The position numbers and the translations under genes were made by a program. Shown here piece by piece: positions 1 to 64,000 of a stretch of 64,000 nucleotides of DNA. Every line of letters begins with the position of its first letter. Position 1 is the stretch's first letter. The stretch covers positions 195,537 through 259,536 of the forward strand of contig CAVZQM010000001.1 of assembly GCA_963777495.1 (NCBI GenBank). The letters are read 5' to 3'. Source of the DNA: an uncultured Actinomycetes bacterium. Lineage in GTDB: Bacteria > Actinomycetota > UBA4738 > HRBIN12. The notes below the pieces were generated by a model, which made no database searches, was not told where the DNA came from, and was given only the letters and a program-made list of their open reading frames with translations.

Positions 1-170
1 CAGGTCCTCGCGAGCGCGACGACGATCGCGAGGTTGCAGGACGCGGTCGACGTGCGATCGGTCGGAACCCGCGCGCTGAAAGGTAAGGGAGACGAGGTCG
101 ACGTCTTCGAGCTGGTCCGGGCCAACGTCTGAAGCGTGTGGCGGGTCCCGAGCGTGGGTAGGGTCGGTCG

Positions 171-1040
171 ATGAAGGTTCGTCGTCGCGCCCGATTGGAC
201 ACCTCGCAGGTCCAGGACCGCCGTGGCATGTCCGGTGGCACCGGGATCGCCGTCGGCGGTGGAGGGATCGGCCTCGTCATCGCGCTCGTGCTGGTGGTCA
301 TGAACGCCGTCGGCGGAGGAGACGCGGGCTCCATCCTCGAAGACCTCGCCGGGCAGACGGTCGGCGGGGGATCGGCGACCGGCGACCTGAGCCACTGTCA
401 GACGGGCGCCGACGCGCGCGAGAACGAGGACTGCCGCATCGTCGCGTACGTGAACAGCATCCAGGACTACTGGGACGGCCAGATGTCCGGTTACCGCGAC
501 GCGCCGACCGTGTTCTTCACCGGTCAGGTCTCCACCGCCTGCGGCCAGGCGTCGTCCGCCGTCGGCCCCTTCTACTGTCCAGCCGACGCCAAGATCTACA
601 TCGACCTCGGGTTCTTCCAGGACTTGGAGGACGACTTCGGTGCTCAGGGCGGCCCGCTCGCCGAGGCGTACGTGCTGGCCCACGAGTACGGGCATCACAC
701 CCAGGACCTCCTCGGGTTGTTCGCGCAGGGCGGCAGCGGCGGTCAGGGACCGCAGAGCGATTCCGTGCGGACCGAGCTCCAGGCCGACTGTTACGCGGGG
801 GTCTGGGCGGCGAACGCCGTCGAGACCGGATACCTGACGGCTCCCACCGATCAGGACCTGGCCGACGCGCTCGACGCCGCCGCGGCGATCGGAGACGACC
901 GGATCCAGCGCGAGACGCAGGGACAGGTCAACCGCGAGACGTGGACGCACGGCTCATCGGCGGATCGCCAGCGGTGGTTCCGGACGGGCTATGCGTCGGG
1001 CGACCCGAACGCGTGCGACACGTTCAGCGGTCCGGTCTGA
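171..1040 (+). CDS. putative neutral zinc metallopeptidase (YpfJ / Zn_peptidase_2 family), membrane-anchored
   Basis: Intact 289-aa ORF; N-terminal Gly-rich hydrophobic segment; HEYGHH (HExxH) zinc motif; overall similarity to YpfJ-type peptidases. Confidence 0.8.
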
Positions 1041-1049
1041 CCCACGGGG

Positions 1050-1502
1050 TCAGCTCAGACCATTGCTCTTTCGAACCCGCTCGACCGCCCACCGCATCGT
1101 CTCGACGAACGATTCCCTGGCCTCGGGGGCCGAGAGCTTCGCGAGGGTGATGTCGGGGTAGTCCGGCTTGTCGAGCTTGAAGCCCGCGATGGAGCCCAGT
1201 CGCTGGCGGAGCGTTTCTTCCTGTTCCGCGATCCGGAACGGGTTGATCCGCCGAAGCGTCTTCAGCTGCACCGCGACCCGGCCGCCTTTGGAGAACAGGG
1301 AGAAGAGCTCGACGTCGTTGACCATGCCGGGGATGACGGACACGAACGACGCACCGGTCGTGTTCGGCGGCTGGTGGGTGGATCGCAGGCGCATCGAGGA
1401 CGTCGCGTCGATCAACATCCGGGTCGTCGTGGCCGCTTGCTCACCGTGGGTTTGCTCAACGGTCGTGACCAGCTCTTGGATCCATCCGGGCTCGGCCATC
1501 AC
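1050..1502 (-). CDS. hypothetical protein
   Basis: 150-aa ORF with GTG-ATG start preceded by GGTGGGGG; no recognisable family; codon usage consistent with neighbours. Confidence 0.4.
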   Translation of the reverse strand: MMAEPGWIQELVTTVEQTHGEQAATTTRMLIDATSSMRLRSTHQPPNTTGASFVSVIPGMVNDVELFSLFSKGGRVAVQLKTLRRINPFRIAEQEETLRQRLGSIAGFKLDKPDYPDITLAKLSAPEARESFVETMRWAVERVRKSNGLS

Positions 1503-1598
1503 CCCCCACCATAGCCGGAAGTCGGCCCGGTCGGTGAGGCGGCGGTCGATCGCTGCCCCATCCCGGTTGCCACCGATGTTCGCCTAGACTCCTCGCCG

Positions 1599-1970
1599 AT
1601 GGGCGTGGAGACGATCGAGGAGGGCGGGTTCGACCTCTCGGTGTTCGCTGACGAGCTCGCCGCCGCTCCGGGGAACCTCGCCGTCGGCACTTCGCGCCTG
1701 TTCGAGAACGATCGCGTGCGGGTGTGGGAGGTACGTCTGGCGCCCGGTGAGCGGACCCCTTTCCATGCGCACACGGTTCGGTACTTCTGGACGTGCGTGG
1801 ACGCGGGGGTGGCCCGCCAACGCTACGCGGATGGGACGCTGAAGGTCCTGCGCTACGCCGTGGGAGACACGATCTACTCGGAGCACACGCCCACGGAGCC
1901 GATGCTCCACGATCTGGAGAACGTCGGCGAAACGCCACTGCGGTTCGTCACGGTCGAGCTGCTCGGGTAG
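1599..1970 (+). CDS. cupin domain protein
   Basis: 123-aa ORF; two conserved His/Glu-containing cupin beta-barrel motifs (PFHAH..., EHTPTEP). Confidence 0.65.
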   Translation: MGVETIEEGGFDLSVFADELAAAPGNLAVGTSRLFENDRVRVWEVRLAPGERTPFHAHTVRYFWTCVDAGVARQRYADGTLKVLRYAVGDTIYSEHTPTEPMLHDLENVGETPLRFVTVELLG

Positions 1971-2019
1971 CGCATCGCCGCCGCTGTCACGGACGGCAGC
2001 TCCGGGGGAGGAGGCACGG

Positions 2020-2541
2020 ATGGGATTCACGGTCGCGAAGGTGATCGACGTCGCCGACGGCGTGCAGGAAGGGCAGTTCACCGTCGGCGCTCGCACGGAG
2101 CTCTCGTCGCTCGACGACCTCGATCCGATCTACCAGCAGCTCCTCGACGAGCCCGTGACGGCGGTCCTGGCGGTGACCGGCGACGATGGCCGTCCCAACC
2201 TGACACCGGTGTGGTTCGGTCATTCGTCGGACAAGGTGCTCCTGAACTTCGCGGAGCACCGGAGGAAGACCGGGTGGGTCCGCAACGAACCGCGGATGAC
2301 GATCCTGCTGCTCAACCCGGCGAACCCCTACCACTGGGTCAGCCTGAAGGTCACCGTGGAGCGGGAGATCACGGAGGACGATCCGATCGATGGGCACCTG
2401 GCGACCGAGACGATCGACGCCGCCTGGACGAAGTACACCGGAGCCGAACCACCGTACGGTTTGCGTGATCCGTCGTTGAGCGAACGGCGCGTCCTGTTCA
2501 TCTGCGGCATCGATCGTGTGGCAACGTTCGGCCGACCGTAG
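2020..2541 (+). CDS. PPOX-class (pyridoxamine 5'-phosphate oxidase-like) F420/FMN-binding protein
   Basis: 173-aa ORF with strong RBS GGGGGAGGAGG; PNPOx-like split-barrel signature (TPVWFGHS...LLNFAEHRRK). Confidence 0.7.
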   Translation: MGFTVAKVIDVADGVQEGQFTVGARTELSSLDDLDPIYQQLLDEPVTAVLAVTGDDGRPNLTPVWFGHSSDKVLLNFAEHRRKTGWVRNEPRMTILLLNPANPYHWVSLKVTVEREITEDDPIDGHLATETIDAAWTKYTGAEPPYGLRDPSLSERRVLFICGIDRVATFGRP

Positions 2542-2553
2542 CGTCGCTCCGGT

Positions 2554-3735
2554 ATGTGCGCGTGGCCGCGGGTGGGCGTCGTCGGCGGGTCGCTCGGCGG
2601 CCTCACCGCGGCGCTCGTCTTGCGCGACCTCGGGTGTCCCGTCGAGGTGTGGGAGCGCTCGACCGCCCAGCTCGAGAGCCGTGGGGCGGGGATCGTGGTG
2701 CTCGACGAGACGCTCCGCTATCTCCGTGAGCGCACCTCGACGGCGGACGACGACGTCACCATCGCCACCTCGATGGTGCGCTACCTCGATCCCACGGGCG
2801 CGATCGTGCACGAGCGCCGTCGGCCGTACCGGTACTCCGCATGGCATTCGATCTATCGGTCGCTGCTCACGAGGTTCGATGCCGACCACTACCACCTGGG
2901 CGTCGAGGTCACGGGGTTCGAGCCGGACGATGACGCGATACGGGTCGCGTTCCGCGATGGAGGAAGCGCATCCGTGGACCTGCTGGTCTGCGCGGACGGG
3001 ATCGGCTCGTCCGCGCGGCGCTCGCTCCTCCCCGACGTCGTCCCGGTCTACGCCGGGTACGCGGCCTGGCGAGGGACGGTGGCCGAAGAGCGGCTCGACG
3101 ACGCGACGCTCGCCGCGCTCGCGGATGCGGTCGTCTACCAGGTGATCCCGTCGAGCCACATCCTCGTGTACCCGATCCCCAACGTGGACGGAGCGACGGA
3201 ACCGGGGCGCCGGCTCCTGAACTTCGTGTGGTACCGCAACTACCCCGGCCCCGCGTTCGATGAGCTGATGACCGATCGGGATGGCGAGCGTCGCGATACG
3301 ACCCTCCCTCCGGGAACCGTGGCGCACGCTCAGATGCGCGAGATGCGCGCGTCCGCGGAACGCCACCTCGCGCCGGCGCTGGCCGCGACCGTGCTCGGAG
3401 CCGACGAGCCGTTCGTGCAAGCGGTCTTCGACATCGACGTCCCGCGCATGGCCTTCGGTCGAACGTGCCTGATCGGCGACGCGGCGTTCGCCCTCCGGCC
3501 GCACGTGGCGGCCGGCACGGCGAAGGCGGCATCCGACGGCTGGGCGCTCGCGGAGTCGTTGTCGACCGCTCACGGCGACGTTCCCTCGGCGGTCGAGGGC
3601 TGGGAGGCCCGGCAGCTCGCGGTCGGACGCGCCGCGCTCGAGCGGTCCCGCCGCAACGGCGAGCGGTCCCAGGTGCTGGGGACGTGGCGCCCGGAGGACC
3701 CGGACCTCAACTTCGGTCTGCTCGGTCCGCTCTGA
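2554..3735 (+). CDS. FAD-dependent monooxygenase (UbiH/aromatic hydroxylase-like)
   Basis: 393-aa ORF; N-terminal GxGxxG (VGVVGGSLGG); DG motif; C-terminal GDAAFALRPHVAAGTAKA FAD-binding fingerprint. Confidence 0.8.
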   Translation: MCAWPRVGVVGGSLGGLTAALVLRDLGCPVEVWERSTAQLESRGAGIVVLDETLRYLRERTSTADDDVTIATSMVRYLDPTGAIVHERRRPYRYSAWHSIYRSLLTRFDADHYHLGVEVTGFEPDDDAIRVAFRDGGSASVDLLVCADGIGSSARRSLLPDVVPVYAGYAAWRGTVAEERLDDATLAALADAVVYQVIPSSHILVYPIPNVDGATEPGRRLLNFVWYRNYPGPAFDELMTDRDGERRDTTLPPGTVAHAQMREMRASAERHLAPALAATVLGADEPFVQAVFDIDVPRMAFGRTCLIGDAAFALRPHVAAGTAKAASDGWALAESLSTAHGDVPSAVEGWEARQLAVGRAALERSRRNGERSQVLGTWRPEDPDLNFGLLGPL

Positions 3736-3741
3736 CGTCGG

Positions 3742-4194
3742 TCAGACGCCCGCCTCCAGGTTCGCCTTCAGCATCTTCATGCCTTTGTTCGTGGCCGGTT
3801 TGATGTAGGCGCTCAGGATGATCGGGAAGATCACGCCGCCGAACCCGTCGGGCTTGGGGAAGTCGATCGTCCGGTCGATCCGGGTCGCGTCACCGTGGGG
3901 CGTGAGGACGTACGTGTTGAGGTAGTCCTGACCCTTCTCCCGCCCTGTGAACTCGATCCGGCGAGGCTCATCGAACGCCGTCACCTCGACGTCGTTGCGA
4001 TGGTCCGCGTCCTTCGGCACCCAGCCGTACGACGTGAACGTGGTGCCGAGTCGGACGGGCCCGTCGACGCCTTCGACGCGATACGCCTTCGGCGACCATC
4101 GCGCATGCGTGGACACATCGGCGAGATACGCGAACACCTCGTCGGGCTTGCGGTTCACCAGCACGCTCAGCTGCGCCTTCGACCTGCCGCTCAT
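3742..4194 (-). CDS. SRPBCC family protein (polyketide cyclase/dehydrase-like)
   Basis: Start placed at internal ATG 4194 preceded by GGAGGGAGG RBS; 150-aa START/Bet v1-like fold protein; upstream 75 codons of the longer ORF look non-coding. Confidence 0.7.
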   Translation of the reverse strand: MSGRSKAQLSVLVNRKPDEVFAYLADVSTHARWSPKAYRVEGVDGPVRLGTTFTSYGWVPKDADHRNDVEVTAFDEPRRIEFTGREKGQDYLNTYVLTPHGDATRIDRTIDFPKPDGFGGVIFPIILSAYIKPATNKGMKMLKANLEAGV

Positions 4195-4280
4195 CGGTGC
4201 CTCCCTCCAGGGGTCCGACCGCCATGGTCGGCCCACCCCCACGACGAACGGGCGGTGGCGGTATCGACAGGGACGAGCGC

Positions 4281-5274
4281 CTACTCCGGTGGCTGCGACT
4301 CCACGATCTCGGTCGGCGCACTGTGTATCGCGGGGATGGTGCCGAGCTTGCCGGCCTGGTAGTCCTCGAAGGCCTGGCGGAGCTCGTCCTTCGTGTTCAT
4401 GACGAACGGCCCCATCCATGCGACGGGCTCGCGGATCGGCCGGCCACCGAGGAGCAGCACCTCGAGCGCGGGCGAGCGACTCTCCTGCACCTCGGCCGCG
4501 CGGACCGTGATCGTGTCACCGGGTCCGAACACGGCGAGCTGGCCGGTCGCGACGGCGATCCTCTCCACGCCCACCGTCCCCGCTCCAGCCAGCACGTAGG
4601 CCAGCGCGTTGAACGCCGGACTCCCATGGCACGTCCAGTGTCGCGCCGGGGGAGAGCGACGCGTGCACCATGGTCATCGGCGTGTACGTGTCGCCGGGAC
4701 CCGCCTGCCCGGCCAGGTTGCCGGCGATCACGCGGACCAGCGCCCCGGCGTCGGATGACGCCAGGAGGACGACCTCGTTCCCGCGGAGGTCCTGGTAACG
4801 CGGTGCCGCCCATTTCTCCGCCTTCGGAAGGTTGACCCAGAGCTGCAGTCCGTGGAAGAGCCCGCCGCTCACGACCAGATGCTCGGGCGGTTTCTCGATG
4901 TGCAGGATGCCGGCACCCGCCGTCATCCATTGCGTGTCGCCGTTCGTGATGACCCCGCCACCGCCGTTGGAGTCTTGGTGCTCGAAGATGCCGTCCATGA
5001 TGTACGTGACGGTCTCGAAGCCGCGGTGCGGGTGCCACGGCGTGCCCTTCGGCTCGCCCGGCGCGTACTCCACCTCGCCCATCTGATCCATGTGGATGAA
5101 CGGGTCGAGCTCGGACAGATCGACCCCTGCGAAGGCGCGGCGGACGGGGAATCCTTCACCTTCGAAACCGCCGGGGGCGGTGGTCACGGACCGGACGCGG
5201 CGGGGTGTCGCCGCTGGGTCGGTCGCCGGAAGGCGTCGCAAGGTGGTGACATCGTTGACGGTGATCGCTGGCAT
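4281..5274 (-). CDS. pirin family protein (frameshifted in this assembly)
   Basis: N-terminal 252-aa ORF ([11 protein letters not shown] cupin motif) and a 104-aa ORF in another frame carry the pirin N- and C-domains; frames switch near 4600-4630; strong RBS GAAGGAGGAAC before ATG 5274. Confidence 0.75.
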
Positions 5275-5322
5275 GTGTCGGTTCCTCCTTCTCGCTCCGC
5301 AGAACCGCCGAACCGGTTGCGC

Positions 5323-6315
5323 CTATTCCGCGCCCTGCGTCGCGAACACCTTCGCGAGTCCGGTCGCGAGCGTCTCCCGCGCGTCCTTCGCGGGTGTGTG
5401 ACCGGCGAGATCGAGCGCCATCAGCGCGGACCCGATCACCGGCGGGATCTCGAGGCGCTTGAGACGCGCGTCCGGCGCGACCGGGCGCACGGCCGCTTCC
5501 AGGGCATCGAGGAGGTCACCGCTCCCGCCGTTGAACAACTCCCGCGCCAACACCAGATCGAACGCCGTGTGCTCCATGCCCAAGGTCCGGACGATGTGCA
5601 CGGCCGTCTCCCCAAGCATCGCGCCCGCGCGGGCGAGCAGTCCGCGGGCGACCGCATCACCCTCCGCGGCGGCGTGCATCACCAGCGGGGAGAATCCCGT
5701 CACGTCGATCCGTTCTCGAGCCGTCCCATCCAGCAGGTCGACGACCGTCGCCGCAGCGGCCGCCCGGCACATCAGTTGTGTCAACGCGGTCTGGGGCCCG
5801 CGGCCCGTGAACGCGTCCGCCACCGCTCGGAGCGCGTCCTCGGAGACGTCGGTCTGGCTCCCGTAGTCTCCGAACTGCCGGCCGATCCCCAGGCTCCGAT
5901 ACTCGTCGCCCTCGCGGTTCCGACCGGCGACGACCGAGCCGGTGCCGGCGATGATGACGACGCCGAACGGCTGATCCGTGCCGGCCCGCAATGCCGCGAA
6001 CGAGTCGTTCACGATCCGGCATCGACCCTTCAACCCGATCGCCTCGGGGATCCCCGCCAGCCGGCGCTCGTCGACCGGGAAATCCACCCCCGCCAGCGCG
6101 AAGACGGATGCCTCGACGTCGTCCGTCGTCAGCTCCGCAGCGCTCAACGCCTCGGTGACGCACGATCGGAGCGCGCTCGCGGCCGCCGCGATGCCGTTCT
6201 GGTCCCAATCGGAGGAATCGTCGTTGGCGCCGAGCCCCAAGAGCGTGCCCGAGGCGTCGGTCAGGATGGCGTTGCTGTGGACCCCGTCACCCTCTACCCC
6301 AAGGACCAGCTCCAT
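5323..6315 (-). CDS. BadF/BadG/BcrA/BcrD-type ATPase (N-acetylglucosamine kinase-like sugar kinase fold)
   Basis: Intact 330-aa ORF; actin-like ATPase fold motifs (GVEGDG..., IIAGTGS); lies between pirin and the kinase/aminotransferase fusion on the same strand. Confidence 0.7.
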   Translation of the reverse strand: MELVLGVEGDGVHSNAILTDASGTLLGLGANDDSSDWDQNGIAAAASALRSCVTEALSAAELTTDDVEASVFALAGVDFPVDERRLAGIPEAIGLKGRCRIVNDSFAALRAGTDQPFGVVIIAGTGSVVAGRNREGDEYRSLGIGRQFGDYGSQTDVSEDALRAVADAFTGRGPQTALTQLMCRAAAAATVVDLLDGTARERIDVTGFSPLVMHAAAEGDAVARGLLARAGAMLGETAVHIVRTLGMEHTAFDLVLARELFNGGSGDLLDALEAAVRPVAPDARLKRLEIPPVIGSALMALDLAGHTPAKDARETLATGLAKVFATQGAE

Positions 6316-6343
6316 GCCTTGACCATACGACTCCTGGGGCGGG

Positions 6344-8737
6344 CTACCTCGGCGGCGTGGCGTCCGCGAGCACGCGATCGAGCGTGCTGAGCAGCACCTC
6401 TGCCTCCTGGCGCGTGACCACGAGCGGCGGCCGGACCTTCAGCACGTGTCCCTCGCGACCGGTCGTCCCGACCAGGACGCCGAGCTCCCGCATGGCGTTC
6501 AGCACCGCGCGTGCCTCGGCGACGGCGGGCTCGCGGGTGACGCGATCGCGCACGAGCTCGACGCCGATCAGGAGCCCCAGCGAGCGAACGTCGCCGATCA
6601 GATCATGCCGGCTCGCGAGCTCCTCGATCCCAGACCGGATCCACGCGCCCTGCGCCGCCGCGTTCGCTCTGACGCCCTCCTCCTCGATGACGTCCAGCAC
6701 GGCGAGAGCTGCCTCGCACGCCACGGGGTTGCCGCCGAACGTGCTGAACCACTCGGTCTCGCGAGCGAACCGGTCCACGATGTCCGCACGCGTGATCACG
6801 GCGGCGACCGGGTGGCCGTTGCCCATGGGCTTACCGAGCGTGACGATGTCGGGGATCACGCCATGAACGTCGAACCCCCATAGGTGCGATCCGGGTCGGC
6901 CGAACCCCGACTGGACCTCGTCGGCCACGAAGACGCCACCGGCGCCGCGCCAGCGCCGCACCGCATCCTGCAGGTACTCCGGCGGGGGTGCGAGGATGCC
7001 GTCGCTCGTGAATCCGGCGTCGACCACCATGGCGGCCGGACGGACACCCTTCGCGGCGAGCGCGGCGATCGCGCCGTCGACGTGCTCCGCGTAGTGCACG
7101 GCCCAGCCCGGCTCCTCGCGACGGTACCGGCCCCGGTATCCGTTCGGAGCGGGAACCGTCTCCACGTTCGGGGGAGCGGTCGCGTCCCGCCACTCTTCGG
7201 GCGACAGGTCGGCCACGACCGTGGTCACGCCGTGATACGCGTAGTCGGTTACGAGGCCGCCGGTCTCCCCCGTGACGGTCGTGGCCAGTCGCCACGCCAG
7301 ATCGTTCGCCTCGCTCCCGGAGTTCACGAGCATCACCGTGTCCAGCCCGTCGGGCATGGTGGCGGTCAGCCGCTCGGCAAGCTCTAGCGCCGAGTCGTGG
7401 AGGTACCGTGCGTTGGTGTTGAGCGTGGCCGCCTGCCGGGCGATCGCCTCGACCACGTGGGGATGCGCGTGACCCACGACGGGAACGTTGTTGTAGCAAT
7501 CGAGGTACGCGCGACCTTCGACGTCGTACAGCCACGCGCCGCTCCCGCGGACCAGGTGCAGCGGCCGATCGTACGACAGCGGCGAGATCGCCGAGCCGAG
7601 CAGGCGCGTGCGCCGTTCCACGAGTTCGTCGAACGAGCTGACGCTCCGGCGCACCGGGCGATCCGCGCGGCCGGCGGCGTGCATCGCCTCCCGGATCCGG
7701 CGCTGGTACGCCACGAGACCCATGTCCCGATAGGCGTCCAGCATCGCCCACACGCCGGCATCCCACCCGGTGATGTATTCGGCGTTCTCCGGGTAGCTCC
7801 GCACCCGCCAGGCCGAGATCACCGCCGTGGTGGCCCATCGCGTGAGCAGCAGGTCGGGCAGGAGCGCGACCTCGTCGTCCAGGAACGGCGTGACCGAGGC
7901 GTATCCGGCCGCGGTCGCCTCCAACGACTCGAAGTGATCGGGGCGCTCGCCCATCAACGGCTCGACCGTCGACACGAAGTCGCAGACCAGGGCGGAGTGC
8001 GCCATATCGCCGAAGTCGATGATGCCCGAAACGCGCTGCTCCGGATCGAGCAGGCAGTTGTCCGGTGTCAGGTCGTTGTGGATCACCTGGGCTCGGAGGT
8101 CGGCGAACACCGGATGCACGTGTTCCTCGAAGCGGTCGAGGACCTCCGCCACCACGGCGCGCCGCTCGGCGTCGGGGATGTGTCCGACCAGAGGACGGAG
8201 ATCCATCGCGTGCTTGATGTTCCACAGCAGCCGATGTCCGGCCGATGGGTGGAAGAAGCCGCGGAGCGCTCGTCCGAGCCGTGCCCCCGCGACACCGAAG
8301 GCGTGCAGCGTCTCGAGCCGAAGATCGACGGGTTCCATGGTCCGTCCCGGCAGCAACGTGACCATCCGGACGATGGAGGAGCGACCGTCGGGTCCGGTCA
8401 CGAGCGTCTGGAACTCGCCGTCGACGCTCGGCACCAGTCGCATCACCGGGAGCGTCGGGTCGGAGCGAGCCACGTGCAGCAACGCTCGCATCTGCATGTC
8501 GAGGACGCCCGGGTCGTCGGCGGGATTCGCGATCTTCAGCACGTACCCACGACCGTCGCCGGTCGTGACGGTCACGTTCTGGTCGCGCTCGCTGACGAGG
8601 GGGGTCGCGGTACCGGCGACGCCGAAGATCTCGGCGGCCGTGCGCTCAGCGTCGGCCGCCGAGAAGGCCGGAGGCGGGGCCTCGAGCGGGTCCGGCTCGC
8701 CGGCGACGCTCGTGATGTCCGCGGCGGCGTCCGTCAT
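6344..8737 (-). CDS. bifunctional APH-like phosphotransferase / class-III (PLP) aminotransferase-fold protein (kinase + putative phospho-lyase)
   Basis: Intact 797-aa ORF. N-terminal half has a protein-kinase-like fold with HNDLTPDN (Brenner HxDxxxxN) and IDFGD motifs. C-terminal half is a class-III aminotransferase with the PLP lysine in DIVTLGK and a DEVQSGFGR motif. Confidence 0.85.
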   Translation of the reverse strand: MTDAAADITSVAGEPDPLEAPPPAFSAADAERTAAEIFGVAGTATPLVSERDQNVTVTTGDGRGYVLKIANPADDPGVLDMQMRALLHVARSDPTLPVMRLVPSVDGEFQTLVTGPDGRSSIVRMVTLLPGRTMEPVDLRLETLHAFGVAGARLGRALRGFFHPSAGHRLLWNIKHAMDLRPLVGHIPDAERRAVVAEVLDRFEEHVHPVFADLRAQVIHNDLTPDNCLLDPEQRVSGIIDFGDMAHSALVCDFVSTVEPLMGERPDHFESLEATAAGYASVTPFLDDEVALLPDLLLTRWATTAVISAWRVRSYPENAEYITGWDAGVWAMLDAYRDMGLVAYQRRIREAMHAAGRADRPVRRSVSSFDELVERRTRLLGSAISPLSYDRPLHLVRGSGAWLYDVEGRAYLDCYNNVPVVGHAHPHVVEAIARQAATLNTNARYLHDSALELAERLTATMPDGLDTVMLVNSGSEANDLAWRLATTVTGETGGLVTDYAYHGVTTVVADLSPEEWRDATAPPNVETVPAPNGYRGRYRREEPGWAVHYAEHVDGAIAALAAKGVRPAAMVVDAGFTSDGILAPPPEYLQDAVRRWRGAGGVFVADEVQSGFGRPGSHLWGFDVHGVIPDIVTLGKPMGNGHPVAAVITRADIVDRFARETEWFSTFGGNPVACEAALAVLDVIEEEGVRANAAAQGAWIRSGIEELASRHDLIGDVRSLGLLIGVELVRDRVTREPAVAEARAVLNAMRELGVLVGTTGREGHVLKVRPPLVVTRQEAEVLLSTLDRVLADATPPR

Positions 8738-8792
8738 GAGGCATCACTCTAGACAACCGGGCGTCCGAGCCGGGAGCCGCGAGAGCGACGGG

Positions 8793-9737
8793 TCAGCCCG
8801 CGGCGGCGGCCGCGCGCTTCTCTTCGTACATCGTCGCGGTCGCATCCAGCATCGCGAGGTAGTTCATGATGCCCTCGCGTGCTTCCTTCGCTTCCTCCGT
8901 CAGATCCGTCAGCTGGTCGATCTTCCAGTGCTTGAACAACACGGGGAGGACGACCTGGTCGTGGTGGATGCGCAGGTCGTAGATGCCGGCCTTCGCCATC
9001 TGGATCGCCTTCGCCTTGAACTCGGGGATCTCGATGCCGGGCATCTGGAAGCCCACGACCTGCCGGTTGATCGCCAGCATCATGGCCGAGGGATCGATCT
9101 CGAGCGCGGCCTTCGCGAGCTCGCGGTAGAAGACGTAGTGGAGGTTCTCGTCGATCGCGATGCGCGCCGTGAGCTTCTCGATCAACGGGTCGTCCGTGTA
9201 TTGCCCGGTGTTGCGATGCGCGATCCGGGTCGCGAGCTCCTGGAGCGACGTATAGACCAGCCCGTCGAGGGGATCGGCGAAGAAGCCGCCCTGGCCGTCC
9301 GGGTAGTAGCCACGCGAGACGGTCTCCATCCGACCGCGCTCCAGTGCCACCGGGTCGAGGCCACGCGTCACGGTCAGGTAGTCCCGCAGCACGATCGCGT
9401 GGCGACCTTCTTCGGCCGTCCATCGGCGGACCCATTCGCCCCACACCCCGTCGCGACCGAACGTCTCCCAGAGCGCGAGGTGGTAGTAGGGGAGGTTGTC
9501 CTCGGTGAGGAGGTTGACCTCGAGCGAGACGCGAGAGATCTCACTCAGCTGACTGTCCGCCACCTCCCACGGTTCCTCGACGTAGTTCCGTCCCTTCTCG
9601 TACGGGACGTACTCGTGAGGGAACCACTCGGTGGCCTGGGACAGGTGCCGTTCGAGGCCCTTCTCCAGCGCAGGCTCGAGCTGCGTGAGCATGTCTGCAG
9701 GGGGTACGGCGGTGTCGGGTCGTCGTTGATCCAGCAT
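8793..9737 (-). CDS. desA: acyl-[ACP] desaturase (DesA1/DesA2-like di-iron stearoyl-ACP desaturase family)
   Basis: Di-iron ligand motifs (EENRH-like EEGRH, DENLH); start set at internal ATG 9737 with RBS GGAGGAA 4 nt upstream, matching the DesA1 N-terminus; the longer ORF has a TTG at 9824. Confidence 0.85.
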   Translation of the reverse strand: MLDQRRPDTAVPPADMLTQLEPALEKGLERHLSQATEWFPHEYVPYEKGRNYVEEPWEVADSQLSEISRVSLEVNLLTEDNLPYYHLALWETFGRDGVWGEWVRRWTAEEGRHAIVLRDYLTVTRGLDPVALERGRMETVSRGYYPDGQGGFFADPLDGLVYTSLQELATRIAHRNTGQYTDDPLIEKLTARIAIDENLHYVFYRELAKAALEIDPSAMMLAINRQVVGFQMPGIEIPEFKAKAIQMAKAGIYDLRIHHDQVVLPVLFKHWKIDQLTDLTEEAKEAREGIMNYLAMLDATATMYEEKRAAAAAG

Positions 9738-9859
9738 CGGTTCCTCCAGCCGGCTCTCGTTCGCCGTGGGTCGGGGCACTTCCGTGATCGCGACCGAGGG
9801 CTGGAGTCGCTCATCGCCGGACAACGTGCGGAGTGTCGCTCTCTAGCTTACGGCACGGC

Positions 9860-11584
9860 TCAGGCGATCACCGCGAAGGCGTCGATCGAAGTCTGGGTGC
9901 CGCGAGCGGCGGGTCGCGCTTGCCCCAGCACGACGATGCGCAGTTCGTGCGACCCGAGGTTCAGGCCGGCGATCGTCCGCGTCGCCGTCGCCGGCGCGCT
10001 CGCGTAGTTGTCCACGGTCTTGACCAGTGCTCCGTCGACGAAGATCTGCGCCCGGCCCTGGTGAGGACCCCGCATCGTGTGCCATACGACGCCCGTGCCG
10101 TAGAAGTCGAACGTCGCCGTCGTTCCGGCCAGGTCGCTGACGGCGACGTCACCACCGGACGCCGCCGCGTTCTTCGCTCGACCCCACGCGTGTCGCAGCT
10201 CCGGGTTCGACAGGATCGTTCCGCCGGCCTCGATCGCGTCGACCGCGACCTGCGTGTCCGGGGCGTTCTTGGACCCCTTCTGTCCCAGCACCCGGATCGT
10301 GATCGTGTGCTCGCCGGGCGCGAGTTGACGGAACGACCGAGGCACCCTGAACGTGGCCGACGGCGCGTACTGGTTGAACGTGCCGTGCGGACGGCCGTCG
10401 ATCCACACCGACGCCTTCCCCTGCGCAGGCCCCATCACCGTGTACCACGTGACGGTCTTGCCCTTGAAGTCGAACGAGGCGGTCGCTCCGGCGAGGTGGT
10501 CGACGGCGTAGGAGCGACCGAACGCGCTCGCCGACGCCACCGAGCGCCATGTGTAGTCGATCGCAGCGCTCGCCTGTTCCACCTCGGTCGGCGCCGCGAA
10601 CACGGCTTCGGTCGTCGCGGCGGCGTTCCCTCCGCGATCCACGATGGGGTTGATGGTTCCGGCCGGGTTCACGACCACCTGATAGCTCTGCCCGGGGATG
10701 AGCGCGTCGGTCGCTTCGAGCACCGTGACGATGACGTTCCCTGAGTTGCAGTTGACCTGTTGCCCCGCCTTGGAGGCGCACGTGATGGAGGCATCCACCG
10801 GGACGCCGGAGGACAACAGCGAGAGGTTCTCCGAAGACACCCTGCGCACGATCTCGCTGAACGAGACGGTGACCGGCCCGGTCACTCCGGTGGGTGTGGC
10901 GATCGTCGCCAGCGGCGCGACCGTATCGGGGTTGGGGATCAGGATCGGCGTCAGGTCCAACCCGTCGTACCAGTCCAGGTCGACGCAGCCCTGGATGCCC
11001 GGGACCGTGCCGCAGTTGCTGTGCTGCCAGATCGTCCAGCCATACCCCTGCCAGTCGTTCGCCGGGAGGATCGGCGCCGCGACCCCCCAGTGGGCGACCC
11101 ACAGCACCGTGTAGCCCGCGTCGGCGATCGCCGTGGTGTCGGCCATACGATCTTTCCAACCGTTGGGGCTGGTGTAGACCATCGGCTTGACCCCGGTTCG
11201 CTCCGTGACGCGGGCGAGCCACCCCAGCACCCAGTCGGTGAGCTCAGCGGGCGACAGGTCACCGGAGCGCTCCAGGTCGAGCACCGGCAGGATGTTGCCC
11301 GGCGCGAGCTGCGCGGTATCGACGTAGTGATCCGCCTCCGGGACGGGATCGAACGGATGGAGGTCGGGGCGGGCGAAGTGGTAGGCACCGAACGTGATGC
11401 CCGCAGCCATGGCCTCGGCGCGGTTCGTCGAGAAGCGCGGGTCCACGAACCCTGTGCCCTCCGTGGCCTTCGCGATCGCGAACCGGACGCCGGACCCGGC
11501 GACCTTCGTCCAGTCGATCTCGTCCTGATGATGGCTGACGTCGATCCCGGGGAGGCTGTCGGGAGGAGGAGCGAACGTCGTCAT
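9860..11584 (-). CDS. GH25 family muramidase (lysozyme) with two C-terminal ~100-aa tandem repeat domains
   Basis: GH25 signature GIDVSHHQ...DW...FAIAKATEG...GAYHFARP. Two homologous repeats (…TASFDFKGKTVTWYTVMGPAQGKASVWIDG… and …TATFDFYGTGVVWHTMRGPHQGRAQIFVDG…). The first ATG is at 11584, but the upstream in-frame 40 codons encode a Tat/Sec-like signal (LRRASRAITGALAALACIASLVSASAAAHA) with no canonical start. Confidence 0.8.
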   Translation of the reverse strand: MTTFAPPPDSLPGIDVSHHQDEIDWTKVAGSGVRFAIAKATEGTGFVDPRFSTNRAEAMAAGITFGAYHFARPDLHPFDPVPEADHYVDTAQLAPGNILPVLDLERSGDLSPAELTDWVLGWLARVTERTGVKPMVYTSPNGWKDRMADTTAIADAGYTVLWVAHWGVAAPILPANDWQGYGWTIWQHSNCGTVPGIQGCVDLDWYDGLDLTPILIPNPDTVAPLATIATPTGVTGPVTVSFSEIVRRVSSENLSLLSSGVPVDASITCASKAGQQVNCNSGNVIVTVLEATDALIPGQSYQVVVNPAGTINPIVDRGGNAAATTEAVFAAPTEVEQASAAIDYTWRSVASASAFGRSYAVDHLAGATASFDFKGKTVTWYTVMGPAQGKASVWIDGRPHGTFNQYAPSATFRVPRSFRQLAPGEHTITIRVLGQKGSKNAPDTQVAVDAIEAGGTILSNPELRHAWGRAKNAAASGGDVAVSDLAGTTATFDFYGTGVVWHTMRGPHQGRAQIFVDGALVKTVDNYASAPATATRTIAGLNLGSHELRIVVLGQARPAARGTQTSIDAFAVIA

Positions 11585-11700
11585 CGGCCGTGGATGCGCG
11601 GCCCGACGGGGCTGGGCGTGGGCAGCAGCCGACGCCGACACCAACGACGCGATGCATGCGAGCGCCGCGAGGGCGCCCGTGATCGCGCGGGACGCCCGTC

Positions 11701-12231
11701 TCAGTGCCGCGGCTTCAGTCCTGACGTCAGGGACTCGCAGAGGTCCGTCGACTGACCGAGGGTCGTCCTGGATGACACGAGGAAGACCCCGGACTTCACG
11801 TCGTACGTGCCTCGCATCAGCACCACGCCGGTCACCCATTGGAAGAACGACGTGCCGAGCGACGTATCGGTGCCCCAGATCGCTCCGCGGCCCACGAACA
11901 GGATCGTGCTGCTTCCGTCGCGATTCGGCGTGGACGTCAGCAACCAGTTCTCGTCGAGCAGCATGGCTCCGCCGGTCCCGCCCGTGTACTCGGTCGACGT
12001 CTCGGTACGGAGGGTCTGCAGCACCACCGAGCCTCGGCGGTCCGTCCAGGTGTTGAGGGTGCGCGGATCTCGCTGCGTGACCAGTGCCGTGAAGCCGCAC
12101 GCGTTCTCGACGGGCACACCGATGTGCGCGGGCACGGACTCGGTCGACCTGCCCGCGGCGAGCGCAGGCTGGGTCCCGACGAACAGGACGCCCGAGAGGG
12201 TCAGCGCGGCGAGCACGAGGGATCTCCGCAT
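11701..12231 (-). CDS. secreted hypothetical protein
   Basis: 176-aa ORF with N-terminal signal peptide (MRRSLVLAALTLSGVLFVGTQPALA); overlaps the upstream extension of the GH25 ORF in another frame. Confidence 0.5.
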   Translation of the reverse strand: MRRSLVLAALTLSGVLFVGTQPALAAGRSTESVPAHIGVPVENACGFTALVTQRDPRTLNTWTDRRGSVVLQTLRTETSTEYTGGTGGAMLLDENWLLTSTPNRDGSSTILFVGRGAIWGTDTSLGTSFFQWVTGVVLMRGTYDVKSGVFLVSSRTTLGQSTDLCESLTSGLKPRH

Positions 12232-12271
12232 CCGGATAGGGTCTCACGACGGTCAACGAACGCCATATACG

Positions 12272-13633
12272 ATGCTGGCGCCGATGGACGCGCACCGCTC
12301 CCGCATGCCTCGCCCTCGTGCATGGGTCGTTCCCCGGACGCTGCGTCGCTTCCTAGAGCCGTCCGTCGAGATGCGGCCGATCTCGCTGCGGTTCGTGGAT
12401 CCCGCGCTCGAGGAGACGTTCCAGGAGTCGTATTTCCGCGAGAGCCTCCCGTACGTCCGGCTGGCCCACATCCTGGGTATCGGACTCTGGGCGGTGTTCG
12501 GGTTCCTGGCGGATATCGTGATCGTCGGGGATCAAGAGACCGACCTGCTGATCCGGTACGCGATCGCCGTGCCGCTGTTGATCCTCAGCCTCGCGGTGAC
12601 GTACGCACCATCGTTCGGGCGGTTCTGGCGCTGGTGGATGTGCTTCATCTTGCTGGCCAACGCCGGGCTCTGGTCCACGCATCGGGCGTTGGTCCCTTCC
12701 GCGCCTGCCGACTGGGCGTACGCCGGACTCATGGTCGTCCTGATGTTCTGCTACGTCCTCAGCCGCCTGCCTTTCGCGTACTCGTCGATCCTGGGGGTCG
12801 TGATGATCGCGTATCACAACGTGGTCAGCTACGGGATCTTGCACGACAGCGTTCGCGAGCTCTGGCTCGCGGATTCGTTCCTGATCGGCATCGCGGTGAT
12901 CGGCATGGCGGCGGCGTACGGCCTGGACCGGACGACCCGCCTGGTGTTCCTGCGCGAGGGACAGCTGGACCGCGCGCGCCGGCGAGCGGACGAGCTCCTG
13001 CGCAACACGCTGCCCGGATCGGTCGTCGACCGGCTCCAGGCGCGGGATCGGATGCCGGAGGCGGCGCAGATCGCCGATCGCCTGGAGAGCGTGACGGTGC
13101 TCTTCGCGGATCTCGTCCGGTTCACGGAGCACGCGTCACTGGTCGCTCCCCACGAGCTGGTCGTCGCGCTCGACGACGTGTTCACGCGTTTCGACGAGCT
13201 GGCGGACCGCGTCGGGATGGAGAAGATCAAGACGGTCGGTGACGCGTACATGGCCGTCGCCGGCGCGCCGGACCCGCAACCCGACCACGCCGCCGCCGCC
13301 GCCGAGATGGCCCTGGAGATCATCGACTGCATGGCCGGCGCACGTTGGCCGACCGGAGAACCGATGGACGTGCGGGTTGGCGTGGCGTCGGGCCCCGTCG
13401 TGGCGGGTGTGATCGGTCGGAGGAAGTTCGCCTACGACCTGTGGGGTGACACGGTGAACGTGGCGAGCCGTCTGGAGTCGCACGGAGACCCGGGCCAGAT
13501 CCTCGTGTCCGGCTCGACTCACCTGCTGCTCGCGGGCCGGTACGTGTTCAGCGAGCCGCGCATCGTGCAGCTGAAGGGCAAAGGACCGACGCAGGCGTGG
13601 TTCCTGGTGGGTCGGGCGGACGGAGCCGCCTAG
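12272..13633 (+). CDS. membrane-anchored class III adenylate/guanylate cyclase
   Basis: About six predicted N-terminal TM helices followed by a CHD cyclase domain (FADLVRFT..., KTVGDAYM, WGDTVNVASRLES); ATG 12272 is the first in-frame start after the upstream genes. Confidence 0.85.
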   Translation: MLAPMDAHRSRMPRPRAWVVPRTLRRFLEPSVEMRPISLRFVDPALEETFQESYFRESLPYVRLAHILGIGLWAVFGFLADIVIVGDQETDLLIRYAIAVPLLILSLAVTYAPSFGRFWRWWMCFILLANAGLWSTHRALVPSAPADWAYAGLMVVLMFCYVLSRLPFAYSSILGVVMIAYHNVVSYGILHDSVRELWLADSFLIGIAVIGMAAAYGLDRTTRLVFLREGQLDRARRRADELLRNTLPGSVVDRLQARDRMPEAAQIADRLESVTVLFADLVRFTEHASLVAPHELVVALDDVFTRFDELADRVGMEKIKTVGDAYMAVAGAPDPQPDHAAAAAEMALEIIDCMAGARWPTGEPMDVRVGVASGPVVAGVIGRRKFAYDLWGDTVNVASRLESHGDPGQILVSGSTHLLLAGRYVFSEPRIVQLKGKGPTQAWFLVGRADGAA

Positions 13634-14592
13634 ACCGGGTTGGTCCAGGCAGAGCGCCCTGCCTCGTCGGTCGCCACGACCCGGACGAACGGCAGATCCT
13701 CGACCTTGGGGGCGAACTCCGCGGCCACGACCAGCCCCGTGGCGTCCCGCTCCAGGATCCGCGCTCCCTCCTGCCTTCCCCGGTGATCGGCGCGCACCGC
13801 CCACCCCTCTTGGAATCGCGTGTGGAGACGCACGGAGCGACACGGGCTGCACCGGACCTCGATCCGTTCGCCGTCGCGACGAACATCGTGCAGCACGGGG
13901 CCGTGCGACGCATACATGCGGCCGGAGCGGAGCGCCTGGAGCACCGCCTCGGGTGTGCGATCCGCGGCATGCACCATGGTCCACGCGTCGCCGATGTCGA
14001 ACAACGGGTAGTGGCTGTCGTCGGTGGCGATCGCGGAGAGCGACATGCCGGCCTCCAGCGACACGTCCCAGAGGTAGGAGGAGTCTCCGCGTCCGCTCTC
14101 GCGTTCCGCGCTCGCGTTGAAGAGCTCCAGACCCGTCAGTCCCTCGGCCGCGAGGATCACTTCGGGAGTCAGGCCGCTCCAGTAGGGATGGGCGACGAAC
14201 GCCGCGCCACCCCGGCCGATGATGAACGCCGCCGCCGCGGTGAGGTCGGGGAACGTTCGGAACTCGTAGTTGTCGATCGGTTCCCAGAACGCGCGGTCCC
14301 CGCCGGGATCATCCGGCAACTCGTCGATCCCGATCGCGAGGATCTCCGTGTAGCGGCCCGGCCCCAGGGGGTCGACCGCCAGCTCTGCGCCCGTGATCAC
14401 CACCAGGTGTTCGGTCGACGGCACCGATGTGAGCTTCCAGTGGTCGGTGATCGCGATGACGTCGAACCCCGCCCACTCGTAGTGCTGGGTGACCGCCTCG
14501 GGCCGCAGCTCGCCGTCGCTCTCGAACGTGTGCGTGTGCAGCGCCGTCTTCAGCCAGACCCCATCGCCCTCGAACGCACCCGCTGCTTCCAC
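13630..14592 (-). CDS. PHP-domain metal-dependent phosphoesterase (CehA/McbA-like)
   Basis: Intact 320-aa ORF; PHP motif LHTHTFESDG near the N-terminus and further His/Asp metal ligands. Confidence 0.7.
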   Translation of the reverse strand: MEAAGAFEGDGVWLKTALHTHTFESDGELRPEAVTQHYEWAGFDVIAITDHWKLTSVPSTEHLVVITGAELAVDPLGPGRYTEILAIGIDELPDDPGGDRAFWEPIDNYEFRTFPDLTAAAAFIIGRGGAAFVAHPYWSGLTPEVILAAEGLTGLELFNASAERESGRGDSSYLWDVSLEAGMSLSAIATDDSHYPLFDIGDAWTMVHAADRTPEAVLQALRSGRMYASHGPVLHDVRRDGERIEVRCSPCRSVRLHTRFQEGWAVRADHRGRQEGARILERDATGLVVAAEFAPKVEDLPFVRVVATDEAGRSAWTNPV

Positions 14593-14602
14593 GCCGCGGA
14601 TG

Positions 14603-15511
14603 CTAGCCGGTCGCTCCGGGCAGCAGGGCCACGACGGCGCCGAGTTCGCGGATCGACGCTTCGGTGATCGGGCCGACGACCAGGATCACCTCGTCCGCTC
14701 CGGCCTCGGCCATCTGCATCAGCCCGTCGGCGATCCGTTCCGGCGTCCCCTCGAGTGGCGGGTTCGCGACATCGACCGGTCGCTCGCTCGCGCCGCGGTC
14801 GAGCACGACGTGGACGCACGCGCTCCGCTCGATCTCGCGCGGATCTCTCCCGGCGCGCACGACGGCGGCGTCGATCTCGGCGTTCCGCGACGCGAAGCCC
14901 TCGGGCGTGTTGCCGTACCAGTCGAACCACGTGTTCCACACGTCGACGTGGGGGAGCGCGATCGACAACACCCGTTCGCCCGTGCTCCCGATCATGAGGG
15001 TTGGGCGGCGGGCGGGCTTGGGCAACAGCACGGCGTCGTCCACCTGGTGATAGGCCCCGCGGAACGTCACGCGTTCGCCCGCGAGGAGGCGGCGCACGAT
15101 ACCGAACGCTTCCTCGAAACGGGACGCGCGATGATCGAACGGAACGCCGAACGCGTCGAACTCCGTCCGGTTCCACCCGGCGCCGATCGCCATGACCAAG
15201 CGCCCGCCGCTCACCTCGTCGACGGTCGCCGCCATCCTCGCCAGGATCGCCGGTGGGTGGAACCCGGCGCAGGCGACCAGCGGACCGAGCCGGACGCGAT
15301 CGGTGACGGCGGCGAGCCCGGCCAGCAGGGTCCATGCATCCCACGGTCCGCGCTCGGGCCGGCCGTCGTCGCGATAGAGCAGGTGGTCGCCGACCCAGAT
15401 CGAATCGAACCCCACGTCTTCCGCCGCGCGCGCCATGGCCACGTATTCCGGCCAGCGCACGTCACGCTCGACCTCGGGGAGCTGCACGCCGATACGGAGC
15501 GGCCGCGGCAC
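14603..15511 (-). CDS. LLM-class F420-dependent oxidoreductase (luciferase-like monooxygenase family)
   Basis: Intact 302-aa ORF; TIM-barrel LLM signatures (IWVGDHLL, LGPLVA); 10 nt downstream of the PHP gene, so probably one operon. Confidence 0.8.
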   Translation of the reverse strand: MPRPLRIGVQLPEVERDVRWPEYVAMARAAEDVGFDSIWVGDHLLYRDDGRPERGPWDAWTLLAGLAAVTDRVRLGPLVACAGFHPPAILARMAATVDEVSGGRLVMAIGAGWNRTEFDAFGVPFDHRASRFEEAFGIVRRLLAGERVTFRGAYHQVDDAVLLPKPARRPTLMIGSTGERVLSIALPHVDVWNTWFDWYGNTPEGFASRNAEIDAAVVRAGRDPREIERSACVHVVLDRGASERPVDVANPPLEGTPERIADGLMQMAEAGADEVILVVGPITEASIRELGAVVALLPGATG

Positions 15512-15571
15512 CCGGGCAGTGTATCGACGGGTGCCGCGGCCGCTGTGTCGCAGCTGGTGTACGACGAGCCG

Positions 15572-16036
15572 CTACGACTCGTCGACGATGACGGTGTTCG
15601 TCGGTGCGGTGATGACCTGACGGGGACCGAGGAATCCGGCGATCATGGACACGATCCCACCCGCCAGGACCAGCCACGCGCCGATCTCGATCACGTCGTC
15701 GGCCGAGGACCGATAGACCTCGATCGCGAACAGGACGAACCCGACGACGGCGACCGCTCCCGCGAGCCGCGTCAGCCAGCCGGTCCCCATCGCGAGGCCG
15801 ACCACCGCGACCAACCCGGCCACGATCATCGCGAACCCGGCGGAACTCACGAAGGTCTCCGTGGTCTGGAAGTTCGTCGTCCAGAAGGCCTGGATGTCGA
15901 GCTTGGTGCCTTGGATCGAGCGCGTCCAGTCCATGAACGCGCCGACGATCAGACCGGCCGCTCCCACGAGCGTCAGGGCGATGCGGCCGCCGATGCTCGC
16001 CGCGGTGCTGTTGGCTGTGCCATAGGTCGTCGTCAT
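15572..16036 (-). CDS. hypothetical integral membrane protein
   Basis: Start at internal ATG 16036 with perfect RBS GAGGAGGTGG; four hydrophobic helices. Confidence 0.55.
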   Translation of the reverse strand: MTTTYGTANSTAASIGGRIALTLVGAAGLIVGAFMDWTRSIQGTKLDIQAFWTTNFQTTETFVSSAGFAMIVAGLVAVVGLAMGTGWLTRLAGAVAVVGFVLFAIEVYRSSADDVIEIGAWLVLAGGIVSMIAGFLGPRQVITAPTNTVIVDES

Positions 16037-16094
16037 GCGACCACCTCCTCGGGAGGGGGTCTTCCCCACCTCGAGGCCGCTCACACCTCCAGGA

Positions 16095-16781
16095 TCAGTC
16101 CGATCCGGACCCGGGCAACGCGAGCGTCAGGGTCTCGGGCACGACCCTCACGTACACCCCCGTGGCCGCGCCGAGGACAGCGACCTCCGGTCCGGCGAAC
16201 GACGAGAAATCCTCCGGCACCGGCATCAACGTGCCGACGAACGTCACCGCGACGCCCGGGCTGGGGACCGGCGCACCGGCTGCCTGGTATGGCATGAAGG
16301 CGACGATCATCGCGCCCGACGGAGACGTGAGTGTGAACGTCTGTTCGCTGTACACGTCCAGGACGGTCGGGCCGTCACCCATGGCAACGGAGCCGATGAA
16401 GCTCTGTGCCGCACCCAGTTGGGCGACCGAGAGCGCATCCACGCTGCCGGCGACGTCAACGGTGTGCGTCCGGTACGTGTCGGGAACCGGCAGGGCGTAC
16501 GCCGTCCAGGTGGCATCGGCCGCGGCCGGTGTCGCGGTGCCGGACTCCGGCTCAGCCTCCGCCTCGACGGTGCTCGTCGTCGCCAGCAGCACGAACAGGA
16601 GCGCGATCAGCGCCAGGACCGCCAGACCGACGATGAACGGCGCCTCGCGCCGCTCGAACCACGCCGGCGAGCGCTCTTCGATGACGGTCGGCGCGGCAGG
16701 GGCCGGCTCGGCTTCGGGAACATGAACGATGACTTCCGGTTCGCGCTCGACCAGCGAGCCCTGTGGCTCTTCGGATACCAC
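16095..16781 (-). CDS. hypothetical single-pass membrane protein with Ala/Pro-rich extracytoplasmic domain
   Basis: GTG start at 16781 with RBS AAGGAGGAACCAC; one TM helix (FIVGLAVLALIALLFVLLA). Confidence 0.55.
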   Translation of the reverse strand: MVSEEPQGSLVEREPEVIVHVPEAEPAPAAPTVIEERSPAWFERREAPFIVGLAVLALIALLFVLLATTSTVEAEAEPESGTATPAAADATWTAYALPVPDTYRTHTVDVAGSVDALSVAQLGAAQSFIGSVAMGDGPTVLDVYSEQTFTLTSPSGAMIVAFMPYQAAGAPVPSPGVAVTFVGTLMPVPEDFSSFAGPEVAVLGAATGVYVRVVPETLTLALPGSGSD

Positions 16782-16892
16782 GTGGTTCCTCCTTGGGGGC
16801 CCGACCGTGGCGGCCGGGATGGAGAGCGTCTACCCCTGTCCCGTGCGCGTCAATCGTGCATCCGGCGGTGTTTCCGGCAGTGCTTCCGGGAC

Positions 16893-17057
16893 TCAGGAAC
16901 GCACGATCTTTGCGTGGAACAGGTGGCCACAATGCGTGCATGTCATGTTCACGCGCGCGCCGGGTCCCGCGTGGGTGAACGGCTCGGTCTTGGGCGATCC
17001 GCAGTGGGGGCAGTCCGGACGCGGAGGGGGATCCTTCCGTTCGTCCTGCGCCGTCAC
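16893..17057 (-). CDS. small zinc-ribbon protein
   Basis: 54-aa product from GTG 17057 (RBS GGAAGGA); CPHCG...CTHCG double CxxC ribbon; the upstream part of the longer ORF is Arg-rich junk. Confidence 0.4.
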   Translation of the reverse strand: MTAQDERKDPPPRPDCPHCGSPKTEPFTHAGPGARVNMTCTHCGHLFHAKIVRS

Positions 17058-17106
17058 GTCCGTCCTTCCGTTCGGCCGGGTCGCCGCGCGGCCCGCGCCC
17101 GACAGC

Positions 17107-18156
17107 CTACCCGCGCCGTCGCGACGCGGGCTCGAACCACCACGGCGTGAAGCCTCGATCGTTCTCGTCCACGAGCGTCCCCGGCGGCACCACCTCGTCG
17201 ATCGCATCCAGCGTGGCGCCGTCCAACCGCACGTCCGCCCCCGCCAGCAGGTCGTCCAACTGGTCGACCCTCCGCGGTCCGATGATCGCCGATGTGACCG
17301 CCGGATGCGCGAGCGTGAAGGCGATCGCCATGTGGGTCATCGACACGCCTGCCTCGGCCGCGATCTTGGCAAGCGGCTCGACCAGGTCGAGCTTGCGCTG
17401 GTTCTCGGGTCGCGAGAGATCGAACTGGGCGGCGATGGCGGGTCCGCGCTCCTTGACGCGCGCGGCGCGGGCATCGGGGGACTCGTCGAAGTCCTCGCGG
17501 CGGTAGCGACCACTGAGCCAGCCGCGCGCGAGCGGGCTCCAGACCAGGACACCCATCCCCAGGCGCTGGGCGACGGGTAGGACGTCGTGCTCGATGTGAC
17601 GCACGAAGATCGAGTAGGGCGGCTGCTCGGTGCGGAACGCCGAGAGTCCCCGTCGTTCCGCGGTCCACTGCGCCTCGATCAACTGCCAACCCGGGAACGT
17701 CGACGAGCCGAACGCGCGGATCTTCCCTTGGCGCTGCAGGTCGGTCAGCGCGGACAGCGTCTCCTCCACCGCGGTCTCACCCTCGGGTCGATGCACCTGA
17801 TAGAGGTCGATGTGGTCGGTGCCCAGGCGGCGCAGGCTGTCCTCGACGGCCCGCATGATCCACAGGCGCGAGTTGCCGCGCTGGTTCTGTCCGGGTCCCA
17901 TCGGATTGTGGAACTTGGTCGCCAACACGATGTCGTCGCGGACCGCTCCTCGCAGCGCCTGGCCGACGATCTCCTCGGAGCGGCCCATGGAGTAGATGTC
18001 GGCGGTGTCGACGAAGTTGATCCCCGCATCGATCGCGCGGTGGATGATCCGCGTGCAGTCATCAGCGTCGTCGTTGCCCCACGTCCCGAACATCATCGTG
18101 CCGAGGCAATGCGTGCTGACCCGCACGCCGGTGGTGCCGAGTGTCCGATACTCCAT
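17107..18156 (-). CDS. aldo/keto reductase
   Basis: Intact 349-aa ORF; AKR motifs (INFVDTADIY, LYQVHRPE, LVWSPL). Confidence 0.85.
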   Translation of the reverse strand: MEYRTLGTTGVRVSTHCLGTMMFGTWGNDDADDCTRIIHRAIDAGINFVDTADIYSMGRSEEIVGQALRGAVRDDIVLATKFHNPMGPGQNQRGNSRLWIMRAVEDSLRRLGTDHIDLYQVHRPEGETAVEETLSALTDLQRQGKIRAFGSSTFPGWQLIEAQWTAERRGLSAFRTEQPPYSIFVRHIEHDVLPVAQRLGMGVLVWSPLARGWLSGRYRREDFDESPDARAARVKERGPAIAAQFDLSRPENQRKLDLVEPLAKIAAEAGVSMTHMAIAFTLAHPAVTSAIIGPRRVDQLDDLLAGADVRLDGATLDAIDEVVPPGTLVDENDRGFTPWWFEPASRRRG

Positions 18157-18168
18157 GCTCCCTCCGTT

Positions 18169-19068
18169 CTACGTCGAACCGGTGCTGTCCATGGCGGCCA
18201 AGAGCCTGACGACCGAGCCGCGCAGCCCGTGCTCCTCCGCGAGCGCCCGCAACGCCGCGTCGTCCCGCGTTCCCGCCCAGACCTCGACGGGGCACGTCAC
18301 CTCGATCGGGACCAGCTTGCGCATGGCCGCCAGATAGTCCTCAGCGTCCCGAACCCGCGCGCGGAGCGCCGGCTTCCCCTTCAACGGCCCCGGGCGAGGT
18401 TCGCCGCTCGCGGCGTCGGCGAGCAGTTCGTCCAGCGAACCGTACGTCTGGATCAGGGCGCGAGCGGTCTTCTCGCCGACGCCCTGTACACCGGGCAGCT
18501 CGTCGGAAGGATCGCCGCGCAGGATCGCGAACTCCGCGTAGCGCGACGCCGGGACACCGTACTTCTCCAGCACGGTCGCCTCGTCGAACTCGAGCAGCTC
18601 GGAGACGCCGCGGACCGTGAACAGGAGGCGGACCGAGGGATCGCGGACCAGTTGGATCAGATCGCGATCGCCGGAGACCATCTCGAATCGGTCGTCGTCG
18701 CCGGCGTCGGCGCAGATCGCACCGATCGCGTCCTCGGCCTCCCATGTGGGCGCCTGCGCCTGCCGCATCCCCGTCAGGTCGAGCGCGCGGCGCAGGAGCG
18801 CGAACTGCACCGTGAGCTCCTCCGGCTCATCCGGCCGCGTGGCCTTGTACCCCGGGTAGAGCTGGGTCCGGACCGTGGGACGCCAGTCGTGGTCGTACAC
18901 GTGGATCACGTCGTCGGGGCGCCGGCTCACGATCAACCGGGTCACCATGTCGAGGTAGCCCGCCACCGCACCGACGGACGTGCCGTCCGGGGCCTTGATC
19001 GCGTCCTTGAGCGCGAAATACGAGCGGTACCCGAGGCTCGAGACGTCCAGGAGGAGTCTGTGCACCAC
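18169..19068 (-). CDS. 5'-3' exonuclease (stand-alone Pol I N-terminal/FEN-like nuclease)
   Basis: LLLDVSSLGYRSYFAL..., YKATR, H3TH region GVQGVGEKTA; start GTG 19068 lies 3 nt after the upstream gene's stop at 19074 (ORF-track coordinate). Confidence 0.8.
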   Translation of the reverse strand: MVHRLLLDVSSLGYRSYFALKDAIKAPDGTSVGAVAGYLDMVTRLIVSRRPDDVIHVYDHDWRPTVRTQLYPGYKATRPDEPEELTVQFALLRRALDLTGMRQAQAPTWEAEDAIGAICADAGDDDRFEMVSGDRDLIQLVRDPSVRLLFTVRGVSELLEFDEATVLEKYGVPASRYAEFAILRGDPSDELPGVQGVGEKTARALIQTYGSLDELLADAASGEPRPGPLKGKPALRARVRDAEDYLAAMRKLVPIEVTCPVEVWAGTRDDAALRALAEEHGLRGSVVRLLAAMDSTGST

Positions 19069-19073
19069 GCGGA

Positions 19074-19478
19074 CTACCCTCTCCAACCCGCCACGCGTCC
19101 CGCCTGCTTGATCCATGCGCGCATCTCCGGTCCTCGCGCCTCGTCCAGGGTCTTCACCTTGACGTAGCGGCTCCGGTCGGTGGAGCCGAGCGGCGGCGGT
19201 GGGTCGAACTCCGCGCCACCGAGGAAGACCACGTTCACGGAGACGTCGTACGCGACCATCTCGATGATCCAGCCGAGTTCCGGGAGTCCGTAGTACGCCT
19301 TCTTCCATTTGACGGCGTAGCGAAGTCCGGGGATCGCCTTACGGATCGACCCATCCAACCCCTCGACGATCGGATGAAGATCCGGCATCACGCGCCGGAT
19401 CCAGTCCTCGATCTCGGCGTGGCTCTCCGATGGTTCGGGCGGCTTCCGAGTCGAGTTCGGCTTGCGCGCTTTGCCCAT
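19074..19478 (-). CDS. DUF1801 (YdhG-like) domain protein
   Basis: Intact 134-aa ORF with the typical DUF1801 core (…YGLPELGWIIEMVAYDVSVNVVF…). Confidence 0.65.
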   Translation of the reverse strand: MGKARKPNSTRKPPEPSESHAEIEDWIRRVMPDLHPIVEGLDGSIRKAIPGLRYAVKWKKAYYGLPELGWIIEMVAYDVSVNVVFLGGAEFDPPPPLGSTDRSRYVKVKTLDEARGPEMRAWIKQAGRVAGWRG

Positions 19479-19629
19479 CGCACGTACTCCTCTCCCGACC
19501 TGGCCAGGTTGACCGGGATCGAAGCGTATCGGGAAGCGGGGCGTCGAACGACCGGCCAGATCCGTCCTCCCCCCGGTAGGCGCTCAGCGCCAGGATGCCG
19601 GCAGGCGACGCGTTGGTAGCGTCGGGGCC

Positions 19630-20625
19630 ATGACATCGCCGGCCCGCACCATGGAGTCCCGTCGGACCGCCGGCATCCTGGCCGTGTCGGCCACGACCGT
19701 GGTGTGGGGCGTTGCCCCGCTGATCCTCAAGCAGATGCACATGCCGGTGCTGACGTTCGCCGCCTACCGCCTCTGGGCGGGGGTGGCGATCTTCGCGGTG
19801 GTGTTCGTGGTCACGGGACACCGGCTGACATTGGCGACGCTGCGGACGTGCGCGCTCGGCGGCGTCTTCTTCACCGCCGACGTCGCGTGTAGCTTCCTGG
19901 CGTTCCGGCTGACGAGCGTGGCCGACGCCACGATCATCGGTGCGTTGGCGCCGGTCTGCATCATGATCGGTGCCGGCCGATGGTTCGGGGAGCGCGTCGG
20001 GCGCGGCGATCTCGTGTTCGTGGGGCTTTCGCTCGTCGGCGTCGTGCTCGTGACGATCGGCTCCGCGGGGTCGCCGTCGTTCGGGGTCTGGGGCGAGATC
20101 TTCGCCGTGATCGGTGTCCTGACGTGGACCGGGCTACTGGCTCTTCTCGAAGAAGGCGCGCGCGACCGTCGGCGCCTTCGAGTACATCGCGCACGTCGTC
20201 CTGATCGCGGCGATGCTGATGACGGTCGTCGCGCTCGTCTCGGGGAGGGGCTGTCGCCGCCGATCGCACGCGGTCGACTGGTTGTGGATCTGGTCGCTGG
20301 CCCTCGGCGCGGGGGCGATCGGCCACGTGCTGCTCGCGTGGTCGCACGGACACGTCGAGGCCTGGTTGGGCTCGTTGATCACGCAGTCCATGCCGGTGGT
20401 CAGCTCGATCGCCGCGTGGGTGTTGCTCGACGAGTCGCTCACGCCGCTCACGATCGCTGGGCGGGGTCATCGTGCTCGGCGGCCACCGCGGCCGATCCTG
20501 GTGCGGTCGCGGACGGCGACCGCGGACGACCCGTTCGACGCGCCGGAGACCCCCGCCCCTGCGGGCTGAAGGCCGATCGACCGCCGCTTCGTTCAGCCGA
20601 CGCCGGCAGCGGTCTCGGCCTGTGA
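19630..20625 (+). CDS. EamA/DMT-family transporter (frameshifted in this assembly)
   Basis: N-terminal EamA repeat is in the 331-aa ORF; the second repeat (…YWLFSKKARATVGAFEYIAHVV…) is in a +1 frame from about 20130, with a further shift near 20460. Confidence 0.6.
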   Translation: MTSPARTMESRRTAGILAVSATTVVWGVAPLILKQMHMPVLTFAAYRLWAGVAIFAVVFVVTGHRLTLATLRTCALGGVFFTADVACSFLAFRLTSVADATIIGALAPVCIMIGAGRWFGERVGRGDLVFVGLSLVGVVLVTIGSAGSPSFGVWGEIFAVIGVLTWTGLLALLEEGARDRRRLRVHRARRPDRGDADDGRRARLGEGLSPPIARGRLVVDLVAGPRRGGDRPRAARVVARTRRGLVGLVDHAVHAGGQLDRRVGVARRVAHAAHDRWAGSSCSAATAADPGAVADGDRGRPVRRAGDPRPCGLKADRPPLRSADAGSGLGL

Positions 20626-21583
20626 CGCGCACGATGACGCGCCGCCGCCGTCGGCCACCTCCAGCCACCGCGTCAGGATCGGCGCGATGAGGTTCGCCAT
20701 CAGATCCTCGTTGCCGGGCGCCGGATGCACGCCGTCCGGTGACAGGTCGTCGTCGCTGACGAACGAGTCCCAATCGGCGACGACGGCGTTCGGGTACTGC
20801 GACACCAGCCCGTGGATGTGGATGTTCACGCCCGGGACGTTCTCCAAGGGACCGTGCGCCGTCTGCCACACGACCAACGGCACGTGGTCGAGCGTGTCCA
20901 GCAGGGTCACGCCGTTCTCGCGGAACGCCACCGGGTCCGCATCGTTCGTTCCGAGCTCGAGGACCACGACATCGGGACGGACGGCCGCCTGCGGCTGCGG
21001 CCGCGGTCAGCGCGGAGTTCGTCCCGCGACCGATGATCGCGTCGAAGCCGATCGTCCCATCCAGGGAGGGCCTCGAGGATCGACGGCTCGGCTCCGTCGG
21101 CGATGGAGTCGCCGATCACGAACGCCGTCGGCGGATCGCTCGCGCCCAGGCGCGGGAGACGGAGCCATCGTTCGACCGTGTCGTCGCGCGCCACGTAGAG
21201 GGTCTTCGTCGTCGCCCGGGCACGCCGAAGACCTGCATGTCTCCGCCGTCGCCGAGCGGGAAGGCGTCGGTCGGCAACGCGTCCATCGGGGTGGCCCACC
21301 GTTCGCCGATGAAGCGCTCGGCCCGACGCGATCCGGCACCGATCTCGATCACGACCGGCTCGTCGGGGGAGCAGCGGAAGCCCATCAGGCGCTCGGGAGG
21401 GACGCATCCGTCGTCGCGGAACAGCATCAGCGCCTGCGGCGGTGCGAGCTCGCCGGCCACCGGGCAGCCGGCGATACCGAGCGCGGGTGGGGACTGCGGG
21501 GGAGGCGGAGACGGGACGGCGCCCGTCGCGAGCGAGCACGAAACGGCCGCGAACGCGAACAGGGACGCGAGCGTGCGTCTCAC
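20593..21583 (-). CDS. secreted SGNH/GDSL hydrolase (frameshifted in this assembly)
   Basis: Signal peptide (MRRTLASLFAFAAVSCSLA), GDS block I (AFVIGDSIADG), block II (LGTND) and block V (DGVHP) lie in three different frames across about 1 kb. Confidence 0.65.
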
Positions 21584-21701
21584 GCGGTCACTGTATCGGG
21601 AGGAACGCGGGAACCCGGACCGAGCCCAGGGTGCCGGGGGTGTGGCGCACCGGAAGCACCTCGGGCCCGGTCCGAGCTCCTTCGACCGCTGATCGTCCGG
21701 G

Positions 21702-21933
21702 TCAGGCCCGGTCGATCATGCGGACGTCGTGCTCGAGACGTTCGGAAGGCGTGTCGAGCGCGTTCGCCGTCCGAGTGAGCGCCGCGGACATCGCCCGCAA
21801 CGCCCCAGCCGCCATGCGTCCCGAACGGCTCGGCGGACGTGGACCGCTCGCGACGGGCGATCTCGGTCGCCCGGCGGAGCTCCTGCTCACGCATCCGCTG
21901 TTCGTCCGTTCGGAACGTCGGGGTCTGGACCAT
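21702..21933 (-). CDS. small hypothetical protein (probably frameshifted)
   Basis: ATG 21933 preceded by RBS AAGGAGGTGA; N-terminal MVQTPTFRTDEQRMREQELRRATEIARRER continues best in another frame to …LEHDVRMIDRA; divergent from marR. Confidence 0.3.
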
Positions 21934-21984
21934 CTCGCGCTCACCTCCTTCCCAGGTGCTGGACACCGGATATCGGTGCCCGTG

Positions 21985-22027
21985 ATATCTTGACGTGAAG
22001 ATACTTGACGTGTAGCTTGATGTCAAG
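21985..22027. promoter_or_regulatory. candidate MarR operator/promoter: three CTTGA(C/T)GT repeats
   Basis: atatCTTGACGTGaa-gataCTTGACGTGtag-CTTGATGTCAAG lies 45 nt upstream of marR; the last copy is a 12-bp near-palindrome; TTGACG resembles a -35 element. Confidence 0.35.
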
Positions 22028-22073
22028 CAAACCGAATCCTGAAGTTTCTCGACATCGAAAGGAGCGACCGACG

Positions 22074-22602
22074 ATGGGAACGAAGGATTCGATCGACGAG
22101 TTCTTGGAGCGTGCGTGCAGGATCTTCCCCCGCCTCGATCCGGAGGTCGAAGGGGCCGTCGATCGGATCTGCAAGTTGAACAAGCGGTTCGACACCATGT
22201 TGGAGCACGCCGTGGAGGAGTTCGGGCTCAACAAGGGGGAGTTCAAGGTCCTCATCACGCTGCGGCAGCACAACGACGAGTTCACGATGTCCCCCGGCGA
22301 GCTCGGTGACGAGCTCCTGCTGAGTCGGGCGCCATGACGAATCGCCTCGATCGCTGGAGGCCGCCGGCTTCATCGCCCGCGAGCCCGACCCGGACGACCG
22401 TCGGGGGCTGATCGTCCGGCTCACCCCCGCCGGTCTGGACAAGATCGATGAAGCCGTCAATGCGGCGGCACACAACGAGTTCGCGGTCGTGTCGGTGTTG
22501 ACGCCGGCGGAGCAGAAGCGACTGAACTCGCTGCTGCGCAAGCTGATGCTCTCGTTCGAGTCCAAGCCGCTGGCGTTGGCCGCGGCCGGAGGCCACGCCT
22601 AG
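22074..22602 (+). CDS. MarR family transcriptional regulator (two single-base frameshifts in this assembly)
   Basis: RBS AAAGGAG; wHTH core …ELLLSR-GAMTNRLDR-LEAAGFIAREPDPDDRR… is recoverable only by adding one base at about 22332 and one at about 22358. Confidence 0.75.
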
Positions 22603-23661
22603 GCGACGGACGTCGCCGTTGCGTCACCGCCGGGGAGCGCGTACCGCGCGGCGACGCGCTCCACGAACGCCCCGAACCGCTCCGCCAGCGCGCCGCTGCG
22701 GATGTGCAGGACGTTCTCCGCGTTCTCCTCACCGCCGTGCGACAGGTTGTAGCTGCCGGTGAGCACGTGCCCGTCTGCCACCACCACCTTCGCGTGCATG
22801 TAGTCGTGCACGCCGCCCGAAGCGCTCCACGGCGTCGAGACCTTGCCCGAGAGGCGCGGGCGGATCGCCTCCCAGGCTGCGATCTTCCACCGGTTCGGAG
22901 GCCATCCCTCCCATTGACCGACCACCTGCCGCATCTGCGTGGCGTCGTATGCACCCACCAGATCGAACGACGCACGCCCGGCGAGCTCGGCGAGCGTTCC
23001 GAGCACCGCGCCGGACGTGATCACCGGCGAGAGGATCCGCACGCGATGCTCGGCCGCGCCGATGCGTTCCGCGGTGCGGTGCGCCAGGGACGGACCGCGT
23101 GGGGAGAACAGCGGCTGCACCTCGACGCCCCGCTCCAGCGTCGCGGATGCACCCTCGCCGCCGCTCGATTCGAGCCGGCCTTTCGCCCACAGCTGTTCGA
23201 AGTTCCGGGCGTACGCGTCCGCGACGTCGGGATGACGCCACCCGCACGATCACGTTCTCTTCCCGCGAGAACGCGTCGTCGGTCCAGTTCGTCGATCCGG
23301 TCCACACGTCGGCACCATCGCGCACCACGTACTTGTGGTGCATGAGCGCGCCCTGATCGTGGATCCCCTTCGTCGGGACCTCGAGGCCGTCGATCGCCTC
23401 CGGATCGCCGATCATCGGCGGGTTGTGCGTGGCGTCGGCCTCACGTTCCTGATTGAACGCGACGCGGACCCGGATCCCACGCGCCAGGGCGGCCTCCAGG
23501 GCGTCGGCGATCCGCACCGTCGCTCCGGCGCGCGCGTCGAAGTCGTAGATCGCGACATCGAGCGCGGTCGTCGCCTCGCCGATGAACGTCACGAGCCGGT
23601 CCGCGACCTCGGCGGCGGACTGTGCCCCGTCCTCCAGGAAGTCGGCCTCGACGCCCGTCAC
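22599..23661 (-). CDS. phospholipase D-like protein with two HKD motifs (one frameshift)
   Basis: HHKYVVRDG...GSTNWT and HAKVVVADG...GSYNLS HxK(x)4D motifs; frames switch near 23240; GTG start at 23661 overlaps the TGA of the upstream LOG gene (GTGA). Confidence 0.75.
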
Positions 23662-24374
23662 TCGCCGACCATCTCGCGTCCGTCCAGGTCGTGGTCGCAC
23701 GTGTGCTCGTAGCACGCGACCACGGTCCGCACCGCCACCTCCGGGTCGTCGGTGACGGATACCAGGCGGAGGTCGTCCTCGGCGATCAGGTCCTGGTGCA
23801 ACAGATCGCCTCTCCACCATGTGAGCTGCGGCGCCCAGTGGTCGCTGCCGAAGAGCACGATCGGGAAGTGGCGGATCACGCCGGTCTGGATCAGCGTGAG
23901 CGATTCGTAGAGCTCGTCGAGCGTGCCGAAGCCGCCGGGGAACACGATGAAGCCCTCCGCGGCCTTCACGAACATCGTCTTTCGGGCGTAGAAGTGCGAG
24001 AACTCGAGCGCGATATCCAGGTAGCCGTTGTCGCCCTGCTCGTGGGGCAGGCGGATGTTGAATCCCACCGAGAGACCACCGGCCTCGCGGCACCCGCGGT
24101 TCGCGGCTTCCATGACGCCGGGGCCGCCGCCGGTGACGACCGCCCATCCGCGCTCCGCGAATGCCCGGCCGGTGGCCGTGGCGAGCGCGTACGAGGCGTC
24201 GGCATGGTGGGTGCGGGCGGAGCCGAAGATCGAGACGGCAGGGCGGTCGATGCGGTTCACGGTCTCGAACCCGAGCCGGAACTCCTCGGCGATGCCCGCG
24301 ACCTGGCGGCCGATCTTGCCGTCACGTTGCAGGATCTCGCGATCGTCCACGCGCTCAGTGTGGTGTCGGGTCAC
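23658..24374 (-). CDS. LOG family protein (TIGR00730; nucleotide/cytokinin-riboside-5'-monophosphate phosphoribohydrolase-like)
   Basis: VSIFGSAR, GGGPGVMEAANRG, PGGFGTLDEL motifs; start uncertain (GTG 24374 chosen). Confidence 0.8.
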   Translation of the reverse strand: MTRHHTERVDDREILQRDGKIGRQVAGIAEEFRLGFETVNRIDRPAVSIFGSARTHHADASYALATATGRAFAERGWAVVTGGGPGVMEAANRGCREAGGLSVGFNIRLPHEQGDNGYLDIALEFSHFYARKTMFVKAAEGFIVFPGGFGTLDELYESLTLIQTGVIRHFPIVLFGSDHWAPQLTWWRGDLLHQDLIAEDDLRLVSVTDDPEVAVRTVVACYEHTCDHDLDGREMVGE

Positions 24375-24586
24375 GCGAGCGACAAACGTGTCGTCACCTT
24401 CACCCGGAGATGCGCGAAGGCCCGCGGGGACCGCGGGCCTTCGGCCTTGAGCAATGGAGGATGTCGGAGCTTCCGTCTCTCGACGTGGGCTGGGGCACCC
24501 GTCCCCCGAGTATCGCACCGAGCGGTCGTCCGGTCCCTAGGCCGAACGTCCCGACGTGGAGCGACCAAGGTCGAGCATCCTTCGGT

Positions 24587-26167
24587 GGTACGTTCGGCCT
24601 CGGTGGAGCGCTCCTCACGATCGTCGACGTTCGCGATCGCCGGCTTCGTCGTCGCCGTCGTGGCCACCGCGCTGGTCGCGTCGATCCCCGGATCTCCCCT
24701 CCATCCGGTGATGCCGCCGGGCGTGGAGCCGGAAGGGCCGTTCCGTTGGCTCGCCGGCCGGCTCGGCATCGACGGGCTCCGGGGGTCGGCGACGGTCGCG
24801 GCATCCGTGGCCGCGCTGCTCGGCGCGGTCGTCTCGTTCGTCTTCGTCGTGCGGGCCGCGTGGCGCGGGGAGGTCTCCCTGCGGACCGCGCTGTTCCTGA
24901 CCGTGGGGGCCCACGCGGTCGTCATCGTCCTGCCCTTGCTCGTTTCGCGCGACGTGTACTCCTACATCGCGTACGGGAACATCGCCGGCCTGCACCACGC
25001 GAACCCGTACATCCAGACGCCGATCGACTTCCCGAACGACGCCGTGTCGAGCCTGGTGGGTCCCGCCTGGTTCTCGACCCCGGCCGTCTACGGACCGTTG
25101 TTCACCGGGTTCGCGTCGCTCGTCGTGAGGGCGGTCGACTCGGTGCAGGCGCAGGTGGAGGTCTTCCGGTGGACGGCGCTCTGCGCCAGTCTCGGCACGG
25201 TGGCCGTGATCGCGACGACGGTGCGGCGCGCCAAGCCGTCGCGCGCGGCGTTCGCGGTCGCGGCGTTCGGCATGAACCCGGTGGTGCTGTTCTCGTCGGT
25301 GGGAAGCGGCCACAACGATCTCCTGGTCGCGTTCCTGGTCGCCGTGGCGCTGGCGCTCCTGCTGGCCGGACGCGACCGGTTCGCGGTGGTCGCGCTCACG
25401 CTCGGCCACGGCCGTGAAGGTCGTCGCCGGGCTTCCGCTGCTCCTGCTGGTCGTGTGGTGCACGGCCCGCGCGCCGGCCGGTCGGAGGCTCCGCACGTTC
25501 GTCACACACGCGGGGCTGGCGGCGGCGATCTGGTTGGTGTGCGCCGCGCCGTTCCTGAACCTCCACGATCCATCGCTCGGGATGTTCGAGCTCGCCGGTC
25601 ACGAGGGATGGCTCGCGCCCTCGCGCTTCTTCCGCCGGCTCGTGGATGCGGTTTCCGGCGACACCGCTCGGCGTCGTCGCACGGATCGCGTTCGCCGTGG
25701 TGTTGCTCACGATGGTCGTGCTGCTGGTGCGCGAGGTGTGGCGACGTGCGGAGCGAACCGCCGATCGTCGCGTCTCGGCGTCGTCACTCGCCGCCGCCTG
25801 GGGCTGGTCGCTGCTGTTCCTGATGCTGCTCGGTCCCACCCTCCTCCCCTGGTACGTCACGTGGGCGCTGCCGCTGGTCTGGTTGCTTCCCCGCGTCCCA
25901 CGGGTGGTTCTCCTGGGCACGTCGGTCGCGCTGGGGGTCTCGCAGTGGACGGCGGAGCCGCTGCGGTTCCGGAGCGCGTACGACGTGAACCTACTGATCG
26001 GGCACTACGTGATCACGCCGGTCGTGATCGTGCTCGCCGCCTGGCTGCTCATCGACGGATGGCGACGGTGGCGGGATGGTCGCGGGCCGCAGGATGAGCA
26101 GGACGTAGCCGATCCCGCCGGCCAGCAGGGCGCAGATCGTCGGGCCTACGCTGCCGGAGAGCGGTAA
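24587..26167 (+). CDS. polytopic membrane glycosyltransferase-like protein (GT87/DUF2029-like; frameshifted)
   Basis: More than 10 TM helices; conserved …LLVSRDVYSYIAYG… and …LLPWYVTWALPLVWLL… segments; product spread over three frames (shifts near 25400 and 25660). Confidence 0.5.
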
Positions 26168-26367
26168 CCCGAGCGGCTCCGACGCGACCCCGGCGATCGC
26201 GAGGACCGCGACGCCCACGGCGGGGGCGACCGCGACGGCGGCCGGCAGATCGAGCCCGGCCCATCGCGTCCAGCCGAACCCGGCGGCGCCGGCGAGCAGC
26301 AGCAGGACCACGGACGCCAGCACGACCTGGGACGGCGACGACGGTTCGAGCGGCTCGCGTGCGGCGC

Positions 26368-27912
26368 TCAGGGCGCGAGGGACCCGGGATCGTCGTGTAC
26401 ACGCCGCGGCGACCACCGCACCAACCGCGGATCGGCCGTGGCGTCCGGGGTCCGGTCGAACGGCGACAGGACGAACGCGACGGGGGGGCGGTCGGGATCG
26501 CTCGGGATGTCGGCCAGGTACAGGCGCGACATGGCGTCGTACTCCTCGTTGCCGCGGATCGTGGGCTCGCCGGCCAGGAAGTTCGCCGGGGTGCCGATGT
26601 AGATGCACACGTCGCCGGCGCGATCCGGGGGAACGGCGGCGCGGATCACGTTCGCGGCGCGCGTCGCCAGGAACGACGCGGTCGCATCGTCGTCGTCCAC
26701 GATGAACACGAGCGGCGTGCCCGGGGGCGGTGACCGCGTCGGCGATCTGCCCCGCGGTCGTGCGCTCGTTCGACCTCGAGTGGAGCGATGAACGGTGCCT
26801 GGCGGCTCCACGCGATGAGCGCGCCCGAGGCCATCAGTCCGACGAGCACCGCCGCGGAGAGCATCGCGAGCCAGACCCGGCGTTCGAGCCAGAGCCACAC
26901 GGCGACCACACCGACGCCCGCGAGCGCCGGGACGGAGAACCCGAACGTGATGAGCCGGTCCGCCGGGAACCATCCGGTGGCGAGTCCGACGGGCGCACCG
27001 ATCACGACGAGCGCGGTCCATGCGACCAGTACGCGGCGCGCGAACCCGCTGGTCCGCGTCGATCCGAGCGCCGCCAGCGGGAGGGCGAGCCACTGGACGT
27101 ACCGCGTCCATCGGTCGATCGCCCGCTCGAGGTACGCGTGCCGGACGGCGTCGGTCATGCCCGCCCGGCGGAGGAAGCCGTCCCTCGAGGTGTCGACGAC
27201 CAGGCGGGCCGGACCGATCGCCATCGCCAGCAGTCCGCCGCCGACGATCCCGCCTCCGCCGAGGGCGGCCGACGTCACCCGTCCGGCGTCCGCGCTCCAC
27301 CCGCGTTCGCCCCGGGCGAGCGACCACACCGCGACGCCGGCCAGCACGAGGGCTCCGATCACGAAGAACTGCGGGTGTGCCAGTCCGCCGCCGCCGAGCG
27401 CGAGGGCGGCCACGATCGTCCCCCGACGGGCGCCGGTCGCCAGGCAGACCGCGGCCGCGATGAACGGCGCGGCGAACGCCAGGTTCGCGAGGTAGCCCGC
27501 GGCCAGGTGCACCGTGAACAGGCCGGCGAGCAGGCCCGCGAGCACCCAGGCCGCTCGGGCCACGCGGCGTTCGCCGGCCATGGCGCCTGCCGCGCGGACG
27601 AGGATCGGCGGATCCCGCGCCGATCGCCGCGCCGAACGCCGCCTCGAAGCCGGCGGTGACGGCGGCGACGGGCAGGTGCGTGGCCCCGGTCAAGACGGCG
27701 AAGAGCGCGGGACTCCCCGGTCGCTCACCGACGAGCGAGAGTCCCTGCGAAGCGGCCGACGCGCGTCCACCACAGGTAGACGGGGATGTCGGGGCCCAGT
27801 CCGAAGCGGAACCCGTGACGGACGAACGGCGCCAGCAGCACGCCCAGGACGACGAGCGAGAGCGCCCCCAGCCACGCGAGGTCGGTGCCCGTCCGGGCGC
27901 GGCCCTCTTCGT
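26368..27912 (-). CDS. large integral membrane protein with C-terminal soluble domain (heavily frameshifted)
   Basis: Hydrophobic multi-TM core (311-aa ORF) plus a C-terminal segment …PLVFIVDDDDATASFLATRAANVIRA… in another frame; N-terminal limit uncertain (in-frame TAG at 27910-27912). Confidence 0.35.
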   Translation of the reverse strand, partial: TKRAAPGRAPTSRGWGRSRSSSWACCWRRSSVTGSASDWAPTSPSTCGGRASAASQGLSLVGERPGSPALFAVLTGATHLPVAAVTAGFEAAFGAAIGAGSADPRPRGRRHGRRTPRGPSGLGARGPARRPVHGAPGRGLPREPGVRRAVHRGRGLPGDRRPSGDDRGRPRARRRRTGTPAVLRDRSPRAGRRRGVVARPGRTRVERGRRTGDVGRPRRRRDRRRRTAGDGDRSGPPGRRHLEGRLPPPGGHDRRRPARVPRAGDRPMDAVRPVARPPAGGARIDADQRVRAPRTGRMDRARRDRCARRTRHRMVPGGPAHHVRVLRPGARGRRCGRRVALARTPGLARDALRGGARRTDGLGRAHRVEPPGTVHRSTRGRTSARPRGRSPTRSPPPGTPLVFIVDDDDATASFLATRAANVIRAAVPPDRAGDVCIYIGTPANFLAGEPTIRGNEEYDAMSRLYLADIPSDPDRPPVAFVLSPFDRTPDATADPRLVRWSPRRVHDDPGSLAP

Positions 27913-28548
27913 CCGTCGTCTACTCCGTGGCGTTGAACGTGCCCGTGGCGTCGACGATGGTCGCGCCGGACGTCGTCCGTCACGCCGAGGCAGGAGAACG
28001 TTCCACTCGAAGCTGTCGGTCTCCGCCGTCGTCACGGTGACATCGCATCCGCCGTCGGTCGAGGAGAACGACGCGGTCCCCGACGCCGAGCGGATCGAGA
28101 ACGAGAGCCGCAGAGACGCCGACGTCACCTGCGTGCCGACGAACGTCGGACCACCCAGCGCGAACCCGGCCCCGTCCGTCGACCACGCGAGCGTGAACGA
28201 GCCGGGCGCCGGCGCGTAGATCACGGAGCTCGCCAGCGGGAAGCGTCGGTCTCGGGACGTCTGCAGGCCGCCCGACACGGTGAGGCTCGCGTTCCCCTGC
28301 GTCGACCGAGCCCGTGGCGCCCGGGGACGTCGTGGGCAGCGACCCGGTGCCGCCGGTGATCGTGCCGCCGGTGGGTCCTGTCACGATGGGTCCGGTCACC
28401 GGAGCCGACGACGGGGCGACCGGTGACACGTTGCCCGTCGGGGATGCCTCGGGAGGTGGACCGAGCGACTCCAGCGCCGGTCCGCCGCCGCGCACGCCAC
28501 GAGCAGGACGAGCGCCGACGCCGACGCGATGGTGAGGTTCCGACGCAC
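27910..28548 (-). CDS. putative lipoprotein with beta-rich extracytoplasmic domain (frameshifted)
   Basis: GTG 28548 with RBS GAAGGGAG; lipobox LLVAC; Gly/Thr/Pro linker; domain …LTVSGGLQTSRDRRFPLASSVIYAPAPGSFTLAWSTDG…; two homopolymer frameshifts. Confidence 0.4.
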
Positions 28549-28668
28549 GCGTTCGCTCCCTTCGGGACGGCTGACTGTACCCCAGCGCTCGGGGCTACCG
28601 ACCCGCGGACCGTCCTCGACGGTAACCGTCGGCCGGTGTCCGAGAGCCGGCGTTGTAGCCTGACGGCC

Positions 28669-30060
28669 ATGCTCGATCGAGAGCTCGTCGAAGAGGTCCT
28701 CCGTGCGGCGCGTCGGCGCGGTGGTGCGTTCGCGGAGCTGTTCGTCGAGGAGAGACGTCGACGTCGATCCGTCTGGACGACGGCAAGGTCGAGGAGCTCA
28801 CGACCGGGCTCGACCGCGGCGCCGGCGTCCGCGTCTGCCGTGGGCACGTCGTACGGCTACGCGTACTCGAACCGCCTCGATCGCGACGCCCTGCTCGCCG
28901 CCGCCGAGGCCGCGAGCGCCGCGCTCCGCGAGGGCGAGGCCGGGCGACGTCGTCGATCTGCGCGCGATCGTCGGCTCGGTCGTGAACCCCGTCGAGCGTC
29001 CCGCGGAGTCGCTGCCCGGCCGCCGACAAGGTGGCGTGGGTCCGCGAGGCCGACGACGCGGCGCGTGTCGTTCGCCCGGAGGTTCGTCAGGTCATCGGGG
29101 TCTACGGCGACTCGCTCCAGCGCGTGCTGATCGCGACGTCGGACGGGCGGTGGGTCGAGGAGACGCGTCCGCGCATCCGGCTGGTCGCGCAGGTCGTCGC
29201 CGCGCGCGACGGGAACATCCAGACCGGGTTCCACGGGCCGGCGGCGCTGCAGCGGCACCGAGTTCGTCGACGCGCACCCGCCGCGGCGACGGCCGAGGTC
29301 GCGGCGCGGCGCGCCGTCACGATGCTCGACTCGATCCCGGCGCCGGCCGGGGAGATGACGGTCGTGCTCGCGCCCGGCATGGGCGGCGTGCTGTTCCACG
29401 AGGCCGTCGGCCATCCGCTCGAGTCCGACGCGATCGACAAGGAGGCCAGCGTGTACCGCGGGCGGATCGGAGAGCGGTGCGCGTCGGAGCTGATCGACGG
29501 CGTCGACGACGCGACGGTGCCGAACGCGTGGGGCTCGTTCTCGTTCGACGACGAGGGCACGCCGTCGCAGCGGACCGTCGCTGTTCGAGAAGGGCGTGCT
29601 GCAGGGCTTGCTCTACGACCGGCTGCACGCCGACGAAGGACGGCCAGTCGCCGACCGGCAACGGCCGCCGCCAGTCCTACGCGTCGCCGCCGATCCCGCG
29701 GATGACGAACACCTACATCCTGAACGGCACGTCGAAGGCCGACGACATCCTGTCGTCGACCGCGAACGGCGTGTTCGTCACGTCGCTCGGCGGCGGCCAG
29801 ACGAACCCGGCCACCGGCGACTTCGTGTTCGGCGTGCGCCGAGGCGTTCCTGATCGAGGACGGCGCGGTCGACGACGCCCGTCCGCGGCGCGAACCTGAT
29901 CGGCCGCGCGATCGAGGTCATGAGCGCGGTCGACGCGGTCGCCGACGACTTCGACACCTGGCAGGGCGTCTGCGGCAAGGACGGCCAGGCCGTGCCCGTG
30001 GGGAGCGGCTCGCCGACGCTCCGGATCTCGCGGCTCACGGTCGGAGGCACCGGTGCCTGA
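28669..30060 (+). CDS. tldD: TldD family metalloprotease (frameshifted)
   Basis: HEAVGHPLE (HExxxH) motif; conserved N-terminus MLDRELVEEVL…AELFVEER and C-terminus …PIPRMTNTYILNG…GDFVFGV…; at least three frame switches. Confidence 0.8.
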
Positions 30061-31412
30061 CCTCCACGAGCTGTGCGCCGCCGCGGTCGACGCCGCGACG
30101 GGCGACGAGGCCGTCGAGGCGTACGCCGAGGAGTCGCGTCAGACCGAGGCGAGCGCGCTGCGCGGCGAGATCGAGGGGCTCACGTTCGCGGAGTCCCGCG
30201 GGCGTCGGCGTGCGGCTGATCGCCGGACGGACGGCTCGGGTACGCGTACGCGGCCGACCCGACGCGCCGAGGAGGTGCGCGACGCGGTGCGGCGCGCGCG
30301 CGAGAACGCCGCGCTCGCGCGAGCCCGACGAGTTCAACGTGCTGCCGACGCCGCGCCGCCGGCCGAGCCGATCGCCGCGCTGTATCGCGAGGATCAGGCG
30401 GTCGATCCCGACCGACCGGAAGGTCGCGCTCGCGCTGGACCTCGAGCGACGGGCGATCTCGATCGACCCGCGCGCGTCACGAAGATCGACGCCGCGCAGA
30501 TCGGCGACGCGGTCGTCGCGGGTCGCGATCGCGTCGACGACGGGCGTTCAGGCCGAGTACGCGCGGACCGACGCGTGGTGCGTGGTCGTCTCGCTCGCCG
30601 TCGAGGGCGACGAGACGCAGACGGGGTTCTCGTTCACGATCGGCGCGCGGCTCGACGACCTGGGTTGGGAGGCGATCGCCGACGAGGCCGTCGCAGCGCG
30701 CGGTGCGCATGCTCGGCGCCGACGAAGCCGCCGACCACGAAGGTGCCGATCGTGCTCGATCAGTTCGCGGCGATGTCGTTCCTCGGCGTGCTCGCCGGCG
30801 CGCTGTCGGCCGAGGCCGTGCTGAAGCAGCGTTCGCTGTTCGCCGACGATGGTCGGCCAGCAGGTCGGCTCCGAGCTGTTCACGCTGGTCGACGACGGGA
30901 CGCTCACGATCGGGACCGGCGGCCTCGCCGTTCGACGACGAGGGCGTGCCCACCGGGCGGACCGAGCTGTTCACGCGCGGCACGCTGAACGGGTTCCTCC
31001 ACAACACGTACACCGCCGTCGCGGACCGGCGGCGACCGCGCTCGACCGGCAACGCGAAGCGCGGCGGGTACAAGAGCACGCCCGGCGTGGGGACGTCGAA
31101 CTTCTACCTCGAGCCGGGCGAGCTGTCGTTCGAGGAGCTGCTCGCGACGCGCCGAAGGCGGCGTGCTGATCCAGGACGTCAGCGGCGTGCACTCGGGCGC
31201 GAACCCGATCAGCGGGGAGTTCTCGGTGGGCGCGACCGGCCTGCGGATCGCCGGCGGCGCGCTGGGCGAGCCGCTCCGCGAGATGACGGTCGCGACGACG
31301 CTCCCCGACATGCTGCGCCGGCATCACCGGCGTCGGGAGCGACCTCCGCTTCTTCTCCTCGGTCGGGACGCCGTCGATCCTGATCGGCGAGATGACCCTC
31401 GCCGGCGTGTAG
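30053..31412 (+). CDS. tldE: PmbA/TldE family protein (frameshifted)
   Basis: GTG start overlaps the tldD stop (GTGCCTGA); conserved …GEIEGLTFAESRG… and C-terminal …LIQDVSGVHSGANPISGEFSVGATGLRI… segments lie in different frames. Confidence 0.75.
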
Positions 31413-31421
31413 GCACGCCGC

Positions 31422-31943
31422 GTGGACGACGTTCGTATCACCAGGGCCGGCGCGGAACGGATCGACGACCTGGGGCACCTGTGGAAAGAGCTGCAGGAGT
31501 ATCACCTTTCGGTCGACCCGGGACTCCGCCGGATCCCGCCGAGGACGCCGGACGATTCCTGGCCGCGCCGTCGCGCGAAGTACGTCGAGTGGTTGCGCCA
31601 TCCGGACGCCTTCGTCCTGCTGGCCGAGGATGCGGAGCGCCCGGTCGGCTACGCCCTCGTGAGCATCCACGAGCCGGCGGATGACACCCACGTCACCGGC
31701 GAGAGATGGGCGGAGCTGCAGTCGTTGTCTGTCACGCCTCATGTGCGGGGCGCCGGCCTGGGCACGCGGCTGATGGAACAGCTCTACGTCGAGCTCCGTG
31801 CGGCGGAGATCCACGAGCTCGCGATCAGCGTCATCGCCACCAACGAGCGAGCGATGCGGTTCTACGAGCGACAGGGTTTCCGGCCGTGGGTGGTGACGAC
31901 GTTGGGCAGGGTCCCCGACGTCGAGTCGTCCGTAACGGACTAG
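31422..31943 (+). CDS. GNAT family N-acetyltransferase
   Basis: 173-aa ORF; acetyl-CoA binding motif A (VRGAGLGTRLM) and motif B (RFYERQGF). Confidence 0.75.
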   Translation: MDDVRITRAGAERIDDLGHLWKELQEYHLSVDPGLRRIPPRTPDDSWPRRRAKYVEWLRHPDAFVLLAEDAERPVGYALVSIHEPADDTHVTGERWAELQSLSVTPHVRGAGLGTRLMEQLYVELRAAEIHELAISVIATNERAMRFYERQGFRPWVVTTLGRVPDVESSVTD

Positions 31944-32784
31944 ATCGTGGCCGAGCGAGCGCCGGTCGCGATCAGGACGAACACCAGCGCCGCCACGGCC
32001 AGCCGGTAGATCATGAACACCTTGAAGCTGTGCCGTCGCAGGTAGCCGAGCAGCGCCCAGATCACGACGAAGCCGCTGATCGCCGACGACACGAACCCCC
32101 AGAAGAACTCGTTCGCGTAGCCCTGGAACCCCGACTCCAGCGAGGTCCAGGCCCTTGAACAGCCCGGCGCCGGCGGTGATCGGGATCGCCAGCAGGAACG
32201 AGAACCTCGCCGCCGACTCGCGATCGATCCCGATCCACCGCGCGGCGGTCATGGTGATGCCGGAGCGGGAGACGCCCGGCGACAACGCCATCGCCTGCGC
32301 GAAGCCGAGCCCGATGCCCGTTCGAACGCCGATGGTGTCGATAGCCGCGATCGCTCGGTGAGCGAGCGTCGACCCACCACAGGACGACGCCGAAGACCGC
32401 GAGCATCACCGCGATCAACCACGGCTGCGCCGAGGTGTTCCTGGATCGGCCCCTCGAGGGCCGCACCGATCGCGGCGCCGGGGATCGTGCCCAGCACGAG
32501 CGCCCACGCGAGACGCTGATCCTGATCCTGGATCGCTCGGTGCGCGGACGGAAGCGAACCACGCCCGCAGGTACCGCACGAGGTCGGCACGGAAGTAGAT
32601 GATCGCCCCGAGCAACGTCCCCATGTGGAGCGCCACGTCGAACGTCTTGTTCAACGCCACGTCGTCCACGATGGACCAGCCGAAGAGCCACGGGACCAGG
32701 ATCAGATGCCCGGAACTCGAGACGGGCGCGAACTCGGTCACGCCTTGCGTCAGGCCGAGCACGATCGCTTGCAGGACGGTCAAG
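31940..32784 (-). CDS. uppP: undecaprenyl-diphosphate phosphatase (frameshifted)
   Basis: TTG start with RBS GAGAGGA; MTVLQAIVLGLTQGVTEFAPVSSSGHLIL…; C-terminus …FFWGFVSSAISGF…; stop overlaps the GNAT stop (CTAG); several frame switches. Confidence 0.8.
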
Positions 32785-32814
32785 GGGGTCCTCTCGGTGG
32801 AAGGTCGGCGCCAT

Positions 32815-33556
32815 GCTACGCCACCCGGCGGCGTCCGACCCGGCATCCGGCGGGGAGTTCTGGTGCCTATCCCGTCGGTGACGGCGAGGGCTCGCGGACC
32901 CATGATCGCGATCAGCAGCTGGCCGAACGCGCGCGCGTAGGCGAGTCGCGCTGCCGCGTCGCCGTCGACGAGGAGCACGACCGCGGCACCCGGATCGCCG
33001 GCCGGCGTCCCGCCGATGCCGGCACCCGTCGCGGCGTCGTCGCTCGAGGATCCGCACCACCTCGAGCTCGCTCGCCACGAGCTCGGTGTGCGGCCGCCCG
33101 CCGCCGTACGTCGCGTACACGTCGACCCGGTCGCCCGGGCGGAGGGCGCTCGCCGGGACGCCGCTCGGGACGACCACCGCGCGAAGACCGTCGGGGACCA
33201 AGGCCGCGACCGGTCCGACCGCCGTTCCGGCGAGCCGGACCTGCGTGAGGATCTCGCCGGCCTGCGACGTCCGCCGCCAGCACGCGCCCTTCGACCGGAT
33301 GCCGCGTCGACGATGGCACCGGGCGGGACGAACTCCGCGGGAACGGACGATGTCGCCAGCATGTCGGCCGAGAGCACCGTCCCCCGCGGCAGGTCGGTGA
33401 CGGCCGTCACGGTCGCCGACCGGTCGCACCGACCGCCGGATGCCGCGCCTCGACCCGTTCCTGATAGCCACGGACCAATACGAACGCCGATCCGCCGAGC
33501 AGCACGGCGATCCCCACGAGGATCTTCGAAGCGAGCGGCCAGCGACGACGGAGCAT
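32815..33556 (-). CDS. cpaB: Flp pilus assembly protein CpaB/RcpC-like (SAF domain; frameshifted; 3' end approximate)
   Basis: N-terminal TM (KILVGIAVLLGGSAFVLV); SAF region …DLPRGTVLSADMLA…VPPGAIVDA…; GDRVDVYATYGG and TELVASELEVV blocks typical of CpaB. Confidence 0.5.
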
Positions 33557-33624
33557 CGTCGAAGGTTCACACCGTCGCCCGTCCGCTACCGTGACCGTCG
33601 TCACGAACCGCGACGGCGATGCGA

Positions 33625-33807
33625 TCACTCGACCGGACGGGGCCCCTTCCTCCGACCGAGCGGGATCGTCCGTACGCGGAACTCCTCGAGCGCTTCGCGG
33701 CCGACGATCAGACGCACGGACTCCTCGATGCGATCGCCGAGCCCCTGGGCGTCGCCCTCGGTCTTGAACGTCAGCTCGATGCGAACGAGGACCTGTTCGC
33801 CGGTCAT
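33625..33807 (-). CDS. small hypothetical protein (60 aa)
   Basis: ATG overlaps the mtnP stop (TCATGA); [43 protein letters not shown]…. Confidence 0.35.
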   Translation of the reverse strand: MTGEQVLVRIELTFKTEGDAQGLGDRIEESVRLIVGREALEEFRVRTIPLGRRKGPRPVE

Positions 33808-34604
33808 GAGACCTCGAACCGAGCGCCGCTGAGGGCGGTGGCGCACGGGCAGTCGCGGGCCTCGGGGAGCGCGGGGATCACGGCGAACAGCAGGTCGCGG
33901 AGCTTCTCGTTGTTCTCGGCGAAGACGCGGACGACCTCTTCGTGCGTGACCGGCGGCACGCCCTCGACGCCCACGTCGTAGTCCGTGATCAGCGAGATGT
34001 TGGCGTAGCAGAGCTCCAGCTCGCGCGCGAGGACGGCCTCGGGGTACTGGGTCATGTTGATGACCTCCCAACCCGCCGACGCGAACCAGGCCGATTCGGC
34101 CCGGCGTCGAGAACCGCGGGCCTTCGATCACCACGACCGTCCCGCGATCGTGGAGCGGGATGTCCAGCGCGCGACCGCGCGCGATCGCGACCTCGCGCAT
34201 CGTGGGGCAGTACGGGATCGGCGAACGAGATGTGCGTGGTCTCGGGACCGTCGTAGAACGTGTTCGGCCGGTCGTTCGTGCGGTCGACCAGCTGATCGCA
34301 GATCACGAAGTCGCCGGGCTTCACCGTCGGCTGCAGCGAACCGCAGGCGTTCGGGCCGAGCACGCGCGTCACCCCCAGCTCCTTCATGGCCCAGACGTTC
34401 GCCCGGTAGGGGACGCGATGCGGCGGGTACTCGTGCTTCACGCCGTGGCGGGGGATGAACGCGACCCGCGCGGCCCCCGACGTCGCCGATCACCGGGGGA
34501 GCCGACGGCTTGCCGTACGGCGTGTCGACGTCGACGGTCTCGGTGGACTCCAGGAACGAGTAGAACCCGGACCCGCCGAACACGCCGATGTCTGCCGACG
34601 TCAT
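33804..34604 (-). CDS. mtnP: S-methyl-5'-thioadenosine phosphorylase (frameshifted)
   Basis: [15 protein letters not shown]…[11 protein letters not shown]…[14 protein letters not shown]…[10 protein letters not shown]…[28 protein letters not shown] spread over four ORFs; ATG overlaps the fmdB stop (ATGA). Confidence 0.8.
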
Positions 34605-35020
34605 GAGCCCTTCTTCCTCCCGGGTCCGGACTTCGATGCCTCGGAGCCCGAACCGGAGCCCGAGCCGCCGGACGAGCCGGAGGCGGCGCTCGTGGACGCG
34701 GCGGGCTTCTCGGCGGGCTTCGATGACTCCTTCGTGTCGTTCGTGCCGCTCTTGGTATCCGAGGACCCCGTGGAGGCGGCTGGTTTCTCCCCGGACGTCT
34801 CGCCCGATCGGTCTCCCGCGTCTCCGATGCCGACTTCGACTTCTTGCCGTGATCCGTCGCGTAGAAGCCCGACCCCTTGAACGAGATCGCCGGCGGCGCG
34901 AACACCTTACGCAGCTCGCCTCCGCAGACGGGACATGCCGTCAGCGGCTCGTCGTTCATCGACCTGCACGACGTCGAACGTGTGCCCGCAGATGCGACAG
35001 CGGTACTCGTAGGTGGGCAT
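34601..35020 (-). CDS. FmdB family zinc-ribbon regulatory protein (frameshifted)
   Basis: MPTYEYRCRICGHTFDVVQ…LTACPVCGG CxxC…CxxC ribbon, then a Ser/Gly/Lys-rich tail in a second frame. Confidence 0.6.
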
Positions 35021-35502
35021 GACGCGGTGGAGTGTAGCGGGAGGTTCGAGCGCGCCCGTCGCACGCCGGACGCACGACGACCTGGCCTTTCGGCGGAACC
35101 GTATCCGACCTTTCGGTTTAGCCTTCCAGCGGATGCCCGTATCACCCGGGAAGGCTACGGTCATCGCCTGCGAATCGCGGTGCGCCGCGCCCGCGGAGCG
35201 CCACCGGAACGATCCAAGGAGGTCGTCATGCCAGGGTCAGGGTTCGCGCGAGAAGCGAGGCGACGTCCTGATCTCGATCTGCTGTTCGGGCCCGTCGAAG
35301 CCGCCGCCATCGAGAACGACGACGGCGTCGCGTCGGACGTCACCGTGCTCGACGGAGGTGGAGCTCATCGATCCGATCGGAGCTGCCGACGTGGAGAGAG
35401 GACGGATGAGCGAGCCAGCTCACGTGACGACGCGTCGGAAAGGCCATACACTCATGAACGCCCGCCGTCGATCCGAGGGCCACGGCAAGAGAGGGTCGCT
35501 TC

Positions 35503-36383
35503 ATGCCGGTCAGGAAAGCCGTCATCCCCGCGGCAGGTCTCGGGACGCGCTTCCTGCCGGCGACCAAGGCCCAGCAGAAGGCGATGCTCCCGGTCGTCGA
35601 CAAGCCCTCGATCCAGTACGTGGTCGAGGAGGCCGTGCGCGCCGGCCTGACCGACATCCTGGTCATCACCGGCCGCGGCAACCGCTCGCTCGAGGACCAC
35701 TTCGATCGATCGTTCGAGCTCGAGCACTTCCTGGAGTCCAAGGGCAAGTTCGACGAGCTCAAGGAGGTCCAAGAGATCAGCGACATGGCGACGATCCACT
35801 ACATCCGCCAGAAGGATCCGCTCGGTCTGGGGCACGCCGTGTCGGTGGCCGAGGAACACGTGAACGGCGAGCCGTTCGCCGTCTTGCTCGGTGACGACCT
35901 GATCCACCACTCCATGCCGCTCTTGCGCCGAGATGCTCCGCGTGCACGAGCGGTACGGACGCAGCGTCATCGCCGTCCAGGAGGTACGGCCCGAGGAGAT
36001 CCGCGTTCTACGGGTGCGTCGAGCCGGAGTTCGTCGAGGAGAACCTCGCGCGCGTGATGTCGATCGTCGAGAAGCCGGCCCCCGGCACCGAGCCGTCGAA
36101 CCTCGCGGCGATCGGCCGGTACGTGCTGACGCACGACATCTTCGACGCGCTGCGCGAGACCGAGCCGGGCGCGGGCGGCGAGATCCAGCTGACGGACGCG
36201 ATCAACGCGCTCGCGAAGGAGCAGGCGTTCTACGCGTACGCGTTCGATCACGGCCGGTACGACGTCGGCAACAAGCTCGACTACCTCAAGGCGACGGTCG
36301 AGTTCGCCCTCGAGCGCGACGACATCGGCGACGATTTCCGCCGGTACCTCCAGGACCTGCTGAAGGACGACCGGCTCCGCTGA
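35503..36383 (+). CDS. galU: UTP--glucose-1-phosphate uridylyltransferase (frameshifted)
   Basis: [20 protein letters not shown]…VDKP…; central …[15 protein letters not shown]… and C-terminal …SIVEKPAPG…GRYVL… segments in two other frames. Confidence 0.85.
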
Positions 36384-36426
36384 AGGTCCCGCCCGGTTCC
36401 GCGACACCTCTGAGTAGACTGCGGGC

Positions 36427-37692
36427 ATGGCCGAGCGTCGCCACGTCCACGATCACGACGACGTCGCCGGGCTCGTCTCCGTCGAGGACGCGCGCGCGAA
36501 CGTCCTGTCGCAGATCCATCCGCTCGCGCCGCTGCAGCTGCCGCTGACCGAGGCGTACGGGTGCGTGGTCGCCGAGGACACCGTCGCCGAGAAGGACCTG
36601 CCCGAGTTCGCGTCGTCGGCGATGGACGGGTTCGCGGTGCGCTCGTCCGACGTGGCCGGCGCCACCCCGTCGTCGCCCGATCGGAGCTGAAGATCGTGGG
36701 CAGCGCGCGGATCGGCCGCCGTCCCGATGCGGTCGTGGGCGGCGGCGAGGCCGTGCGCATCGCCACCGGCGCGCCGATCCCGGCGGGCGCCGACACCGTG
36801 GTGCCGATCGAGAACGCCGAGCCCGGAGGCGAGATGGCGACGATCTTCGACGGGCCGCCCGCAGGTCAGCACATCCGCCCGTCCGGCGAGGACGTGCGGG
36901 CCGGGCAGGTGCTGGTGCCGAGCGGGCAAACGGCTGGGCCCACCGGAGATGGGGCTGCTCGCCAACGCGGGCTTCCCCCATCCGCTCGTGCACCCGCGCC
37001 CGCGCGTCATCGTGCTCTCGACCGGCGACGAGCTGATCCCGCCGACCGAGACGCCCGAGTTCGGACAGGTGCGCGACTCGAACGCGTACATGATCTTCTC
37101 CGCGTTGCGTGACGTCGGCGCCCAGCCCGTCCTGGCCGGCATCGTGAAGGACGACGTGGATGCGCTGAAGGAGACCGTGCTGAGCTACCTGATCCAGGCC
37201 GACGCGTTCATCTCGTCGGGCGGCGTCTCCGTCGGCGAGCGCGACGTGGTCAAGGCGGCGTTCTTCCGCCGCGGCGAGGTCGACTTCTACAAGGTGGCGA
37301 TGCAGCCCGGCATGCCGCAGGGGTTCGGACACATCGAGGGCAAGCCGTACTTCGGCCTGCCGGGCAACCCGGTCAGCGTCTTCGTGAGCTTCGAGATCTT
37401 CGTCCGCCCCTCGATCCTCAAGATGATGGGACGCACGCAGCTGTTCCGCCCGGAGGTGACGGCCACGCTCGCCGAGGACGTCGCCGGCCCGAAGGGCAAG
37501 CTGCAGTTCGCCCGCGTGCGGCTCGAGCGCGGCAGCGACGGATGGATCGCGACGCCGACCGGTTCGCGCGGCTCGAACCTGATCTCGACCGTCGTGCGGG
37601 CGAACGGCCTCGCCATGGTGCCGGTCGGCACCGCGGTCGCGGAGGCCGGCTCCGAGGTCCGCGTCATGGTGTTCCGCTCCTCGGAGGACTGA
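36427..37692 (+). CDS. moeA: molybdopterin molybdotransferase (frameshifted)
   Basis: MoeA N-terminal domain, GGVSVGERD motif, GLPGNPVS motif; three ORFs in different frames. Confidence 0.85.
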
Positions 37693-37693
37693 G

Positions 37694-38145
37694 GTGGACC
37701 GACGCGGCGCGGATCGTCGAGGTGGGCGAGAAGCAGGTCACGGATCGCGAGGCGACGGCCGAGTGCATCCTGTCGATGACGCCCGAGGCGTGCGCCCACC
37801 TGATCGCCGGAACGCGCAAGGGCAACCCGATCGAGGCCGCGCGGATCGCCGGCCTGATGGGCGTCAAGCGCACGCCCGACCTGCTCCCGTTCTGTCACCC
37901 GATCGCCGTGACCGGCGCCGAGGTCGTCGTCGAGCCGGACCAGGCCGCGGGCACGATCCGCGTCGCAGGTGACCGTCCGGGCCAAGGACCGAACCGGCGT
38001 CGAGATGGAGGCGCTCACCGCGGCCGCCGTCGCCGCGCTCAGCCTCTACGACACCACGAAGGAGTTCGACCGCGCGGCGCGGATCGACGGCCTGCGGCTG
38101 CTCGCGAAGTCGGGCGGCAAGAGCGGCGACTACCGCTCCGATTGA
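37694..38145 (+). CDS. moaC: cyclic pyranopterin monophosphate synthase (frameshifted)
   Basis: GTG after RBS GGAGGA immediately follows the moeA stop; [29 protein letters not shown] and C-terminal …[21 protein letters not shown]… in a shifted frame. Confidence 0.8.
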
Positions 38146-38168
38146 CGTAGCGCGACTCGCGACGCGCG

Positions 38169-41100
38169 TCACCGGAGCGACGCTGCCGCCTCGACGACCC
38201 GAGCCACCTGCGGGGCCGCCAGGTAGCGATCGCCTCGCTCCGGTGCCAGCGCGGCACGCGATCTCCCGGATGATCGACGCGGCCGCTCGCAGCTCGCGCC
38301 TCGCCATCGGAGGCGCTCTCGGCGCTGCATCGCGGCGGCGGCCGAGGGCGACCCGCGAACGCCAGCGGAGCAACGGCGACCCTCCGGGGCCGTCGGCCAG
38401 CCGGACGGCGGTACGCAGCTGCCTCCGCCGCGGCCTCGTGCGCCCCTGTGCCGACAGCGCGGACCCGAGCGTGATCAACGACGCGATCTCGTACTTCCGG
38501 CGTTTCACGGACCGCGCCATCTCGAGCGACCGGCGTGACCAGGTCACCGCGTCGTCGAGGCGGCCGACCTCGAGCTCGGCATCGGCGCGGACCGACGCGA
38601 GCCGCCCCGTGATCAGCCAGCGCTCCCAGCCCCGGCACGCCAAGGCGTCGTCCCAGGCGGAGGGCCACGCACGTTCGCACGGCGCCGACGTCCTCCAGCA
38701 GCAGGTCGGCGCCGATGACGTCGGCGCGGGCGTTCATCCACGGCATGTCGAAATCCGAGGGCCCGAGCCGGTCGGCGACGAGCGAGCTCCGTTCGAGCGC
38801 CTCGTCCAGCCAGAAGATGTCTCGCAGCGTCATCGTCGAGTAGTTCGTGACGACGTTGTCGCCCCGTCCCATCCTGCGGGCCGTCGCGATCGCACCGTCC
38901 GCCACGCGGCGAGCGCTTCCTCGTAGCGGCCCATCCCCGAGAGGATGAGCCCTTCGAGCCCGGCGCCGCGAAGCGACGTACTCGGCGCTCAGGGGTCGAG
39001 GCCGCCGGTCGCCGCCGCCAACCGCGACAGCTCCAGGGCTCGGGGGTAGTCGCCGGTCCAGTAGAAGTTGTCGGCGTGCATGTGGTACTGCTCGGCCAGC
39101 TCCAGCTGCCGGGTCCCGGGCACCCACATCTCGAGCGCGCGATCCTGTAGTCTCGATCGCGCGATCGAGATCGCCCTCCTCGCCTCGCATCGCGTAGCGT
39201 GGCACCCCAGGATCGCCGATCGCGGGAGCTTCGAGCTCGATCGTGCCGCTCGCCGCCGCGAGGTCTGCCGCCCGTTGCGACAGCGCCAGCGTCTCCTCCG
39301 CCTGCTCCGTCCAGAACGTCGACCGCGCGCGCGCCAGGATCGCCTCGATCTCCTCGCGTCCGTCGAGCTCGGGGATCAGCGCACGCGAGCTCGTCGTCGG
39401 CGCGCGAGAACTGCTCCTGCTCGGCGAGCGCGAGGCCGCGGCGGAGGCGGATGCTCCGGCGGTCGGCGTCCGTGTCCGCGAGCTCGAGGGCGCGCGTGTA
39501 GAAGTCGTACGTCTCCTCCACGGCGAGCGCCGCGCGTGCGCGATCGCCCGCCGCGAGGAGGTACTCGACGGCTCGCGCCGGCTCGCCGCCTTCGCGCCAG
39601 TGGAACGCGAGGACCCAGGCGAGCTCCGTCGGATCGGGCACCGACGCCTCGATCACCCGCGCCGTCGCCGCATGGAGGTCGCGGCGCAGCCCTCGGGGAG
39701 CGTGGCGTACGCGACGTCGCGGATCAGCACGTGCTTGAACGCGTACTCCACGTCGCCCTCGACCTGGCTCTGCGGATGTCGCCGGACGAGTCCGCGCGTC
39801 TCCAGGGCCTCCAAGCGACGCGTCCACGTCGCCGAGCTCGCCGATCCCTTCGAGCACGCCGCTCCAGAACGACTGCCCGATCACGGACGCGTGCAGCAGC
39901 GCCGTCCGCGCGTCGGGAGGAGCGCGTCGATCCGTGCGGCGATGGCGGCGCGCACGGTCGCGGGCAGGTCGTCCGTCGCCGACTCGTCCCCGAGCGCCGC
40001 CACCAGCTCCTCGATGAACAGCGGATTTCCCTCCGCCGTGGCGACGACCTTCGCGACCGTGGACGGGTCGGCTGCCGCGAGCAGCGAACCGACGACCTCG
40101 GCCGATTCCACGGACGTGAGAGGCTCCAGCGTCAGCGTCGTCTGTCCGACCACACCGGCGCCCCACGTGGGACGAACCTCCAGGAACTCCGGCCGCGCGA
40201 GCGCGAGGAACGCGACGGGGTGATCGTGGATGTGCGCGATCAGGTAGTCGATCAGGTCCAGCAGCGAATCGTCCGCCCAGTGCACGTCCTCGAACACGAG
40301 CAGCAACGGACCGCGCTCCGACAGGAGCTCGACGATCCGGCGCGCGGCGAAGAGCAGGTGGATCGGCTCCGACGCCGGTTCTCCGACGCCCAGTCCGAGC
40401 ATCAGCGAGAGGTAGCGCGTCGCGTCGGCGGCCTCCGCCGTCGGGGAAGAGCGAGCCGACGAGCGCCCCGAGCTTCTGCCGGGCCACGTCGACGCCGTCG
40501 TTCTCGTAGATGCCCGCGGCCCGACGCAGGATCTGGCCGAACGCGCGGTACGGCGTCTGCTCCTCGTACGGGCAGGCTCCGACCCCACAGGATGCGCCCG
40601 CCCCGCCCCTGGACGACGGCGGCGATCTCCTCCGCCAGCCGCGACTTCCCGATCCCGGCGGGCCCGACCACCGTGACGAGGTGTGGCGACGCCGCGGTGA
40701 CCGCGCGGTCCCACACGGTCCGGATCAGCAGGACCTCTCGGTCCCGCCCGACGAGCGGCGTCGTCGAGGTCGGTCGCTCCGCCGGCGATACGAGCGCACG
40801 CTCAACGAGCCATGCCGCCACCGGGTCGCGTTTCCCCTTCGCGTCGACGGACTCCAGCGCCCGGTAGTCGAACGCGTGGCGGGTGAGACGGTAGGTCTCG
40901 TCGCCCACGACGGCTCGGCCGACGGGCGCTGCGGACTGCAGACGGGCGGCCGTGTTGACCACGTCGCCCGTCGCGAGGGCGTCGGCAGGCGCGGCGTCGA
41001 CGGAGACGATGGCTTCGCCGGTGCATACGGCGGCACGCACCTGGATGTCGAGGCTCTCATCGCGTTCGTTCAACGACGCGATGCCCTCGAGGATGCTCAG

Positions 41101-41427
41101 GGACGCGCGCACCGCTCGCTCCGCGTCGTCGCTCCGCGCGAGCGGCGCGCCGAACACGGCCATCACCGCATCCCCGACGTACTTCTCGATGGTGCCGCCG
41201 TGCCGCTCGATCCGGTCGCGAACCTCCCGGTAATACACCTGGTTGCGATCACGGATGTCCTCGGGATCCGCACCGTCGGCCCGGGCGGTCGAGCCCACGA
41301 CGTCGACGAACAACACCGAGATGAACTTCCGCTCCTCAACGACGCCGCCCGTCCCGATGGGGACGCCGCACGACGGGCAGAACCGGGCGTCGACCGGAAC
41401 CTGCGAGCCACAGCGCGAACAGGTCAT
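38169..41427 (-). CDS. large multidomain regulator: Zn-ribbon + class III adenylate/guanylate cyclase + AAA/NB-ARC-like ATPase + TPR-like repeats (frameshifted)
   Basis: CSRCG…CPSCG ribbon; cyclase CHD (ISVLFVDVVGST…KYVGDAVMAVFG…GDVVNTAARL); P-loop GPAGIGKS; hhhhDD Walker B (LLLVFEDVHWAD); C-terminal helical repeats; at least four frame switches. Confidence 0.7.
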
Positions 41428-41484
41428 CGCGCAACCTCGCGGAGCGTGTGTCGGGCCGTCGTCATCCTCCAGGACGATAGTCCG

Positions 41485-42202
41485 CTACGTGCCGGTCAAC
41501 GAGAAGTGCATGTAGTCCTTCAGCGAGTTCCAGTCCCCGCCCCAGCCCCATCCGATCTCCGCGAAGGAGCGCACGACCGCGTCGTGTCGGTGGATCATCC
41601 CCTGGAGGTGCTGGGTGCGGTCGAGGTACGGGCAGACACGCCTTGCGCAGCACCTCGCCGTCACCGGTCACGTACGGGTTCTGCGTCGGGTTGATGTCGA
41701 TCGCCCATCCGTAGGAGTGCTGCGAGAAGCCGCTCGTCTGCCCGGTCACCGGTCGACAGTTGAACGACGCGCTCACGTTCTTGGTGCTGTACCAGTCGGA
41801 CGGCCGCGGCGGGCGCCATGCCGCGGCCAGCGCGATCTTCTGGATGGCGAACCCGGCGTCGAACAGCCGATGGAACACCGAGAGGACGTCGTCGGCGACC
41901 GTCTCGTTGATGATGAGCGGCCCCTGCTTCACGCGCCCGCCGAACGTCCAGTAGCTCACCGTCACCAGACGGAGGTCGCGGATGGGAACGGGACAGCCGG
42001 GGTGCCAGTTCCGTCCGATCAGCTCCTCACGGAGCTCCGCGTCGATCCAGCGCACCGACCCGACGAAGACCGCGGTCCCGTGGCCCGTCCGGCGATCGTC
42101 GCCGACGGAGCCCTCGCGGCATGCGCCGGGGGCGCACGCCACCAGCGTCACGACGAGCAGCAACGCGGCGAGCGCCATCGTCGATGCGTTCATCGTGTCC
42201 AT
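41485..42202 (-). CDS. peptidase M15 family (D-Ala-D-Ala carboxypeptidase / VanY-like) lipoprotein (one frameshift)
   Basis: Lipobox LVAC; zinc-binding HSYGWAIDIN; C-terminal DWNSLKDYMHFSL recovered in a shifted frame from about 41655. Confidence 0.75.
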
Positions 42203-42381
42203 CGCCGCGTCGGAGGGTGAGGGCCGGATGGCCGGACGACGGGCGGCTATCGCCTACGGAGTCGGTGCATCGGGCTGAAATCACATCGATGTGCTTTCCC
42301 ACACCATATGTCGCTGCTACCGTGCTGTTCCCGCCTAGATGTTGTGTTCGAACCGGGGGTCGACAGGCAGGAGGCTGGCGC

Positions 42382-42864
42382 GTGGATTGGCTACTCCTCG
42401 GCGCATTGGGCATCATGTGGGTGGCGTTCCTCCTGCCGTCGGACCGGCGGAGCAGAGCACCGAACACAGCGTCGAAGACTTCGAACGCAGGATGGAGCTC
42501 TTGGCACACGCAGAAACGCAGGGCGATGAGGGGCGGTGGATCGTCACCCCCGCAAAGGCGCACGGTTCGTGGGAGTGGCCGAGCGCCGACGGGCCAGGCT
42601 CCGCGAACGGCGGCGCAAGGTGCTCGTCTTCCTGCTCGAGTCGATCGGCCTCACGTTCCTGATCGGCCTCGTCCCGCCGCTCCATGCGGTGTGGGTGCTG
42701 ACGGCATCTTCGCCGGATTGCTCGTCCTCTACGTGTGGTTGCTGCTCTCGATCAAGCATCGCGCCGCGGTGCCGACCGCGCCGAGACGGCGCGCGCCGCC
42801 GGACGCCGGCGCGGGTCAAGACGCCGGTCACCGCCGTCGCCCCGCTACGTGGTCGACGACATGA
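42382..42864 (+). CDS. hypothetical membrane protein (frameshifted)
   Basis: GTG with RBS CAGGAGG; TM segments at the N-terminus and middle (VLVFLLESIGLTFLIGLVPPL, GIFAGLLVLYVWLLL) lie in three frames. Confidence 0.3.
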   Translation: MDWLLLGALGIMWVAFLLPSDRRSRAPNTASKTSNAGWSSWHTQKRRAMRGGGSSPPQRRTVRGSGRAPTGQAPRTAAQGARLPARVDRPHVPDRPRPAAPCGVGADGIFAGLLVLYVWLLLSIKHRAAVPTAPRRRAPPDAGAGQDAGHRRRPATWSTT

Positions 42865-43004
42865 GCGGATGGGCGCGTCCGACGTTCAACGGCCTCGGCT
42901 CGGTCGGCGAGGGAGACCGGGTCCACGTGGTGGTCCGGCCCGCCGGCGACATGGCCGGCGCGTAGCCGGTCCGGTCGGACCCCTTTGTTAGGCTGACCGA
43001 CTCC

Positions 43005-43081
43005 TGGGGGTGTAGCTCAGCCCGGTAGAGCGCTGCCCTCGCACGGCAGAGGTCAGGGGTTCGAATCCCCTCACCTCCACC
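43005..43081 (+). tRNA. tRNA-Ala (anticodon CGC) with encoded CCA
   Basis: Cloverleaf can be drawn: acceptor GGGGGUG/CACCUCC with G3:U70 Ala identity pair; anticodon loop CUCGCAC; T-loop GGTTCGAATCC; 3' ACCA. Confidence 0.9.
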
Positions 43082-43106
43082 AGGAGCCCTCGCGGTACGC
43101 TCGCCA

Positions 43107-44368
43107 TATGGAGCCGGCCGTGATCGACGTCGGGACCAAAGGGTTCCCGGCCGTCGATCGGCCGGTGCCCGTCGCCGACGTCGCGGCGCAGGGATGGACG
43201 CTCGCGCGACCTACCCGACGCCGGTGATGGTGCTCAGCGAGTCCGCATTGGCGCACAACCTCTCCTTGATGGCGGAGTACTGCCGGGCGTGGGGTGTGGA
43301 CATCGCGCCGCATGGCAAGACCACCATGGCGCCGTCGCTGTGGCGCCGGCAGCTCGACGCCGGCGCGTGGGCCATCACCGCAGCGACCGTCGGCCAAGCC
43401 CGCGTGATGCGCACGGCCGGGCGTGCCGCGGGTCCTGCTCGCGAACGAGCTCGTCGATCCCGTCGCGATCGCGTGGGTCGCGACGCAGCTCGTCGGATCC
43501 CGGCGTTCGAGTTCCTCTGCTACGTCGACTCGGACCGGTCCGTCGAACTCCTGGACGCCGGGCTGCGCGCGGCGCGGCGCCGACCCGCCCCCTGCCGGTC
43601 TTGGTGGAGCTGGGCTACGAGGGCGGCCGGACCGGGTGCCGGACGATCCCGGACGCGGCGCACGTGGCCGGTCGTGTGGAAGCGTCGAGCATGCTGCGGC
43701 TCGCCGGCGTCTCGGGCTACGAGGGAACGATCTGTCACGATCGCTCACCGGATTGCCTCGCGCAGGTGATCGGGTTCCTCGACCGGCTCCGCGAGCTGAC
43801 CGTGACGTTGATCGACGCCGGCAGCCTCCCGGGAACGGATCCGGTCGTGCTGTCCGCCGGCGGGAGCGCCTTCTTCGACCTGGTCGTCGACCGGATCCGC
43901 GGCCGGTGGGACGCAAGCGCCGACGTCCGCGTCGTGCTCCGATCCGGTTGCTACGTGACCCACGATGCGGGGATCTACGAACGGGTGTCCCCGCTCCCGT
44001 CGCGCGACGGCGCGCGCGGCTTCCAGCCGGCGATGGAGCTGTGGAGCCACGTGGTTTCGCGGCCCGAGCCGGAGCTCGCGATCCTCGGATTCGGCAAGCG
44101 CGACGTGTCGTTCGACATCGACCTGCCGTATCCCCGGGTGGTCCGGCGCGGATCGGGCGCGAGCGAGGCGATGGGCGACGGCCTGCAGATCCTCGAGCTC
44201 AACGACCAACACGCGTACGGGCAGGTCCGACCGGGATTCGCGCTGGAGGTCGGCGATCGCGTGGGACTCGGCATCTGCCATCCGTGCACGTCGTTCGACA
44301 AATGGCGGGCGATCCCCGTGGTGGGCGACGACGAGCGAGTCGTCGACGCGGTCACGACGCACTTCTAG
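43107..44368 (+). CDS. D-serine deaminase-like / alanine-racemase-domain PLP enzyme (DSD1 family; frameshifted)
   Basis: N-terminal …MVLSESALAHNL…APHGKTTMAPSLW…ITAATVGQA… and C-terminal beta domain in the 359-aa ORF; three frames. Confidence 0.6.
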
Positions 44369-44409
44369 GAATCGCCGCCGTTCCACCACCTGTCTCGTAC
44401 GATGGACAC

Positions 44410-45576
44410 ATGTCTGCCCGCCGCAGGGTTTCCGCTGTGCTCGTGGCGTTCGCGATGCTCATCGCGCTGCCGACCGGCGCATCGGGGCAGGGTCCCTCGG
44501 CGCTCTCCCTCGCGGCGTCGGCCGACAGCGTGGTGTTCCACGGGAGCGTGACGCTGGTGGCGACGGTGGATCCTGCCGTGCCCGGCCAGCCGGTGAGCAT
44601 CCTCGACGCTTCGGGCTCGGTGATCGCCACCGGCACGACGGGGACGGACGGAACGTTCTCGACCGACGTCGAGCCTGCGGCCAACCTGATCGTGCACGCC
44701 TCATCCGCCGGTGTCGACAGCGCGCCGGTGTCGGTGGGTGTTCGACCGCTCGTGACGGTCAGCGCAGGCGCGGTCCGGCTGTTCGACGACGTGAAGGTCC
44801 GCGGGACGTTCAGGCCGATCCGGCAAGGACAACGCGTGAGTGTCGAGCTGCAGCATCGTGGCGAGGTCGTGGGGACCAAGCGCGTCGCGATGGACGCTGC
44901 CGGGCGGTTCGCGACGACGTTCCGCGTGCCGGAGGCGGGGAGCTACCGGGTGCGCGTCGTGCTGGACGCGCCGGATCTGCTGCCGGGACGCGCCGCCACC
45001 ACGCCGTCCGTCACGCCACTGCCGGACCTGGCGTCGGGTGCGCACGGCATCTTCGTCGGTCTCCTCGAACGCCGGCTCGTCCAACTGCATTACCACCTGG
45101 TCGGCGTCGACGACGTCTTCGACTATCGGACCGCCGACGCGGTGATGGCCTTCCGCAAGGTGCAGGGGATGGCGCGGCTCCAGTCGGTCGACACCGCCAC
45201 GTGGCGTGCGCTCGGCTCGCCCCGGGTGTTCGCGCCGCGCAACGACCGGCCCGGGGTGCATATCGAGGTGGATCAGACCCGGCAGGTGCTCGCCATCGTC
45301 CGCGACGGCGAGGTGCAGGACATCATCCACGTGTCCACCGGGAAGCCCTCGACCCCCACGCGCGACGGCTCGTTCACGATCTTCTCGAAGCTCGCGGGAT
45401 ACAGCCCGAAGCGCCTGTACTACCCCAGCTTCTTCGACGGGGAGCGCGCGATCCACGGCTGGACCGAGGTTCCGACCTACGCCGCCAGTCACGGATGCGT
45501 GCGGATCCCGTACTGGGTGACCCTGTGGATGTTCGAGCAGGACCCCATCGGAACGCCGGTCATCGTCTACCACTGA
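44410..45576 (+). CDS. L,D-transpeptidase with signal peptide, Ig-like domains and peptidoglycan-binding domain
   Basis: Intact 388-aa ORF; PG_binding_1-like LHYHLVGVDDVFDYRTADAVMAFRKVQG; YkuD catalytic motif HGCVRIP. Confidence 0.85.
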   Translation: MSARRRVSAVLVAFAMLIALPTGASGQGPSALSLAASADSVVFHGSVTLVATVDPAVPGQPVSILDASGSVIATGTTGTDGTFSTDVEPAANLIVHASSAGVDSAPVSVGVRPLVTVSAGAVRLFDDVKVRGTFRPIRQGQRVSVELQHRGEVVGTKRVAMDAAGRFATTFRVPEAGSYRVRVVLDAPDLLPGRAATTPSVTPLPDLASGAHGIFVGLLERRLVQLHYHLVGVDDVFDYRTADAVMAFRKVQGMARLQSVDTATWRALGSPRVFAPRNDRPGVHIEVDQTRQVLAIVRDGEVQDIIHVSTGKPSTPTRDGSFTIFSKLAGYSPKRLYYPSFFDGERAIHGWTEVPTYAASHGCVRIPYWVTLWMFEQDPIGTPVIVYH

Positions 45577-45679
45577 GCCCTACGGCTCCTCCGGGCGTGC
45601 TCGCCCCCGAAAGCGGCGTTCAAGCTGGGACCCCCAGCGTGCCGACAACCTCCGTATACCCCGGATCCCAGGAGGGACC

Positions 45680-46165
45680 ATGAAGGCTGGCAAGATCTCA
45701 TACGCAGGTGTCGGCGTGGCCGTCGGCGGCGTGATCGGGTTCCTCGGCGTGATCGTGGGCTGGTTCAAGTACACGTACTCGCTGGGCGACGACACCGCGA
45801 CGGTCACCCTCAGCGGCACCCACGATTGGACCGGCACCGTCGCTCTGGCCGCGGCGTTCGGCGCGTTCGCGTTCGGTATCGCCTACGTGCTGTTGCAGGA
45901 TCCGCAGATGCGCCGGATCGCGGGCGTCCTCGGTGCCGTCTCCTCGGCGTTCCTGCTGATCATGTCGCTCTCCGGTTTCGCCCGGATCGGCGAAGCGGTC
46001 GGCGTGCCGGCGGCGGAGTTCACGACGGGCATGGGTACGGGCTTGGCGCTCTCGTTCGCCGGAGGAGTCATCGCGGTGGCGAGCTCGATCCTGGCTTCGA
46101 AGGAGATCCTGGCCGCAGGCCCGGTGCCGGCGGTCGAGGTGTCCGCGGAGCCCGTCGAGGCCTGA
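45680..46165 (+). CDS. hypothetical integral membrane protein
   Basis: RBS CAGGAGGGACC; four hydrophobic helices; intact 161-aa ORF. Confidence 0.55.
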   Translation: MKAGKISYAGVGVAVGGVIGFLGVIVGWFKYTYSLGDDTATVTLSGTHDWTGTVALAAAFGAFAFGIAYVLLQDPQMRRIAGVLGAVSSAFLLIMSLSGFARIGEAVGVPAAEFTTGMGTGLALSFAGGVIAVASSILASKEILAAGPVPAVEVSAEPVEA

Positions 46166-46195
46166 CGCACGAAGCTCCCGGTACCCTGAGCCTCC

Positions 46196-47446
46196 ATGTC
46201 GGAGGCACCGGAACCGCATCGCACGTGGTGGGCCCGCCCCGGACTCGATGTCCGGGGCGGTCGCCTGTCGGTCGCCGGTCGCGACGCCGAGTCCGTCGCT
46301 CGCGAGCACGGCACTCCGCTCTACGTCTATGACCTCACGCGCGTGTCGGAGCAGGCGCACGCGCTGCGATCCGCGTTCGAACGCGCCGGCCTGAACGGCC
46401 GCATCCGACTGGCACTCAAGGCCCAGCACGAACCCGAGCTCTTGCGGTTCGCGCGCGCACTCGGGGAGCCGGGTTCCCCGGGGAGCGTCGGTATGGACGT
46501 GTGCTCGCCGCGGGAGCTGGAGTGGGCGCTCGCGCACGGCTGGCGACCGGACGAGATCAGCTACACCGGCACGAACCTGTCCGAGCGCGACCTGGACGTG
46601 ATCCTGGCGCACCCGGACGTCCATCTCAACGTGGATCTCCTGACGCAGATCGATCGGGTCGGTCGCCGCGCGCCGGGTCGCGCGATCGGGATCCGCGTCA
46701 ACCCCCGGGCGGGTGTCGAGCACGGCGGGACCGCGCTCTACTCGGGCGCCCGTCCGACCAAGTTCGGCATCTTCGGCGAGCAGCTCGGCGAGGCGCTCGC
46801 CCTCGCGGGCCGGTACGACCTGACGATCGACACGGTCCATTTCCATGTCGGGGACGGTTACCTGAACGACGGGCTCGCAGACCTTGAGATGGTCGTTCGC
46901 CGGGTGGCGGACATGGTGCGCTCGCTGCACGAGCAGGGCTGTCAGATCGTCGAGGTCAACACCGGGGGCGGGCTCGGCGTGCCGCAACGCGCGGGTGACC
47001 GGCCGCTCGACCTCGATCGCTGGGCGGCCATCCTGGCGGAGCACTTCGGGCCGCTCGACGTCGTGGTCGGTACCGAGCCGGGGGACTTCCTGGTGAAGGA
47101 GTGCGCGATCGCTCTGGCGGAGGTGGTCACCGTCGAGGAGCGCGATGGCGTGCGGTTCGTCGGCGTCGACATCGGGTGGAACGCGATGGGCGAACGCTTC
47201 ATCTACCACTCGTTCCTCGACGTGGTGCTCTGCCGCGCCGCCGACGAGGCGCCGGCGCGCGAGGTGACGATCAGCGGGCACATCAACGAGGGTGACGACC
47301 TGTTCGCGGAGGACCTGCCCTTCCCGGACGTCACGGAGGGGGACATCGTCGCCGCGCTCAACGTCGGCAGCTACAACGCATCCATGACGTCGGAGCACTG
47401 TCTGCGGCCCGCGGCCGACGCCGTGTTCTTCGCCGAGCGCGCCTGA
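46196..47446 (+). CDS. PLP-dependent decarboxylase, Orn/DAP/Arg decarboxylase family 2 (diaminopimelate decarboxylase-like)
   Basis: Intact 416-aa ORF; TIM-barrel plus C-terminal beta domain; GGG(L)G and EPG motifs. Confidence 0.75.
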   Translation: MSEAPEPHRTWWARPGLDVRGGRLSVAGRDAESVAREHGTPLYVYDLTRVSEQAHALRSAFERAGLNGRIRLALKAQHEPELLRFARALGEPGSPGSVGMDVCSPRELEWALAHGWRPDEISYTGTNLSERDLDVILAHPDVHLNVDLLTQIDRVGRRAPGRAIGIRVNPRAGVEHGGTALYSGARPTKFGIFGEQLGEALALAGRYDLTIDTVHFHVGDGYLNDGLADLEMVVRRVADMVRSLHEQGCQIVEVNTGGGLGVPQRAGDRPLDLDRWAAILAEHFGPLDVVVGTEPGDFLVKECAIALAEVVTVEERDGVRFVGVDIGWNAMGERFIYHSFLDVVLCRAADEAPAREVTISGHINEGDDLFAEDLPFPDVTEGDIVAALNVGSYNASMTSEHCLRPAADAVFFAERA

Positions 47447-47451
47447 CCGAT

Positions 47452-48756
47452 ATGCTCGGCTCGATGAACGACGAACGCGTGTTGATCCGTGCCGGACGCC
47501 TCATCGACGTCGAGCGCGGGGAAGTGCTCACCGACCGCGTGATCGTCGTCGAGGGCGAACGCGTCGCCGACGTGCTGACCGAGTCACCGGCGGAGACGTC
47601 GTCGGCGACGATCGATCTCTCCGATCACACGGTGCTCCCGGGGTTGATGGACATGCATGCTCACATGGTCGGCGAGATGGAGACGGGGCTGGGTTACGCC
47701 GCCCTGGTGATGCGGACCCCGGCGCAGGAGGCCATGAGCGGCGTCCGGAACGCGCGTGCCACCGTCGAGGCAGGGTTCACGACCGTCCGCGACGTCGGGA
47801 CGTTCCGGGCATTCGTCGACTGCGCGCTGCGCGATGCGATCGACGCCGGCGACACGCCCGGGCCACGCATGATGTGCGCGGGGCCGTTCGTCACGGTGTC
47901 GGGCGGCGGCGGTGATGTGACCGGGCTCTCGCCCGATGTCGACGCCGTCGTGCCGATCGATCTCCGGTTCGGGGTCGCGAACTCCGTCGACGAGGTGCGC
48001 CAGCGTGTCCGGCGGATCCTCGGCGGTGGGGCGGACTTCATCAAGGTGATCGCGACCGGTGCGGTGCTCACCGAAGGAACCACACCGGGCGCGCCCGAGT
48101 TCACCGAGGACGAGATCCGCGCGGCCGTGGACGAAGCGGCGCTCTACGGCACGCATGTGGCCGCGCATGCGCACGGCGCCGAGGGGATCAAGCGCGCGGT
48201 GCGCGCCGGCGTTCGTTCGATCGAGCACGGCTCGTTGATGGACGACGAGTCGATCGAGCTCATGGCCTCGAACGGCACGTACCTGGTCGCCGACATCTAC
48301 TGCGGCGATTGGATCGCCGAGGAGGGCGCACGGGGTGGGTGGTCCGCCGATGTGATCCGGAAGAACGAAGAGACGACCGACGCCCAGCGCGAGGGCTTCG
48401 AGAAGTCCGTGAAGGCGGGCGTGACGATCGCCTACGGGACCGACAGCGGTGTGTATCCACACGCATGGGTCGGCAAACAGTTCGCGTACATGGTCCGGTA
48501 CGGCATGACGCCGATGGAGGCGATCCGCAGCGCCACGGTCGTCGCGGCCGAGTTGATGGGCTGGTCGGAACGGGTGGGCGCGCTTGCGCCGGGACGGTTC
48601 GCGGACCTGGTGGCGGTGACCGGCGATCCGCTCGAGGACATCTCGCTGCTCGAGTCGATCCCGTTCGTGATGAAGGGCGGCGCGGTCGTCAAGCGCGACC
48701 CGGCCTCAGCTGCGGGCTGGCCAGGATTGTTGACAGTCAACCAAACGACGCCATAG
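47452..48756 (+). CDS. amidohydrolase family protein (metal-dependent hydrolase)
   Basis: Intact 434-aa ORF; HxH metal motif (DMHAHMVGE); further His/Asp ligands typical of imidazolonepropionase/Xaa-Pro-dipeptidase-like amidohydrolases. Confidence 0.8.
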   Translation: MLGSMNDERVLIRAGRLIDVERGEVLTDRVIVVEGERVADVLTESPAETSSATIDLSDHTVLPGLMDMHAHMVGEMETGLGYAALVMRTPAQEAMSGVRNARATVEAGFTTVRDVGTFRAFVDCALRDAIDAGDTPGPRMMCAGPFVTVSGGGGDVTGLSPDVDAVVPIDLRFGVANSVDEVRQRVRRILGGGADFIKVIATGAVLTEGTTPGAPEFTEDEIRAAVDEAALYGTHVAAHAHGAEGIKRAVRAGVRSIEHGSLMDDESIELMASNGTYLVADIYCGDWIAEEGARGGWSADVIRKNEETTDAQREGFEKSVKAGVTIAYGTDSGVYPHAWVGKQFAYMVRYGMTPMEAIRSATVVAAELMGWSERVGALAPGRFADLVAVTGDPLEDISLLESIPFVMKGGAVVKRDPASAAGWPGLLTVNQTTP

Positions 48757-48791
48757 CCTCGCCCGAACGAGCGAGGAGCGAGGGTCGGACG

Positions 48792-50386
48792 ATGAGCTAC
48801 GACGCGATCGTCGTGGGCGGCGGACACAACGGGCTGGTGGCGGGCTTCTACCTCGCCCGGGCCGGGCTGCGCACCCTGATCCTGGAGCGTCGCGACATCG
48901 TCGGCGGCGCCTGCGTCACCGAGGAGTTCGCCCCGGGCTATCCGGGCGTCGACCGGGCGCCTACGTCTTGTCGATGCTCCGCGAGTCGATCTGGCGTGAC
49001 ATGCGGCTGGTGCAACGCGGCATCCAGGTCGACGCGGCCGGTCCCACGCTGAACGTCTTCCCCGACGGCGCGCACTACTACCTGGCCGACGACATGGACC
49101 TGACGCTCGCCGAGACGCGCCGATTCTCCACGCGCGACGCCGACGCCCTGGTCCGGCTCGAGGAGGACCTCGGCCGGCTGGCCGGTGCCGTGGTCCCGTA
49201 CTTCGAGCGGACCGCGCCGGACCCTCGCCTGCGGAGCGCGCACGACCTGCGCGAGCTGGCGCACGCCGGACGCCTGGCGCTCAAGCATCGTCGCGACCTG
49301 CTGGACCTGGCGTTCCTGTTCACCACGTCGGCCACGCAGTTCCTGGAGGAGCGGTTCGAGTCCGAGCACGTGATGGCCGCGATCGGGTGGCACGCGATCA
49401 ACGACAGCGTCGCCGGTCCCTCGACGCCCGGGACGGCGTTCGTGTTGTTGCACGATCACGCGAGCGAGGAGACGGGCGGCGGACCGCGCGCCTGGGGGTT
49501 CGTCCGCAGCGGGATGGGCCGGCTCACCGAGGTGATGGCCGATGCGGCGCGCGAGGCGGGGGCCGAGATCCGGACCGACGCGGAGGTCGAGCGCATCCTC
49601 ACCGTCGACGGCCGCGCGACGGGCGTCGCGCTCGCGAGCGGCGAAGAGATCCGCGCGTCGCGCGTGCTGTCCAACGCCGACCCCAAGCGGACGTTCTTGG
49701 GGCTGGTCGACGAACGCGATCTGCCCGACGCGTTCCTGGGATCGATCCGCGCGTACCGCTGCATGGGGACGAGCATGAAGATCAACCTCGCCGTGTCCGA
49801 GCTCCCGATGGTTCGCGGGCTCCCCGAGGGCGGCGTGCAGCCGTACCACACGGGCATCATGGAGATGAACCCGTTCATCCCCGAGATGGACATGCAGCAG
49901 GCACAGGCGCGGGCCGGCATCGCCGCCGATCCGGCGCACGTCGAGCTTTGCTTCCCGACGGTGCACGACCCGTCGCTCGCGCCGGAGGGCAAGCACGTGA
50001 TCACGATCGACGTGAACTCGCAGCCGTACGACCTGCGACACGACGATTGGGACGACCATCAAGGAGGCGCGGGCCGACGCCGCGATCGCGCAGATCGCGG
50101 AGGTGTTCCCGAAGCTCCCGGATCTGATCGAGCATCGACAGGTGCTGAGCCCGCTGGACCTCGAGCGGCTGATCGGGCTCACGGGAGGCCACGCCTTGCA
50201 CGGCGACATGTCGCCCGATCAACTCCTGTTCATGCGGCCGGTGCGCGGGTACGCGGACTACCGGACGCCGGTCCGGGGCTCTACCTCTGCGGCGCGGGCA
50301 CGCATCCCGGGGGTGGCGTCACCGGCGCCAACGGCCGCAACGCCGCGCGCGAGGTCCTGCGCGACGCGCACAAGAAGCTCGCGTAA
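48792..50386 (+). CDS. phytoene-desaturase-family (CrtI-like) FAD/NAD(P)-dependent oxidoreductase (frameshifted)
   Basis: N-terminal DAIVVGGGHNGL Rossmann motif; C-terminal …GLYLCGAGTHPGGGVTGANGRNAA…; frame switches near 48950, 50040 and 50275. Confidence 0.75.
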
Positions 50387-50403
50387 CTCACGAGCGCGAG
50401 TCG

Positions 50404-50932
50404 TCAGGCGGGCGCGCGGATCACGCGCGGCGCTCGCGGGAAGAACGACCTGCCACCACGCTCCTGCTTGCGGACGAGCTCGTTCGCGAAGATCCACTCG
50501 TGCTTGGGCAGCGGCTCGAGGCGCTCCACCTCGAAGAACGACTGCGGGCCCCCGCTCGTCGTCTCGTCGTCCTCGTCGTCCGGGTCGACATCGGGTATCG
50601 GTCTCGGCGGCGACCCGCCGTTCCTCGATCCACGTCGACGGCAGGAGGTCCGGCAGGTCGGGAGCCTCGGGTGCCACCCGCCGCGAGGAACGTGGCACGC
50701 CAGGTGACGGCCGGCACGGCGTCCTCGCCCGAGATCATCAGGAGGACGTCCATGCCGGCGGCCGCCACGTCGAGGTCGCCCGGGCTTCCGGCCGGGATGA
50801 CGACGCGGCCACTCCGGGCGCACACCGCGAGCGCGGCCTCCACGTGGCGCTGTGGGAGGCCGGCGAGCAGGACCCGCGCCTCGTGTTCCTCGTCATCCAT
50901 CCGACCCCCGATCATCCATGCGGGAGCGGCCA
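50404..50932 (-). CDS. hypothetical protein (frameshifted)
   Basis: Coding segments in three frames (MAAPAWMIGG…; …PEAPDLPDLLPSTWIEERR…; …SFFEVERLEPLPKHEWIFANELVRKQ…); no family recognised. Confidence 0.3.
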
Positions 50933-51054
50933 TCGTAGCGAAGAGGCTCTTGACCGGCGCCGAGGCATCCGTAGATTGTCGACAGTTCACAGCAGGAGGA
51001 CGGTCGACGCGTGCCGACGGTGCCGCGAGCCACCTGCGGAAGGGGGAAGCCGGG

Positions 51055-52558
51055 ATGGGTCGTGACGACGATTCGGCCGTGTACGCCGACGGGGAGGGCA
51101 GGCGCGGAGAGATCGACCGCCGCAGGTTCATCCGGATGGGGGTGGTCGGCACCGCGATGGCGAGCGCGATGCTGATGGACCGCGACCGCGAGGCGGGAGC
51201 GGCGGCGATGAAGCGCTCGACCGTCACCGGGGCTCCCCGCGCCGCCGGGCTGGTCGAAGCCGGGCCCGAGCTGGCGCTGCCGCCCGGGTTCAGCTACACG
51301 ACGTTCGGTGCGTTCGGATCGGCCATGACCGACGGGTTCATCACCCCGCCGATCCACGACGGCATGGCGGCGTTCGACATGGGTGACGGGACGCTGCGCA
51401 TCGTGCGCAACCACGAGCTCGGTGAGGGGAACGACGTCCCCGCCGGCACCGTGATCGGCGATCCGAAGACCGCGTACGACAAGAAGGCGCCGGGCGGAAC
51501 CGTCACGCTCGTGGTCGACGCCGCGACCGGGGAGCTGCGGTCCGACTGGATCAGCCTGAACGGGACCGACACGAACTGCGCCGGGATGCCGACGCCGTGG
51601 GGTACCTGGCTGACGTGTGAGGAGACGGTGGCCGGCGTGGACTCCGGACGGCTGAAGCCGCACGGCTACGTGTTCGAGGTGGATCCGTCCGCCGACGCGC
51701 CGACGAAGAGCAAGCCCTACAAGGCGATGGGGCGGTTCCTGCACGAGGCCGGCGCGGTCGATCCCGACACCGGCGTCGTCTACATGACCGAGGACGAGGG
51801 CCCGGACGGGTTCTACCGGTACCTCCCGAAGGATCCGGGCAACCTCGCGGCCGGCGGCACGCTCCAGATGCTCGCCGTCAAGGGCCAGCCGAGTACAACA
51901 CGATCGTCGGTCAGACGGTCGGCGACGTGCTGCCGGCGAACTGGGTCACGATCGACAACCCGGATCCCGGCCAACGCCGAAGACAACGCGTCCGCGGTGT
52001 TCCAGCAGGGTCGCGCCAAGGGCGCCGCGAAGTTCCTCGGAGGCGAGGGCGCGACGTTCCGCGACGGTGGCGTCGTCTTCGGCTCGTCCGACGGCGGCGA
52101 CGTCGGGACTCGGTCAGGTCTGGCAGTACACGCCGACGACCAACGTCGGGAAGAAGAACGAGGAGGGCGAGCTGGTCCTGTTGTTCGAGTCGACGGGTCC
52201 CGGCGTGCTCGACGGGCCGGACAACATGTGCACGAGTCCCGGCGGAGCGATCGTCATCGCCGAGGACGGCAACCTCAAGAGCAACTTCGTGCGTGCGTTG
52301 CTGCCCGACGGGAGCCTGATCACGGTCGCCGAGAACCTGGTGGGCGTGCAATGGCACTACATCGAGGCGTCGGGCAAGCTCTACGACCCGACGGTCCCCG
52401 ACGACGGTGCTTCCGCGGGCGACGGGATCGGTCACGCGGAGTTCGCAGGCCCCACGTTCAGCCCGGACGGGAAGTTCCTGTTCGTGAACATCCAGGTTCC
52501 CGGCATCACGTGCGCGATCACCGGCCCGTGGGCGAGCCTGGGCCTGCTGAGTCGATGA
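51055..52558 (+). CDS. phoX: PhoX-family (DUF839) phosphatase with Tat signal (frameshifted)
   Basis: RBS GAAGGGGGAAG; twin-arginine motif DRRRFIRMG; conserved …GYVFEVDP… and …DGPDNMCTSPGGAIVIAEDG… blocks; C-terminal part in a second frame. Confidence 0.7.
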
Positions 52559-53901
52559 CGGAGGACGTGCCCCGGATCGTCGCGACGCCGCCGGGCCCGA
52601 AGACACGGGAGATCCTCGCTCGTCAGGAGCGGGTGCTGTACCCGGGCCTCGCGCACGGTCTGGGGCCGTTCGTCATCAACCGCAAGTCCGGCTGGGAGAT
52701 CGAGGACGTCGACGGCAACGTCTACCTCGACTTCATCAGCGCGATGGCGTCGGTGCCGTTCGGCGCTGCGCGTCCCGACGTCGTGGAGCCGGTGATCGAG
52801 GCGCTCCGTCGCTACGGCAACGAGGACACGCACTACTACTCCAACGAGTACGTGCTGCCGCTCGCCGAGGAGCTGCTGCGCGTCGCGCCGGACGGACTCG
52901 ACGCGCGTCGACATCGCGCTGAACGGCACGGAGGCGGTCGAGACCGCCATCCGGTTCATGCGTCGCGCGACCGGTCGCCCGATCGTGATCGGGTTCATGG
53001 GCGGCTACCACGGCGAGACCGGCACCGCCGGGCGCGATCGGCGCGGAGACGTCCGATCTCTCGTTCGGCTACCGCGCGCTGATGTCCGGATTCGCCCACG
53101 TGCCCGTACCCGAACCCGTACCGAACCCCGTTCACCGCTCGTCCCGGCGGCACGGGCGACGGCACCGTCGACTACATCCGCGATCATCTCCTGCATCACG
53201 CGATCGATCCCCGCGAGGTCGCCGGCTTCGTGATCGAGCCGGTGCTCGGCAGCGGTGGCTGCGTGGCCCCTCCCGACGCGTTCTGGGCGGCGCTCGTCGA
53301 GCTCTGCCGGGAGTTCGACTTCCTCCTCTGCGCCGACGAGGTGAAGACCGGGTTCGGACGGACCGGTCACCTGTTCGCGGTCGAACGATGGGGCGTGCGG
53401 CCCGACCTGATGGCGCTCGGCAAGGCGATGGGCGGAGGCGTGATGCCGATCGGGGCGGTGCTCGGCACCGAGCGCGCCATGGGCTTCGACGATGTCTCGA
53501 CGGGCTCGACGTGGTCGTGGCTCCCGGCGGCCTGTGTGGCGGCGATCGAGACGCTCCGCGTCTTCCGCGAGGAGCCGCTCCTCGAGCACGTGCGCGAGCT
53601 GGACGCGGCTGCCCGGCGCGCGCTCGCGCCGCTGGCGGAGCGCTACGGAGCCATCGGGGACGTGCGCGTCACCGGTTGCTTCATCGCCATCGAGTTCGTG
53701 AAGGACCGTGTGACCAAGGAGCGGGACCTCGAGCTGATGGAACGGGTGGCATGGGGATGCATCCGGCGCGGGCTGCTCGCCGACGCGAGCACGACGTCGT
53801 TCAATCTCCAGCCGTCGCTCGTCACACCTGTCGACGTCCTGGAGCAGGGGATCGCGATCGTCGACGACGCGATCGCGGAAGCCGTCGGTTCGCCGGGATG
53901 A
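52555..53901 (+). CDS. class-III (PLP) aminotransferase (frameshifted)
   Basis: ATG overlaps the phoX TGA (ATGA); DEVKTGFGRTG and PLP-lysine motif LGKAMGGG; three frames. Confidence 0.8.
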
Positions 53902-53919
53902 TCGAGGGGTACCCGCGCG

Positions 53920-55068
53920 TCAGATGCCCACGGTGAACCGCGCGAGCACGGCCGCGTCGATCGCGCGTTCGTCCAGCTCCACCCCGAGCCCGGTGCCCTC
54001 GAGGGGTCCGACCGTCCCGTCGGCGTCCATCTCGAGCGGCGTCGTCACGCCCCACTCGAATTCCTCGGACGGCACCGCTCGTTCGAAGAAGCTGGTCCGG
54101 CAGAACGCGAGCATCACGTGGAGGTTCGCGGCCTGCACCGGCGTCTGGCCGTAGCTGGTCACCTCCACGTCCAGCCCGAACGCCTCCGCGACATCGAACA
54201 CCCGGAGCGCGGACGTGATGCCTCCCGCGAACGTCACGTCGAACCGCATCGCCGACCACGGCGGGTCTCGCATGATCTCCGTCATCAGACGGGGATCCCA
54301 GATCGCGTCGCCGGCCGGGATGATCGGGACGCGCCCGATCCGCACGAGCCGGCGGTACCCCTCCAGGTCGAGGTCGGGCAGCGGCGCCTCGAACCACCGG
54401 ACGCCGAGGTCTCCGAGCTCGCTCGCCATGCGTTCGGCGGCGTCGCGCTCCAAGCACCCTTCGGCGTCGTAGATCAACGCCATGTCGTCGTCCGCGCCGC
54501 GAGCGGCGCGGACGGCCTCGAGGTCGCGGTCCGGATCGCCCCAGGCGTGGATCTTCGCGGCGGTGTACCCCTCGGCGCGGCGGCGGACGACCTCGTCCGC
54601 ATAGGCCTCCGGGCGCCCGAGCGTGGGGAGCGAGGCATACGCCGGGAGTCGCTCCACGCCGCGGTGCTCGGGAGCGATCAGCCGGTGCAGCGGCAGGCCG
54701 GCGCGGTGGGCGGCCAGGTCCCACAGGGCGATGTCGATCGCGGAGCGGACACCCGGCATGTCGGGTGCGGTCCCGTGGTCACGGAGCTCGTCCCAGATGG
54801 CCCGCCGCTCCCGGGGGTCCCGGCCGATCACGCGGGGAGCGATCGTCCGGAGCGTCTCCAGCGGTGCCAGGTCGAACGCGCCGTAGCTGTCCGAATCGAA
54901 CTGGCCGAGGCCGGTGACCCCGTCGCCGTCTGTGACGCGCACCAGGGTGCTGGTCGTGAATGGAGCCGGAAGGTGGCTCGTGTACGCGTGACGGGGCAGG
55001 TCTGGACCGAGCGCCAGCACCTCGATGCGCTCGACCGGCGATCCGGGCTCCTCGGCTGCGTTTGTCAA
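53920..55068 (-). CDS. mandelate racemase / muconate lactonizing enzyme family (enolase superfamily) protein
   Basis: Intact 382-aa ORF (TTG start); capping domain plus TIM-barrel with KxK and metal-ligand Asp/Glu residues (…AAKIHAWG…ALIYDAEG…). Confidence 0.85.
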   Translation of the reverse strand: MTNAAEEPGSPVERIEVLALGPDLPRHAYTSHLPAPFTTSTLVRVTDGDGVTGLGQFDSDSYGAFDLAPLETLRTIAPRVIGRDPRERRAIWDELRDHGTAPDMPGVRSAIDIALWDLAAHRAGLPLHRLIAPEHRGVERLPAYASLPTLGRPEAYADEVVRRRAEGYTAAKIHAWGDPDRDLEAVRAARGADDDMALIYDAEGCLERDAAERMASELGDLGVRWFEAPLPDLDLEGYRRLVRIGRVPIIPAGDAIWDPRLMTEIMRDPPWSAMRFDVTFAGGITSALRVFDVAEAFGLDVEVTSYGQTPVQAANLHVMLAFCRTSFFERAVPSEEFEWGVTTPLEMDADGTVGPLEGTGLGVELDERAIDAAVLARFTVGI

Positions 55069-55085
55069 CGGTTAACTGTAGGCTA
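55062..55085. promoter_or_regulatory. candidate operator (AT-rich AACGGTTAACTGT) in the divergent MR/MLE and SMP-30 promoter region
   Basis: Its reverse complement ACAGTTAACCGTT matches ACAGTTTACAGTT upstream of the GntR gene at 11 of 13 positions; the only AT-rich island in the 55.07-55.39 kb intergenic region. Confidence 0.25.
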
Positions 55086-55168
55086 TCAAGCCGTCGATGG
55101 AATCCGTTCGCGATCTCGCTGTCCCTCCCGGCTCGGTCCTGCATCGAGAGGCCCCGATGCCGCTCGAC

Positions 55169-55393
55169 CTGGAACGGCGGCCCACCCCCAACGGTGGGCA
55201 CCATCTGCACGGCGACATGTCGCCGGACCAACCGCTGTTCCTGCGGCCGGTGCGCGGCGACGCGGACTACCGGACGCCGGTGTCGCGGTTGTATCTGTGG
55301 GGCGCGGGCACGCACCCGGGCGGGGGCGTGACCGGCGCCGACGGGCGCAACGGCGCGCGTGAGCTGCTCCGCGACGTCAGAGGGAGACGTTGA
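55169..55393 (+). pseudogene. 3' remnant of a CrtI-like oxidoreductase paralog
   Basis: Encodes …GGHHLHGDMSPDQPLFLRPVRGDADYRTPVSRLYLWGAGTHPGGGVTGADGRNGARELLRD…, about 70% identical to the C-terminus of the 48792-50386 gene; no N-terminal Rossmann domain; stop overlaps the SMP-30 ATG. Confidence 0.5.
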
Positions 55394-56241
55394 TGCTCGA
55401 CCGGTTCGACGAACTCGCCGAAGGGTTGAACCATCCGGAGGGCGTCACGTGGAACCCGTTCGACGGGTTGGTCTACGCGGGTGGAGAAGGAGGCGAGCTG
55501 TACGCGATCACGCTCGATGGCGAGGTCGAGCAACGCGGCGCCACCGGTGGTTCGATGCTGGGGCTCGCGGTGGACGGCGCGGGGCGCGTGTACGCCTGCG
55601 ATGCCGGCAACGGCGAGATCGTGCGGCTGGACCCGGCCTCGGGTGTGGTCGAGATCTACGGACGTGGCGTCGGGGGCGACGATCTCGACACGCCGAACGT
55701 CGCGGCGTTCGGTCCCGACGGGATGCTCTACGTGACGTGTTCCGGAGAGGACGATCGCCCCGAGATCGTCCGGATCGTGCCCGGTGCCGACGGCGATCGG
55801 CGGACCGAGCGCTGGAGCGCCGACGTGCCGCGGTACCCGAACGGGTGCGTGGTGACGACAGACGGTTCCGCGCTCATCGTCGTCGAGGCGAAGGCGGAGC
55901 GGGTCGTTCGCGTGCCGATCCTGCCGGACGGGGTTGCCGGCACCCCCGAGGTCATCGCCGACCTCCCCGACACGGATCCCGACGGGCTTGCGATCGCCGC
56001 GGACGGCGCGTACTGGGTGACGTTGTATCGTCCGGACGGCTTGTTGCGGATCGCGCCCGACGGCACCGTGGCTACGGTCGTCGACGACCACCTCGCGTCG
56101 ACGTTCGACGCGCCGACGAACATCGCCTGGGTCGGCCCGGCACTCGACCGAGTCGTCGTCGCGAACGTCGGCGACCGCTTCCTGTCGATCGGCGACGTCG
56201 GGGTGACCGGACTACCGCTCCATCATCCGGAGGTGCCGTGA
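55393..56241 (+). CDS. SMP-30/gluconolactonase/LRE family protein
   Basis: Intact ORF; six-bladed beta-propeller lactonase signatures (…EGVTWNP…, …PNGCVVTTDG…, …DGLAIAADG…). Confidence 0.85.
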   Translation: MLDRFDELAEGLNHPEGVTWNPFDGLVYAGGEGGELYAITLDGEVEQRGATGGSMLGLAVDGAGRVYACDAGNGEIVRLDPASGVVEIYGRGVGGDDLDTPNVAAFGPDGMLYVTCSGEDDRPEIVRIVPGADGDRRTERWSADVPRYPNGCVVTTDGSALIVVEAKAERVVRVPILPDGVAGTPEVIADLPDTDPDGLAIAADGAYWVTLYRPDGLLRIAPDGTVATVVDDHLASTFDAPTNIAWVGPALDRVVVANVGDRFLSIGDVGVTGLPLHHPEVP

Positions 56242-57060
56242 TGGCCCGCTACACCGACCGGAACGTGATCGTGACCGGAGGGGCTCAAGGCATCGGGCGC
56301 GGCATCGTCGAGGCGTTCCTCGCCGAGGGGGCGCACCGTCTTCGCCGCCGACATCCGCGCCGACGGGCTCGAGGGTATGCGCGCGGCGCAGGCCGAGCCC
56401 GATCGCGTGCGCACCCACGCCGTCGATCTCTCCGACTTCGAGGCCGCAAAGGCGATGGCGCGCGCTGCGATCGAGGAGCTCGGACACATCCACGTGCTGG
56501 TCAACTGCGCCGGGGTCATGCCCGGCGGCCCGCTGATCGACGTGTCGCGGGAGACGTTCGACCTGACGTTCGCGGTCAACGCCCGCGCGCCCATGGCCAC
56601 GATGCAGGTCGTGGCCGCCCACATGGCCGAACACGGAGGCGGCGCCATCGTGAACATCGCGTCGGCGAACGCGTTCAAGAACGAATCGCCCGAGGCGCCG
56701 TACAACGCGTCCAAGGCGGCGCTGGTCGCGCTCACCAAGGCGGCGGCCCACGAGTGGGGCCACCTCAACATCCGCGCCAACTGCGTCGCGCCGGGGCAGA
56801 CCACGACCCCGGAGGAAGAGATCGAGATCGCGTCCGATCCGGACGAGGCGCGTCTCCAACGCGACTACCTGATGCGGATCCCGCTGCGGCGGGCTGGGGC
56901 GCCGCACGATCAAGCAGCCGCGGTGTTGTTCCTGGCGTCCGACGAGGCCGCATGGATCAGTGGACAGACGTTGATCGTCGACGGCGGCGAGCTCGGCGGC
57001 GGCGATTGGTACGACCCGGCCGACGCGCCGCCCATCCCCGACGAGGGGCAGTCCTCGTGA
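56241..57060 (+). CDS. SDR family oxidoreductase (one frameshift)
   Basis: ATG overlaps the SMP-30 TGA (TGATG); TGGAQGIGRG cofactor motif, NASK…YNASKAA (YxxxK) catalytic motif; shift near 56330. Confidence 0.8.
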
Positions 57061-57073
57061 GCGCGGGACACCG

Positions 57074-58328
57074 ATGAGCGCAGCCACCGCTCCGGCTCCG
57101 GTCCTGGAGCTCGCCACGTTCCGCGTCGACGACGTCGTGGAGGGCCGAGCGACGTCGTGGCTGAACGGACGGCTGGAGCTCGACGTCGGAGCGCTCGCAG
57201 ACGCGGCGTCGGAGCCGGCGCTCGCCGACGTGCGGATCGACGTCGTCCGTCCGGGGGACCCGGTGCGGATCGCCAACGTCCTGGACGCGGTCCTGCCGGA
57301 CGTGAAGGCCGACGATCCGGACCGAACGTTCCCCGGTGCGCTCGGCTCGCTGACGATCGCCGGTCGCGGACGGACGAACCGGCTCGACGGCGTCGCCGTC
57401 CTCTCCGTCTGCGACTGGCTCGCCGCGGGCTACACGCAACCCGACGAGTTTCCGGACGCGCTCGTCGACATGGCGGGTCCGGGCGCGGAGGTGACGCGGT
57501 GGGGACGCACGATCGACGTCGTGGTCCGGTGCGTCCCGTCGGCCGGCGCGCCCATCGGGGACGTCGACCGTGCCGTGCGACGCGCGTCGCTCCGTGTCGC
57601 GCGCGATCTGGCCGCGGCGACGATCGATCGTGAGGCGAGCGAGGTCGCGACGCTGGAGCGTCCGCGCGCCGGCGTCGATCCCGCGCTCCCATCGGTCGGC
57701 GCGATCCTCCAGGTGGCGTCGGAAGGCCCGCTGACCGACACGTTCCTCTACGGCCGCGCGGTCGGCGGGATCGTGCCGACGCTGCTCGACGCGAACGAGG
57801 TGCTCGACGGGGCGCTCACGAACGGCGCCTACGACTGGGCGTCGGTTCGCAACGTGACCGCGAACTATCAGGATTCGTCGCTCGTCCGCACGCTCCTGGC
57901 CGGTCACGGCGAACGGCTGGCGGTTCGCCGGCTTGATCCTGGCGCTCGGCTACCTGGATACGCGCGTTCGAGAAGCAGCGGTCGGCCATGCTCTCCGCCC
58001 GCCTCGCCAGGTCGTTGGGCGCCGACGGCGTCGTGTGCACGACGTTCTCGTCGGGCAACTCGCACACCGACACGATGCTCACGGTGCGCGCGTGCGAATC
58101 GCTCGGCATCCGCACCACGGCCATCATCAGCGAGACGAACGGCGGGCTCACGGATCACGTCCCTGAGGCGGACGCCATCGTGAGCGTCGGCAACGAGGAC
58201 GAACTGATCGAACCCGTGGACGCCGGAGCGCGTGGTGGGTGCCGAGCGAGCCCGTGCGCGGCGGGCGAGCCGGTCCCGCTCTGGGCGTACCTGGGCGCGA
58301 CCGTGGCAGACGGGCGACATGGCGCTGA
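57074..58328 (+). CDS. grdE: glycine/sarcosine/betaine reductase component B alpha/beta proprotein (GrdE/PrdA family; frameshifted; 3' end approximate)
   Basis: DVVRPGDPVRIANVLDAVLPDVK region parallels ELARPGESVRIIPVKDVIEPRVK of clostridial GrdE; internal Cys-containing segment VVCTTFSSGNSH in a second frame; a +1-frame TGA at 58326-58328 is taken as the end. Confidence 0.65.
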
Positions 58329-58341
58329 CGGCGGTGCCGGC

Positions 58342-59635
58342 ATGACGGTCGTCCATTACCTCAACCAGTTCTTCGCCGGGCTGGGCGGCGAAGAGGCCGC
58401 GAGCCAGGAGCCGGTGCGGATCGAGGGCGCGGCCGGTCCCGGCCGGGGACTCGTGGCGGCCGGGCTCGAGATCGACGTGACGCTCGCGTGCGGCGACGAC
58501 CGGTTCGGTGAGCACGAGGCGGAGTCGCTCGCGCGTCTGCTGAGCGTGGCTGGACGAGATCCGGCCCGACGTCCTGGTGTGCGGTCCGTCGTTCGGATCC
58601 GGCCGTTACGGCTACGCGTGCGGTTCGCTCGCGCGCGAGGCGGGGAGGCGCGGCATCCCGGTCGTGTCCGGCATGACGCCCGACAGCCCCGGCGTGCTGG
58701 CGGCCGAAGGCGCCGCGTACATCGTCCCGACGGGGCCGAACGTCGCGAGCATGCGCACCGCGCTCCCCGTGATCGCGAGCCTCGCCGGCCGGCTGGCGAC
58801 GGGCGAGCCGGTCGGATCACCCGAGGACGAGGGATACCTGCCGCGCGGTCTCCGCACGAACGTTCACGCCGACAGGACGGGCGCGGAGCGCGCGCTCGAC
58901 CTGCTGCTGGCCAAGCTCGGCGGCGACGTCCGCTCCGAGGTCGTCCCGAGCGGCGACCGCGTGGCACCGCCTGCCGCGGTCACCGGATGTGGCGACGGCG
59001 ACGCCTCGCGCTGGTCACCGAGGCCGGCTGCGTCCCGCAGGGGAACCCCGACCGGCTGCCGACGCGGCACGCCAACGTGTGGCTGCGGTATCCGATCGAC
59101 GGCGTGGCGACGTTCGCCGCGGGCGCCTACGAGTCGGTGCACGCCGGGTTCGACACCACGGCCGCGAACGCCGACCCGAACCGGCTGGTGCCGCTCGACG
59201 CGGTGCGCGAGCTTGAGGCGGGAGGGCCGGATCGGTTCGTTGCACGACCGGTTCTACACGACGACCGGTGTCGACACGCCGGTCGCCACGTCGGCCAAGT
59301 TCGGGCGCGAGATCGCGGAGGAACTGCGGGATGCCGGGGTCCAGGCCGTCATCCTCACCGGAACCTGAGGCACAGGCACGCGTTGCGGGGCAACGCTTGC
59401 GAAGGAGATAGAGCGGATGGGGATCGCGACGGTGTTCGTCACGGCGCTCCCGACCATCGCGCAGATGGTCGGGGCGAACCGGGTGCTGCGTGGGGTGTCC
59501 ATCACCCATCCCACCGGGGACCCGTCCCTGTCCGTGGGTGATGAGCGCGCCCTTCGCCGCCGCGTCGTGGAGCGCGCCCTCGAGCTGCTCGCCACGGATG
59601 TCGGCCCGGGCACCGTGTGGGAGGTGCCGGCATGA
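58342..59635 (+). CDS. grdB: glycine/sarcosine/betaine reductase selenoprotein B (in-frame TGA = Sec at 59366-59368; internal frameshifts)
   Basis: GRDB-family N-terminus MTVVHYLNQFFAGLGGEE. The ORF track splits it into two ORFs, but TGA 59366-59368 is in frame with the downstream 72-aa ORF (59417-59635). The joined sequence reads …AVILTGT-U-GTGTRCGATLAKEIERMGIATVFVTALPTIAQMVGANRV…, where GrdB-type proteins carry U. A SECIS-like hairpin lies 12 nt downstream. Confidence 0.7.
59380..59396 (+). other. SECIS-like hairpin downstream of the grdB UGA
   Basis: GCGTTG-CGGGG-CAACGC: 6-bp perfect stem with G-rich apical loop, starting 12 nt after TGA 59366-59368. Confidence 0.4.
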
Positions 59636-60949
59636 CGGGCCGCGACGTCGCGATCACCGGCGCGTCGTTGACGTTGCAGCACGTTCCCGACCTGGTCCGG
59701 TACGGCTCGAAGCCGCGGCGCGAGCACGAGCGGCTCCCGCAGGTCGGTGACGCGCTGCGGAGCTTCAGCGACGCCGTCAGCTATCCGCCGAACCAGGTGT
59801 TCATCGGGAACGCGGACCCAGGCATCCTGCGGGAGCTGCCGCGTCCCTGGTGGCGAGATGCCCCTCCCGGGGACCCGCGCGGCGCCTTCGGCGACATCCT
59901 GGATCAGGCGACGTTCTACGAGCTCCTCGCCGAGCTCGACCAGTTCGAGCTCGTGCGCCTGAAGGAGGAGCCGCGTCCCGGCGAGCTGCCCGCTGTTCGA
60001 CGGCGCGGACGTCGTGGGCGCGTTCGCGGCGGCCCACGAGGCCGATGAGTCGCTGTCGGCGCACGTGCTCCTGGAGAACCTGGCGTGCAAGGCCGGCGCG
60101 GTGCACGCGACGCGGCACCTGCTGGCGGCGACCGGCGTCGACCCGGCGTCGATCCCGTACGTGATCGGCGCGGGGGAGGAGGCGATCGGCGACCGGTATC
60201 AGCGCGGCGGAGGCAACCTCGGCAAGGCGGTCGCCGAGGCGGCGGGACTCACCGAGGCGAGCGGCTGCGACATCAAGGCGTTCTGTGCGGCGCCGATCCA
60301 CGCGCTGGTGGTCGCCGGCGCGCTTGGTGTCGGCGGGCGTGTACGACCGGGTGGCGGTCGTCGCCGGCGGCGCGCTGGCCAAGCTCGGCATGAAGTTCGA
60401 GGGTGCGCTCGAGCACGACGATGCCGATCCTGGAGGACGTGCTCGCGAGCATGGCGATCCTCGTCGAGGCGGCGGCGAGATCGTGCGGGCCGGTGATCCG
60501 GATGGACGCGGTCGGGCGTCACCGCGTGGCGGCGGGAGTCGTCCCAGCAGGCGTTGCTGGAGGACATCGTCGGCGCGCCGCTCGCGGCGATGGGGCGAAC
60601 GATCGCCGACGTCGACGTCTACGCCACCGAGCTCCACAACCCGGAGATCACGGAGTCGTCGGGCGGAGGCGACGTCCCCGACCGGAACTACCGCATGCTC
60701 GCTGGGCTCGGCGTGGTGCGCGGCGATCTCACCAAGGAGGAGCTCCTCCCGTTCGTCCGTTCGCACGGGCTGCCGGGCTTCTCACCGACGCAGGGGCACA
60801 TCGCGTCGGCGATCCCGTGGCTTCCGCACGCGTTGCGGGCGTTCGAACGCGGCGATCTGCACACGACGATGTTGATGGCGAAGGGCAGCCTGTTCCTCGG
60901 CCGGATGACGCGGCTCTGGGACGGAGCTTCGATCACGTTGGAGGGATAG
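59632..60949 (+). CDS. grdC: glycine reductase complex component C-like protein (GrdC/GrdD family; frameshifted)
   Basis: ATG overlaps the grdB stop (ATGA); N-terminus …TLQHVPD…SFSDAVSYPPNQVFIGN… parallels GrdC; thiolase/KAS-like C-terminal part (…GHIASAIPWLPHA…) in two further frames. At 439 aa it may be a truncated GrdC or a GrdC/GrdD fusion. Confidence 0.6.
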
Positions 60950-61309
60950 ATGGCGACGGAAGCGACCGTGGAGACGTTCACCGAGCTGGTGAAGGAAGGG
61001 CACGTCCTGCTCGACGTCTGGGGACCGGACTGCGCCCCGTGTATGGCGATGATGCCGGCCGTCGAGGCCCTAGAGGACAAGTACGAGGGGCGCATCACGC
61101 TGCTCAAGCTGAACGCGCCGGAGAACCGACAGGTGTGCCGGGACATGCGCGTCGCCGGGCTTCCCACGTACATCACGCTCCGCGACGGCGGCGAGGTCGA
61201 ACGGGTTACCGGCAACGGCGCCACGATCGCCGACATCGAGGCCGCGATCGAGCGGCTCCTGGCCGGCGCACCGGTGACCGGGCTCCCGGTGCCGGAGCAC
61301 CTGCGGTAA
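60950..61309 (+). CDS. trxA: thioredoxin (CxxC = CAPC), grd-cluster associated
   Basis: Intact 119-aa ORF; RBS TGGAGGGA; WGPDCAPC active site; follows the grdC stop directly. Confidence 0.8.
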   Translation: MATEATVETFTELVKEGHVLLDVWGPDCAPCMAMMPAVEALEDKYEGRITLLKLNAPENRQVCRDMRVAGLPTYITLRDGGEVERVTGNGATIADIEAAIERLLAGAPVTGLPVPEHLR

Positions 61310-61357
61310 GGCCGGCAGCATCCTGCGATCTGAGTGAGGGAGGTGAGGACGGACGAG

Positions 61358-61816
61358 ATGGAACTCAAGGGCAAGAAGGTGATCGCGCTCGGCGAGCGAG
61401 ACAGCGTCCCCGGCGAAGCCATCGCCGCGGTGGCGCGGTCGGCGGGCGCCGAGGTGATCGAGACGCGCACGGAATGCTTCGTCTGAACCGCTTCCGGCGC
61501 CATGGATCCAGAGAACCAGGGGTTGATCAAGCGCATCGCCGACGAGCTCGGGACCACCGATCTCGTCGTGATCCTCGGAGCGGCCGACGCCGAAGCGGTC
61601 GAGGTCGCCGCGGAGACGGTGCGTGAAGGCGATCCCGCGTACGTGGGTCCGTTGGCCGGGGTCCAGTTGGGCCTCCCTGTGTGGCACATCTTCGAGGACG
61701 AAGTGAAAGACCAGGCCGATCCTGCGGTCTACGAGGAGCAGGTCGGGTTCTTCGAGCTGTCCTTCGACACCGAGAGCGTGAAGGAAGCGATGAAGCGGGC
61801 TCGGGGGGAGACGTGA
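61358..61816 (+). CDS. grdA: glycine/sarcosine/betaine reductase complex selenoprotein A (in-frame TGA = Sec at 61484-61486)
   Basis: RBS GAGGGAGGTGAGGA. Translation reads [54 protein letters not shown]…GDPAYVGPLAGVQLGLPVWHIFEDEVK…, closely matching clostridial GrdA (TECFVUTSAGAMD…; AGPLAGVQLGL). Without readthrough only a 42-aa peptide would result. Confidence 0.85.
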
Positions 61817-61930
61817 TCACCCTCCGCGCGGAAGAACCCACGGCTGCGCGGGCCCGCTCGCGGGGCTCGCACCTGCGGAGATGCCGATGGGACGCCGTTC
61901 CCGCCGCTCCCGGCCCCTTGCTTTGCCAGC

Positions 61931-61950
61931 GGTTGACAGTTTACAGTTCC
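61931..61950. promoter_or_regulatory. candidate promoter/operator upstream of the gntR-SBP-permease operon
   Basis: TTGACA (-35-like) at 61933-61938 overlapping tandem ACAGTT-T-ACAGTT; AT-rich island 65 nt upstream of the GntR start. Confidence 0.3.
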
Positions 61951-62015
61951 CCGTGAGCCCCAGGAACATGGGTTCGGACGAGGCGAGCCGGAGGGTTCGC
62001 CGGGAGGAGGGGTCG

Positions 62016-62723
62016 ATGAGCGAGACCACCAGCGCAGCCACGTTGCGGCCCCTCGACGCGCCTCGGTCCTTGGCCGAGGACGCGGCCGACCGGATCCGTG
62101 AGCAGATCCTGGCGGGCGGCTTCGCGCAAGGGGAGCATCTGGTGGAGGCGCGGATCGCGGAGCAGCTGAACGTCAGCCGCGGTCCCGTCCGCGAGGCGTT
62201 CAAGCTCCTGCGATCCGAGGGACTCCTGTTGGAGGAGCCGCGCCGAGGCACGTTCGTCGTGAGCCTCTCCGCCGACGACGTCCGGGAGATCTACAGCCTC
62301 CGGGCGGCGATCGAAGGCCGGGCGGCCCGGTTGCTCGCCGCCAAGCAGGACGTGGCTGCGGTCGCCGAACTGCGCGGGCTGCTTTCCTCGATCGAAGCCG
62401 CGGCCGCCGCGGGCGACGTCGCCGCCGTGTACCGGCAGGACCTGGCCTTCCACGACGCGGTGTGCCGGCTCTCGGGCAACGCGCGGCTGCACGAGGTCTT
62501 CGCGCGCTACGTGCCCATGTTGCGGGCGCTGCTGCACGTGGACGAACGCATGCAGGACTCGCTCGCCGCCGTCGCGGAACAGCACCGACCCATCGTCGAT
62601 GCCATCGACGCCGGCGACGTCCAGGGCGCCATGACGCACACCGAGCATCACTGCGATCAAGCCGGAGAGCTGATCGCGGCGTACCTCGACTCGCTACCGG
62701 AACGCAACGAGGAGGAACGATGA
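62016..62723 (+). CDS. GntR family transcriptional regulator (FadR/FCD subfamily)
   Basis: Start at ATG 62016 with RBS GGGAGGAGGGG; wHTH (…AEDAADRIREQILAGGFAQGEHLVEARIAEQLNVSRGPVREAF…); FCD effector-binding domain. Confidence 0.85.
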   Translation: MSETTSAATLRPLDAPRSLAEDAADRIREQILAGGFAQGEHLVEARIAEQLNVSRGPVREAFKLLRSEGLLLEEPRRGTFVVSLSADDVREIYSLRAAIEGRAARLLAAKQDVAAVAELRGLLSSIEAAAAAGDVAAVYRQDLAFHDAVCRLSGNARLHEVFARYVPMLRALLHVDERMQDSLAAVAEQHRPIVDAIDAGDVQGAMTHTEHHCDQAGELIAAYLDSLPERNEEER

Positions 62724-63832
62724 CGAGCCGTCGGATCCGGGGTTTCGCGCTGCTGGTGTCGGTGTTCGCACTCATGGCCGCCGGCTGTTCGTCCGGCGAT
62801 CCGGAAGACGGCGACAGTAACACCGCCACTCCCTCCGGCGCGGGGTCCGTCACCCCGTCGGGCACGCTTCGGCTCTTCTCCTATAGCGATGGCTTCGACC
62901 CCGCGTACATGGAGTCGTTCTACGAGGAGTACCCCGACATCGATCTCGAGACGGCGTCGTTCGGCAGCAACGACGAAGCCGTCGCGAAGCTCCAGGCCGG
63001 ATTCCAGGCGGACGTGATCAATAGCTGTGTCGACGAAGCCACGCTCGAGATGGTGAACAAGGGTCTCTATGCGCCGCTCGATGTCTCGCGTCTGGAGAAC
63101 TGGGACGACATCTGGCCGTCGATGAAGGCGCTTCCGGGGGTCCAGGTCGACGGCGAGGTCTACCTCGTACCTGCCGACGCGGGCACGGCGGGGATCCTGT
63201 ACAACGCGGACGTCGTGACGACACCCCCCACGTCGTGGCTCGATCTGTTCGATCCTCAGTGGGCCGGGAGGGCTTCCATCGAAGACCTCTCCGTCACCGC
63301 GATCGACATCGGAGCGTTGGTGAACGGGATCTCCGATCCGTTGACCATGTCCTCGGATCAGCTCGAACTGGTCAAGAACTACCTGATCGATCACCGCGAT
63401 CAGTTCCGGACGTTCTGGAAGGGTGCGGCCGACATCAAGTCGCAGTTCAAGTCCGGCGAGGTCGTGATCGCGTCCGGCTATCCCGACTACGCCAAGCAGC
63501 TTCGCCGGGAAGGTGTCAACGCGCAGTTCGCCGTCGCCGAGGAAGGCCAGATGCTGTGGACGTGCGGCTACGGCATCAGTCCGGATGCGGAGAACCTCGA
63601 TGCTGCCTACGCGTTGCTCAACTGGTATTCGAGCGTGCCGCCGCAGGTCTACGCGGCGACGGAATTCGACTACATCACGTCGAACATGACCGTGGGCGAC
63701 CTGCTGACCCCGGAGGCGATCGCGAACTCCGGTCTCGACACGTTCGGTCAGGCGACCAACGCGATCCCGGCGAGTCCCCCCAACGATCGCGAGGCCTGGG
63801 TCGCGGCATGGACCGAGGTGAAGGCCTCCTAG
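62720..63832 (+). CDS. ABC transporter substrate-binding lipoprotein (PotD/spermidine-putrescine-like, SBP family 1)
   Basis: ATG overlaps the gntR stop (ATGA); lipobox LMAAGCSS; intact 370-aa periplasmic-binding-protein fold. Confidence 0.85.
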   Translation: MTSRRIRGFALLVSVFALMAAGCSSGDPEDGDSNTATPSGAGSVTPSGTLRLFSYSDGFDPAYMESFYEEYPDIDLETASFGSNDEAVAKLQAGFQADVINSCVDEATLEMVNKGLYAPLDVSRLENWDDIWPSMKALPGVQVDGEVYLVPADAGTAGILYNADVVTTPPTSWLDLFDPQWAGRASIEDLSVTAIDIGALVNGISDPLTMSSDQLELVKNYLIDHRDQFRTFWKGAADIKSQFKSGEVVIASGYPDYAKQLRREGVNAQFAVAEEGQMLWTCGYGISPDAENLDAAYALLNWYSSVPPQVYAATEFDYITSNMTVGDLLTPEAIANSGLDTFGQATNAIPASPPNDREAWVAAWTEVKAS

Positions 63833-64000
63833 TGGCACAGGTCGCGCACCCGATCGGTCTGGACACCGCGGGGTCGGCGGTACCCGTTTCCATCCGGATC
63901 CATCGTGCCCTCAACCGCTGGGGATGGCGCGGTTTCCTCGGGATCGTGTTCCTGACGCTGTTCGGACCGCTCGCGATCCTCGTGGCGTTCTCGTTCAACG
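63833..64000 (+). CDS. ABC transporter permease (PotB-like), 5' partial at window end
   Basis: GTG directly after the SBP stop; hydrophobic N-terminal helix (…FLGIVFLTLFGPLAILVAFSFN); runs off the window. Confidence 0.5.

Follow-up and report, generated by a model that had tools for sequence, protein, structure and literature searches.

The window, a 64,000-nucleotide stretch of a contig from an uncultured Actinomycetes bacterium, carries on its minus strand a single intact ORF of 797 aa (6344–8737) that begins with ATG (8737–8735) and ends with TAG (6346–6344). Its codon-position GC contents (0.74/0.49/0.89) are typical of real genes in this ∼70% GC genome. An earlier note on this DNA had described the ORF as a kinase joined to a PLP enzyme. 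A domain-wise HMM search agreed, identifying the Pfam APH domain in the N-terminal half (PF01636, residues 45–270, E = 1.6e-23; 84.1 bits against a cut-off of 23.2) and Aminotran_3 in the C-terminal half (PF00202, residues 392–790, E = 6.4e-73), and the motifs quoted in the note are all present: HNDLTPDN (residues 220–227), IDFGD (240–244), and DIVTLGK (630–636). The public collection contains a protein identical to the 797-aa product (P0001), and the same architecture recurs in 60 or more full-length homologues, all taken from independent assemblies, which rules out an artefact of assembly. The region is thus confirmed as a real translational fusion of an APH-fold kinase and a class-III PLP domain.

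The two halves are separated by a linker of ∼12 residues (∼357–368; 7634–7669, minus strand), which is disordered in the AF2 model (pLDDT below 50 at residues 358–367) and poorly conserved among fused homologues. The model is confident throughout the kinase domain; its overall pTM is 0.57 and the relative orientation of the domains is undefined. Because this inter-domain geometry is unreliable, we make no claim of substrate channelling. An Rfam scan upstream of the gene detected neither a riboswitch nor a leader, and a sigma-70 promoter scan at the locus gave no match, as expected for a high-GC actinobacterial host.

The kinase domain (∼residues 22–356; 7670–8674, minus strand) retains its catalytic residues. 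Lys68 in the YVLKI motif (8534–8536), which by analogy with the APH/protein-kinase fold would be the ATP-binding lysine of the N-lobe, is invariant in sets of 45 and 61 fused homologues. The catalytic loop H220-N-D222-L-T-P-D-N227 (HxDxxxxN; 8057–8080) has invariant H220, D222, and N227, and the Mg-binding, DFG-like motif D241-F-G-D244 (8006–8017) has invariant D241, G243, and D244; throughout the 61 fused homologues, which range from 42% to 83% identity, the kinase catalytic residues do not vary. Asp222, the catalytic Asp on which the kinase assignment of the earlier note turned, is therefore in place. The N-terminal half aligns end to end with the hydroxylysine kinase (HYKK) of Papio (P0125; 28% identity over 348 aa, E = 1e-42), which upholds the parallel that had been drawn with a pair of separate animal proteins. 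Its best match among solved structures, 6EF6 from M. smegmatis, is weak (36 bits, E = 5e-08). On these alignments the N-terminal half is classed as an APH-fold small-molecule kinase of the hydroxylysine-kinase-like type; at 28% identity to the one enzyme and with so weak a match to the other, a substrate is not transferable from either.

The Pfam APH family also includes resistance enzymes, and relatives of the fusion carry the JGI name "Ser/Thr protein kinase RdoA", so that one might read the domain as an aminoglycoside or macrolide phosphotransferase, or as a protein kinase, with no functional relation to the PLP domain. We regard this as extremely improbable: matches to APH(2'') resistance enzymes span the catalytic loop only (∼21–24 bits), as opposed to the end-to-end alignment with hydroxylysine kinase, and the recurrent linkage to a lyase in three gene arrangements (see below) argues for a shared pathway.

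The PLP domain (residues 369–797; 6347–7633, minus strand) was compared with other class-III enzymes. Lys636 in TLGKPMGNGHP (6830–6832) aligns with the Schiff-base lysine motif of 6TOR and 5G4I and is invariant, as is D606-E-V-Q609 (6911–6922), in which the Asp would bind the pyridine nitrogen of PLP by class-III analogy and Gln609 is clade-specific, being missing from five outgroup class-III enzymes. N416-N417-V418 (7484–7492), a signature that every clade member carries (100%), 6TOR and 5G4I among them, is likewise missing from all five outgroup sequences. Together with R444, W620, P637, N640, F664, and K767, these Asn-Asn-Val and Gln residues are conserved at 95% or more in the clade, 6TOR and 5G4I included, and in none of the outgroups (n = 5); a total of 19 clade-specific conserved residues are common to the window's clade and at least one of the two solved lyases.

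Database and structural comparisons point in the same direction. The PLP half matches 6TOR, the human ethanolamine-phosphate phospho-lyase, with 368 bits (E = 1e-108, 42% identity) and 5G4I, the Arthrobacter phospholyase A1RDF1, with 354 bits (E = 2e-104, 42% identity), whereas the next solved structure follows at 1e-60 and other class-III enzymes reach at most 209 bits. A Foldseek search with the model ranked lyases in places 1–4 (6TOR, TM 0.93; 5G4I, TM 0.94; rmsd 1.8–2.3 Å), and in a neighbor-joining tree the window protein groups with every other fusion and with 6TOR and 5G4I in a single clade (bootstrap 100/100). The C-terminal half is accordingly placed in the ETNPPL/PHYKPL/A1RDF1 phospho-lyase clade, in keeping with the phospho-lyase-like fold first suggested for it, and elimination activity is predicted from its sequence.

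That the domain is instead a true aminotransferase, acting without elimination on the phosphorylated amine that the kinase delivers, for instance in biosynthesis, is in our judgement very unlikely. The Aminotran_3 fold and the complete set of PLP-binding residues would suit such an enzyme, as would the PGAP name of relatives, "aspartate aminotransferase family protein"; yet the domain lies inside the clade of two characterized lyases, shares their clade-specific residues, and misses every transaminase equivalog cut-off. The clustering with GABA-AT that would have refuted the earlier note is not seen: GABA-AT models score 205–211 bits against cut-offs of 506–676, and the Orn-AT, ArgD, and BioA models score 170, 203, and 169 bits against 378, 410, and 405, respectively. 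Annotated gabT, rocD, and DABA-AT genes match with 28–33% identity, compared with 41–51% for the kinase-linked type, and standalone Aminotran_3 genes that adjoin homologues fall outside the phospho-lyase clade (25–30% identity).

The neighborhood of the fusion contains a BadF-like ATPase gene (5323–6315, minus strand), which is intact, and pirin sequences on the same strand. The pirin was formerly given as one intact gene (4281–5274), but a 1-nt insertion near 4621 splits it into two ORFs in different frames, recognized by Pfam as Pirin N (4516–5274) and Pirin_C (4281–4595). Fusion, BadF-like gene, and pirin share one direction and are separated by 28 and 48 nt, the minus strand shows no terminator-like site, five close relatives keep the order, and among solved structures the BadF-like protein matches a MurNAc/GlcNAc kinase best. 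These features would fit a functional operon, possibly including an upstream GH25 muramidase, for an amino-sugar or a cell-wall-derived hydroxy-amine. However, the synteny is limited to relatives with at least 76% identity (n = 8), and in three of these eight the BadF-like gene is lost (L001, L006) or shattered (L005) while the fusion is intact. Neither BadF nor pirin adjoins the fusion in loci at or below 69% identity, or the kinase–lyase pair in six annotated replicon regions that we inspected. The three-gene combination is also absent from all other loci taken from the genome collection (L007–L079) and from eight called-gene loci (L080–L087). In addition, the phosphate-1 motif of the BadF-like protein (EGDGxH) departs from the canonical form, the window's pirin is frameshifted, and an unrelated acyl-ACP desaturase gene separates the GH25 gene from the fusion. 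The synteny test thus rejects the BadF/pirin operon, which we consider quite improbable, and the operon proposed in the earlier note as functional context reduces to local synteny. Most likely, the BadF-like ATPase and pirin have no functional relation to the fusion and travel with it in a gene array specific to this lineage. It is unlikely, if somewhat less so, that in this uncultured lineage the substrate lies outside the three known ones (ethanolamine, 1-amino-2-propanol, and 5-hydroxylysine) and that the lineage-conserved BadF-like protein and pirin supply auxiliary reactions in a small new pathway. Among the annotated ORFs across ∼18 kb, we found no transporter, aldehyde dehydrogenase, or regulator near the fusion that would back a catabolic role in this organism, and no BMC domain.

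Kinase and lyase occur together, as fused, three-domain, or split two-gene forms, in hundreds of bacterial and haloarchaeal genomes, and the hosts of homologues include soil actinobacteria, Chloroflexia, Acidobacteriota, and haloarchaea. Linkage in three independent arrangements argues that the two enzymes catalyze consecutive steps. The three-domain form, found in Microvirga (L069), combines APH, a Peptidase_M23-like domain, and Aminotran_3 and is represented by PRK06148 and PRK06149, the best NCBIfam matches of the window protein, which scores below the cut-offs of both (776 bits against 1128 and 613 against 973). Both terminal domains are homologous to those of the window, and the C-terminal halves are 50% identical, but the ∼215-residue middle domain is replaced in the window by the short disordered linker, with no Pfam M23 match.

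Adjacent-gene pairs, in either order, occur in Vibrio, Pseudomonadales, Azospirillum, Burkholderia, Klebsiella, Sinorhizobium, and Rahnella. The proteobacterial pairs from Azospirillum, Burkholderia, Klebsiella, Sinorhizobium, Rahnella, and Vibrio belong to the same families as the window's halves (38–48% identity over 88–98% of the query), and differ in being two genes usually surrounded by transporters, GntR/MocR regulators, and often SDR genes, none of which accompany the window fusion. SDR genes directly adjoin the split pair in Rahnella and lie near it in Sinorhizobium. In cultured bacteria, the transporters and GntR or MocR regulators near the kinase and lyase genes fit a catabolic role. 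Homologue neighborhoods vary by lineage, so the family may well have several substrates. When six-frame ORFs around 83 loci were clustered all against all, shadow ORFs due to high GC made the outcome noisy; it gave only lineage-restricted blocks and, in 15 loci, SDR genes that recurred loosely and at differing distances, a recurrence that we do not regard as established.

The novelty implied by the earlier note does not hold, since the pairing is widespread in all three forms and already annotated in public genomes, routinely as a class-III aminotransferase plus a phosphotransferase. Bacteria and archaea commonly carry this pairing, which had been known before; the finding is real but ordinary. 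Bacterial fusions are said to have led Veiga-da-Cunha and colleagues in 2012 to the animal enzymes, the kinase–lyase linkage reportedly serving to assign the functions of human HYKK, PHYKPL, and ETNPPL. Text searches of the accessible literature turned up no publication describing a fused bacterial enzyme, and we know of no enzyme assay for any fused bacterial member, the window protein included.

In animals, both domain families of the window are represented by HYKK/AGPHD1 and by PHYKPL (AGXT2L2) or ETNPPL (AGXT2L1; 6TOR), and the same logic of phosphorylation followed by elimination is proposed for the fusion, although kinase and lyase are separate polypeptides there and fused here. ETNPPL shares the motifs GKPMGNGHP, NNV, and NTNxRYL with the C-terminal half; its substrate is supplied by an enzyme of the choline/ethanolamine-kinase family, not by an APH-type kinase. 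The protein from Arthrobacter aurescens TC1 (A1RDF1; 5G4I/5G4J) is, like the window's, actinobacterial, and its solved chain of 446 residues covers the PLP half only, without a kinase domain. 6TOR and 5G4I are the only two phospho-lyases characterized both structurally and biochemically, and at 42% identity to them a lyase substrate is not transferable. Relative similarity to ETNPPL or PHYKPL was dropped as a guide to the substrate: these animal paralogues are assumed to have duplicated after the split from bacteria, and the comparison is thus unlikely to discriminate.

The best solved match of the N-terminal half, 6EF6, is also of the APH fold, and is presumably the (S)-1-amino-2-propanol kinase of the RMM microcompartment of M. 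smegmatis, where we take it to feed a class-III phospho-lyase. Kinase and lyase are separate proteins in that system. An RMM-type aminoacetone/aminopropanol pathway was rejected for the window, given the score of this match and the lack of BMC shell and aldehyde dehydrogenase genes in ∼18 kb. A passage of PMC8007038 cites Mallette & Kimber 2018 in connection with 6EF6.

We propose, with a probability of about 0.75, that the fusion is a self-contained, two-step catabolic enzyme in which an amino alcohol is phosphorylated and then converted to a carbonyl compound by PLP-dependent elimination. The N-terminal kinase would use ATP to phosphorylate the hydroxyl next to the amino group of a small amino alcohol; the C-terminal domain would bind the resulting O-phospho-amine as an external aldimine, from which phosphate would be lost by 1,2-elimination, with subsequent release of ammonia and an aldehyde or ketone. 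The net reaction would be amino alcohol + ATP → carbonyl compound + NH4+ + Pi + ADP, carried out by two separate folds joined by a flexible linker. Since dimerization is obligatory in class-III enzymes, the protein probably forms a lyase dimer bearing two kinase domains. What the domains are, that their catalytic residues are intact, and which clade the C-terminal half belongs to are direct observations, whereas the chemistry, the oligomeric state, and the substrate are inferred.

As to the substrate, ethanolamine, 1-amino-2-propanol, or some other short amino alcohol is a tentative choice to which we give not quite even odds, and a substantial minority chance falls to some other hydroxy-amine. 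A 5-hydroxylysine-like amino acid appears unlikely. In that case the protein would be a bacterial counterpart of HYKK plus PHYKPL, a 5-hydroxylysine kinase/5-phosphohydroxylysine phospho-lyase yielding 2-aminoadipate semialdehyde, as suggested by the full-length match to hydroxylysine kinase, far above that to 6EF6, by a Lys/Arg/Orn-type ABC transporter that adjoins the Klebsiella split pair, and by an AcnX gene, from a family that includes hydroxyproline dehydratases, beside the three-domain gene of Microvirga. Nevertheless, the identity to hydroxylysine kinase is low, 5-hydroxylysine is mainly a constituent of collagen while the hosts are the soil, Chloroflexia, Acidobacteriota, and haloarchaeal lineages named above, and the annotated ORFs of the window include neither a basic-amino-acid transporter nor lysine-catabolic genes. 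Moreover, A1RDF1 (5G4I), alone among bacterial members in having a solved structure, was reportedly found by Cuetos and colleagues in 2016 to be active on O-phosphoethanolamine.

The gene at this locus is a clean Rosetta-stone fusion linking an APH-type kinase to a PLP phospho-lyase. It matters little alone, and because its neighborhood is uninformative, the window's copy gives no special handle on the substrate. Automatic annotation still labels such proteins "aminotransferase class III-fold enzyme" and "phosphotransferase". With a biochemical assignment, many annotations of the widespread bacterial and archaeal versions would be put right, and a route by which soil microbes scavenge nitrogen and carbon from amino alcohols at the cost of ATP would become clearer.

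The fusion gene runs for 797 codons without interruption on the minus strand (window 6344–8737), with a codon-position GC of 0.74/0.49/0.89 that matches genuine genes of this ~70% GC sequence. In Pfam, residues 45–270 match the APH phosphotransferase family (E = 1.6e-23) and residues 392–790 the Aminotran_3 family (E = 6.4e-73), confirming the single intact kinase/PLP-enzyme ORF of the earlier note, whose motifs were all found where it had placed them: HNDLTPDN (residues 220–227) and IDFGD (residues 240–244) in the kinase half, and DIVTLGK (residues 630–636) in the PLP half. The AlphaFold2 model (mean pLDDT 87) displays two confident domains and no third, with a low-confidence stretch between them (residues 358–367); its pTM of 0.57 leaves the relative orientation of the modeled domains undefined. 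The 55-nt gap 5′ of the gene (8738–8792, minus strand) has TTGTCT...TAGAGT, which stops 8 nt short of the ATG, and no Shine-Dalgarno sequence. A putative promoter of the fusion's own and a leaderless or near-leaderless transcript would fit this arrangement.

Compared with all solved structures, the PLP half best matched human ethanolamine-phosphate phospho-lyase (6TOR; 1e-108, 368 bits), followed by the Arthrobacter aurescens phospholyase (5G4I; 2e-104, 354 bits), both end to end. Caprolactam racemases, dialkylglycine decarboxylase, and isoleucine epimerase came next, all at ≤209 bits, and GABA transaminases scored ~155–165 bits. None of the NCBIfam equivalog models for GABA-AT, ornithine-AT, ArgD, and BioA reached its cut-off (169–211 bits versus cut-offs of 378–676). 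The AlphaFold2 model superimposes on 6TOR and 5G4I with a target-normalised TM of 0.93–0.94 and an rmsd of 1.8–2.3 Å, and every transaminase ranks lower. We built a neighbor-joining tree from the C-halves of 61 fused homologues, one three-domain protein, one split lyase, 6TOR, and 5G4I, using a caprolactam racemase and four standalone Aminotran_3 genes adjoining homologues as the outgroup. The window C-half groups in one clade with both characterised lyases, a clade recovered in 100 of 100 bootstrap replicates of a 30-taxon set. Residues that are ≥95% conserved in the clade, common to 6TOR and 5G4I, and missing in the outgroup include N416-N417-V418, R444, Q609, W620, P637, N640, F664, and K767; neither Lys636, which forms the Schiff base, nor Asp606 varies at all. 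The clade membership and these residues thus bear out the proposal that the C-half is phospho-lyase-like, and the clustering with true transaminases that would have spoken against it is not seen.

Fused homologues over an identity range of 42–83% all retain Lys68, His220-x-Asp222-x4-Asn227, and Asp241-Phe-Gly-Asp244 of the kinase half, so the catalytic Asp (Asp222), whose absence would have counted against the assignment, is in place. The best solved structure, 6EF6, reaches just 36 bits, and alignment with resistance APHs is confined to the surroundings of the catalytic loop. In a public protein collection, a human hydroxylysine kinase sequence found one cluster with 100% identity, and primate entries bearing the name “hydroxylysine kinase” with 94–95%. 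The window N-half aligns with Papio hydroxylysine kinase at 28% identity over 348 residues (E = 1e-42), which, together with the lyase matches of the C-half, indicates homology of both halves to the animal pair of HYKK and phospho-lyase. Fold, catalytic residues, and clade membership of the fusion are results of these analyses.

The fusion had also been placed in an operon with the BadF-type ATPase and pirin. Gaps of 28 and 48 nt separate the three genes, with no terminator-like site on the minus strand, and co-transcription would therefore be allowed. Comparison across homologue loci from the genome collection (L001–L079) speaks against a shared function, and the proposed operon finds no support. 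Only eight loci, those of ≥76% identity, have the window's array of GH25, acyl-ACP desaturase, fusion, (BadF), pirin, and SRPBCC; two of them (L001, L006) lack BadF, and the array neighbors are absent in every locus of ≤69% identity. In locus L005 the BadF-like gene (10409–11476) carries several frameshifts, with pieces in all three frames and intact flanking genes, a pattern that either indel errors of long reads or true decay of the gene could produce. The surroundings of L080–L087, eight loci whose genes had been called and labelled by Pfam, all differ. Loosely recurrent near homologues are a second, non-lyase Aminotran_3 gene (L080, L084, L087) and SDR genes; in cultured Proteobacteria, transporters and GntR or MocR regulators recur as well. 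Vibrio, for instance, has an SSF symporter, Klebsiella a Lys/Arg/Orn-type ABC system, and both Rahnella and Sinorhizobium have ABC systems together with an SDR gene. Such neighbors fit uptake and catabolism and give a hint that the family as a whole uses more than one substrate. Within about 18 kb, the window fusion has no neighbor of these kinds; this region encodes a Zn peptidase, cupin, PNPOx-like protein, FAD monooxygenase, SRPBCC, pirin, BadF-like protein, desaturase, GH25, adenylate cyclase, PHP protein, luciferase-like oxidoreductase, and aldo-keto reductase.

The BadF/BadG-family ORF (5323–6315), downstream of the fusion on the same strand as described earlier, is intact; the pirin, given earlier as 4281–5274, is no single ORF and occupies two frames of the minus strand, with the N-terminal cupin at 4516–5274 and the C-terminal cupin at 4281–4595. 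The split results from one extra nucleotide near 4621 that three close relatives (L001, L003, L022) lack; their pirin ORFs are intact (~330 aa). Either the window gene has become a pseudogene or the assembly is wrong here. Among solved structures, the BadF-like ATPase is closest to the MurNAc/GlcNAc kinase 8ZO3 (2e-20). The phosphate-1 motif of the BadF-like protein reads GVEGDGVHS versus the usual GIDGGGSKT, and conservation of EGDGxH in five close relatives marks it as a lineage trait rather than decay. The SRPBCC/polyketide-cyclase-like ORF (3742–4419, minus strand) overlaps the C-terminal part of pirin by ~140 nt; its Pfam match begins at residue 81 and relatives match just ~153 aa, so the real start probably lies downstream. 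Likewise, the GH25 muramidase ORF (9860–12295, minus strand; 811 aa, CE2_N-like C-terminus) overlaps by ~490 nt the start of a convergent-looking adenylate/guanylate cyclase ORF (11807–13633, plus strand; 608 aa); of the two start codons, one is probably over-extended. An Rfam ASdes sRNA match (RF01781, 9343–9410, plus strand; 48 bits versus a gathering score of 40) lies antisense inside the desaturase gene (8793–9824, minus strand), as mycobacterial ASdes is antisense to desA1, and conservation of the desaturase coding sequence may be enough to explain it.

At least 120 protein clusters share both Pfam domains of the fusion at 55–100% identity (roughly 600–850 residues, most 775–820); they come mainly from Actinomycetota MAGs, with Dormibacterota and Verrucomicrobia too. 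The species-level genome collection yielded 209 relatives, including Actinomycetes, Chloroflexia, Acidobacteriota, Rhodobacterales, Woeseiaceae, and Desulfobacterales. In PLSDB, 648 large replicons match, 258 of them over ≥80% of the query at a single site; haloarchaeal megaplasmids among them carry fused genes (about 50% identity), and genes annotated “phosphotransferase” and “aminotransferase class III-fold” lie side by side in Azospirillum, Burkholderia, Klebsiella, Sinorhizobium, Rahnella, and Pseudomonas. The lyase gene precedes the kinase in Vibrio and one Pseudomonadales MAG. Fused and split forms across so many lineages and replicons show that the linkage is ancient, recurrent, and already routinely annotated. 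Bacterial AGXT2L homologues in bi- or trifunctional proteins with an APH-type kinase were reportedly the clue to the animal enzymes for Veiga-da-Cunha et al. in 2012.

The haloarchaeal homologues (L093, a Natribaculum luteum plasmid locus, and H2–H4; 45–51% identity) resemble the window fusion about as closely as many bacterial ones do, suggesting inter-domain gene transfer. Another fused homologue, of 59% identity, comes from L013 (labelled Candidatus Micrarchaeia archaeon), where its 157-kb contig is attributed to a DPANN archaeon, an unexpected host that may be a binning error. The top NCBIfam models, PRK06148 and PRK06149, describe proteins of ~1000 residues; the fusion falls below both cut-offs and skips ~215 of their profile positions, and the extra segment in Microvirga is a Peptidase_M23-like domain. 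In Microvirga arabica (L069) an AcnX gene (5159–6922), of a family that includes cis-3-hydroxy-L-proline dehydratases, is found ~1 kb upstream of the three-domain APH-M23-lyase gene (7926–11027), which may point to a connection with collagen-type hydroxy-amino acids.

The best-supported reading of the fusion is a bifunctional amino-alcohol kinase/O-phospho-amino-alcohol phospho-lyase, its chemistry inferred from characterised relatives: the kinase domain would phosphorylate a hydroxyl vicinal to an amine, and the PLP domain would then eliminate the phosphate, releasing ammonia and a carbonyl compound. Biochemistry of the 1970s is said to have found amino-alcohol kinase and phospho-lyase activities in Erwinia and Pseudomonas, making short amino alcohols a reasonable default substrate. 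The observation and core interpretation of the earlier note stand, without its operon context. The pairing of kinase and phospho-lyase is known and widespread, and the window fusion adds a further uncharacterised example.

Follow-up and report, generated by a model that had tools for sequence, protein, structure and literature searches.

Predicted operators of a FadR-subfamily GntR regulator in a Grd-like gene cluster of an uncultured actinomycete

The stretch of actinomycete DNA analysed here (the window, 64 kb) carries a cluster with the following genes:

48792-50386, plus strand: FAD oxidoreductase (FADox), phytoene-desaturase/amine-oxidase-like, with three frame changes in the assembly
50421-50900, minus strand: ORF without family match, divergent from operator O2 (see below) and specific to the window
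51055-52558, plus strand: PhoX-like protein (PhoX profile positions 12-390 and 378-515), with one frame change
52549-53936 (start approximate), plus strand: class-III aminotransferase (Aminotran_3), with a frame change near 53082
53920-55068, minus strand: MR/MLE (enolase-superfamily) enzyme with MR_MLE_N and MR_MLE_C domains, divergent from operator O3; start uncertain (TTG at 55068)
55097-55393, plus strand: remnant ORF of 98 amino acids whose stop overlaps the SMP-30 ATG
55393-56241, plus strand: SMP-30/gluconolactonase-like protein (SGL domain)
56275-57060, plus strand: short-chain dehydrogenase, SDR (adh_short_C2 domain)
57074-59640 (approximate), plus strand: GrdE-like proprotein (PF09338) and GrdB-like selenoprotein B (PF07355), split by frame changes and the expected UGA
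59617-60949, plus strand: conserved small ORFs of unassigned function, including a DUF5940 protein (60554-60949)
60950-61309, plus strand: thioredoxin
61358-61816, plus strand: GrdA-like selenoprotein A, with an in-frame TGA at 61484-61486
62016-62723, plus strand: FadR-subfamily GntR regulator (Pfam, NCBIfam and PDB relatives)
62720-63832, plus strand: PotD-like lipoprotein, the substrate-binding protein of an ABC importer (domain and profile matches)

Domain and profile matches bear out the gene calls of an earlier note on this DNA for the MR/MLE, SMP-30, SDR, Grd-like, FCD-type GntR and PotD-like binding proteins. Intact orthologs of interrupted genes are found in the related locus L022. 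The FADox ortholog (L022:622-2220) features Amino_oxidase, DAO and NAD_binding_8 domains and a match to the crtI family, and the aminotransferase ortholog (L022:2217-3551) spans both window pieces. The GrdE-like and GrdB-like orthologs lie at L022:5202-6455 and L022:6410-about 7740, and the thioredoxin ortholog (L022:9068-9433) matches PF00085. The L022 GrdB-like protein reaches 269 bits with TIGR01918 (cut-off 65) and has its TGA within VILTGT-U-GTGTRCG, a UxxC motif, which places it in the glycine/sarcosine/betaine/D-proline reductase selenoprotein B family; in the window, frame changes break up the gene. Both the GrdB and the GrdE homologs score far below the glycine, sarcosine and betaine equivalog cut-offs. 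The cluster shares with clostridial grd operons a GrdE-like proprotein, a thioredoxin, and GrdA-like and GrdB-like proteins that have their in-frame UGA codons in the canonical motifs, but differs in having neither GrdC nor GrdD in the cluster and in its hosts, which are high-GC actinomycete MAGs.

Some features are particular to the window. The ORF at 50421-50900 has no homolog in any related locus, and the PhoX-like gene, whose product carries the twin-arginine signal RRRFIRMG, is an insertion ahead of the aminotransferase gene that is absent from the related loci. The remnant ORF has about 10 codons like the start of the M20-peptidase gene that follows the same operator in L001, fused to the codons for the carboxyl-terminal 88 residues of a second FADox copy. 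For the SDR, the amino-terminal motif precedes the first start codon in frame, which makes a sequence error at the start of the gene likely.

The regulator combines an amino-terminal GntR winged helix (PF00392, E = 1.2e-16, residues 19-81) with a carboxyl-terminal FCD domain, all-helical and ligand-binding (PF07729, E = 2.1e-24, residues 91-214). Its PDB relatives, among them PdhR and McbR, are GntR regulators of the FCD type. Its TGA overlaps the ATG of the binding-protein gene (ATGA), which indicates that the two form one operon. By far its best family match is PhnR of the Burkholderia type (TIGR03338; 144.6 bits, E = 3e-42, full length), a score well below the cut-off of 271.5, and the window regulator is therefore related to PhnR but not an equivalog. 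Both adjoin ABC importers and aminotransferases for small amino compounds; the phosphonate-specific enzymes PhnW, PhnX and PhnA were not found in the cluster. Domain searches of the window and the related loci revealed no second regulator gene in the cluster.

The earlier note had pointed to two 13-mers, ACAGTTAACCGTT at 55067-55079 (minus strand) and ACAGTTTACAGTT at 61936-61948 (plus strand), as putative sites for this GntR protein. They do match at 11 of 13 positions, and the coordinates of the flanking ORFs agree with their intergenic, promoter-proximal location. The first site sits in the gap of about 28 nt that separates the minus-strand MR/MLE ORF from the ATG at 55097; the second is found 115 nt past the stop codon of the GrdA-like gene (61816) and about 70 nt ahead of the gntR ATG (62016). 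The 13-mers are offset reads of one 17-bp palindrome, TTGTCGAC-W-GTCGACAA, in which two GT-N2-AC boxes follow each other at a distance of 7 bp; some sites add a third box in the same phase. What is conserved, GTYRAC-N-GTYRAC plus flanks, lies about 4 nt off the frame of the 13-mers. Four predicted operators of this type are present in the intergenic DNA of the window:

48727-48743: operator O1 (new), TTGTTGACAGTCAACCA; 25.0 bits with the symmetrised matrix, 27.5 bits with the first matrix
50969-50992: operator O2 (new), CCGTAGATTGTCGACAGTTCACAG; 20.8 and 14.8 bits with the symmetrised matrix, 21.6 and 20.6 bits with the first matrix
55062-55078: operator O3 (first 13-mer), TTGTCAACGGTTAACTG; 20.7 bits with the symmetrised matrix, 16.0 bits with the first matrix
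61930-61946: operator O4 (second 13-mer), CGGTTGACAGTTTACAG; 22.1 bits with the symmetrised matrix, 25.4 bits with the first matrix

Window sequence was left out of the training of both matrices, and the four sites score 20.7-25.0 bits with a matrix trained on other genomes only. Shuffled sequence yields 0.17 matches per window at 14 bits or more, the 95th percentile of its best score being 15.4 bits. The coding DNA of the window has a single match, at chance level, with matrices built without the window.

Two AT-rich intergenic stretches might resemble each other by chance and have no common function. The first pattern was defined post hoc from two sites only, and its zero expectation is uninformative alone because it was written after the sites had been seen; moreover, the intergenic DNA of high-GC genomes is enriched in AT-rich stretches anyway. 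Nor are the two sites the only AT-rich islands, as had been claimed: nine stretches between 55000 and 62100 have a 13-nt window with at most 5 G+C, the sites being the longest (29 nt) and the third-longest (20 nt), and at least one of the others, at 58352-58373 (22 nt), lies in coding DNA. Against this, the earlier estimate of about one chance match of such quality per window proves too high, since chance would give 0.07 matches per window to the first 13-mer at 11/13 or better. Chance resemblance is refuted by the recovery of both sites at more than 20 bits with matrices from other genomes and by the conservation and site count in related loci described next, which leave it next to no probability.

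The comparison set comprises 30 loci from related genomes of uncultured soil actinomycetes, whose GntR proteins are 59-87% identical, 482 kb in total. The earlier note had made its proposal depend on conservation upstream of orthologous operons and on a lower frequency in coding DNA, and both are observed. In 29 of the 30 loci the 150 nt ahead of the GntR ortholog contain a match of at least 12/13 to GTYRAC-N-GTYRAC, and L001 and L003, the two closest relatives, keep the O3 block in the same place, divergent from MR/MLE. The loci hold 72 sites (29 of them those used to build the matrix) versus 1.25 in shuffles, every one intergenic, between cluster genes and at operon heads: those of FAD oxidoreductase/aminotransferase/SMP-30/SDR, the Grd-like reductase, gntR, the PotD-like ABC transporter, and the divergent MR/MLE or SDR gene. 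By classes partly defined from the locus matches themselves, 29 sites are upstream of gntR, 23 of the transporter, 11 of FADox (in 11 loci) and 7 of the Grd operon. The MR/MLE ortholog is divergent from gntR and shares its operator in at least 10 loci. No site is detectable at the FADox head in L025, nor at the Grd operon head in L015, L023 and L025.

Across genomes, sites thus precede gntR itself as well as neighbouring operons of shared function, the pattern of a local autoregulated regulon. It is likely, with a probability of about 0.8, that the two 13-mers are parts of two of four window operators for the FadR-subfamily GntR protein encoded at 62016-62723. Conservation, position and co-occurrence with the regulator give good support to the proposal that this protein controls the enzyme set and the PotD-like uptake system. 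The predicted regulon exceeds the one first proposed: the window has four putative operators, and related loci have as many as four each.

Comparative genomics described FadR-subfamily regulators (FadR, LldR, PdhR, GlcC, UxuR, HypR and others) as local, usually autoregulated and dedicated to catabolic clusters, with palindromic operators in which 2 or 3 nt separate TKGT from ACMA and which are often common to divergent genes (PMC4494728). The sites found here agree with this in being palindromes of the TKGT/ACMA type, each box being GT-N2-AC. The G, T, A and C of both boxes do not vary among the 48 unique sites, which have T/K and M/A as flanks and are two-fold symmetric over their full length. 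They depart from the subfamily rule in having two boxes 7 bp apart, so that the outer TKGT and ACMA are separated by 9 nt and an inner AC-N-GT pair is present, which makes a doubled operator; O2 has three heptad-phased boxes, GTAGAT-T-GTCGAC-A-GTTCAC. One dimer could occupy the outer TKGT and ACMA boxes, or two dimers the overlapping GT-N2-AC palindromes. Some family members, such as NanR, bind repeats rather than one palindrome (PMC4494728).

A close parallel is PrpR of P. aeruginosa, an autoregulated FadR-subfamily GntR repressor of the 2-methylcitrate cycle (propionate catabolism), whose operator ATTGTCGACAAT was predicted by phylogenetic footprinting and which binds in EMSA a region upstream of prpR containing ATTGTCGACAAT (PMC9765439). 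The two systems have in common the GntR winged helix with an all-helical ligand domain and the GT-N2-AC palindrome, GATTGTCGACAGT in O2 matching ATTGTCGACAAT at 11/12 positions. They differ in that PrpR has a single 12-bp palindrome, whereas the window has two or three boxes 7 bp apart (17 bp), and in their unrelated target genes. The NCBIfam search of the window regulator returned no PrpR model.

The sites might also be genuine operators of another transcription factor encoded elsewhere, the adjacent GntR protein recognising something else. The link between protein and site is drawn from sequence; an exact 19-mer variant of the site recurs in unrelated low-GC contigs without such a GntR, so the sequence is not exclusive to the regulator, and distant FCD regulators of Arthrobacter (34-36% identical) have similar sites, which means that the specificity is not unique to one protein. 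In the reverse test, however, a GntR ortholog adjoins the 19-mer in 15 of 22 metagenome contigs, all with the same GntR-site-transporter layout. In 29 of 30 loci the gntR ortholog directly follows the site, whatever the gene on the other side, no further regulator is conserved in the cluster, and the motif bears the GT-N2-AC signature of the FadR subfamily (PMC4494728). Recognition by another factor is accordingly improbable.

Every site class overlaps a -35 or -10 hexamer of promoters predicted from consensus hexamers only. The transporter-upstream sites all fit TTGACA(half-site)-N17/18-TANNNT (23/23). Upstream of gntR, 17 of the 29 sites show the leaderless arrangement operator-N7-10-TANNNT-N6-8-ATG, and 8 have TANNNT inside the operator. 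The Grd-operon-upstream sites (7/7) have TAGACT in the left box, directly ahead of the start codon. In the window, the TTGACA of O1 is followed after 18 nt by TAGCCT (48754-48759), with the FADox ATG 49 nt downstream of O1; O2 overlaps the -10 of a promoter-like TTGACC-N16-TAGATT (50950-50977), and a conserved TAGGCT (55079-55084) adjoins O3. No promoter was identified for the MR/MLE gene. The TTGACA reported by the earlier note to overlap the second site is present at 61933-61938, but it is a half-site of the palindrome and no TANNNT is found 17 nt downstream. A different candidate appears there:

61918-61947, plus strand: candidate gntR promoter, TTGCTT-N18-TACAGT, with the -10 TACAGT supplied by the right-hand box of O4

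In the alignment it is kept as TTGCNT-N18-TACAGT in L001, L002, L003 and L010.

The coincidence of half-sites with TTGACA, TAGACT, TACAGT and TAGATT is what one would see if these elements were promoter DNA only, either housekeeping -35/-10 hexamers or promoters of a dedicated sigma factor. The position of the palindrome nevertheless varies by site class, since it may cover the -35, fall within the spacer, or span the -10 and transcription start, and its invariant two-fold symmetric positions reach beyond any single hexamer. The rest of the window and the locus flanks lack such sites, though ordinary promoters must exist there. Promoter function without a repressor operator is therefore very unlikely. 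The overlap with hexamers fits repression by promoter occlusion with autoregulation.

Each operator would be built into a core promoter, one box supplying or abutting the -35 (TTGACA) or the -10 (TAGACT, TACAGT, TAGATT), and the bound regulator would exclude RNA polymerase. In the absence of inducer GntR would repress five units: its own gntR/ABC-importer operon, the operon of the remnant ORF, SMP-30, SDR and Grd-like reductase, the divergent MR/MLE gene, the FAD-oxidoreductase gene, and the PhoX-like/aminotransferase unit. The inducer might be an amino compound imported by the PotD-like transporter, or a metabolite thereof; its binding to the FCD domain would release the DNA and induce the whole module. 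While the sites, their conservation, positions and co-occurrence with the regulator are read directly from the genomes, binding by GntR, repression and release by inducer are what they predict.

GntR could instead be an activator or dual regulator at some sites, and not simply a repressor that its ligand releases. FadR-type proteins are able to activate genes as well, E. coli FadR activating fabA from a site near -40, and the transporter-upstream sites centre on the -35 region. Most sites, however, cover the -10, the start point or the -35/spacer of otherwise good promoters (TTGACA-N17-TAGGTT) that would not need activation, and characterised FadR-subfamily local regulators of catabolic clusters are mostly repressors (PMC4494728; PrpR, PMC9765439). 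An activating role is thus unlikely, and the switch is most likely an ordinary one, a local repressor of the FadR subfamily, set over an unusual selenium-dependent enzyme set.

More tentatively, and with the odds rather against it, the regulon may be the circuit of an undescribed selenocysteine-dependent Grd-type reductive pathway of soil actinomycetes, with the amino-compound substrate or its metabolite as inducer. Such a pathway would comprise GrdE-like, GrdB-like and GrdA-like proteins, thioredoxin, three conserved small proteins and DUF5940, with no GrdC/GrdD, and would be coupled to the amine-oxidase-like flavoprotein, class-III aminotransferase, SMP-30, SDR, MR/MLE and PotD-like importer. 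The boxes that double as -10/-35 hexamers would be an evolved hard-wiring of repression into each promoter. Literature searches found no report of a GntR/FCD regulator of grd genes.

A motif call made by eye in raw sequence has here survived comparative tests, and it joins some 15 kb of otherwise loosely linked genes in one putative co-regulated module, probably substrate-inducible. As regulon reconstruction this is routine; its value is that a defined 17-bp predicted operator and a candidate sensor protein give access to the pathway, by way of reporters and of ligands screened against the FCD domain. The ligand of the sensor would reveal the substrate of a Grd-type selenoenzyme system whose specificity is that of none of the known glycine, sarcosine, betaine or proline reductases. 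The module is kept in more than 45 genomes and contigs of uncultured actinomycetes.

The two 13-mers on which the earlier note based a putative GntR regulon are present in the window, ACAGTTAACCGTT at 55067-55079 on the minus strand and ACAGTTTACAGTT at 61936-61948 on the plus strand, and are identical at 11 of 13 positions. The ORF map places each between genes, as had been proposed. The first (site 1) lies between the MR/MLE ORF (53920-55068, minus strand) and an ATG at 55097; the second (site 2) is found between the stop codon of the GrdA-like gene (61816) and the ATG of the regulator gene gntR (62016). A search of the 64 kb with the first 13-mer, allowing up to two mismatches, retrieves just these two sites. 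Dinucleotide-preserving shuffles yield 0.07, so that the estimate of roughly one match by chance in each window was too pessimistic. Their description as the only AT-rich islands was overstated: within 55000-62100 of this window, whose G+C content is 70%, there are nine islands at the 13-nt scale, among which the sites rank first (29 nt) and third (20 nt) in length, and at least one other (58352-58373, 22 nt) is coding DNA.

GntR relatives scanned at one genome per species gave 30 orthologous loci (L001-L029 and L058), all from uncultured Actinomycetes/Actinomycetota MAGs (one titled Thermoleophilia), in which GntR is 59-87% identical to the window regulator. Comparison of these orthologs reveals the motif GTYRAC-N-GTYRAC (at least 12 of 13 positions) no more than 150 nt upstream of gntR in 29 of the 30 loci; in L011, the one exception, gntR comes immediately after the SDR gene. 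The alignments show that the earlier note had identified the right places in a frame about 4 nt off, and its register ACAGTTnACmGTT was dropped for GTYRAC-N-GTYRAC with flanks, where conservation is located. Site 2 then reads GTTGAC-A-GTTTAC (61932-61944) and site 1 GTCAAC-G-GTTAAC (55064-55076). Site 1 is kept in L001 (1.57-Mb contig CAVTOC010000005.1) and L003, the closest relatives, which share with the window the block GTCAACGGTwrACwGTAgGCTATC...CCGT..ATGGA; the flanks diverge. Site 2 and a TTGCNT upstream of it are kept in L001, L002, L003 and L010.

Matrices and site classes were derived from one set of related loci, never from the window. A first matrix of 21 nt, built without the window from 24 unique ortholog sites, gives 25.4 bits to site 2 and 16.0 bits to site 1, and detects new intergenic sites at 48725-48745 (27.5 bits) and 50967-50994 (21.6 and 20.6 bits). 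The second, symmetrised matrix (17 nt, consensus TTGTCGAC-W-GTCGACAA) was trained on 48 unique sites from all classes, leaving out the window and two sites orthologous to site 1. It finds four candidate operators.

Candidate GntR operators in the window, with symmetrised-matrix scores and the genes that each would control.
48727-48743: O1, 25.0 bits; the FADox gene (amine-oxidase/CrtI-like FAD oxidoreductase, 48792-50386)
50976-50992: O2, 20.8 bits; a divergent pair, the minus-strand unknown ORF and the PhoX-like and aminotransferase unit (51055-53936)
55062-55078: O3 (site 1), 20.7 bits; MR/MLE (minus strand) and the remnant-ORF/SMP-30/SDR/Grd operon (55097-61816)
61930-61946: O4 (site 2), 22.1 bits; gntR and the transporter

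Block shuffles of the window contain 0.17 matches that reach 14 bits; their best scores have a 95th percentile of 15.4 bits. Apart from O1-O4 the sole match of the symmetrised matrix in the window, 41750-41766 (CGGTCGACAGTTGAACG, 15.3 bits), scores at shuffle level and was judged a chance match; it sits within an M15-peptidase-like coding region and its boxes are imperfect, the left one being broken.

The 30 loci (482 kb) hold 72 matches of at least 15 bits, 29 of them training sites of the matrix, versus 1.25 in shuffles. Mapping of the window proteins by tblastn places all 72 between cluster genes; with 20 kb covered per relative, the off-cluster frequency of sites is known for ~1 Mb in total.

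Classes of operator sites in the related loci.
29 loci: upstream of gntR, often common to a divergent MR/MLE or SDR gene
23 loci: between gntR and the transporter gene
11 loci: upstream of FADox, at the head of the long operon
7 loci: upstream of the GrdE-like gene, the Grd genes being a separate unit there

Operon heads with no site detected are those of FADox (L025) and Grd (L015, L023 and L025). The window has no operator between gntR and the transporter gene, though most relatives have one, and L001 and L003 likewise lack it. Locus L058 carries two identical 21-nt sites (GACGATTGACTGTCGACAATC) at 3438 and 9930, separated by 6.5 kb. Behind the first is a stretch of 23 residues matching the GntR amino terminus (3509-3577), which suggests a duplication of promoter, operator and gntR 5' end.

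The gene calls of the earlier note are backed by Pfam for MR/MLE, SMP-30/SGL, SDR, Gly_reductase (GrdE-like), GRDB, the GntR+FCD regulator and the SBP_bac_8 binding protein. The gntR stop codon and the ATG of the binding-protein gene share the ATGA at 62720-62723, which is preceded by AGGAGG; the pair thus forms one operon. The long operon is clarified by the intact orthologs of the Illumina-assembled relative L022, where the order is FADox, class-III aminotransferase, SMP-30, SDR, GrdE-like, GrdB-like, three small proteins without assigned function, thioredoxin, GrdA-like, gntR, binding protein, two permeases and ATPase. The assembly of the window has many frame changes, three in FADox (48792-50386) and others in the PhoX-like (51055-52558), aminotransferase (52549-53936) and GrdE/GrdB-like (57074-59640) genes, and its gene boundaries are therefore approximate. 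These genes are otherwise well conserved with high third-position GC, and the SDR gene has, at 56275-56377, no in-frame start codon ahead of its Rossmann motif. Such defects stem either from noise in a long-read assembly or from genuine decay of the genes.

FADox and the aminotransferase gene are contiguous in related loci. In the window they are separated by the segment 50421-52558, with the minus-strand unknown ORF and the PhoX-like gene, which carries a Tat signal and heads the plus-strand unit followed by the class-III aminotransferase. Both are absent from all related loci and thus look like an insertion that brought its own operator; this operator, O2, has three boxes and resembles the Grd-upstream class of other genomes. 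The 98-codon ORF behind O3 (55097-55393) was at one point read as an internal in-frame deletion of FADox, which was rejected after comparison with L001 (3080-4210) and L003 (1974-3610). Its first ~10 codons resemble the start of an M20-peptidase gene found behind the same operator in L001, and the remaining 88 residues correspond to the carboxyl terminus of a second FADox copy. On this comparison the ORF is a predicted fusion remnant of an M20 start and a FADox tail, and the ~2.4 kb deletion would have spared the promoter, operator and start codon as well as the overlap with the start of SMP-30. Directly upstream of O1 the window codes an Orn/DAP/Arg-decarboxylase-like protein and an amidohydrolase (46196-48756), whose orthologs in L010 and L004 likewise lie next to this operator. 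The stretch upstream of these two genes (45.5-46.25 kb) yielded no site; they may thus belong to the same metabolic island under separate control.

The operator consists of two GT-N2-AC boxes 7 bp apart, three in O2, and T/K and M/A flanks are found solely on its outer side; one dimer may bind across the outer boxes, or two dimers may be bound. Its position was read against promoters that are all consensus predictions. In the transporter-upstream sites (23 of 23) a right-hand TTGACA lies 17-18 nt before a TANNNT hexamer. The gntR-upstream sites end 7-10 nt before TANNNT in 17 of 29 cases, this hexamer being 6-8 nt before the ATG, which predicts leaderless transcripts; a further 8 have TANNNT within the operator. 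In all seven Grd-upstream sites the left box contains TAGACT, immediately ahead of the start codon. Among the window operators, O1 supplies TTGACA-N18-TAGCCT, O2 overlaps TTGACC-N16-TAGATT, O3 adjoins a conserved TAGGCT and O4 supplies the TACAGT of TTGCTT-N18-TACAGT. The TTGACA at 61933 was discarded as -35 of gntR, having no TANNNT 16-18 nt downstream, the conserved promoter being instead TTGCNT-N18-TACAGT. The boxes double as promoter hexamers, hence their AT-rich departures from GTCGAC (GTAGAC, GTTTAC, GTTAAC), which made the original 13-mers conspicuous. The position of the sites argues for repression, and the circuit would be that of an autoregulated, ligand-released repressor gating uptake and catabolism together.

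FadR-subfamily operators are palindromes of TKGT/ACMA boxes in which GT and AC are 3 nt apart; certain groups, including PrpR, have 2 nt (PMC4494728). For PrpR of P. aeruginosa, phylogenetic footprinting predicted the operator ATTGTCGACAAT, and PrpR binds the prpR-upstream region containing it in EMSA (PMC9765439); O2 contains the similar GATTGTCGACAGT. The window regulator (235 residues), with its GntR winged helix and FCD domain, is by domains and by the operator rules tested a member of this subfamily. Compared to the subfamily operator the present one is a doubled version with two GT-N2-AC boxes, and this doubled, promoter-embedded form is a modest variation on a known type. The family-model search makes the regulator an equivalog of no named regulator, PhnR included (144.6 bits versus a cut-off of 271.5). 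The literature searched has no paper on this operator or on a GntR regulator of grd-type genes, and nothing specific on grd genes in Actinomycetota MAGs.

The regulated selenoprotein system is a more unusual element than its regulation. The GrdA-like gene (61358-61816; ortholog L022 9478-9930) has a conserved in-frame TGA (61484-61486) within the canonical selenoprotein-A motif, and the GrdB-like ortholog (L022 6410-~7740) has one in VILTGT-U-GTGTRCG; the observation extends to L004 and L017. Grd-type selenoproteins thus seem to be encoded in these high-GC actinomycete MAGs. Downstream of the GrdA UGA, SECIS folding gives z-scores of -1.1 to 0, and the 64-kb window has neither tRNA-Sec nor sel genes. 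GrdC and GrdD are missing from the operon (window 57074-61816; L022 5202-9930), which carries in their place a thioredoxin and three conserved small unknown ORFs, including DUF5940 (60554-60949). Scores of the GrdB and GrdE homologs fall far short of the cut-offs for the glycine, sarcosine and betaine equivalogs, suggesting a different substrate or chemistry. The best family-level matches, all below curated cut-offs, are Burkholderia-type PhnR for the regulator, PotD, YdcS and PhnS2 for the binding protein, and omega-transaminases and PbfA for the aminotransferase; they point to a small amino compound as substrate.

In a reverse test the exact 19-mer TGTCAACSGTTGACAATCT, typical of the transporter-upstream class, was searched in metagenome contigs and found in 22. 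Fifteen have a GntR ortholog (50-68% identical) immediately beside it in the layout site, gntR, site, transporter of the related loci, with Grd genes upstream in those long enough. The other seven are unrelated, of lower G+C (35-64%) and without such a regulator, two marine ones having 3-6 copies at gene starts. The association of the 19-mer with this GntR is thus strong but not exclusive. Unrelated contigs of 42-49% G+C, L060 (CENR01071885.1), L070 (CEOA01060061.1), L071 and L072, carry 2-6 copies of the palindrome, which in L070 often overlap gene starts reading MSTVD (ATG TCA ACC GTT GAC). Copies of the L060/L070 type, with which no GntR ortholog was detected, resemble a regulatory repeat belonging to a phage or another mobile genome.

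Distant GntR loci chosen as a negative control (L030-L057) are mostly free of sites, with the exception of L031 (Arthrobacter sp. BE255, NZ_JAVDWK010000005.1), where five matches of 18-23 bits, such as GATTGTCAACAATTTACAGCA, are found at 851-11212. They surround genes for a HAD hydrolase, an SBP_bac_3 ABC transporter, a DAO oxidoreductase, a class-III aminotransferase and an aldehyde dehydrogenase, and the locus also encodes two FCD-GntR paralogs that share just 34-36% identity with the window regulator. These sites were not dismissed as noise but attributed to a related system, which offers a related operator type in a cultured, tractable organism.

Follow-up and report, generated by a model that had tools for sequence, protein, structure and literature searches.

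The 64-kb stretch of DNA analysed here (hereafter the window) contains five genes on the forward strand, between positions 57074 and 61816, which raise the question of whether an uncultured soil actinomycete carries a working selenocysteine (Sec)-dependent reductase of the Grd family and how such an enzyme would act. The reading we favor, with a probability of roughly 0.7, is that of a functional-type Grd-family operon depending on Sec and probably acting without a Schiff base, in which the single-base insertions breaking several genes are assembly errors.

Composition of the cluster

Pfam matches to PF09338 (GrdE-type), PF07355 (GRDB), a thioredoxin and PF04723 (GRDA) follow each other in that order at 57074-61816. 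According to NCBIfam the third gene is GrdC (NF040746, 519.6 bits vs. a cut-off of 450, scored on the orthologue from the related locus L001) and the last is GrdA (NF040748, 200.8 bits vs. 130). These matches bear out the preliminary description, which had proposed a Grd-type cluster of grdE-like, grdB-like, grdC, trx and grdA genes and named the PF09338, PF07355 and PF04723 profiles as a check; all three were recovered from the window sequence itself. Of 80 related loci from soil Actinomycetota, 68 have the five genes in this order, and in nine of the remaining 12 a contig end truncates the locus. The GC content of the region is about 0.70-0.73. As to the F420 and DesA setting named in the preliminary description, the window contains an FA_desaturase_2 gene and a match to the ASdes sRNA.

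The grdE-like gene (57074-58345), encoding the protein B alpha subunit, gives 421 aa once corrected and matches PF09338 in two frames (183.7 and 60.4 bits). The grdB-like gene for selenoprotein B (58342-59635; corrected product 340 aa + U + 88 aa; TIGR01918, 427 bits) matches PF07355 as four consecutive profile segments in alternating frames, and has an intact relative that is 96% identical (P0001). The grdC gene (59632-60949; 437 aa corrected) is for the beta subunit of component C; its L001 orthologue carries the ACP_syn_III and DUF5940 domains of canonical GrdC and shares 40-43% identity with Enterococcus gilvus GrdC. A dedicated thioredoxin with a CAPC active site (60950-61309; 119 aa; PF00085, 61.9 bits) is identical to the L001 protein, its top NCBIfam match being clostridial TrxA at 85.6 bits, under the cut-off of 140. 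The grdA gene (61358-61816; 42 aa + U + 109 aa; PF04723, 197.6 bits) is intact. ATGA overlaps at the grdE/grdB and grdB/grdC junctions, abutting grdC and trx genes, and a gap of 48 nt between trx and grdA agree with the tight coupling described earlier, although none of grdE, grdB and grdC is an uninterrupted reading frame in the window, their consecutive Pfam segments lying in different frames.

Two further genes precede the cluster on the same strand. A SMP-30/gluconolactonase-like (SGL) gene (55390-56241; PF08450, 80 bits; product 99.3% identical to that of L001), whose family occurs near the cluster in 23 loci, abuts a gene for an SDR oxidoreductase and is the probable first gene of the operon. 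The SDR gene (56241-57060) encodes 272 aa once an extra G at 56333 is removed, its tblastn match being split between frames 3 and 1; the L001 orthologue scores 223 bits on NF005559 (cut-off 215).

Selenocysteine codons and their decoding

Both grdB and grdA contain an in-frame TGA, and alignment with annotated Eubacterium acidaminophilum GrdF and E. gilvus GrdH and GrdA agrees with their earlier assignment to the Sec position. The grdB codon (59366-59368), within the motif GT-U-GTGTRCG, occupies the column of U in GrdF and GrdH (ST-U-GTCTRCG), and the grdA codon (61484-61486), within a CxxU motif, that of U in E. gilvus GrdA. Starting 11 nt after the grdB UGA, the minimum free energy fold predicts a SECIS-like hairpin (59380-59396) with a 7-bp stem and a GGG loop. 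No core pair is broken in 76 distinct sequences, and pair 18-28 switches between U-A (39 sequences) and C-G (36), a compensatory change; grdA yielded no convincing SECIS.

The two TGAs could instead be true stops, leaving truncated GrdB and GrdA and small separate reading frames with no Sec inserted. Gene callers do end the homologues at these codons, giving products of 340 and 42 aa, and neither selA, selB, selD nor tRNA-Sec was found within the 64-kb window. This is nonetheless extremely improbable, as 80/80 grdB and 71/71 grdA copies of the related loci have TGA and none has a different stop or a sense codon, with the protein sequence conserved in frame downstream; the TGAs fall exactly at the Sec columns of characterized families, the hairpin after the grdB UGA covaries, and in one relative (L033) the cluster is flanked by tRNA-Sec, selB, selD and selA. 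TGA conservation, the grdB hairpin and the L033 genes together support Sec decoding in this lineage.

Frame breaks in grdE, grdB, grdC and the SDR gene

The preliminary description took the five genes as intact and did not report that grdE, grdB and grdC are interrupted by 15 frameshifting insertions, which are apparent from comparison with a contig about 99.3% identical and two outgroups (L001, L003 and L006). Extra single bases are present at six sites in grdE (57917, 57963, 58216, 58247, 58259 and 58304), four in grdB (58545, 58985, 59000/59001 and 59220) and five in grdC (59992, 60322, 60419, 60476 and 60539/60541), where one base is also missing near 60486-60489. All 15 insertions are unique to the window with respect to the three comparison loci. 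The corrected frames contain no nonsense codon.

Genuine frameshifts in a pseudogene cluster, with the reductase being lost in this strain, would account for 16 insertions concentrated in the SDR gene, grdE, grdB and grdC, most of them outside homopolymers, while the 3 kb upstream and trx and grdA downstream are clean; loss of GrdB and GrdA is moreover known in selenoproteome evolution (PMC1794560). We regard such decay as improbable. The 15 window-unique insertions are accompanied by only five window-unique substitutions in 3.9 kb, compared with 54 unique to L001, and including the SDR gene all indels are single-base, with 16 insertions to one deletion. Natural gene decay would be expected to leave deletions, larger indels and substitutions side by side. 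Elsewhere in the window, moaC and genes for an AAA_16 regulator and an aminotransferase, all unrelated to the cluster, show the same type of break, and frame-switching is patchy, at 20-43 kb and 48.7-53.1 kb. Among the relatives, split genes occur in 11 of 37 Nanopore MFD loci and in none of 43 short-read MAG loci (p = 8e-5), and L001 has a private extra base of its own in grdE. The MFD assemblies were produced with Flye and one round of Medaka polishing (PMC12313526).

Since the breaks are unique to the window, come with few substitutions and no nonsense codons, and are restricted among relatives to Nanopore MAGs, they most likely represent consensus errors of a Nanopore-only metagenome assembly rather than gene decay. 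Two features count against reading them as artefacts: the insertions lie mostly outside homopolymers, which is unusual for Nanopore errors, and they cluster in grdE, grdB and grdC between clean flanking genes.

Substrate activation and relation to known reductases

In alignments with GrdE, GrdG and GrdI, the cleavage-site Cys of GrdE and GrdG (SGNC-VxxC) is replaced by Tyr across the clade, and the second Cys of the processing site by Ser, Ala or Gly. The pyruvoyl group of GrdE is located at residue 242 (PMC9908766). Judging from the Tyr in place of the cleavage-site Cys, the GrdE-like subunit is not the pyruvoyl proprotein that the preliminary description had seen in it; it resembles instead GrdI and FarE, which are described as unprocessed and likewise lack the processing Cys (PMC10838667). 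The clade GrdB has UxxGxxC where the canonical motif is UxxCxxC.

The cluster shares with the glycine reductase of Peptoclostridium (Eubacterium) acidaminophilum and Acetoanaerobium sticklandii (GrdA, GrdB/GrdE, GrdC/GrdD, TrxA/TrxB) a GrdA with CxxU, a selenoprotein of the GrdB family whose Sec falls in the corresponding column, two in-frame UGAs, the domain make-up of GrdC and a dedicated thioredoxin in the operon. It differs in the high-GC soil actinomycete host, the gene order, the two missing processing Cys, the GT-U-GTGTRC motif (vs. ST-U-GTCTRC), a GrdB-like protein sharing 44-47% identity with GrdB, and the missing partners: grdD, trxB and grdX gave no tblastn match in the window, in line with the earlier report that it lacks grdD and trxB, or in 85 loci. 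No grdD lies within about 10 kb of the cluster in any locus, and PF02504, the Pfam family of canonical GrdD, is absent from the neighborhood gene tables.

Betaine reductase GrdH/GrdI (E. gilvus pCR1A) also has an alpha subunit that is not a Cys-pyruvoyl proprotein, with Phe at the cleavage site instead of the Tyr of the clade, and occurs with GrdA, GrdC and Trx; however, grdD, trxB and a BCCT transporter accompany it in its loci but are all lacking from the actinobacterial cluster, and the GrdB-like protein is 40% identical to GrdH. In Cloacibacillus porcorum, both processing cysteines are missing from FarE and the conserved CxxC that follows Sec is missing from FarB, the pair being a Grd-type protein B that acts on a non-amine X-CH2-COO- substrate (PMC10838667). 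Unlike FarB, the clade retains the second Cys (UxxGxxC), and its phylum and gene neighborhood are different. Sarcosine reductase GrdF/GrdG (E. acidaminophilum) provides the best NCBIfam models for both B subunits, although GrdG keeps a Cys cleavage site (SGNCVAPC) and the scores are far under the cut-offs.

None of the glycine, sarcosine or betaine equivalog cut-offs of NCBIfam is reached by the B subunits: the GrdB-like protein scores 418 bits on GrdF (cut-off 800), 394 on GrdB (602) and 378 on GrdH (775), and the alpha subunit 165 on GrdG (780) and 110 on FarE (675). Identity to GrdB, GrdF and GrdH is 40-47%, while those three share 47-60% among themselves. These values agree with the earlier statement that the substrate is not assignable from sequence. 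Judging from the missing residues, it is likely neither glycine nor sarcosine. GrdH, a betaine enzyme, retains the UxxCxxC absent from the clade, which counts against a substrate class based on residues. Cluster neighbors include a PotD-type ABC system, aminotransferases, an amine oxidase, and SDR, SGL and MR/MLE enzymes.

An ordinary Stickland-type reductase of glycine, sarcosine or betaine, having grdD and trxB elsewhere and differing by phylogenetic drift, is a rather unlikely alternative. GrdA and GrdC do exceed their equivalog cut-offs, JGI labels the homologues "betaine reductase" or "glycine reductase", and trxB is normally located elsewhere in Actinobacteria; an unprocessed alpha subunit is also known from betaine-type GrdI (PMC10838667). 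Against it stand the low scores of both B subunits, the low identity of the GrdB-like protein to its counterparts, the loss of a Cys cleavage site that glycine and sarcosine enzymes keep, UxxGxxC where even GrdH has UxxCxxC, the lack of a BCCT-type betaine transporter near the cluster, and the absence of grdD near all 80 clusters.

Under the favored reading of a Sec-dependent operon ordered (SGL, SDR), grdE-like, grdB-like(U), grdC, trx, grdA(U), homology suggests that the GrdE-like/GrdB-like pair would form the substrate-specific protein B, whose Sec would attack a substrate of the X-CH2-COO- type at its alpha-carbon, releasing X. The carboxymethyl group would pass to the Sec of GrdA (CxxU) as a selenoether and be converted through GrdC to an acetyl thioester, and the Se-S bond left on GrdA would be re-reduced by the dedicated thioredoxin. 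As the clade has no Cys for a pyruvoyl group, and its GrdB no first Cys of UxxCxxC, activation probably proceeds without a Schiff base, a resemblance to GrdHI (betaine reductase) and FarBE (fluoroacetate reductase). Since no relative has grdD near the cluster, release of the acetyl group may bypass the canonical step in which GrdD forms acetyl phosphate, or a grdD gene may lie elsewhere in the genome. The operon belongs to an undescribed clade without the usual pyruvoyl site and GrdD.

A Grd-type cluster shared by uncultured Actinomycetota

On the forward strand of the window, between 57074 and 61816, the Pfam profiles for the GrdE-type B subunit (PF09338), GrdB (PF07355), a thioredoxin and GrdA (PF04723) are matched in that order, all three of the Grd profiles proposed for checking the cluster being recovered. 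The gene that separates grdB from the thioredoxin gene was assessed through its orthologue in L001 (ENA ERZ25039494:contig_35016, a contig about 99.3% identical to the window), which is 99% identical to the window grdC, counting the in-frame part only, scores 519.6 bits with the NCBIfam model NF040746 (cut-off 450) and combines the ACP_syn_III and DUF5940 domains as canonical GrdC does; on these profile matches the gene is a true GrdC. GrdA likewise exceeds its equivalog cut-off (NF040748, 200.8 bits vs. 130). Pfam order and NCBIfam scores together bear out the gene content, GrdE, GrdB, GrdC, thioredoxin and GrdA, that the preliminary description had proposed from sequence alone.

The genes are tightly packed, with ATGA overlaps joining grdE to grdB and grdB to grdC, grdC and the thioredoxin gene abutting, and a gap of 48 nt before grdA; the thioredoxin encoded inside the operon has a CAPC active site. 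Directly upstream, an SGL and an SDR gene (55390-57060, forward strand) abut grdE and are probably operon members too.

Relatives were collected by scanning one genome per GTDB species, and at least 247 species possess them, all uncultured Actinomycetota (Actinomycetes, Thermoleophilia and Gaiellaceae/Gaiellales). Of the best 80 loci, which were the ones analyzed, 68 have the whole series grdE-grdB-grdC-trx-grdA, nine more are cut by contig ends, and three (L026, L040, and L068, each at about 8700-11300) have the grdE-grdB pair alone, without grdC-trx-grdA. L068 and L064 derive from one MAG, as do L010 and L011, so that some genomes hold several paralogues of protein B (the GrdE-like/GrdB-like pair), a trait shared with multi-substrate Firmicutes. 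In the Gaiellaceae-type loci L055-L085 the cluster occupies a conserved slot between tRNA-Pro(TGG) and tRNA-Gly(TCC), which suggests vertical inheritance within this group.

Interrupted reading frames in the window

The preliminary description overlooked that none of grdE, grdB, and grdC has a continuous frame in the window: successive segments of their Pfam profiles sit in different frames, and every step across the three genes is a +1 shift. In L001, about 99.3% identical to the window over 53250-64000, grdB (340 aa before its TGA), grdC (437 aa) and the SDR gene are all intact. Alignment of the two located extra single bases of the window in the SDR gene (56333), in grdE (57917, 57963, 58216, 58247, 58259, and 58304), in grdB (58545, 58985, 59000/59001, and 59220) and in grdC (59992, 60322, 60419, 60476, and 60539/60541), together with one base missing near 60486-60489. 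Once these 16 extra bases are taken out and the missing one is put in, the window encodes an SDR of 272 aa, a GrdE-like protein of 421 aa, a GrdB of 340 aa, selenocysteine (Sec) and 88 aa, and a GrdC of 437 aa, with no nonsense codon in any of the four restored frames. Gene content, order and the two TGA codons at Sec columns of the original observation consequently stand, whereas the openness of grdE, grdB, and grdC does not.

Broken frames of this kind could in principle record real decay of the operon, and the position of most insertions outside homopolymers would fit such an origin. The pattern of change is nonetheless unlike that of natural pseudogenes: when the window is aligned with L001 and the two more distant outgroup loci L003 and L006, all 15 insertions in grdE, grdB, and grdC are private to the window, against only five window-unique substitutions (54 are unique to L001), and neither stop codons nor longer indels accompany them. 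L001 itself has a private extra base in its own grdE and dense indel patches elsewhere. Split frames are moreover tied to the sequencing platform, since cluster genes are divided across frames in 11 of 37 loci from Nanopore Microflora Danica MAGs and in none of 43 from short-read MAGs (Fisher p = 8e-5); the Microflora Danica MAGs are Nanopore-only Flye assemblies with one Medaka polish (PMC12313526).

Lesions of the same kind affect genes unrelated to the cluster: moaC loses its frame between 37940 and 37975, the gene for an AAA_16/adenylate-cyclase regulator is in two pieces around 40400-40700, and an aminotransferase gene has an additional base at both 53030 and 53103. Frame switching, biased toward +1, is gathered in whole patches (20-43 kb and 48.7-53.1 kb), while 1-19400 and 43600-48700 look clean and some clean stretches reach about 20 kb, a map that is rough only, as the GC3 sliding frame plot and HMM segmentation behind it merged closely spaced shifts and wrongly flagged an intact moeA. 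The pseudogene reading was rejected on the ratio of insertions to substitutions, the lack of nonsense codons, the platform link and the frameshifts in unrelated genes, and real decay of the cluster is accordingly regarded as very improbable; most likely, as far as sequence comparison can tell, the window copy was damaged by assembly errors. Nanopore-only MAG sequence can thus disguise an intact operon as pseudogenes, and frame-aware comparison should precede any call of decay.

Further upstream, the similarity to L001 changes: window positions 48395-53100 are only about 93% identical to L001:1-4770, with about 120 indels, as compared to about 99.3% from 53250 on. The region may be mosaic or recombined, or sequence quality may be low there in one of the assemblies or in both.

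Selenocysteine codons and their decoding

The in-frame TGA codons lie at 59366-59368 in grdB and at 61484-61486 in grdA. Alignment with annotated public records of E. acidaminophilum GrdF, E. gilvus GrdH, and E. gilvus GrdA places both of them on the Sec residues of these proteins, exactly as had been claimed. Around the codon, GrdB of the window reads GT-U-GTGTRCG (canonical ST-U-GTCTRCG); the corresponding 12 residues of GrdA were compared with canonical ECFV-U-TAAGAMD, and the CxxU redox motif is present as ECFV-U, in the Sec column shared with E. gilvus GrdA. Within the best 80 loci the Sec column is TGA in every copy of grdB (80/80) and grdA (71/71), and protein conservation runs on downstream of it.

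A SECIS-like hairpin of 7 bp with a GGG loop begins 11 nt after the UGA of grdB; among 76 distinct sequences its core pairs are never broken, and one pair shows compensatory change, being U-A in 39 and C-G in 36. For grdA, RNAalifold returned no consensus structure from 63 sequences, and neither the per-group folds nor a hand-picked 5-bp stem performed better than shuffles, so that these SECIS candidates were discarded. Rfam detected neither a SECIS nor any other family in the cluster, its matches in the window being limited to two. One is tRNA-Ala(CGC) at 43006-43082 (forward strand), the only tRNA of the window; L018 and L054 likewise have a tRNA-Ala(CGC) in the vicinity of the cluster. The other, at 9343-9410 (forward strand; 48 bits vs. 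a gathering score of 40), belongs to ASdes, a mycobacterial desaturase-antisense sRNA, and sits within and antisense to a DesA-type FA_desaturase_2 gene (8793-9824, reverse strand).

As for Sec machinery, tRNA-Sec (selC), selA, selB, and selD were not found within the 64-kb window; all of them flank the cluster in a relative, L033 (MFD05502.bin.1.113), whose GrdB is 72% identical. There, tRNA-SeC lies 3.3 kb upstream of grdE (L033:5275-5371), while selB, selD, and selA follow 3.3-7 kb downstream of grdA (L033:16786-20772), the whole being a self-contained Sec island.

A divergent protein B and its possible role

The GrdB-like protein exceeds the cut-off of the subfamily model alone (TIGR01918, 427 bits vs. 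a cut-off of 65) and falls far below the equivalog cut-offs of GrdF (418 vs. 800 bits), GrdB (394 vs. 602), and GrdH (378 vs. 775), in keeping with the earlier statement that glycine, sarcosine, and betaine cannot be told apart as substrates from the sequence. It shares 40-47% identity with GrdB, GrdF, and GrdH, which are 47-60% identical among themselves. The D-proline reductase equivalogs are also missed (PrdA, 18 bits vs. 700; PrdB, 84.5 vs. 300). Selenoprotein B is characterized by the motif UxxCxxC (PMC13188914), canonically U-GT-C-TR-C; in the window and in 80/80 relatives it is replaced by UxxGxxC (U-GT-G-TR-C), and the Ser of the canonical STUG is Gly in the clade.

The alpha (GrdE-like) subunit departs from the canonical pattern too. 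The GrdE/GrdG proprotein is cut at Cys242 within SGNC-xxC, leaving an N-terminal pyruvoyl group (PMC9908766, PMC10838667). When set against GrdE of A. noterae and GrdG of E. acidaminophilum in an alignment, the window protein reads NGAY-DWAS at this site: the Cys column holds a Tyr that is kept across about 75 relatives, and the second Cys is replaced by Ser in the window and by Ser, Ala, or Gly across the clade. Because of these replacements the alpha subunit is, by its alignment, not a Cys-pyruvoyl proprotein. The preliminary interpretation is therefore retained as regards a Grd-type cluster with Sec codons and abandoned as regards a GrdE/PrdA-like pyruvoyl proprotein. In this respect the subunit resembles GrdI, which has Phe at the cleavage column, and FarE; its scores are low for GrdG (165 bits vs. 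a cut-off of 780) and FarE (110 vs. 675), and a comparison of the GrdE-like protein with PDB sequences gave no match at E ≤ 1.

GrdD is a further missing partner. Two GrdD proteins used as tblastn queries matched nothing at E ≤ 1e-3, either in the window or among 85 related loci, and PF02504, the Pfam family of GrdD, is absent from the neighbor gene tables; homologues of TrxB and GrdX were found neither in the window nor, up to about 10 kb away from the cluster, in the 85 loci, and TrxB may be encoded elsewhere. The lack of grdD and trxB in the window, already remarked upon, is thereby upheld. Recurrent neighbors in the subgroup of the window comprise a class-III aminotransferase, a PotD-type ABC system, an FAD amine oxidase, SDR, SGL, an MR/MLE enzyme, and GntR. 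In the window, a divergent MR/MLE enolase-superfamily gene lies upstream (53920-55068, reverse strand), and a GntR/FCD regulator and a PotD-type solute-binding protein are encoded downstream (62016-63832, forward strand); the MR/MLE, SGL, SDR, GntR/FCD, and PotD genes are found again close to the cluster, at times rearranged, in 14-29 related loci. These neighbors suggest an imported amine-derived compound, without pinning down the compound itself.

By homology, the protein B pair would bind an X-CH2-COO− substrate, from which the Sec of GrdB would displace X; the carboxymethyl group would then pass to the Sec of GrdA, GrdC would make an acetyl thioester, and the operon thioredoxin (CAPC) would re-reduce GrdA. 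Lacking a carbonyl cofactor, the system would probably not act on an amine, primary or secondary, whose activation requires Schiff-base formation. An output of acetyl phosphate would hinge on a GrdD, and none is encoded nearby. We tentatively propose, at a probability of roughly 40%, that soil Actinomycetota carry an undescribed Grd branch devoid of both pyruvoyl group and GrdD, in which Sec would cleave an X-CH2-COO− compound, possibly an N-substituted glycine from imported amines, in a catabolic or detoxifying role rather than in Stickland-type substrate-level phosphorylation.

Grd-type selenoenzymes are a textbook trait of anaerobic amino-acid fermenters (e.g., Clostridia, Synergistota, and spirochaetes). 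In selenoproteome surveys GrdA and GrdB come chiefly from Clostridia, Deltaproteobacteria, and spirochaetes, and Symbiobacterium thermophilum was the only "actinobacterial" carrier (PMC1794560). None of the papers searched connects Grd or glycine reductase with Gaiellales, Thermoleophilia, or soil Actinomycetota. Symbiobacterium thermophilum, for its part, is no longer placed in the phylum Actinobacteria. The Microflora Danica genome paper makes no mention of glycine reductase in Gaiellales, Thermoleophilia, or soil Actinomycetota (PMC12313526). The genes are already on record, their proteins being named by automated annotation; the clade and its deviations appear to be undescribed.

Hundreds of uncultured soil Actinomycetota of high GC content thus share the A/B/C architecture and its two Sec codons. 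Of the canonical mechanism they lack the pyruvoyl carbonyl, the Cys that first follows Sec in GrdB, and, near the cluster, the acetyl-phosphate-forming subunit GrdD. If the enzyme is active, it would add a new class of substrates to Sec-dependent reduction of C-X bonds, would imply a selenium requirement in abundant soil bacteria, and would offer a test case for the function of GrdC without GrdD.

Follow-up and report, generated by a model that had tools for sequence, protein, structure and literature searches.

The in-frame TGA at 59366-59368 is very probably a selenocysteine (Sec) codon with its recoding hairpin in a gene of the selenoprotein-B family. The gene (grdB/F/H-like, 58342-59635) lies in a grdE-like / selenoprotein-B / grdC-like / trxA / grdA operon (57074-61816) of an uncultured soil actinobacterium, within the 64,000-nucleotide stretch of DNA analysed here, hereafter the window; all features described are on its forward strand. 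The whole reading, a grd-type operon in which a Sec TGA is read within one selenoprotein B and the frameshifts are assembly errors, is one that we hold with high confidence. While this kind of gene is already known, the enzyme comes from a branch of its family that is atypical and unstudied.

Gene structure and one-base insertions

As sequenced, the gene contains four frameshifts, each a one-base insertion (at 58545, 58985, 59001 and 59220), which were located by alignment with a 96%-identical contig, L001, and by reconstruction of the ORF. Removal of these four bases yields a 1290-nt ORF of 429 codons including Sec341, identical to P0001 at 329 of 340 residues. The true N-terminus (MTVVHYLNQFF) is at 58342, upstream of the insertion at 58545 and in another frame; the start codon overlaps the stop of the upstream grdE-like gene, and the stop overlaps the ATG of the downstream grdC-like gene, as ATGA in both cases.

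The sequence-only reading, made before this analysis, had joined an ORF of 263 aa (58577-59368) to one of 72 aa (59417-59635) as continuous GRDB-family sequence. The two are indeed listed in one common frame, and translation of 58577-59638 (QAVILTGT, the TGA, then GTGTRCGATLAKEIERMGIATV) places exactly 16 codons, all of them sense, between the TGA and the ATG at 59417. The family profile also aligns across the TGA, but the 263-aa ORF itself proved chimeric: two stretches match the profile, and only the ~136 residues at its start and the ~48 at its end follow the GrdB frame, the middle being out of frame because of the insertions at 58985, 59001 and 59220. We predict that the product is a single selenoprotein B of ~429 aa rather than separate proteins of 340 and 72 aa.

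The four insertions are almost certainly assembly errors and not biology, and about a dozen further frameshifts in grdE, grdC and a short-chain dehydrogenase/reductase (SDR) gene are assembly errors of the same one-base insertion type. In L001 the grdB, grdC and SDR genes are intact; its private indels fall in other genes of this region, grdE among them. Over 15.7 kb, 137 indels separate the two contigs, with different genes broken in each, and the ratio of indels to mismatches (137:428) is far above that of natural coding divergence. Unrelated genes elsewhere in the window, encoding NTP_transferase, MoeA, PmbA/TldD and an aminotransferase, are split as well.

The insertions in the window are not evenly distributed, and their spread calls for a local cause. 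Fifteen insertions cluster in grdE-grdB-grdC within 57917-60541 (2.6 kb), while neighbouring stretches have none (as in 53.1-56.3 kb), trxA and grdA are free of them, and the window looks clean over its first 18 kb, with long intact ORFs. Together with the four frameshifts in the gene as sequenced, this clustering would fit a real pseudogene cluster in this strain, in which the insertions are genuine and decoding of the TGA has ceased, leaving it and its SECIS as relics. We consider such decay improbable, though it is the strongest of the competing explanations, because a process yielding 15 frameshifts should leave many substitutions: among residues 1-340 of GrdB, all 11 amino-acid differences between the window and L001 are L001-derived and 0 are window-derived, with a pN/pS of 0.35. 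Moreover, the events in grdB are all +1 insertions, without any deletion or multi-base event, and the TGA and hairpin are untouched; the private indels of the sister contig, the splitting of unrelated genes and the excess of indels over mismatches likewise count against decay. Assembly error thus remains the preferred origin of the frameshifts. Two approaches were set aside. A GC3 frame plot, drawn over the full window to count frameshifts, was too noisy to serve as more than a hint, and a model treating all indels between the window and L001 as insertion errors left some ORFs broken when every indel column was dropped; it was rejected as a complete description because grdC has a deletion and because the 48-53 kb region is truly divergent.

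A SECIS-like hairpin downstream of the TGA

The core hairpin occupies 17 nt at 59380-59396 (GCGTTGC/GGG/GCAACGC) and can be drawn with 7 bp and a GGG loop or with 6 bp and a CGGGG loop. The latter form, a perfect stem, had been pointed out in the sequence-only reading and is present, starting 11 nt past the TGA. The minimal SECIS geometry of E. coli fdhF described by Liu et al. 1998 is reportedly equal to it, a 17-nt hairpin 11 nt past the UGA. Folding with RNAfold, which had been proposed as a check, gave -9.0 kcal/mol for the core hairpin, and inclusion of a 3-bp lower stem brought this to -13.3 kcal/mol. This lower stem (59376-59378 with 59398-59400) was rejected as part of the element, its pair 19-39 being unpaired in 76 of 81 homologues.

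Published criteria for bacterial SECIS elements comprise an apical loop of 3-9 nt, an upper stem of 4-16 bp and a G in the first two loop positions, together with 16-37 nt from UGA to loop and a minimum free energy of at most -7.5 kcal/mol (PMC13188914 Fig. 2); the hairpin agrees with all four criteria of this model, with 18 nt from UGA to loop. By itself, however, it is within chance expectation in this 70% GC DNA. The RNAfold z-score of a 71-nt stretch is only -0.57, and among the 1220 TGA triplets in the window a perfect stem meeting the same loop and spacing rules follows 5.6% at a length of at least 6 bp and 1.3% at a length of at least 7 bp. The hairpin stands far above chance because of homology, covariation and a match to SECIS_4, the Rfam family of grdB-type bacterial SECIS elements.

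Across 81 distinct homologues, 95.6% of the cells of the core helix are paired, and three helix pairs are changed on both sides. The covariation score is 0.27, compared with 0.16 in shuffles (0 of 500 reach 0.27), and sliding the partners gave no more than 0.09. Because a highly conserved peptide is encoded where the hairpin lies, coding constraint accounts for part of the hairpin's conservation, and one could argue that the hairpin is a by-product of the peptide T-R-C-G-A-T rather than a functional SECIS, with read-through, if any, driven otherwise. In support of this view, the stem is made of codons whose residues never or hardly ever vary, the hairpin persists in two Cys variants of recent origin (L082 and L083), and the hairpin alone is no rarer than chance. 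We nonetheless find it very unlikely. Pair 59383-59393 couples the third base of an Arg codon, where change is synonymous, with the first base of a Thr/Val/Ala codon three positions downstream, and it is UA in 53 homologues, CG in 28 and unpaired in none. Pair 59380-59396 is GC in 52, UA in 18, CG in 2 and AU in 1, switching along with changes of a Leu/Met/Val codon, while a paralogue (L069, L079) carries a double change from T-A to A-T in the stem. Conversely, in an older and deeper Cys clade (L085/L087) the coupling is broken (CGC...ATC) and the hairpin is gone, at +2.0 kcal/mol compared with a mean of -8.2. The geometry, which fits both the bacterial SECIS rules and Rfam SECIS_4, also speaks for a functional element.

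The SECIS_4 (RF01990) match spans 59369-59406, directly adjoining the TGA, and covers model positions 1-38 of 38. Its score of 33.2 bits (E 3.4e-6 over 201 nt) falls short of the gathering score, 38, which is reached by 0 of 5 actinobacterial relatives, while the TGA copies of Firmicutes grdB score 52-66 bits. The window element and SECIS_4 have in common the position right past the UGA, a 6-7-bp CGYUGC/GCARCG stem and a GGN loop; the window differs in its 5' flank, GGC (Gly) and not UGU (Cys), and in its loop, GGG and not GGU. We predict that the hairpin is a divergent, sub-threshold version of SECIS_4 that works like the members of that family.

Probable selenocysteine at the TGA

The proposal that the TGA is read through as Sec is supported by homology in addition to the covariation and the Rfam match. 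The TGA stands at the Sec column of the GrdB/GrdF/GrdH family (U341, ILTGT-U-GTGTRCG), and a TGA occurs there in 83 of 83 fetched copies (80 loci; 45-96% identical) from Actinomycetota, Firmicutes, Chloroflexi, Desulfobaccales and Spirochaetes. Where Cys homologues occur, the codon in this column is TGC or TGT (L082-L087), and these homologues are single proteins of 426-431 aa. Among the best 120 database homologues, 5 are full length with Cys at the Sec column, and ~115 are gene calls of 337-356 aa that end at this column and cover 79% of the query.

Such calls illustrate the reading in which the TGA is a true stop and the 340-aa protein and the 72-aa ORF at 59417-59635 are two genes, as automatic callers annotate the relatives (e.g. 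340 aa and 72 aa in L001) and as the available ATG at 59417 would permit. We consider this reading effectively refuted and its probability negligible. The 16 intervening codons are strongly conserved as protein, with an entropy of 0.44, 0.18 and 1.12 at codon positions 1, 2 and 3, and the ATG at 59417 is found in only 7 of 84 relatives; this 3-periodic variation and the rarity of the ATG indicate that the region past the TGA is translated. The Cys homologues are single proteins, the family model runs straight across the TGA, and a SECIS is present, so that homologues ending here with the 72-aa part as a separate gene, the pattern named beforehand as contrary evidence, were not what the alignment contained. 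It is equally implausible that a Cys codon (TGC/TGT) was turned into the TGA by sequencing or substitution error and that the protein is really a Cys homologue: the contig is clearly error-prone and Cys homologues are known in the clade, but the TGA is present in the independent 96%-identical L001 and in 52 of 52 other actinobacterial-clade loci, the errors in the grd region of the window are insertions and not substitutions, and the expected TGA also occurs in grdA of the same operon.

An alternative genetic code, with TGA as Trp or Gly, was rejected: the gene itself and its neighbours terminate with TGA, and Cys homologues align to the Sec column. No selA, selB, selC or selD was seen in the 64-kb window (30 ORFs scanned with Pfam; ARAGORN returned a tRNA-Ala only); that the organism decodes Sec is supported indirectly by the second conserved Sec TGA, in grdA. 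Decoding of the TGA as Sec would be SelB-dependent. Judging from the family, the Sec residue would act as the nucleophile that accepts a carboxymethyl group from the bound substrate and hands it to the Sec of GrdA.

Operon neighbours and family membership

The gene directly upstream (57074-58345) encodes a grdE-like partner subunit of component B (Pfam Gly_reductase, 182.8 bits) and contains six one-base insertions (57917, 57963, 58216, 58247, 58259 and 58304). Its product scores 164 bits on NCBIfam GrdG, against a cutoff of 780. In canonical GrdE, a proprotein, the Cys of GNC(242)VSAC becomes the pyruvoyl group; where that protein has SGNCVSAC, the window product has NGAYDWASV, and both cysteines of the self-cleavage site are missing. 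Every aligned partner of the actinobacterial clade shows a replacement of this type, as the window does.

Downstream lies a grdC-like gene for the component C beta subunit (59632-60949), which has five insertions and one deletion; its repaired product of 437 aa scores 518.9 bits on NF040746 (cutoff 450). It is followed by an intact trxA for thioredoxin (60950-61309; Pfam Thioredoxin 61.9 bits, NCBIfam TrxA 85.6 bits) and by grdA for selenoprotein A (61358-61816; NF040748 200.8 bits, cutoff 130). The latter holds a second in-frame Sec TGA at 61484-61486 (ECFV-U-TASGAMD), within a CxxU motif (C-F-V-U, 61475-61486), and this TGA is kept in 73 copies; no Rfam SECIS family matched at it. A tblastn search of the window gave no grdD gene (component C alpha, with the acetyl-thioester cysteine), and in a tblastn comparison of loci grdD was adjacent in 0 of 60 clade loci as opposed to 16 of 28 others, a count limited to flanks of 6-10 kb, such that grdD could lie elsewhere in the genome. 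A glycine riboswitch, present at Firmicutes loci, was likewise not found at the window locus.

After removal of the four inserted bases, the protein matches TIGR01918 (generic selenoprotein B) at 425.9 bits, with a cutoff of 65.45, over profile positions 2-431 of 431, and Pfam GRDB (PF07355) at 372.4 bits, with a cutoff of 22. It falls under the cutoffs of the substrate-specific models, scoring 392.8 bits on TIGR01917 for glycine GrdB (cutoff 602.2), 419.2 on NF040794 for sarcosine GrdF (cutoff 800) and 377.3 on NF040795 for betaine GrdH (cutoff 775). The glycine-specific name grdB, used in the sequence-only reading, is therefore unjustified, only the generic model TIGR01918 being passed. Signature motifs of GrdB have been given as GPxF[NF]AGRYG, AHGGxD[QTAP], RV[IL]PxD and TxGNxTxV (PMC9751293), which the window protein replaces with GPSFGSGRYG, VHAGFDT, RLVPLD and TTGVDTPV; the GrdF motifs IHGGYDR and TTGTGT are absent from it. 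A PDB sequence search found no relative of the protein.

At the active site, UxxCxxC, with its first residue the Sec, has been treated as required (PMC6778437; also PMC13188914). The window has U-GT-G-TR-C, or UxxGxxC, and not the canonical form. UxxGxxC occurs in 54 of 54 actinobacterial-clade copies and also in Chloroflexi, Desulfobaccales and Spirochaete copies, while Firmicutes have U-GT-C-TR-C. The soil-actinobacterial clade with UxxGxxC comprises at least 52 species-level MAGs of Actinomycetota, Thermoleophilia and Gaiellales, and a search for literature on glycine or betaine reductase in Gaiellales or Thermoleophilia returned nothing relevant.

Implications

For annotation, reading the TGA as Sec replaces a truncated protein and a 72-aa orphan with one selenoprotein B of 429 aa. 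Most database relatives of the clade are stored as truncations of ~340 aa, and the present contig needs polishing before gene calls at 57-61 kb can be trusted. Grd-type reductases are viewed as enzymes of anaerobes that ferment amino acids; here a Sec-dependent Grd-type version is found in many uncultured soil Actinomycetota. The active-site and partner-subunit features of this version do not match the glycine, sarcosine or betaine enzymes, and it would be missed both by published motif filters (PMC9751293) and by the Rfam SECIS_4 threshold. Identification of its substrate would widen the known chemistry of this selenoenzyme family.

Comparison with known reductases

The window protein resembles the selenoprotein B of the GrdB, GrdF and GrdH types in its end-to-end profile match and in the Sec TGA at the active-site column, but it differs from them in falling under every substrate-specific cutoff and in having UxxGxxC rather than UxxCxxC. 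With the glycine, sarcosine and betaine reductase complexes the operon shares a GrdE-family gene directly upstream as well as grdC, trxA and a Sec-containing grdA; unlike the Firmicutes loci it has no glycine riboswitch, and no grdD is adjacent to it.

A parallel is offered by the non-pyruvoyl B components, betaine GrdH/GrdI and fluoroacetate FarB/FarE, since FarE and GrdI also lack the two cysteines of self-cleavage and pyruvoyl formation (PMC10838667). Because the partner subunit in the window lacks the pyruvoyl-forming cysteine, like GrdI and FarE, the substrate of the window enzyme is probably not glycine. In FarB the CxxC part of the motif deviates too, but the window protein, in contrast to FarB, keeps the last Cys. 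It is also set apart from these systems by score (111 versus 675 for FarE and 377 versus 775 for GrdH) and by the gene neighbourhood of its clade. Five types of neighbour are each found in 13-16 of 36 clade loci and in 0-1 of 18 others: SGL lactonase-like, SDR, class-III aminotransferase, GntR/FCD regulator and ABC binding protein genes. We tentatively raise the possibility, which we think more doubtful than probable, that the enzymes of the soil-actinobacterial clade are a substrate class of their own among Grd-type selenoenzymes, so far uncharacterised and marked by GxxC past the Sec, a non-pyruvoyl GrdE-like partner, no adjacent GrdD, no glycine riboswitch and recurrent neighbours. If so, the compound reduced would be an X-CH2-COO(-) substrate that is not glycine, the reaction would proceed without Schiff-base chemistry, and the steps leading from carboxymethyl-GrdA to product might differ as well.

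Probable selenocysteine at the in-frame TGA

The two ORFs from which the sequence-only reading assembled a grdB read-through, 58577-59368 (263 aa) and 59417-59635 (72 aa), are both present and share a frame. Translation of 58577-59638 gives ...QAVILTGT*GTGTRCGATLAKEIERMGIATVFVTALP..., in which a single TGA and then 16 sense codons precede the ATG of the second ORF. The 263-aa ORF, which had been assigned to GrdB, does match the GRDB profile, but in two separate stretches because the gene is frameshifted. Alignment to L001, a metagenome contig (ENA ERZ25039494 contig_35016) that is 96% identical, has the same gene order, and carries an intact 340-aa N-terminal ORF, places single extra bases in the window at 58545, 58985, 59001, and 59220. 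Removal of these four bases yields one 1290-nt frame (58342-59635, forward strand, 429 codons) in which the TGA is codon 341. The repaired protein is identical to its L001 relative at 329/340 residues and gives an end-to-end match to TIGR01918, the model named glycine/betaine/sarcosine/D-proline family reductase selenoprotein B (425.9 bits), as well as a match to Pfam GRDB (372 bits).

On five lines of evidence, the TGA at 59366-59368 very probably encodes selenocysteine (Sec). Among the 120 best database homologues, about 115 were called as genes of 337-356 aa; these span 79% of the query and therefore stop at the TGA column. Five of the 120 are full-length with Cys at that column, and the codon in Cys homologues is TGC or TGT. 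Such alternation of Sec and Cys at one column is a classical selenoprotein signature. In species-representative genomes, TGA occupies the aligned position in all 83 family copies (80 loci). Their identity is 62-77% for MAGs of Actinomycetota, Thermoleophilia, and Gaiellales, and 45-55% for Firmicutes, Chloroflexi, Desulfobaccales, and one spirochaete. Variation across the 16 codons that follow the TGA is codon-periodic (entropy 0.44, 0.18, and 1.12 at codon positions 1, 2, and 3), and the same operon holds a second Sec codon, at the expected position in grdA. We found neither uniform termination of the homologues with the 72-aa part as a separate gene, nor a column of Cys or another residue that would make the TGA a substitution error. 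A separate C-terminal gene is ruled out, since the ATG of the 72-aa ORF occurs in only 7 of 84 relatives.

In a deeper Cys clade of selenoprotein-B homologues (L085/L086, from GCA_040904315.1, JBBDTR010000006.1, and L087), the motif is C-GT-G-SR-S, and the active-site Cys is followed by no further cysteine. The adjacent grdA retains its Sec-TGA in L085/L086, as if Cys had naturally replaced Sec in a single subunit; L087, a 2-kb contig, has no grdA.

The hairpin as a probable SECIS element

The hairpin described after the TGA is present as GCGTTGC-GGG-GCAACGC (59380-59396), and RNAfold adds a 3-bp lower stem. Its geometry, a 17-nt hairpin 11 nt past the UGA, is that of the minimal E. coli fdhF SECIS. 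On its own the hairpin is unremarkable in DNA of 70% GC: RNAfold gives the 71-nt stretch a z-score of -0.57, and, under the same loop and spacing rules, perfect stems of at least 6 and at least 7 bp follow 5.6% and 1.3% of the 1220 TGA triplets in the window. The case therefore rests on comparison with other genomes.

Across 84 aligned sequences, 95.6% of the cells in the 7-bp core helix are paired. The pair 59383-59393, which links the synonymous third position of an Arg codon with the first position of a Thr/Val/Ala codon, is UA in 53 and CG in 28, with a mismatch or wobble in none, while the pair 59380-59396 (GC 52, UA 18, CG 2, AU 1) follows Leu, Met, and Val codon changes. The covariation score was 0.27 versus 0.16 in shuffles, none of 500 shuffles reaching 0.27, and was at most 0.09 with the partners slid. 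A paralogue in two loci (L069 and L079) carries a T-A to A-T double change in the helix. Two recent Cys variants retain the hairpin, and the deeper Cys clade has lost the helix (L085, L087: CGTGSRSGA; +2.0 kcal/mol versus a mean of -8.2). The paralogue-bearing loci (L069:1335 and L079:594, Desulfobaccales MAGs) encode a second selenoprotein B with the motif U-GS-G-TR-S, which contains no Cys, and their compensated hairpin reads CGTAGC...GCTACG.

The whole of Rfam SECIS_4 (RF01990) aligns to 59369-59406, scoring 33.2 bits (E 3.4e-6), slightly below the gathering score of 38. The consensus of this family is literally the Firmicutes grdB sequence 3' of the UGA; Firmicutes loci score 52-66 bits with it at their grdB TGA, and its threshold was reached in 0 of 5 actinobacterial loci scanned. 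The element also falls within every bound of the published bSECIS model (loop of 3-9 nt, stem of 4-16 bp, G among the first loop positions, UGA distance 16-37 nt, energy at or below -7.5 kcal/mol; PMC13188914), lying 18 nt from the UGA at -9.0 kcal/mol. Covariation, the full-length SECIS_4 alignment, and the bSECIS model bear out the proposed bacterial SECIS, which we would class as a divergent SECIS_4-type element and which SelB presumably binds. For GrdB-family genes, a Sec-TGA accompanied by a SECIS is textbook knowledge. An NCBI product name (borne by the Cys homologue P0022), a family model, and an Rfam family already exist, and the finding is correct but ordinary.

Operon structure

The gene lies between a grdE-like gene (57074-58345, six insertions) and a grdC-like gene (59632-60949, five insertions and one deletion), and forms one forward-strand operon with these, trxA (60950-61309), and grdA (61358-61816). 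The repaired grdC-like product scores 518.9 bits, above the NCBIfam equivalog cutoff of 450. The in-frame TGA of grdA (61484-61486; CxxU motif, ECFV-U-TASGAMD) splits it into ORFs of 42 and 104 aa and is kept in 73 grdA copies from the fetched loci; downstream of it, no Rfam SECIS family matched. Directly upstream of grdE, SGL (SMP-30/gluconolactonase-like) and SDR genes (55390-57060, forward strand) are probably co-transcribed with it, given the common strand and overlapping stop/start codons. A divergently oriented enolase-superfamily (MR_MLE) gene occupies 53920-55068 (reverse strand).

Frameshifts and sequence quality

We favour an assembly artefact as the source of the frameshifts. Over 15.7 kb, 137 indels and 428 mismatches separate the window from L001, and the one-base indels private to each contig disrupt different genes: L001 has split grdE and aminotransferases and intact grdB, grdC, and SDR. 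The four events in grdB are without exception +1 insertions. Genuine inactivation of the operon in this strain, by decay with four frameshifts (about 15 in the operon), would be expected to leave amino-acid changes, yet all 11 differences between window and L001, polarised with four outgroup proteins, are L001-derived and none window-derived (pN/pS 0.35). Genes unrelated to grd and outside the operon are also split or shortened (NTP_transferase at 35458-36054 and 35895-36380, MoeA, PmbA/TldD, and an aminotransferase at 53083). We nevertheless retain a slim chance of inactivation because the insertions are unevenly spread, with 15 in 57917-60541 and none in 53.1-56.3 kb; 0-18 kb is clean, with ORFs of 799 and 625 aa.

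Counting those of the operon, genes broken by one-base indels or matched only in part by domain models lie at 56333, 57917-58304, 59992-60541, 61914, 35458-36380, 36418-37689, 28986-29702, and 53030-53103. Among them are SDR, grdE-like, and grdC-like genes, NTP_transferase over two frames, MoeA without its N-domain, partial PmbA/TldD, and only the C-terminal half of an aminotransferase. Set against the intact long ORFs in 0-18 kb, these many broken genes mean that sequence quality is uneven along the window. Between 48395-53100 and L001 1-4700 (amidohydrolase end, amine-oxidase-like gene, PhoX-like gene, and aminotransferase start) mismatches run at 45-79 per kb and indels at up to 56 per kb, in contigs otherwise 98-99% identical, which may reflect a variable region, assemblies that mix strains, or a very poor L001 consensus.

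Within the clean region, an Rfam ASdes sRNA (9343-9410, forward strand; 48 bits, gathering score 40) is antisense to an ORF for a fatty-acid desaturase (FA_desaturase_2; 8796-9842, reverse strand), an arrangement known from mycobacteria and consistent with an actinobacterial origin. In the 799-aa ORF (6347-8743, reverse strand), a complete class-III aminotransferase domain is fused with an APH-type phosphotransferase domain.

Comparison with known Grd enzymes

The gene product belongs to the generic selenoprotein-B family (TIGR01918, Pfam GRDB) but scores below the cutoffs of the GrdB (glycine; 393 versus 602), GrdF (sarcosine; 419 versus 800), and GrdH (betaine; 377 versus 775) models, and the window protein does not match the signature motifs published for GrdB and GrdF (PMC9751293). 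The glycine-specific name grdB is thus unwarranted, only the generic family model being passed. After Sec, U-GT-G-TR-C occurs in the window and in 54/54 copies of the actinobacterial clade; UxxCxxC is treated in the literature as required (PMC6778437, PMC13188914).

Canonical GrdE carries SGNC(242)VSAC, in which Cys242 becomes the pyruvoyl group (PMC10838667), whereas the window partner has NGAYDWASV there. The betaine subunit GrdI and the fluoroacetate subunit FarE are not proproteins (PMC10838667), and the window partner, without the pyruvoyl-site cysteine, is in the same situation, which suggests that, like GrdI or FarE, it is an unprocessed subunit with no pyruvoyl group. Both SGNCVSAC cysteines are absent from GrdE-like partners across the whole actinobacterial clade (window 57074-58345, L002-L052).

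The surroundings differ as well. grdD directly follows grdC in 16 of 28 non-actinobacterial (Firmicutes-type) loci and is near it in 0 of 60 clade loci, the 64-kb window included; in Rfam scans, a glycine riboswitch precedes the operon in four Firmicutes loci and was found in neither the window nor five clade loci. Genes for an SGL-type lactonase-like protein, SDR, class-III aminotransferase, GntR/FCD regulator, and ABC binding protein lie near grd in 13-16 of 36 clade loci (SGL and SDR homologues in 16) and in 0-1 of 18 non-clade loci. Because the specific models and motifs, partner cysteines, grdD, riboswitch, and neighbourhood differ, the enzyme should not be called glycine reductase.

By its sequence, the enzyme would work like a Grd-type selenoenzyme. 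Following the family (PMC13188914, PMC10838667), the substrate would be bound by selenoprotein B and the GrdE-type partner, the Sec of selenoprotein B would attack the alpha-carbon, the carboxymethyl group would pass to the Sec of GrdA, component C would release the acetyl unit, and thioredoxin would re-reduce the system. A non-Schiff-base substrate is our better guess, though close to evenly balanced. More speculatively, the soil-actinobacterial UxxGxxC clade, without pyruvoyl cysteines or an adjacent GrdD, might represent a new substrate class of the family.
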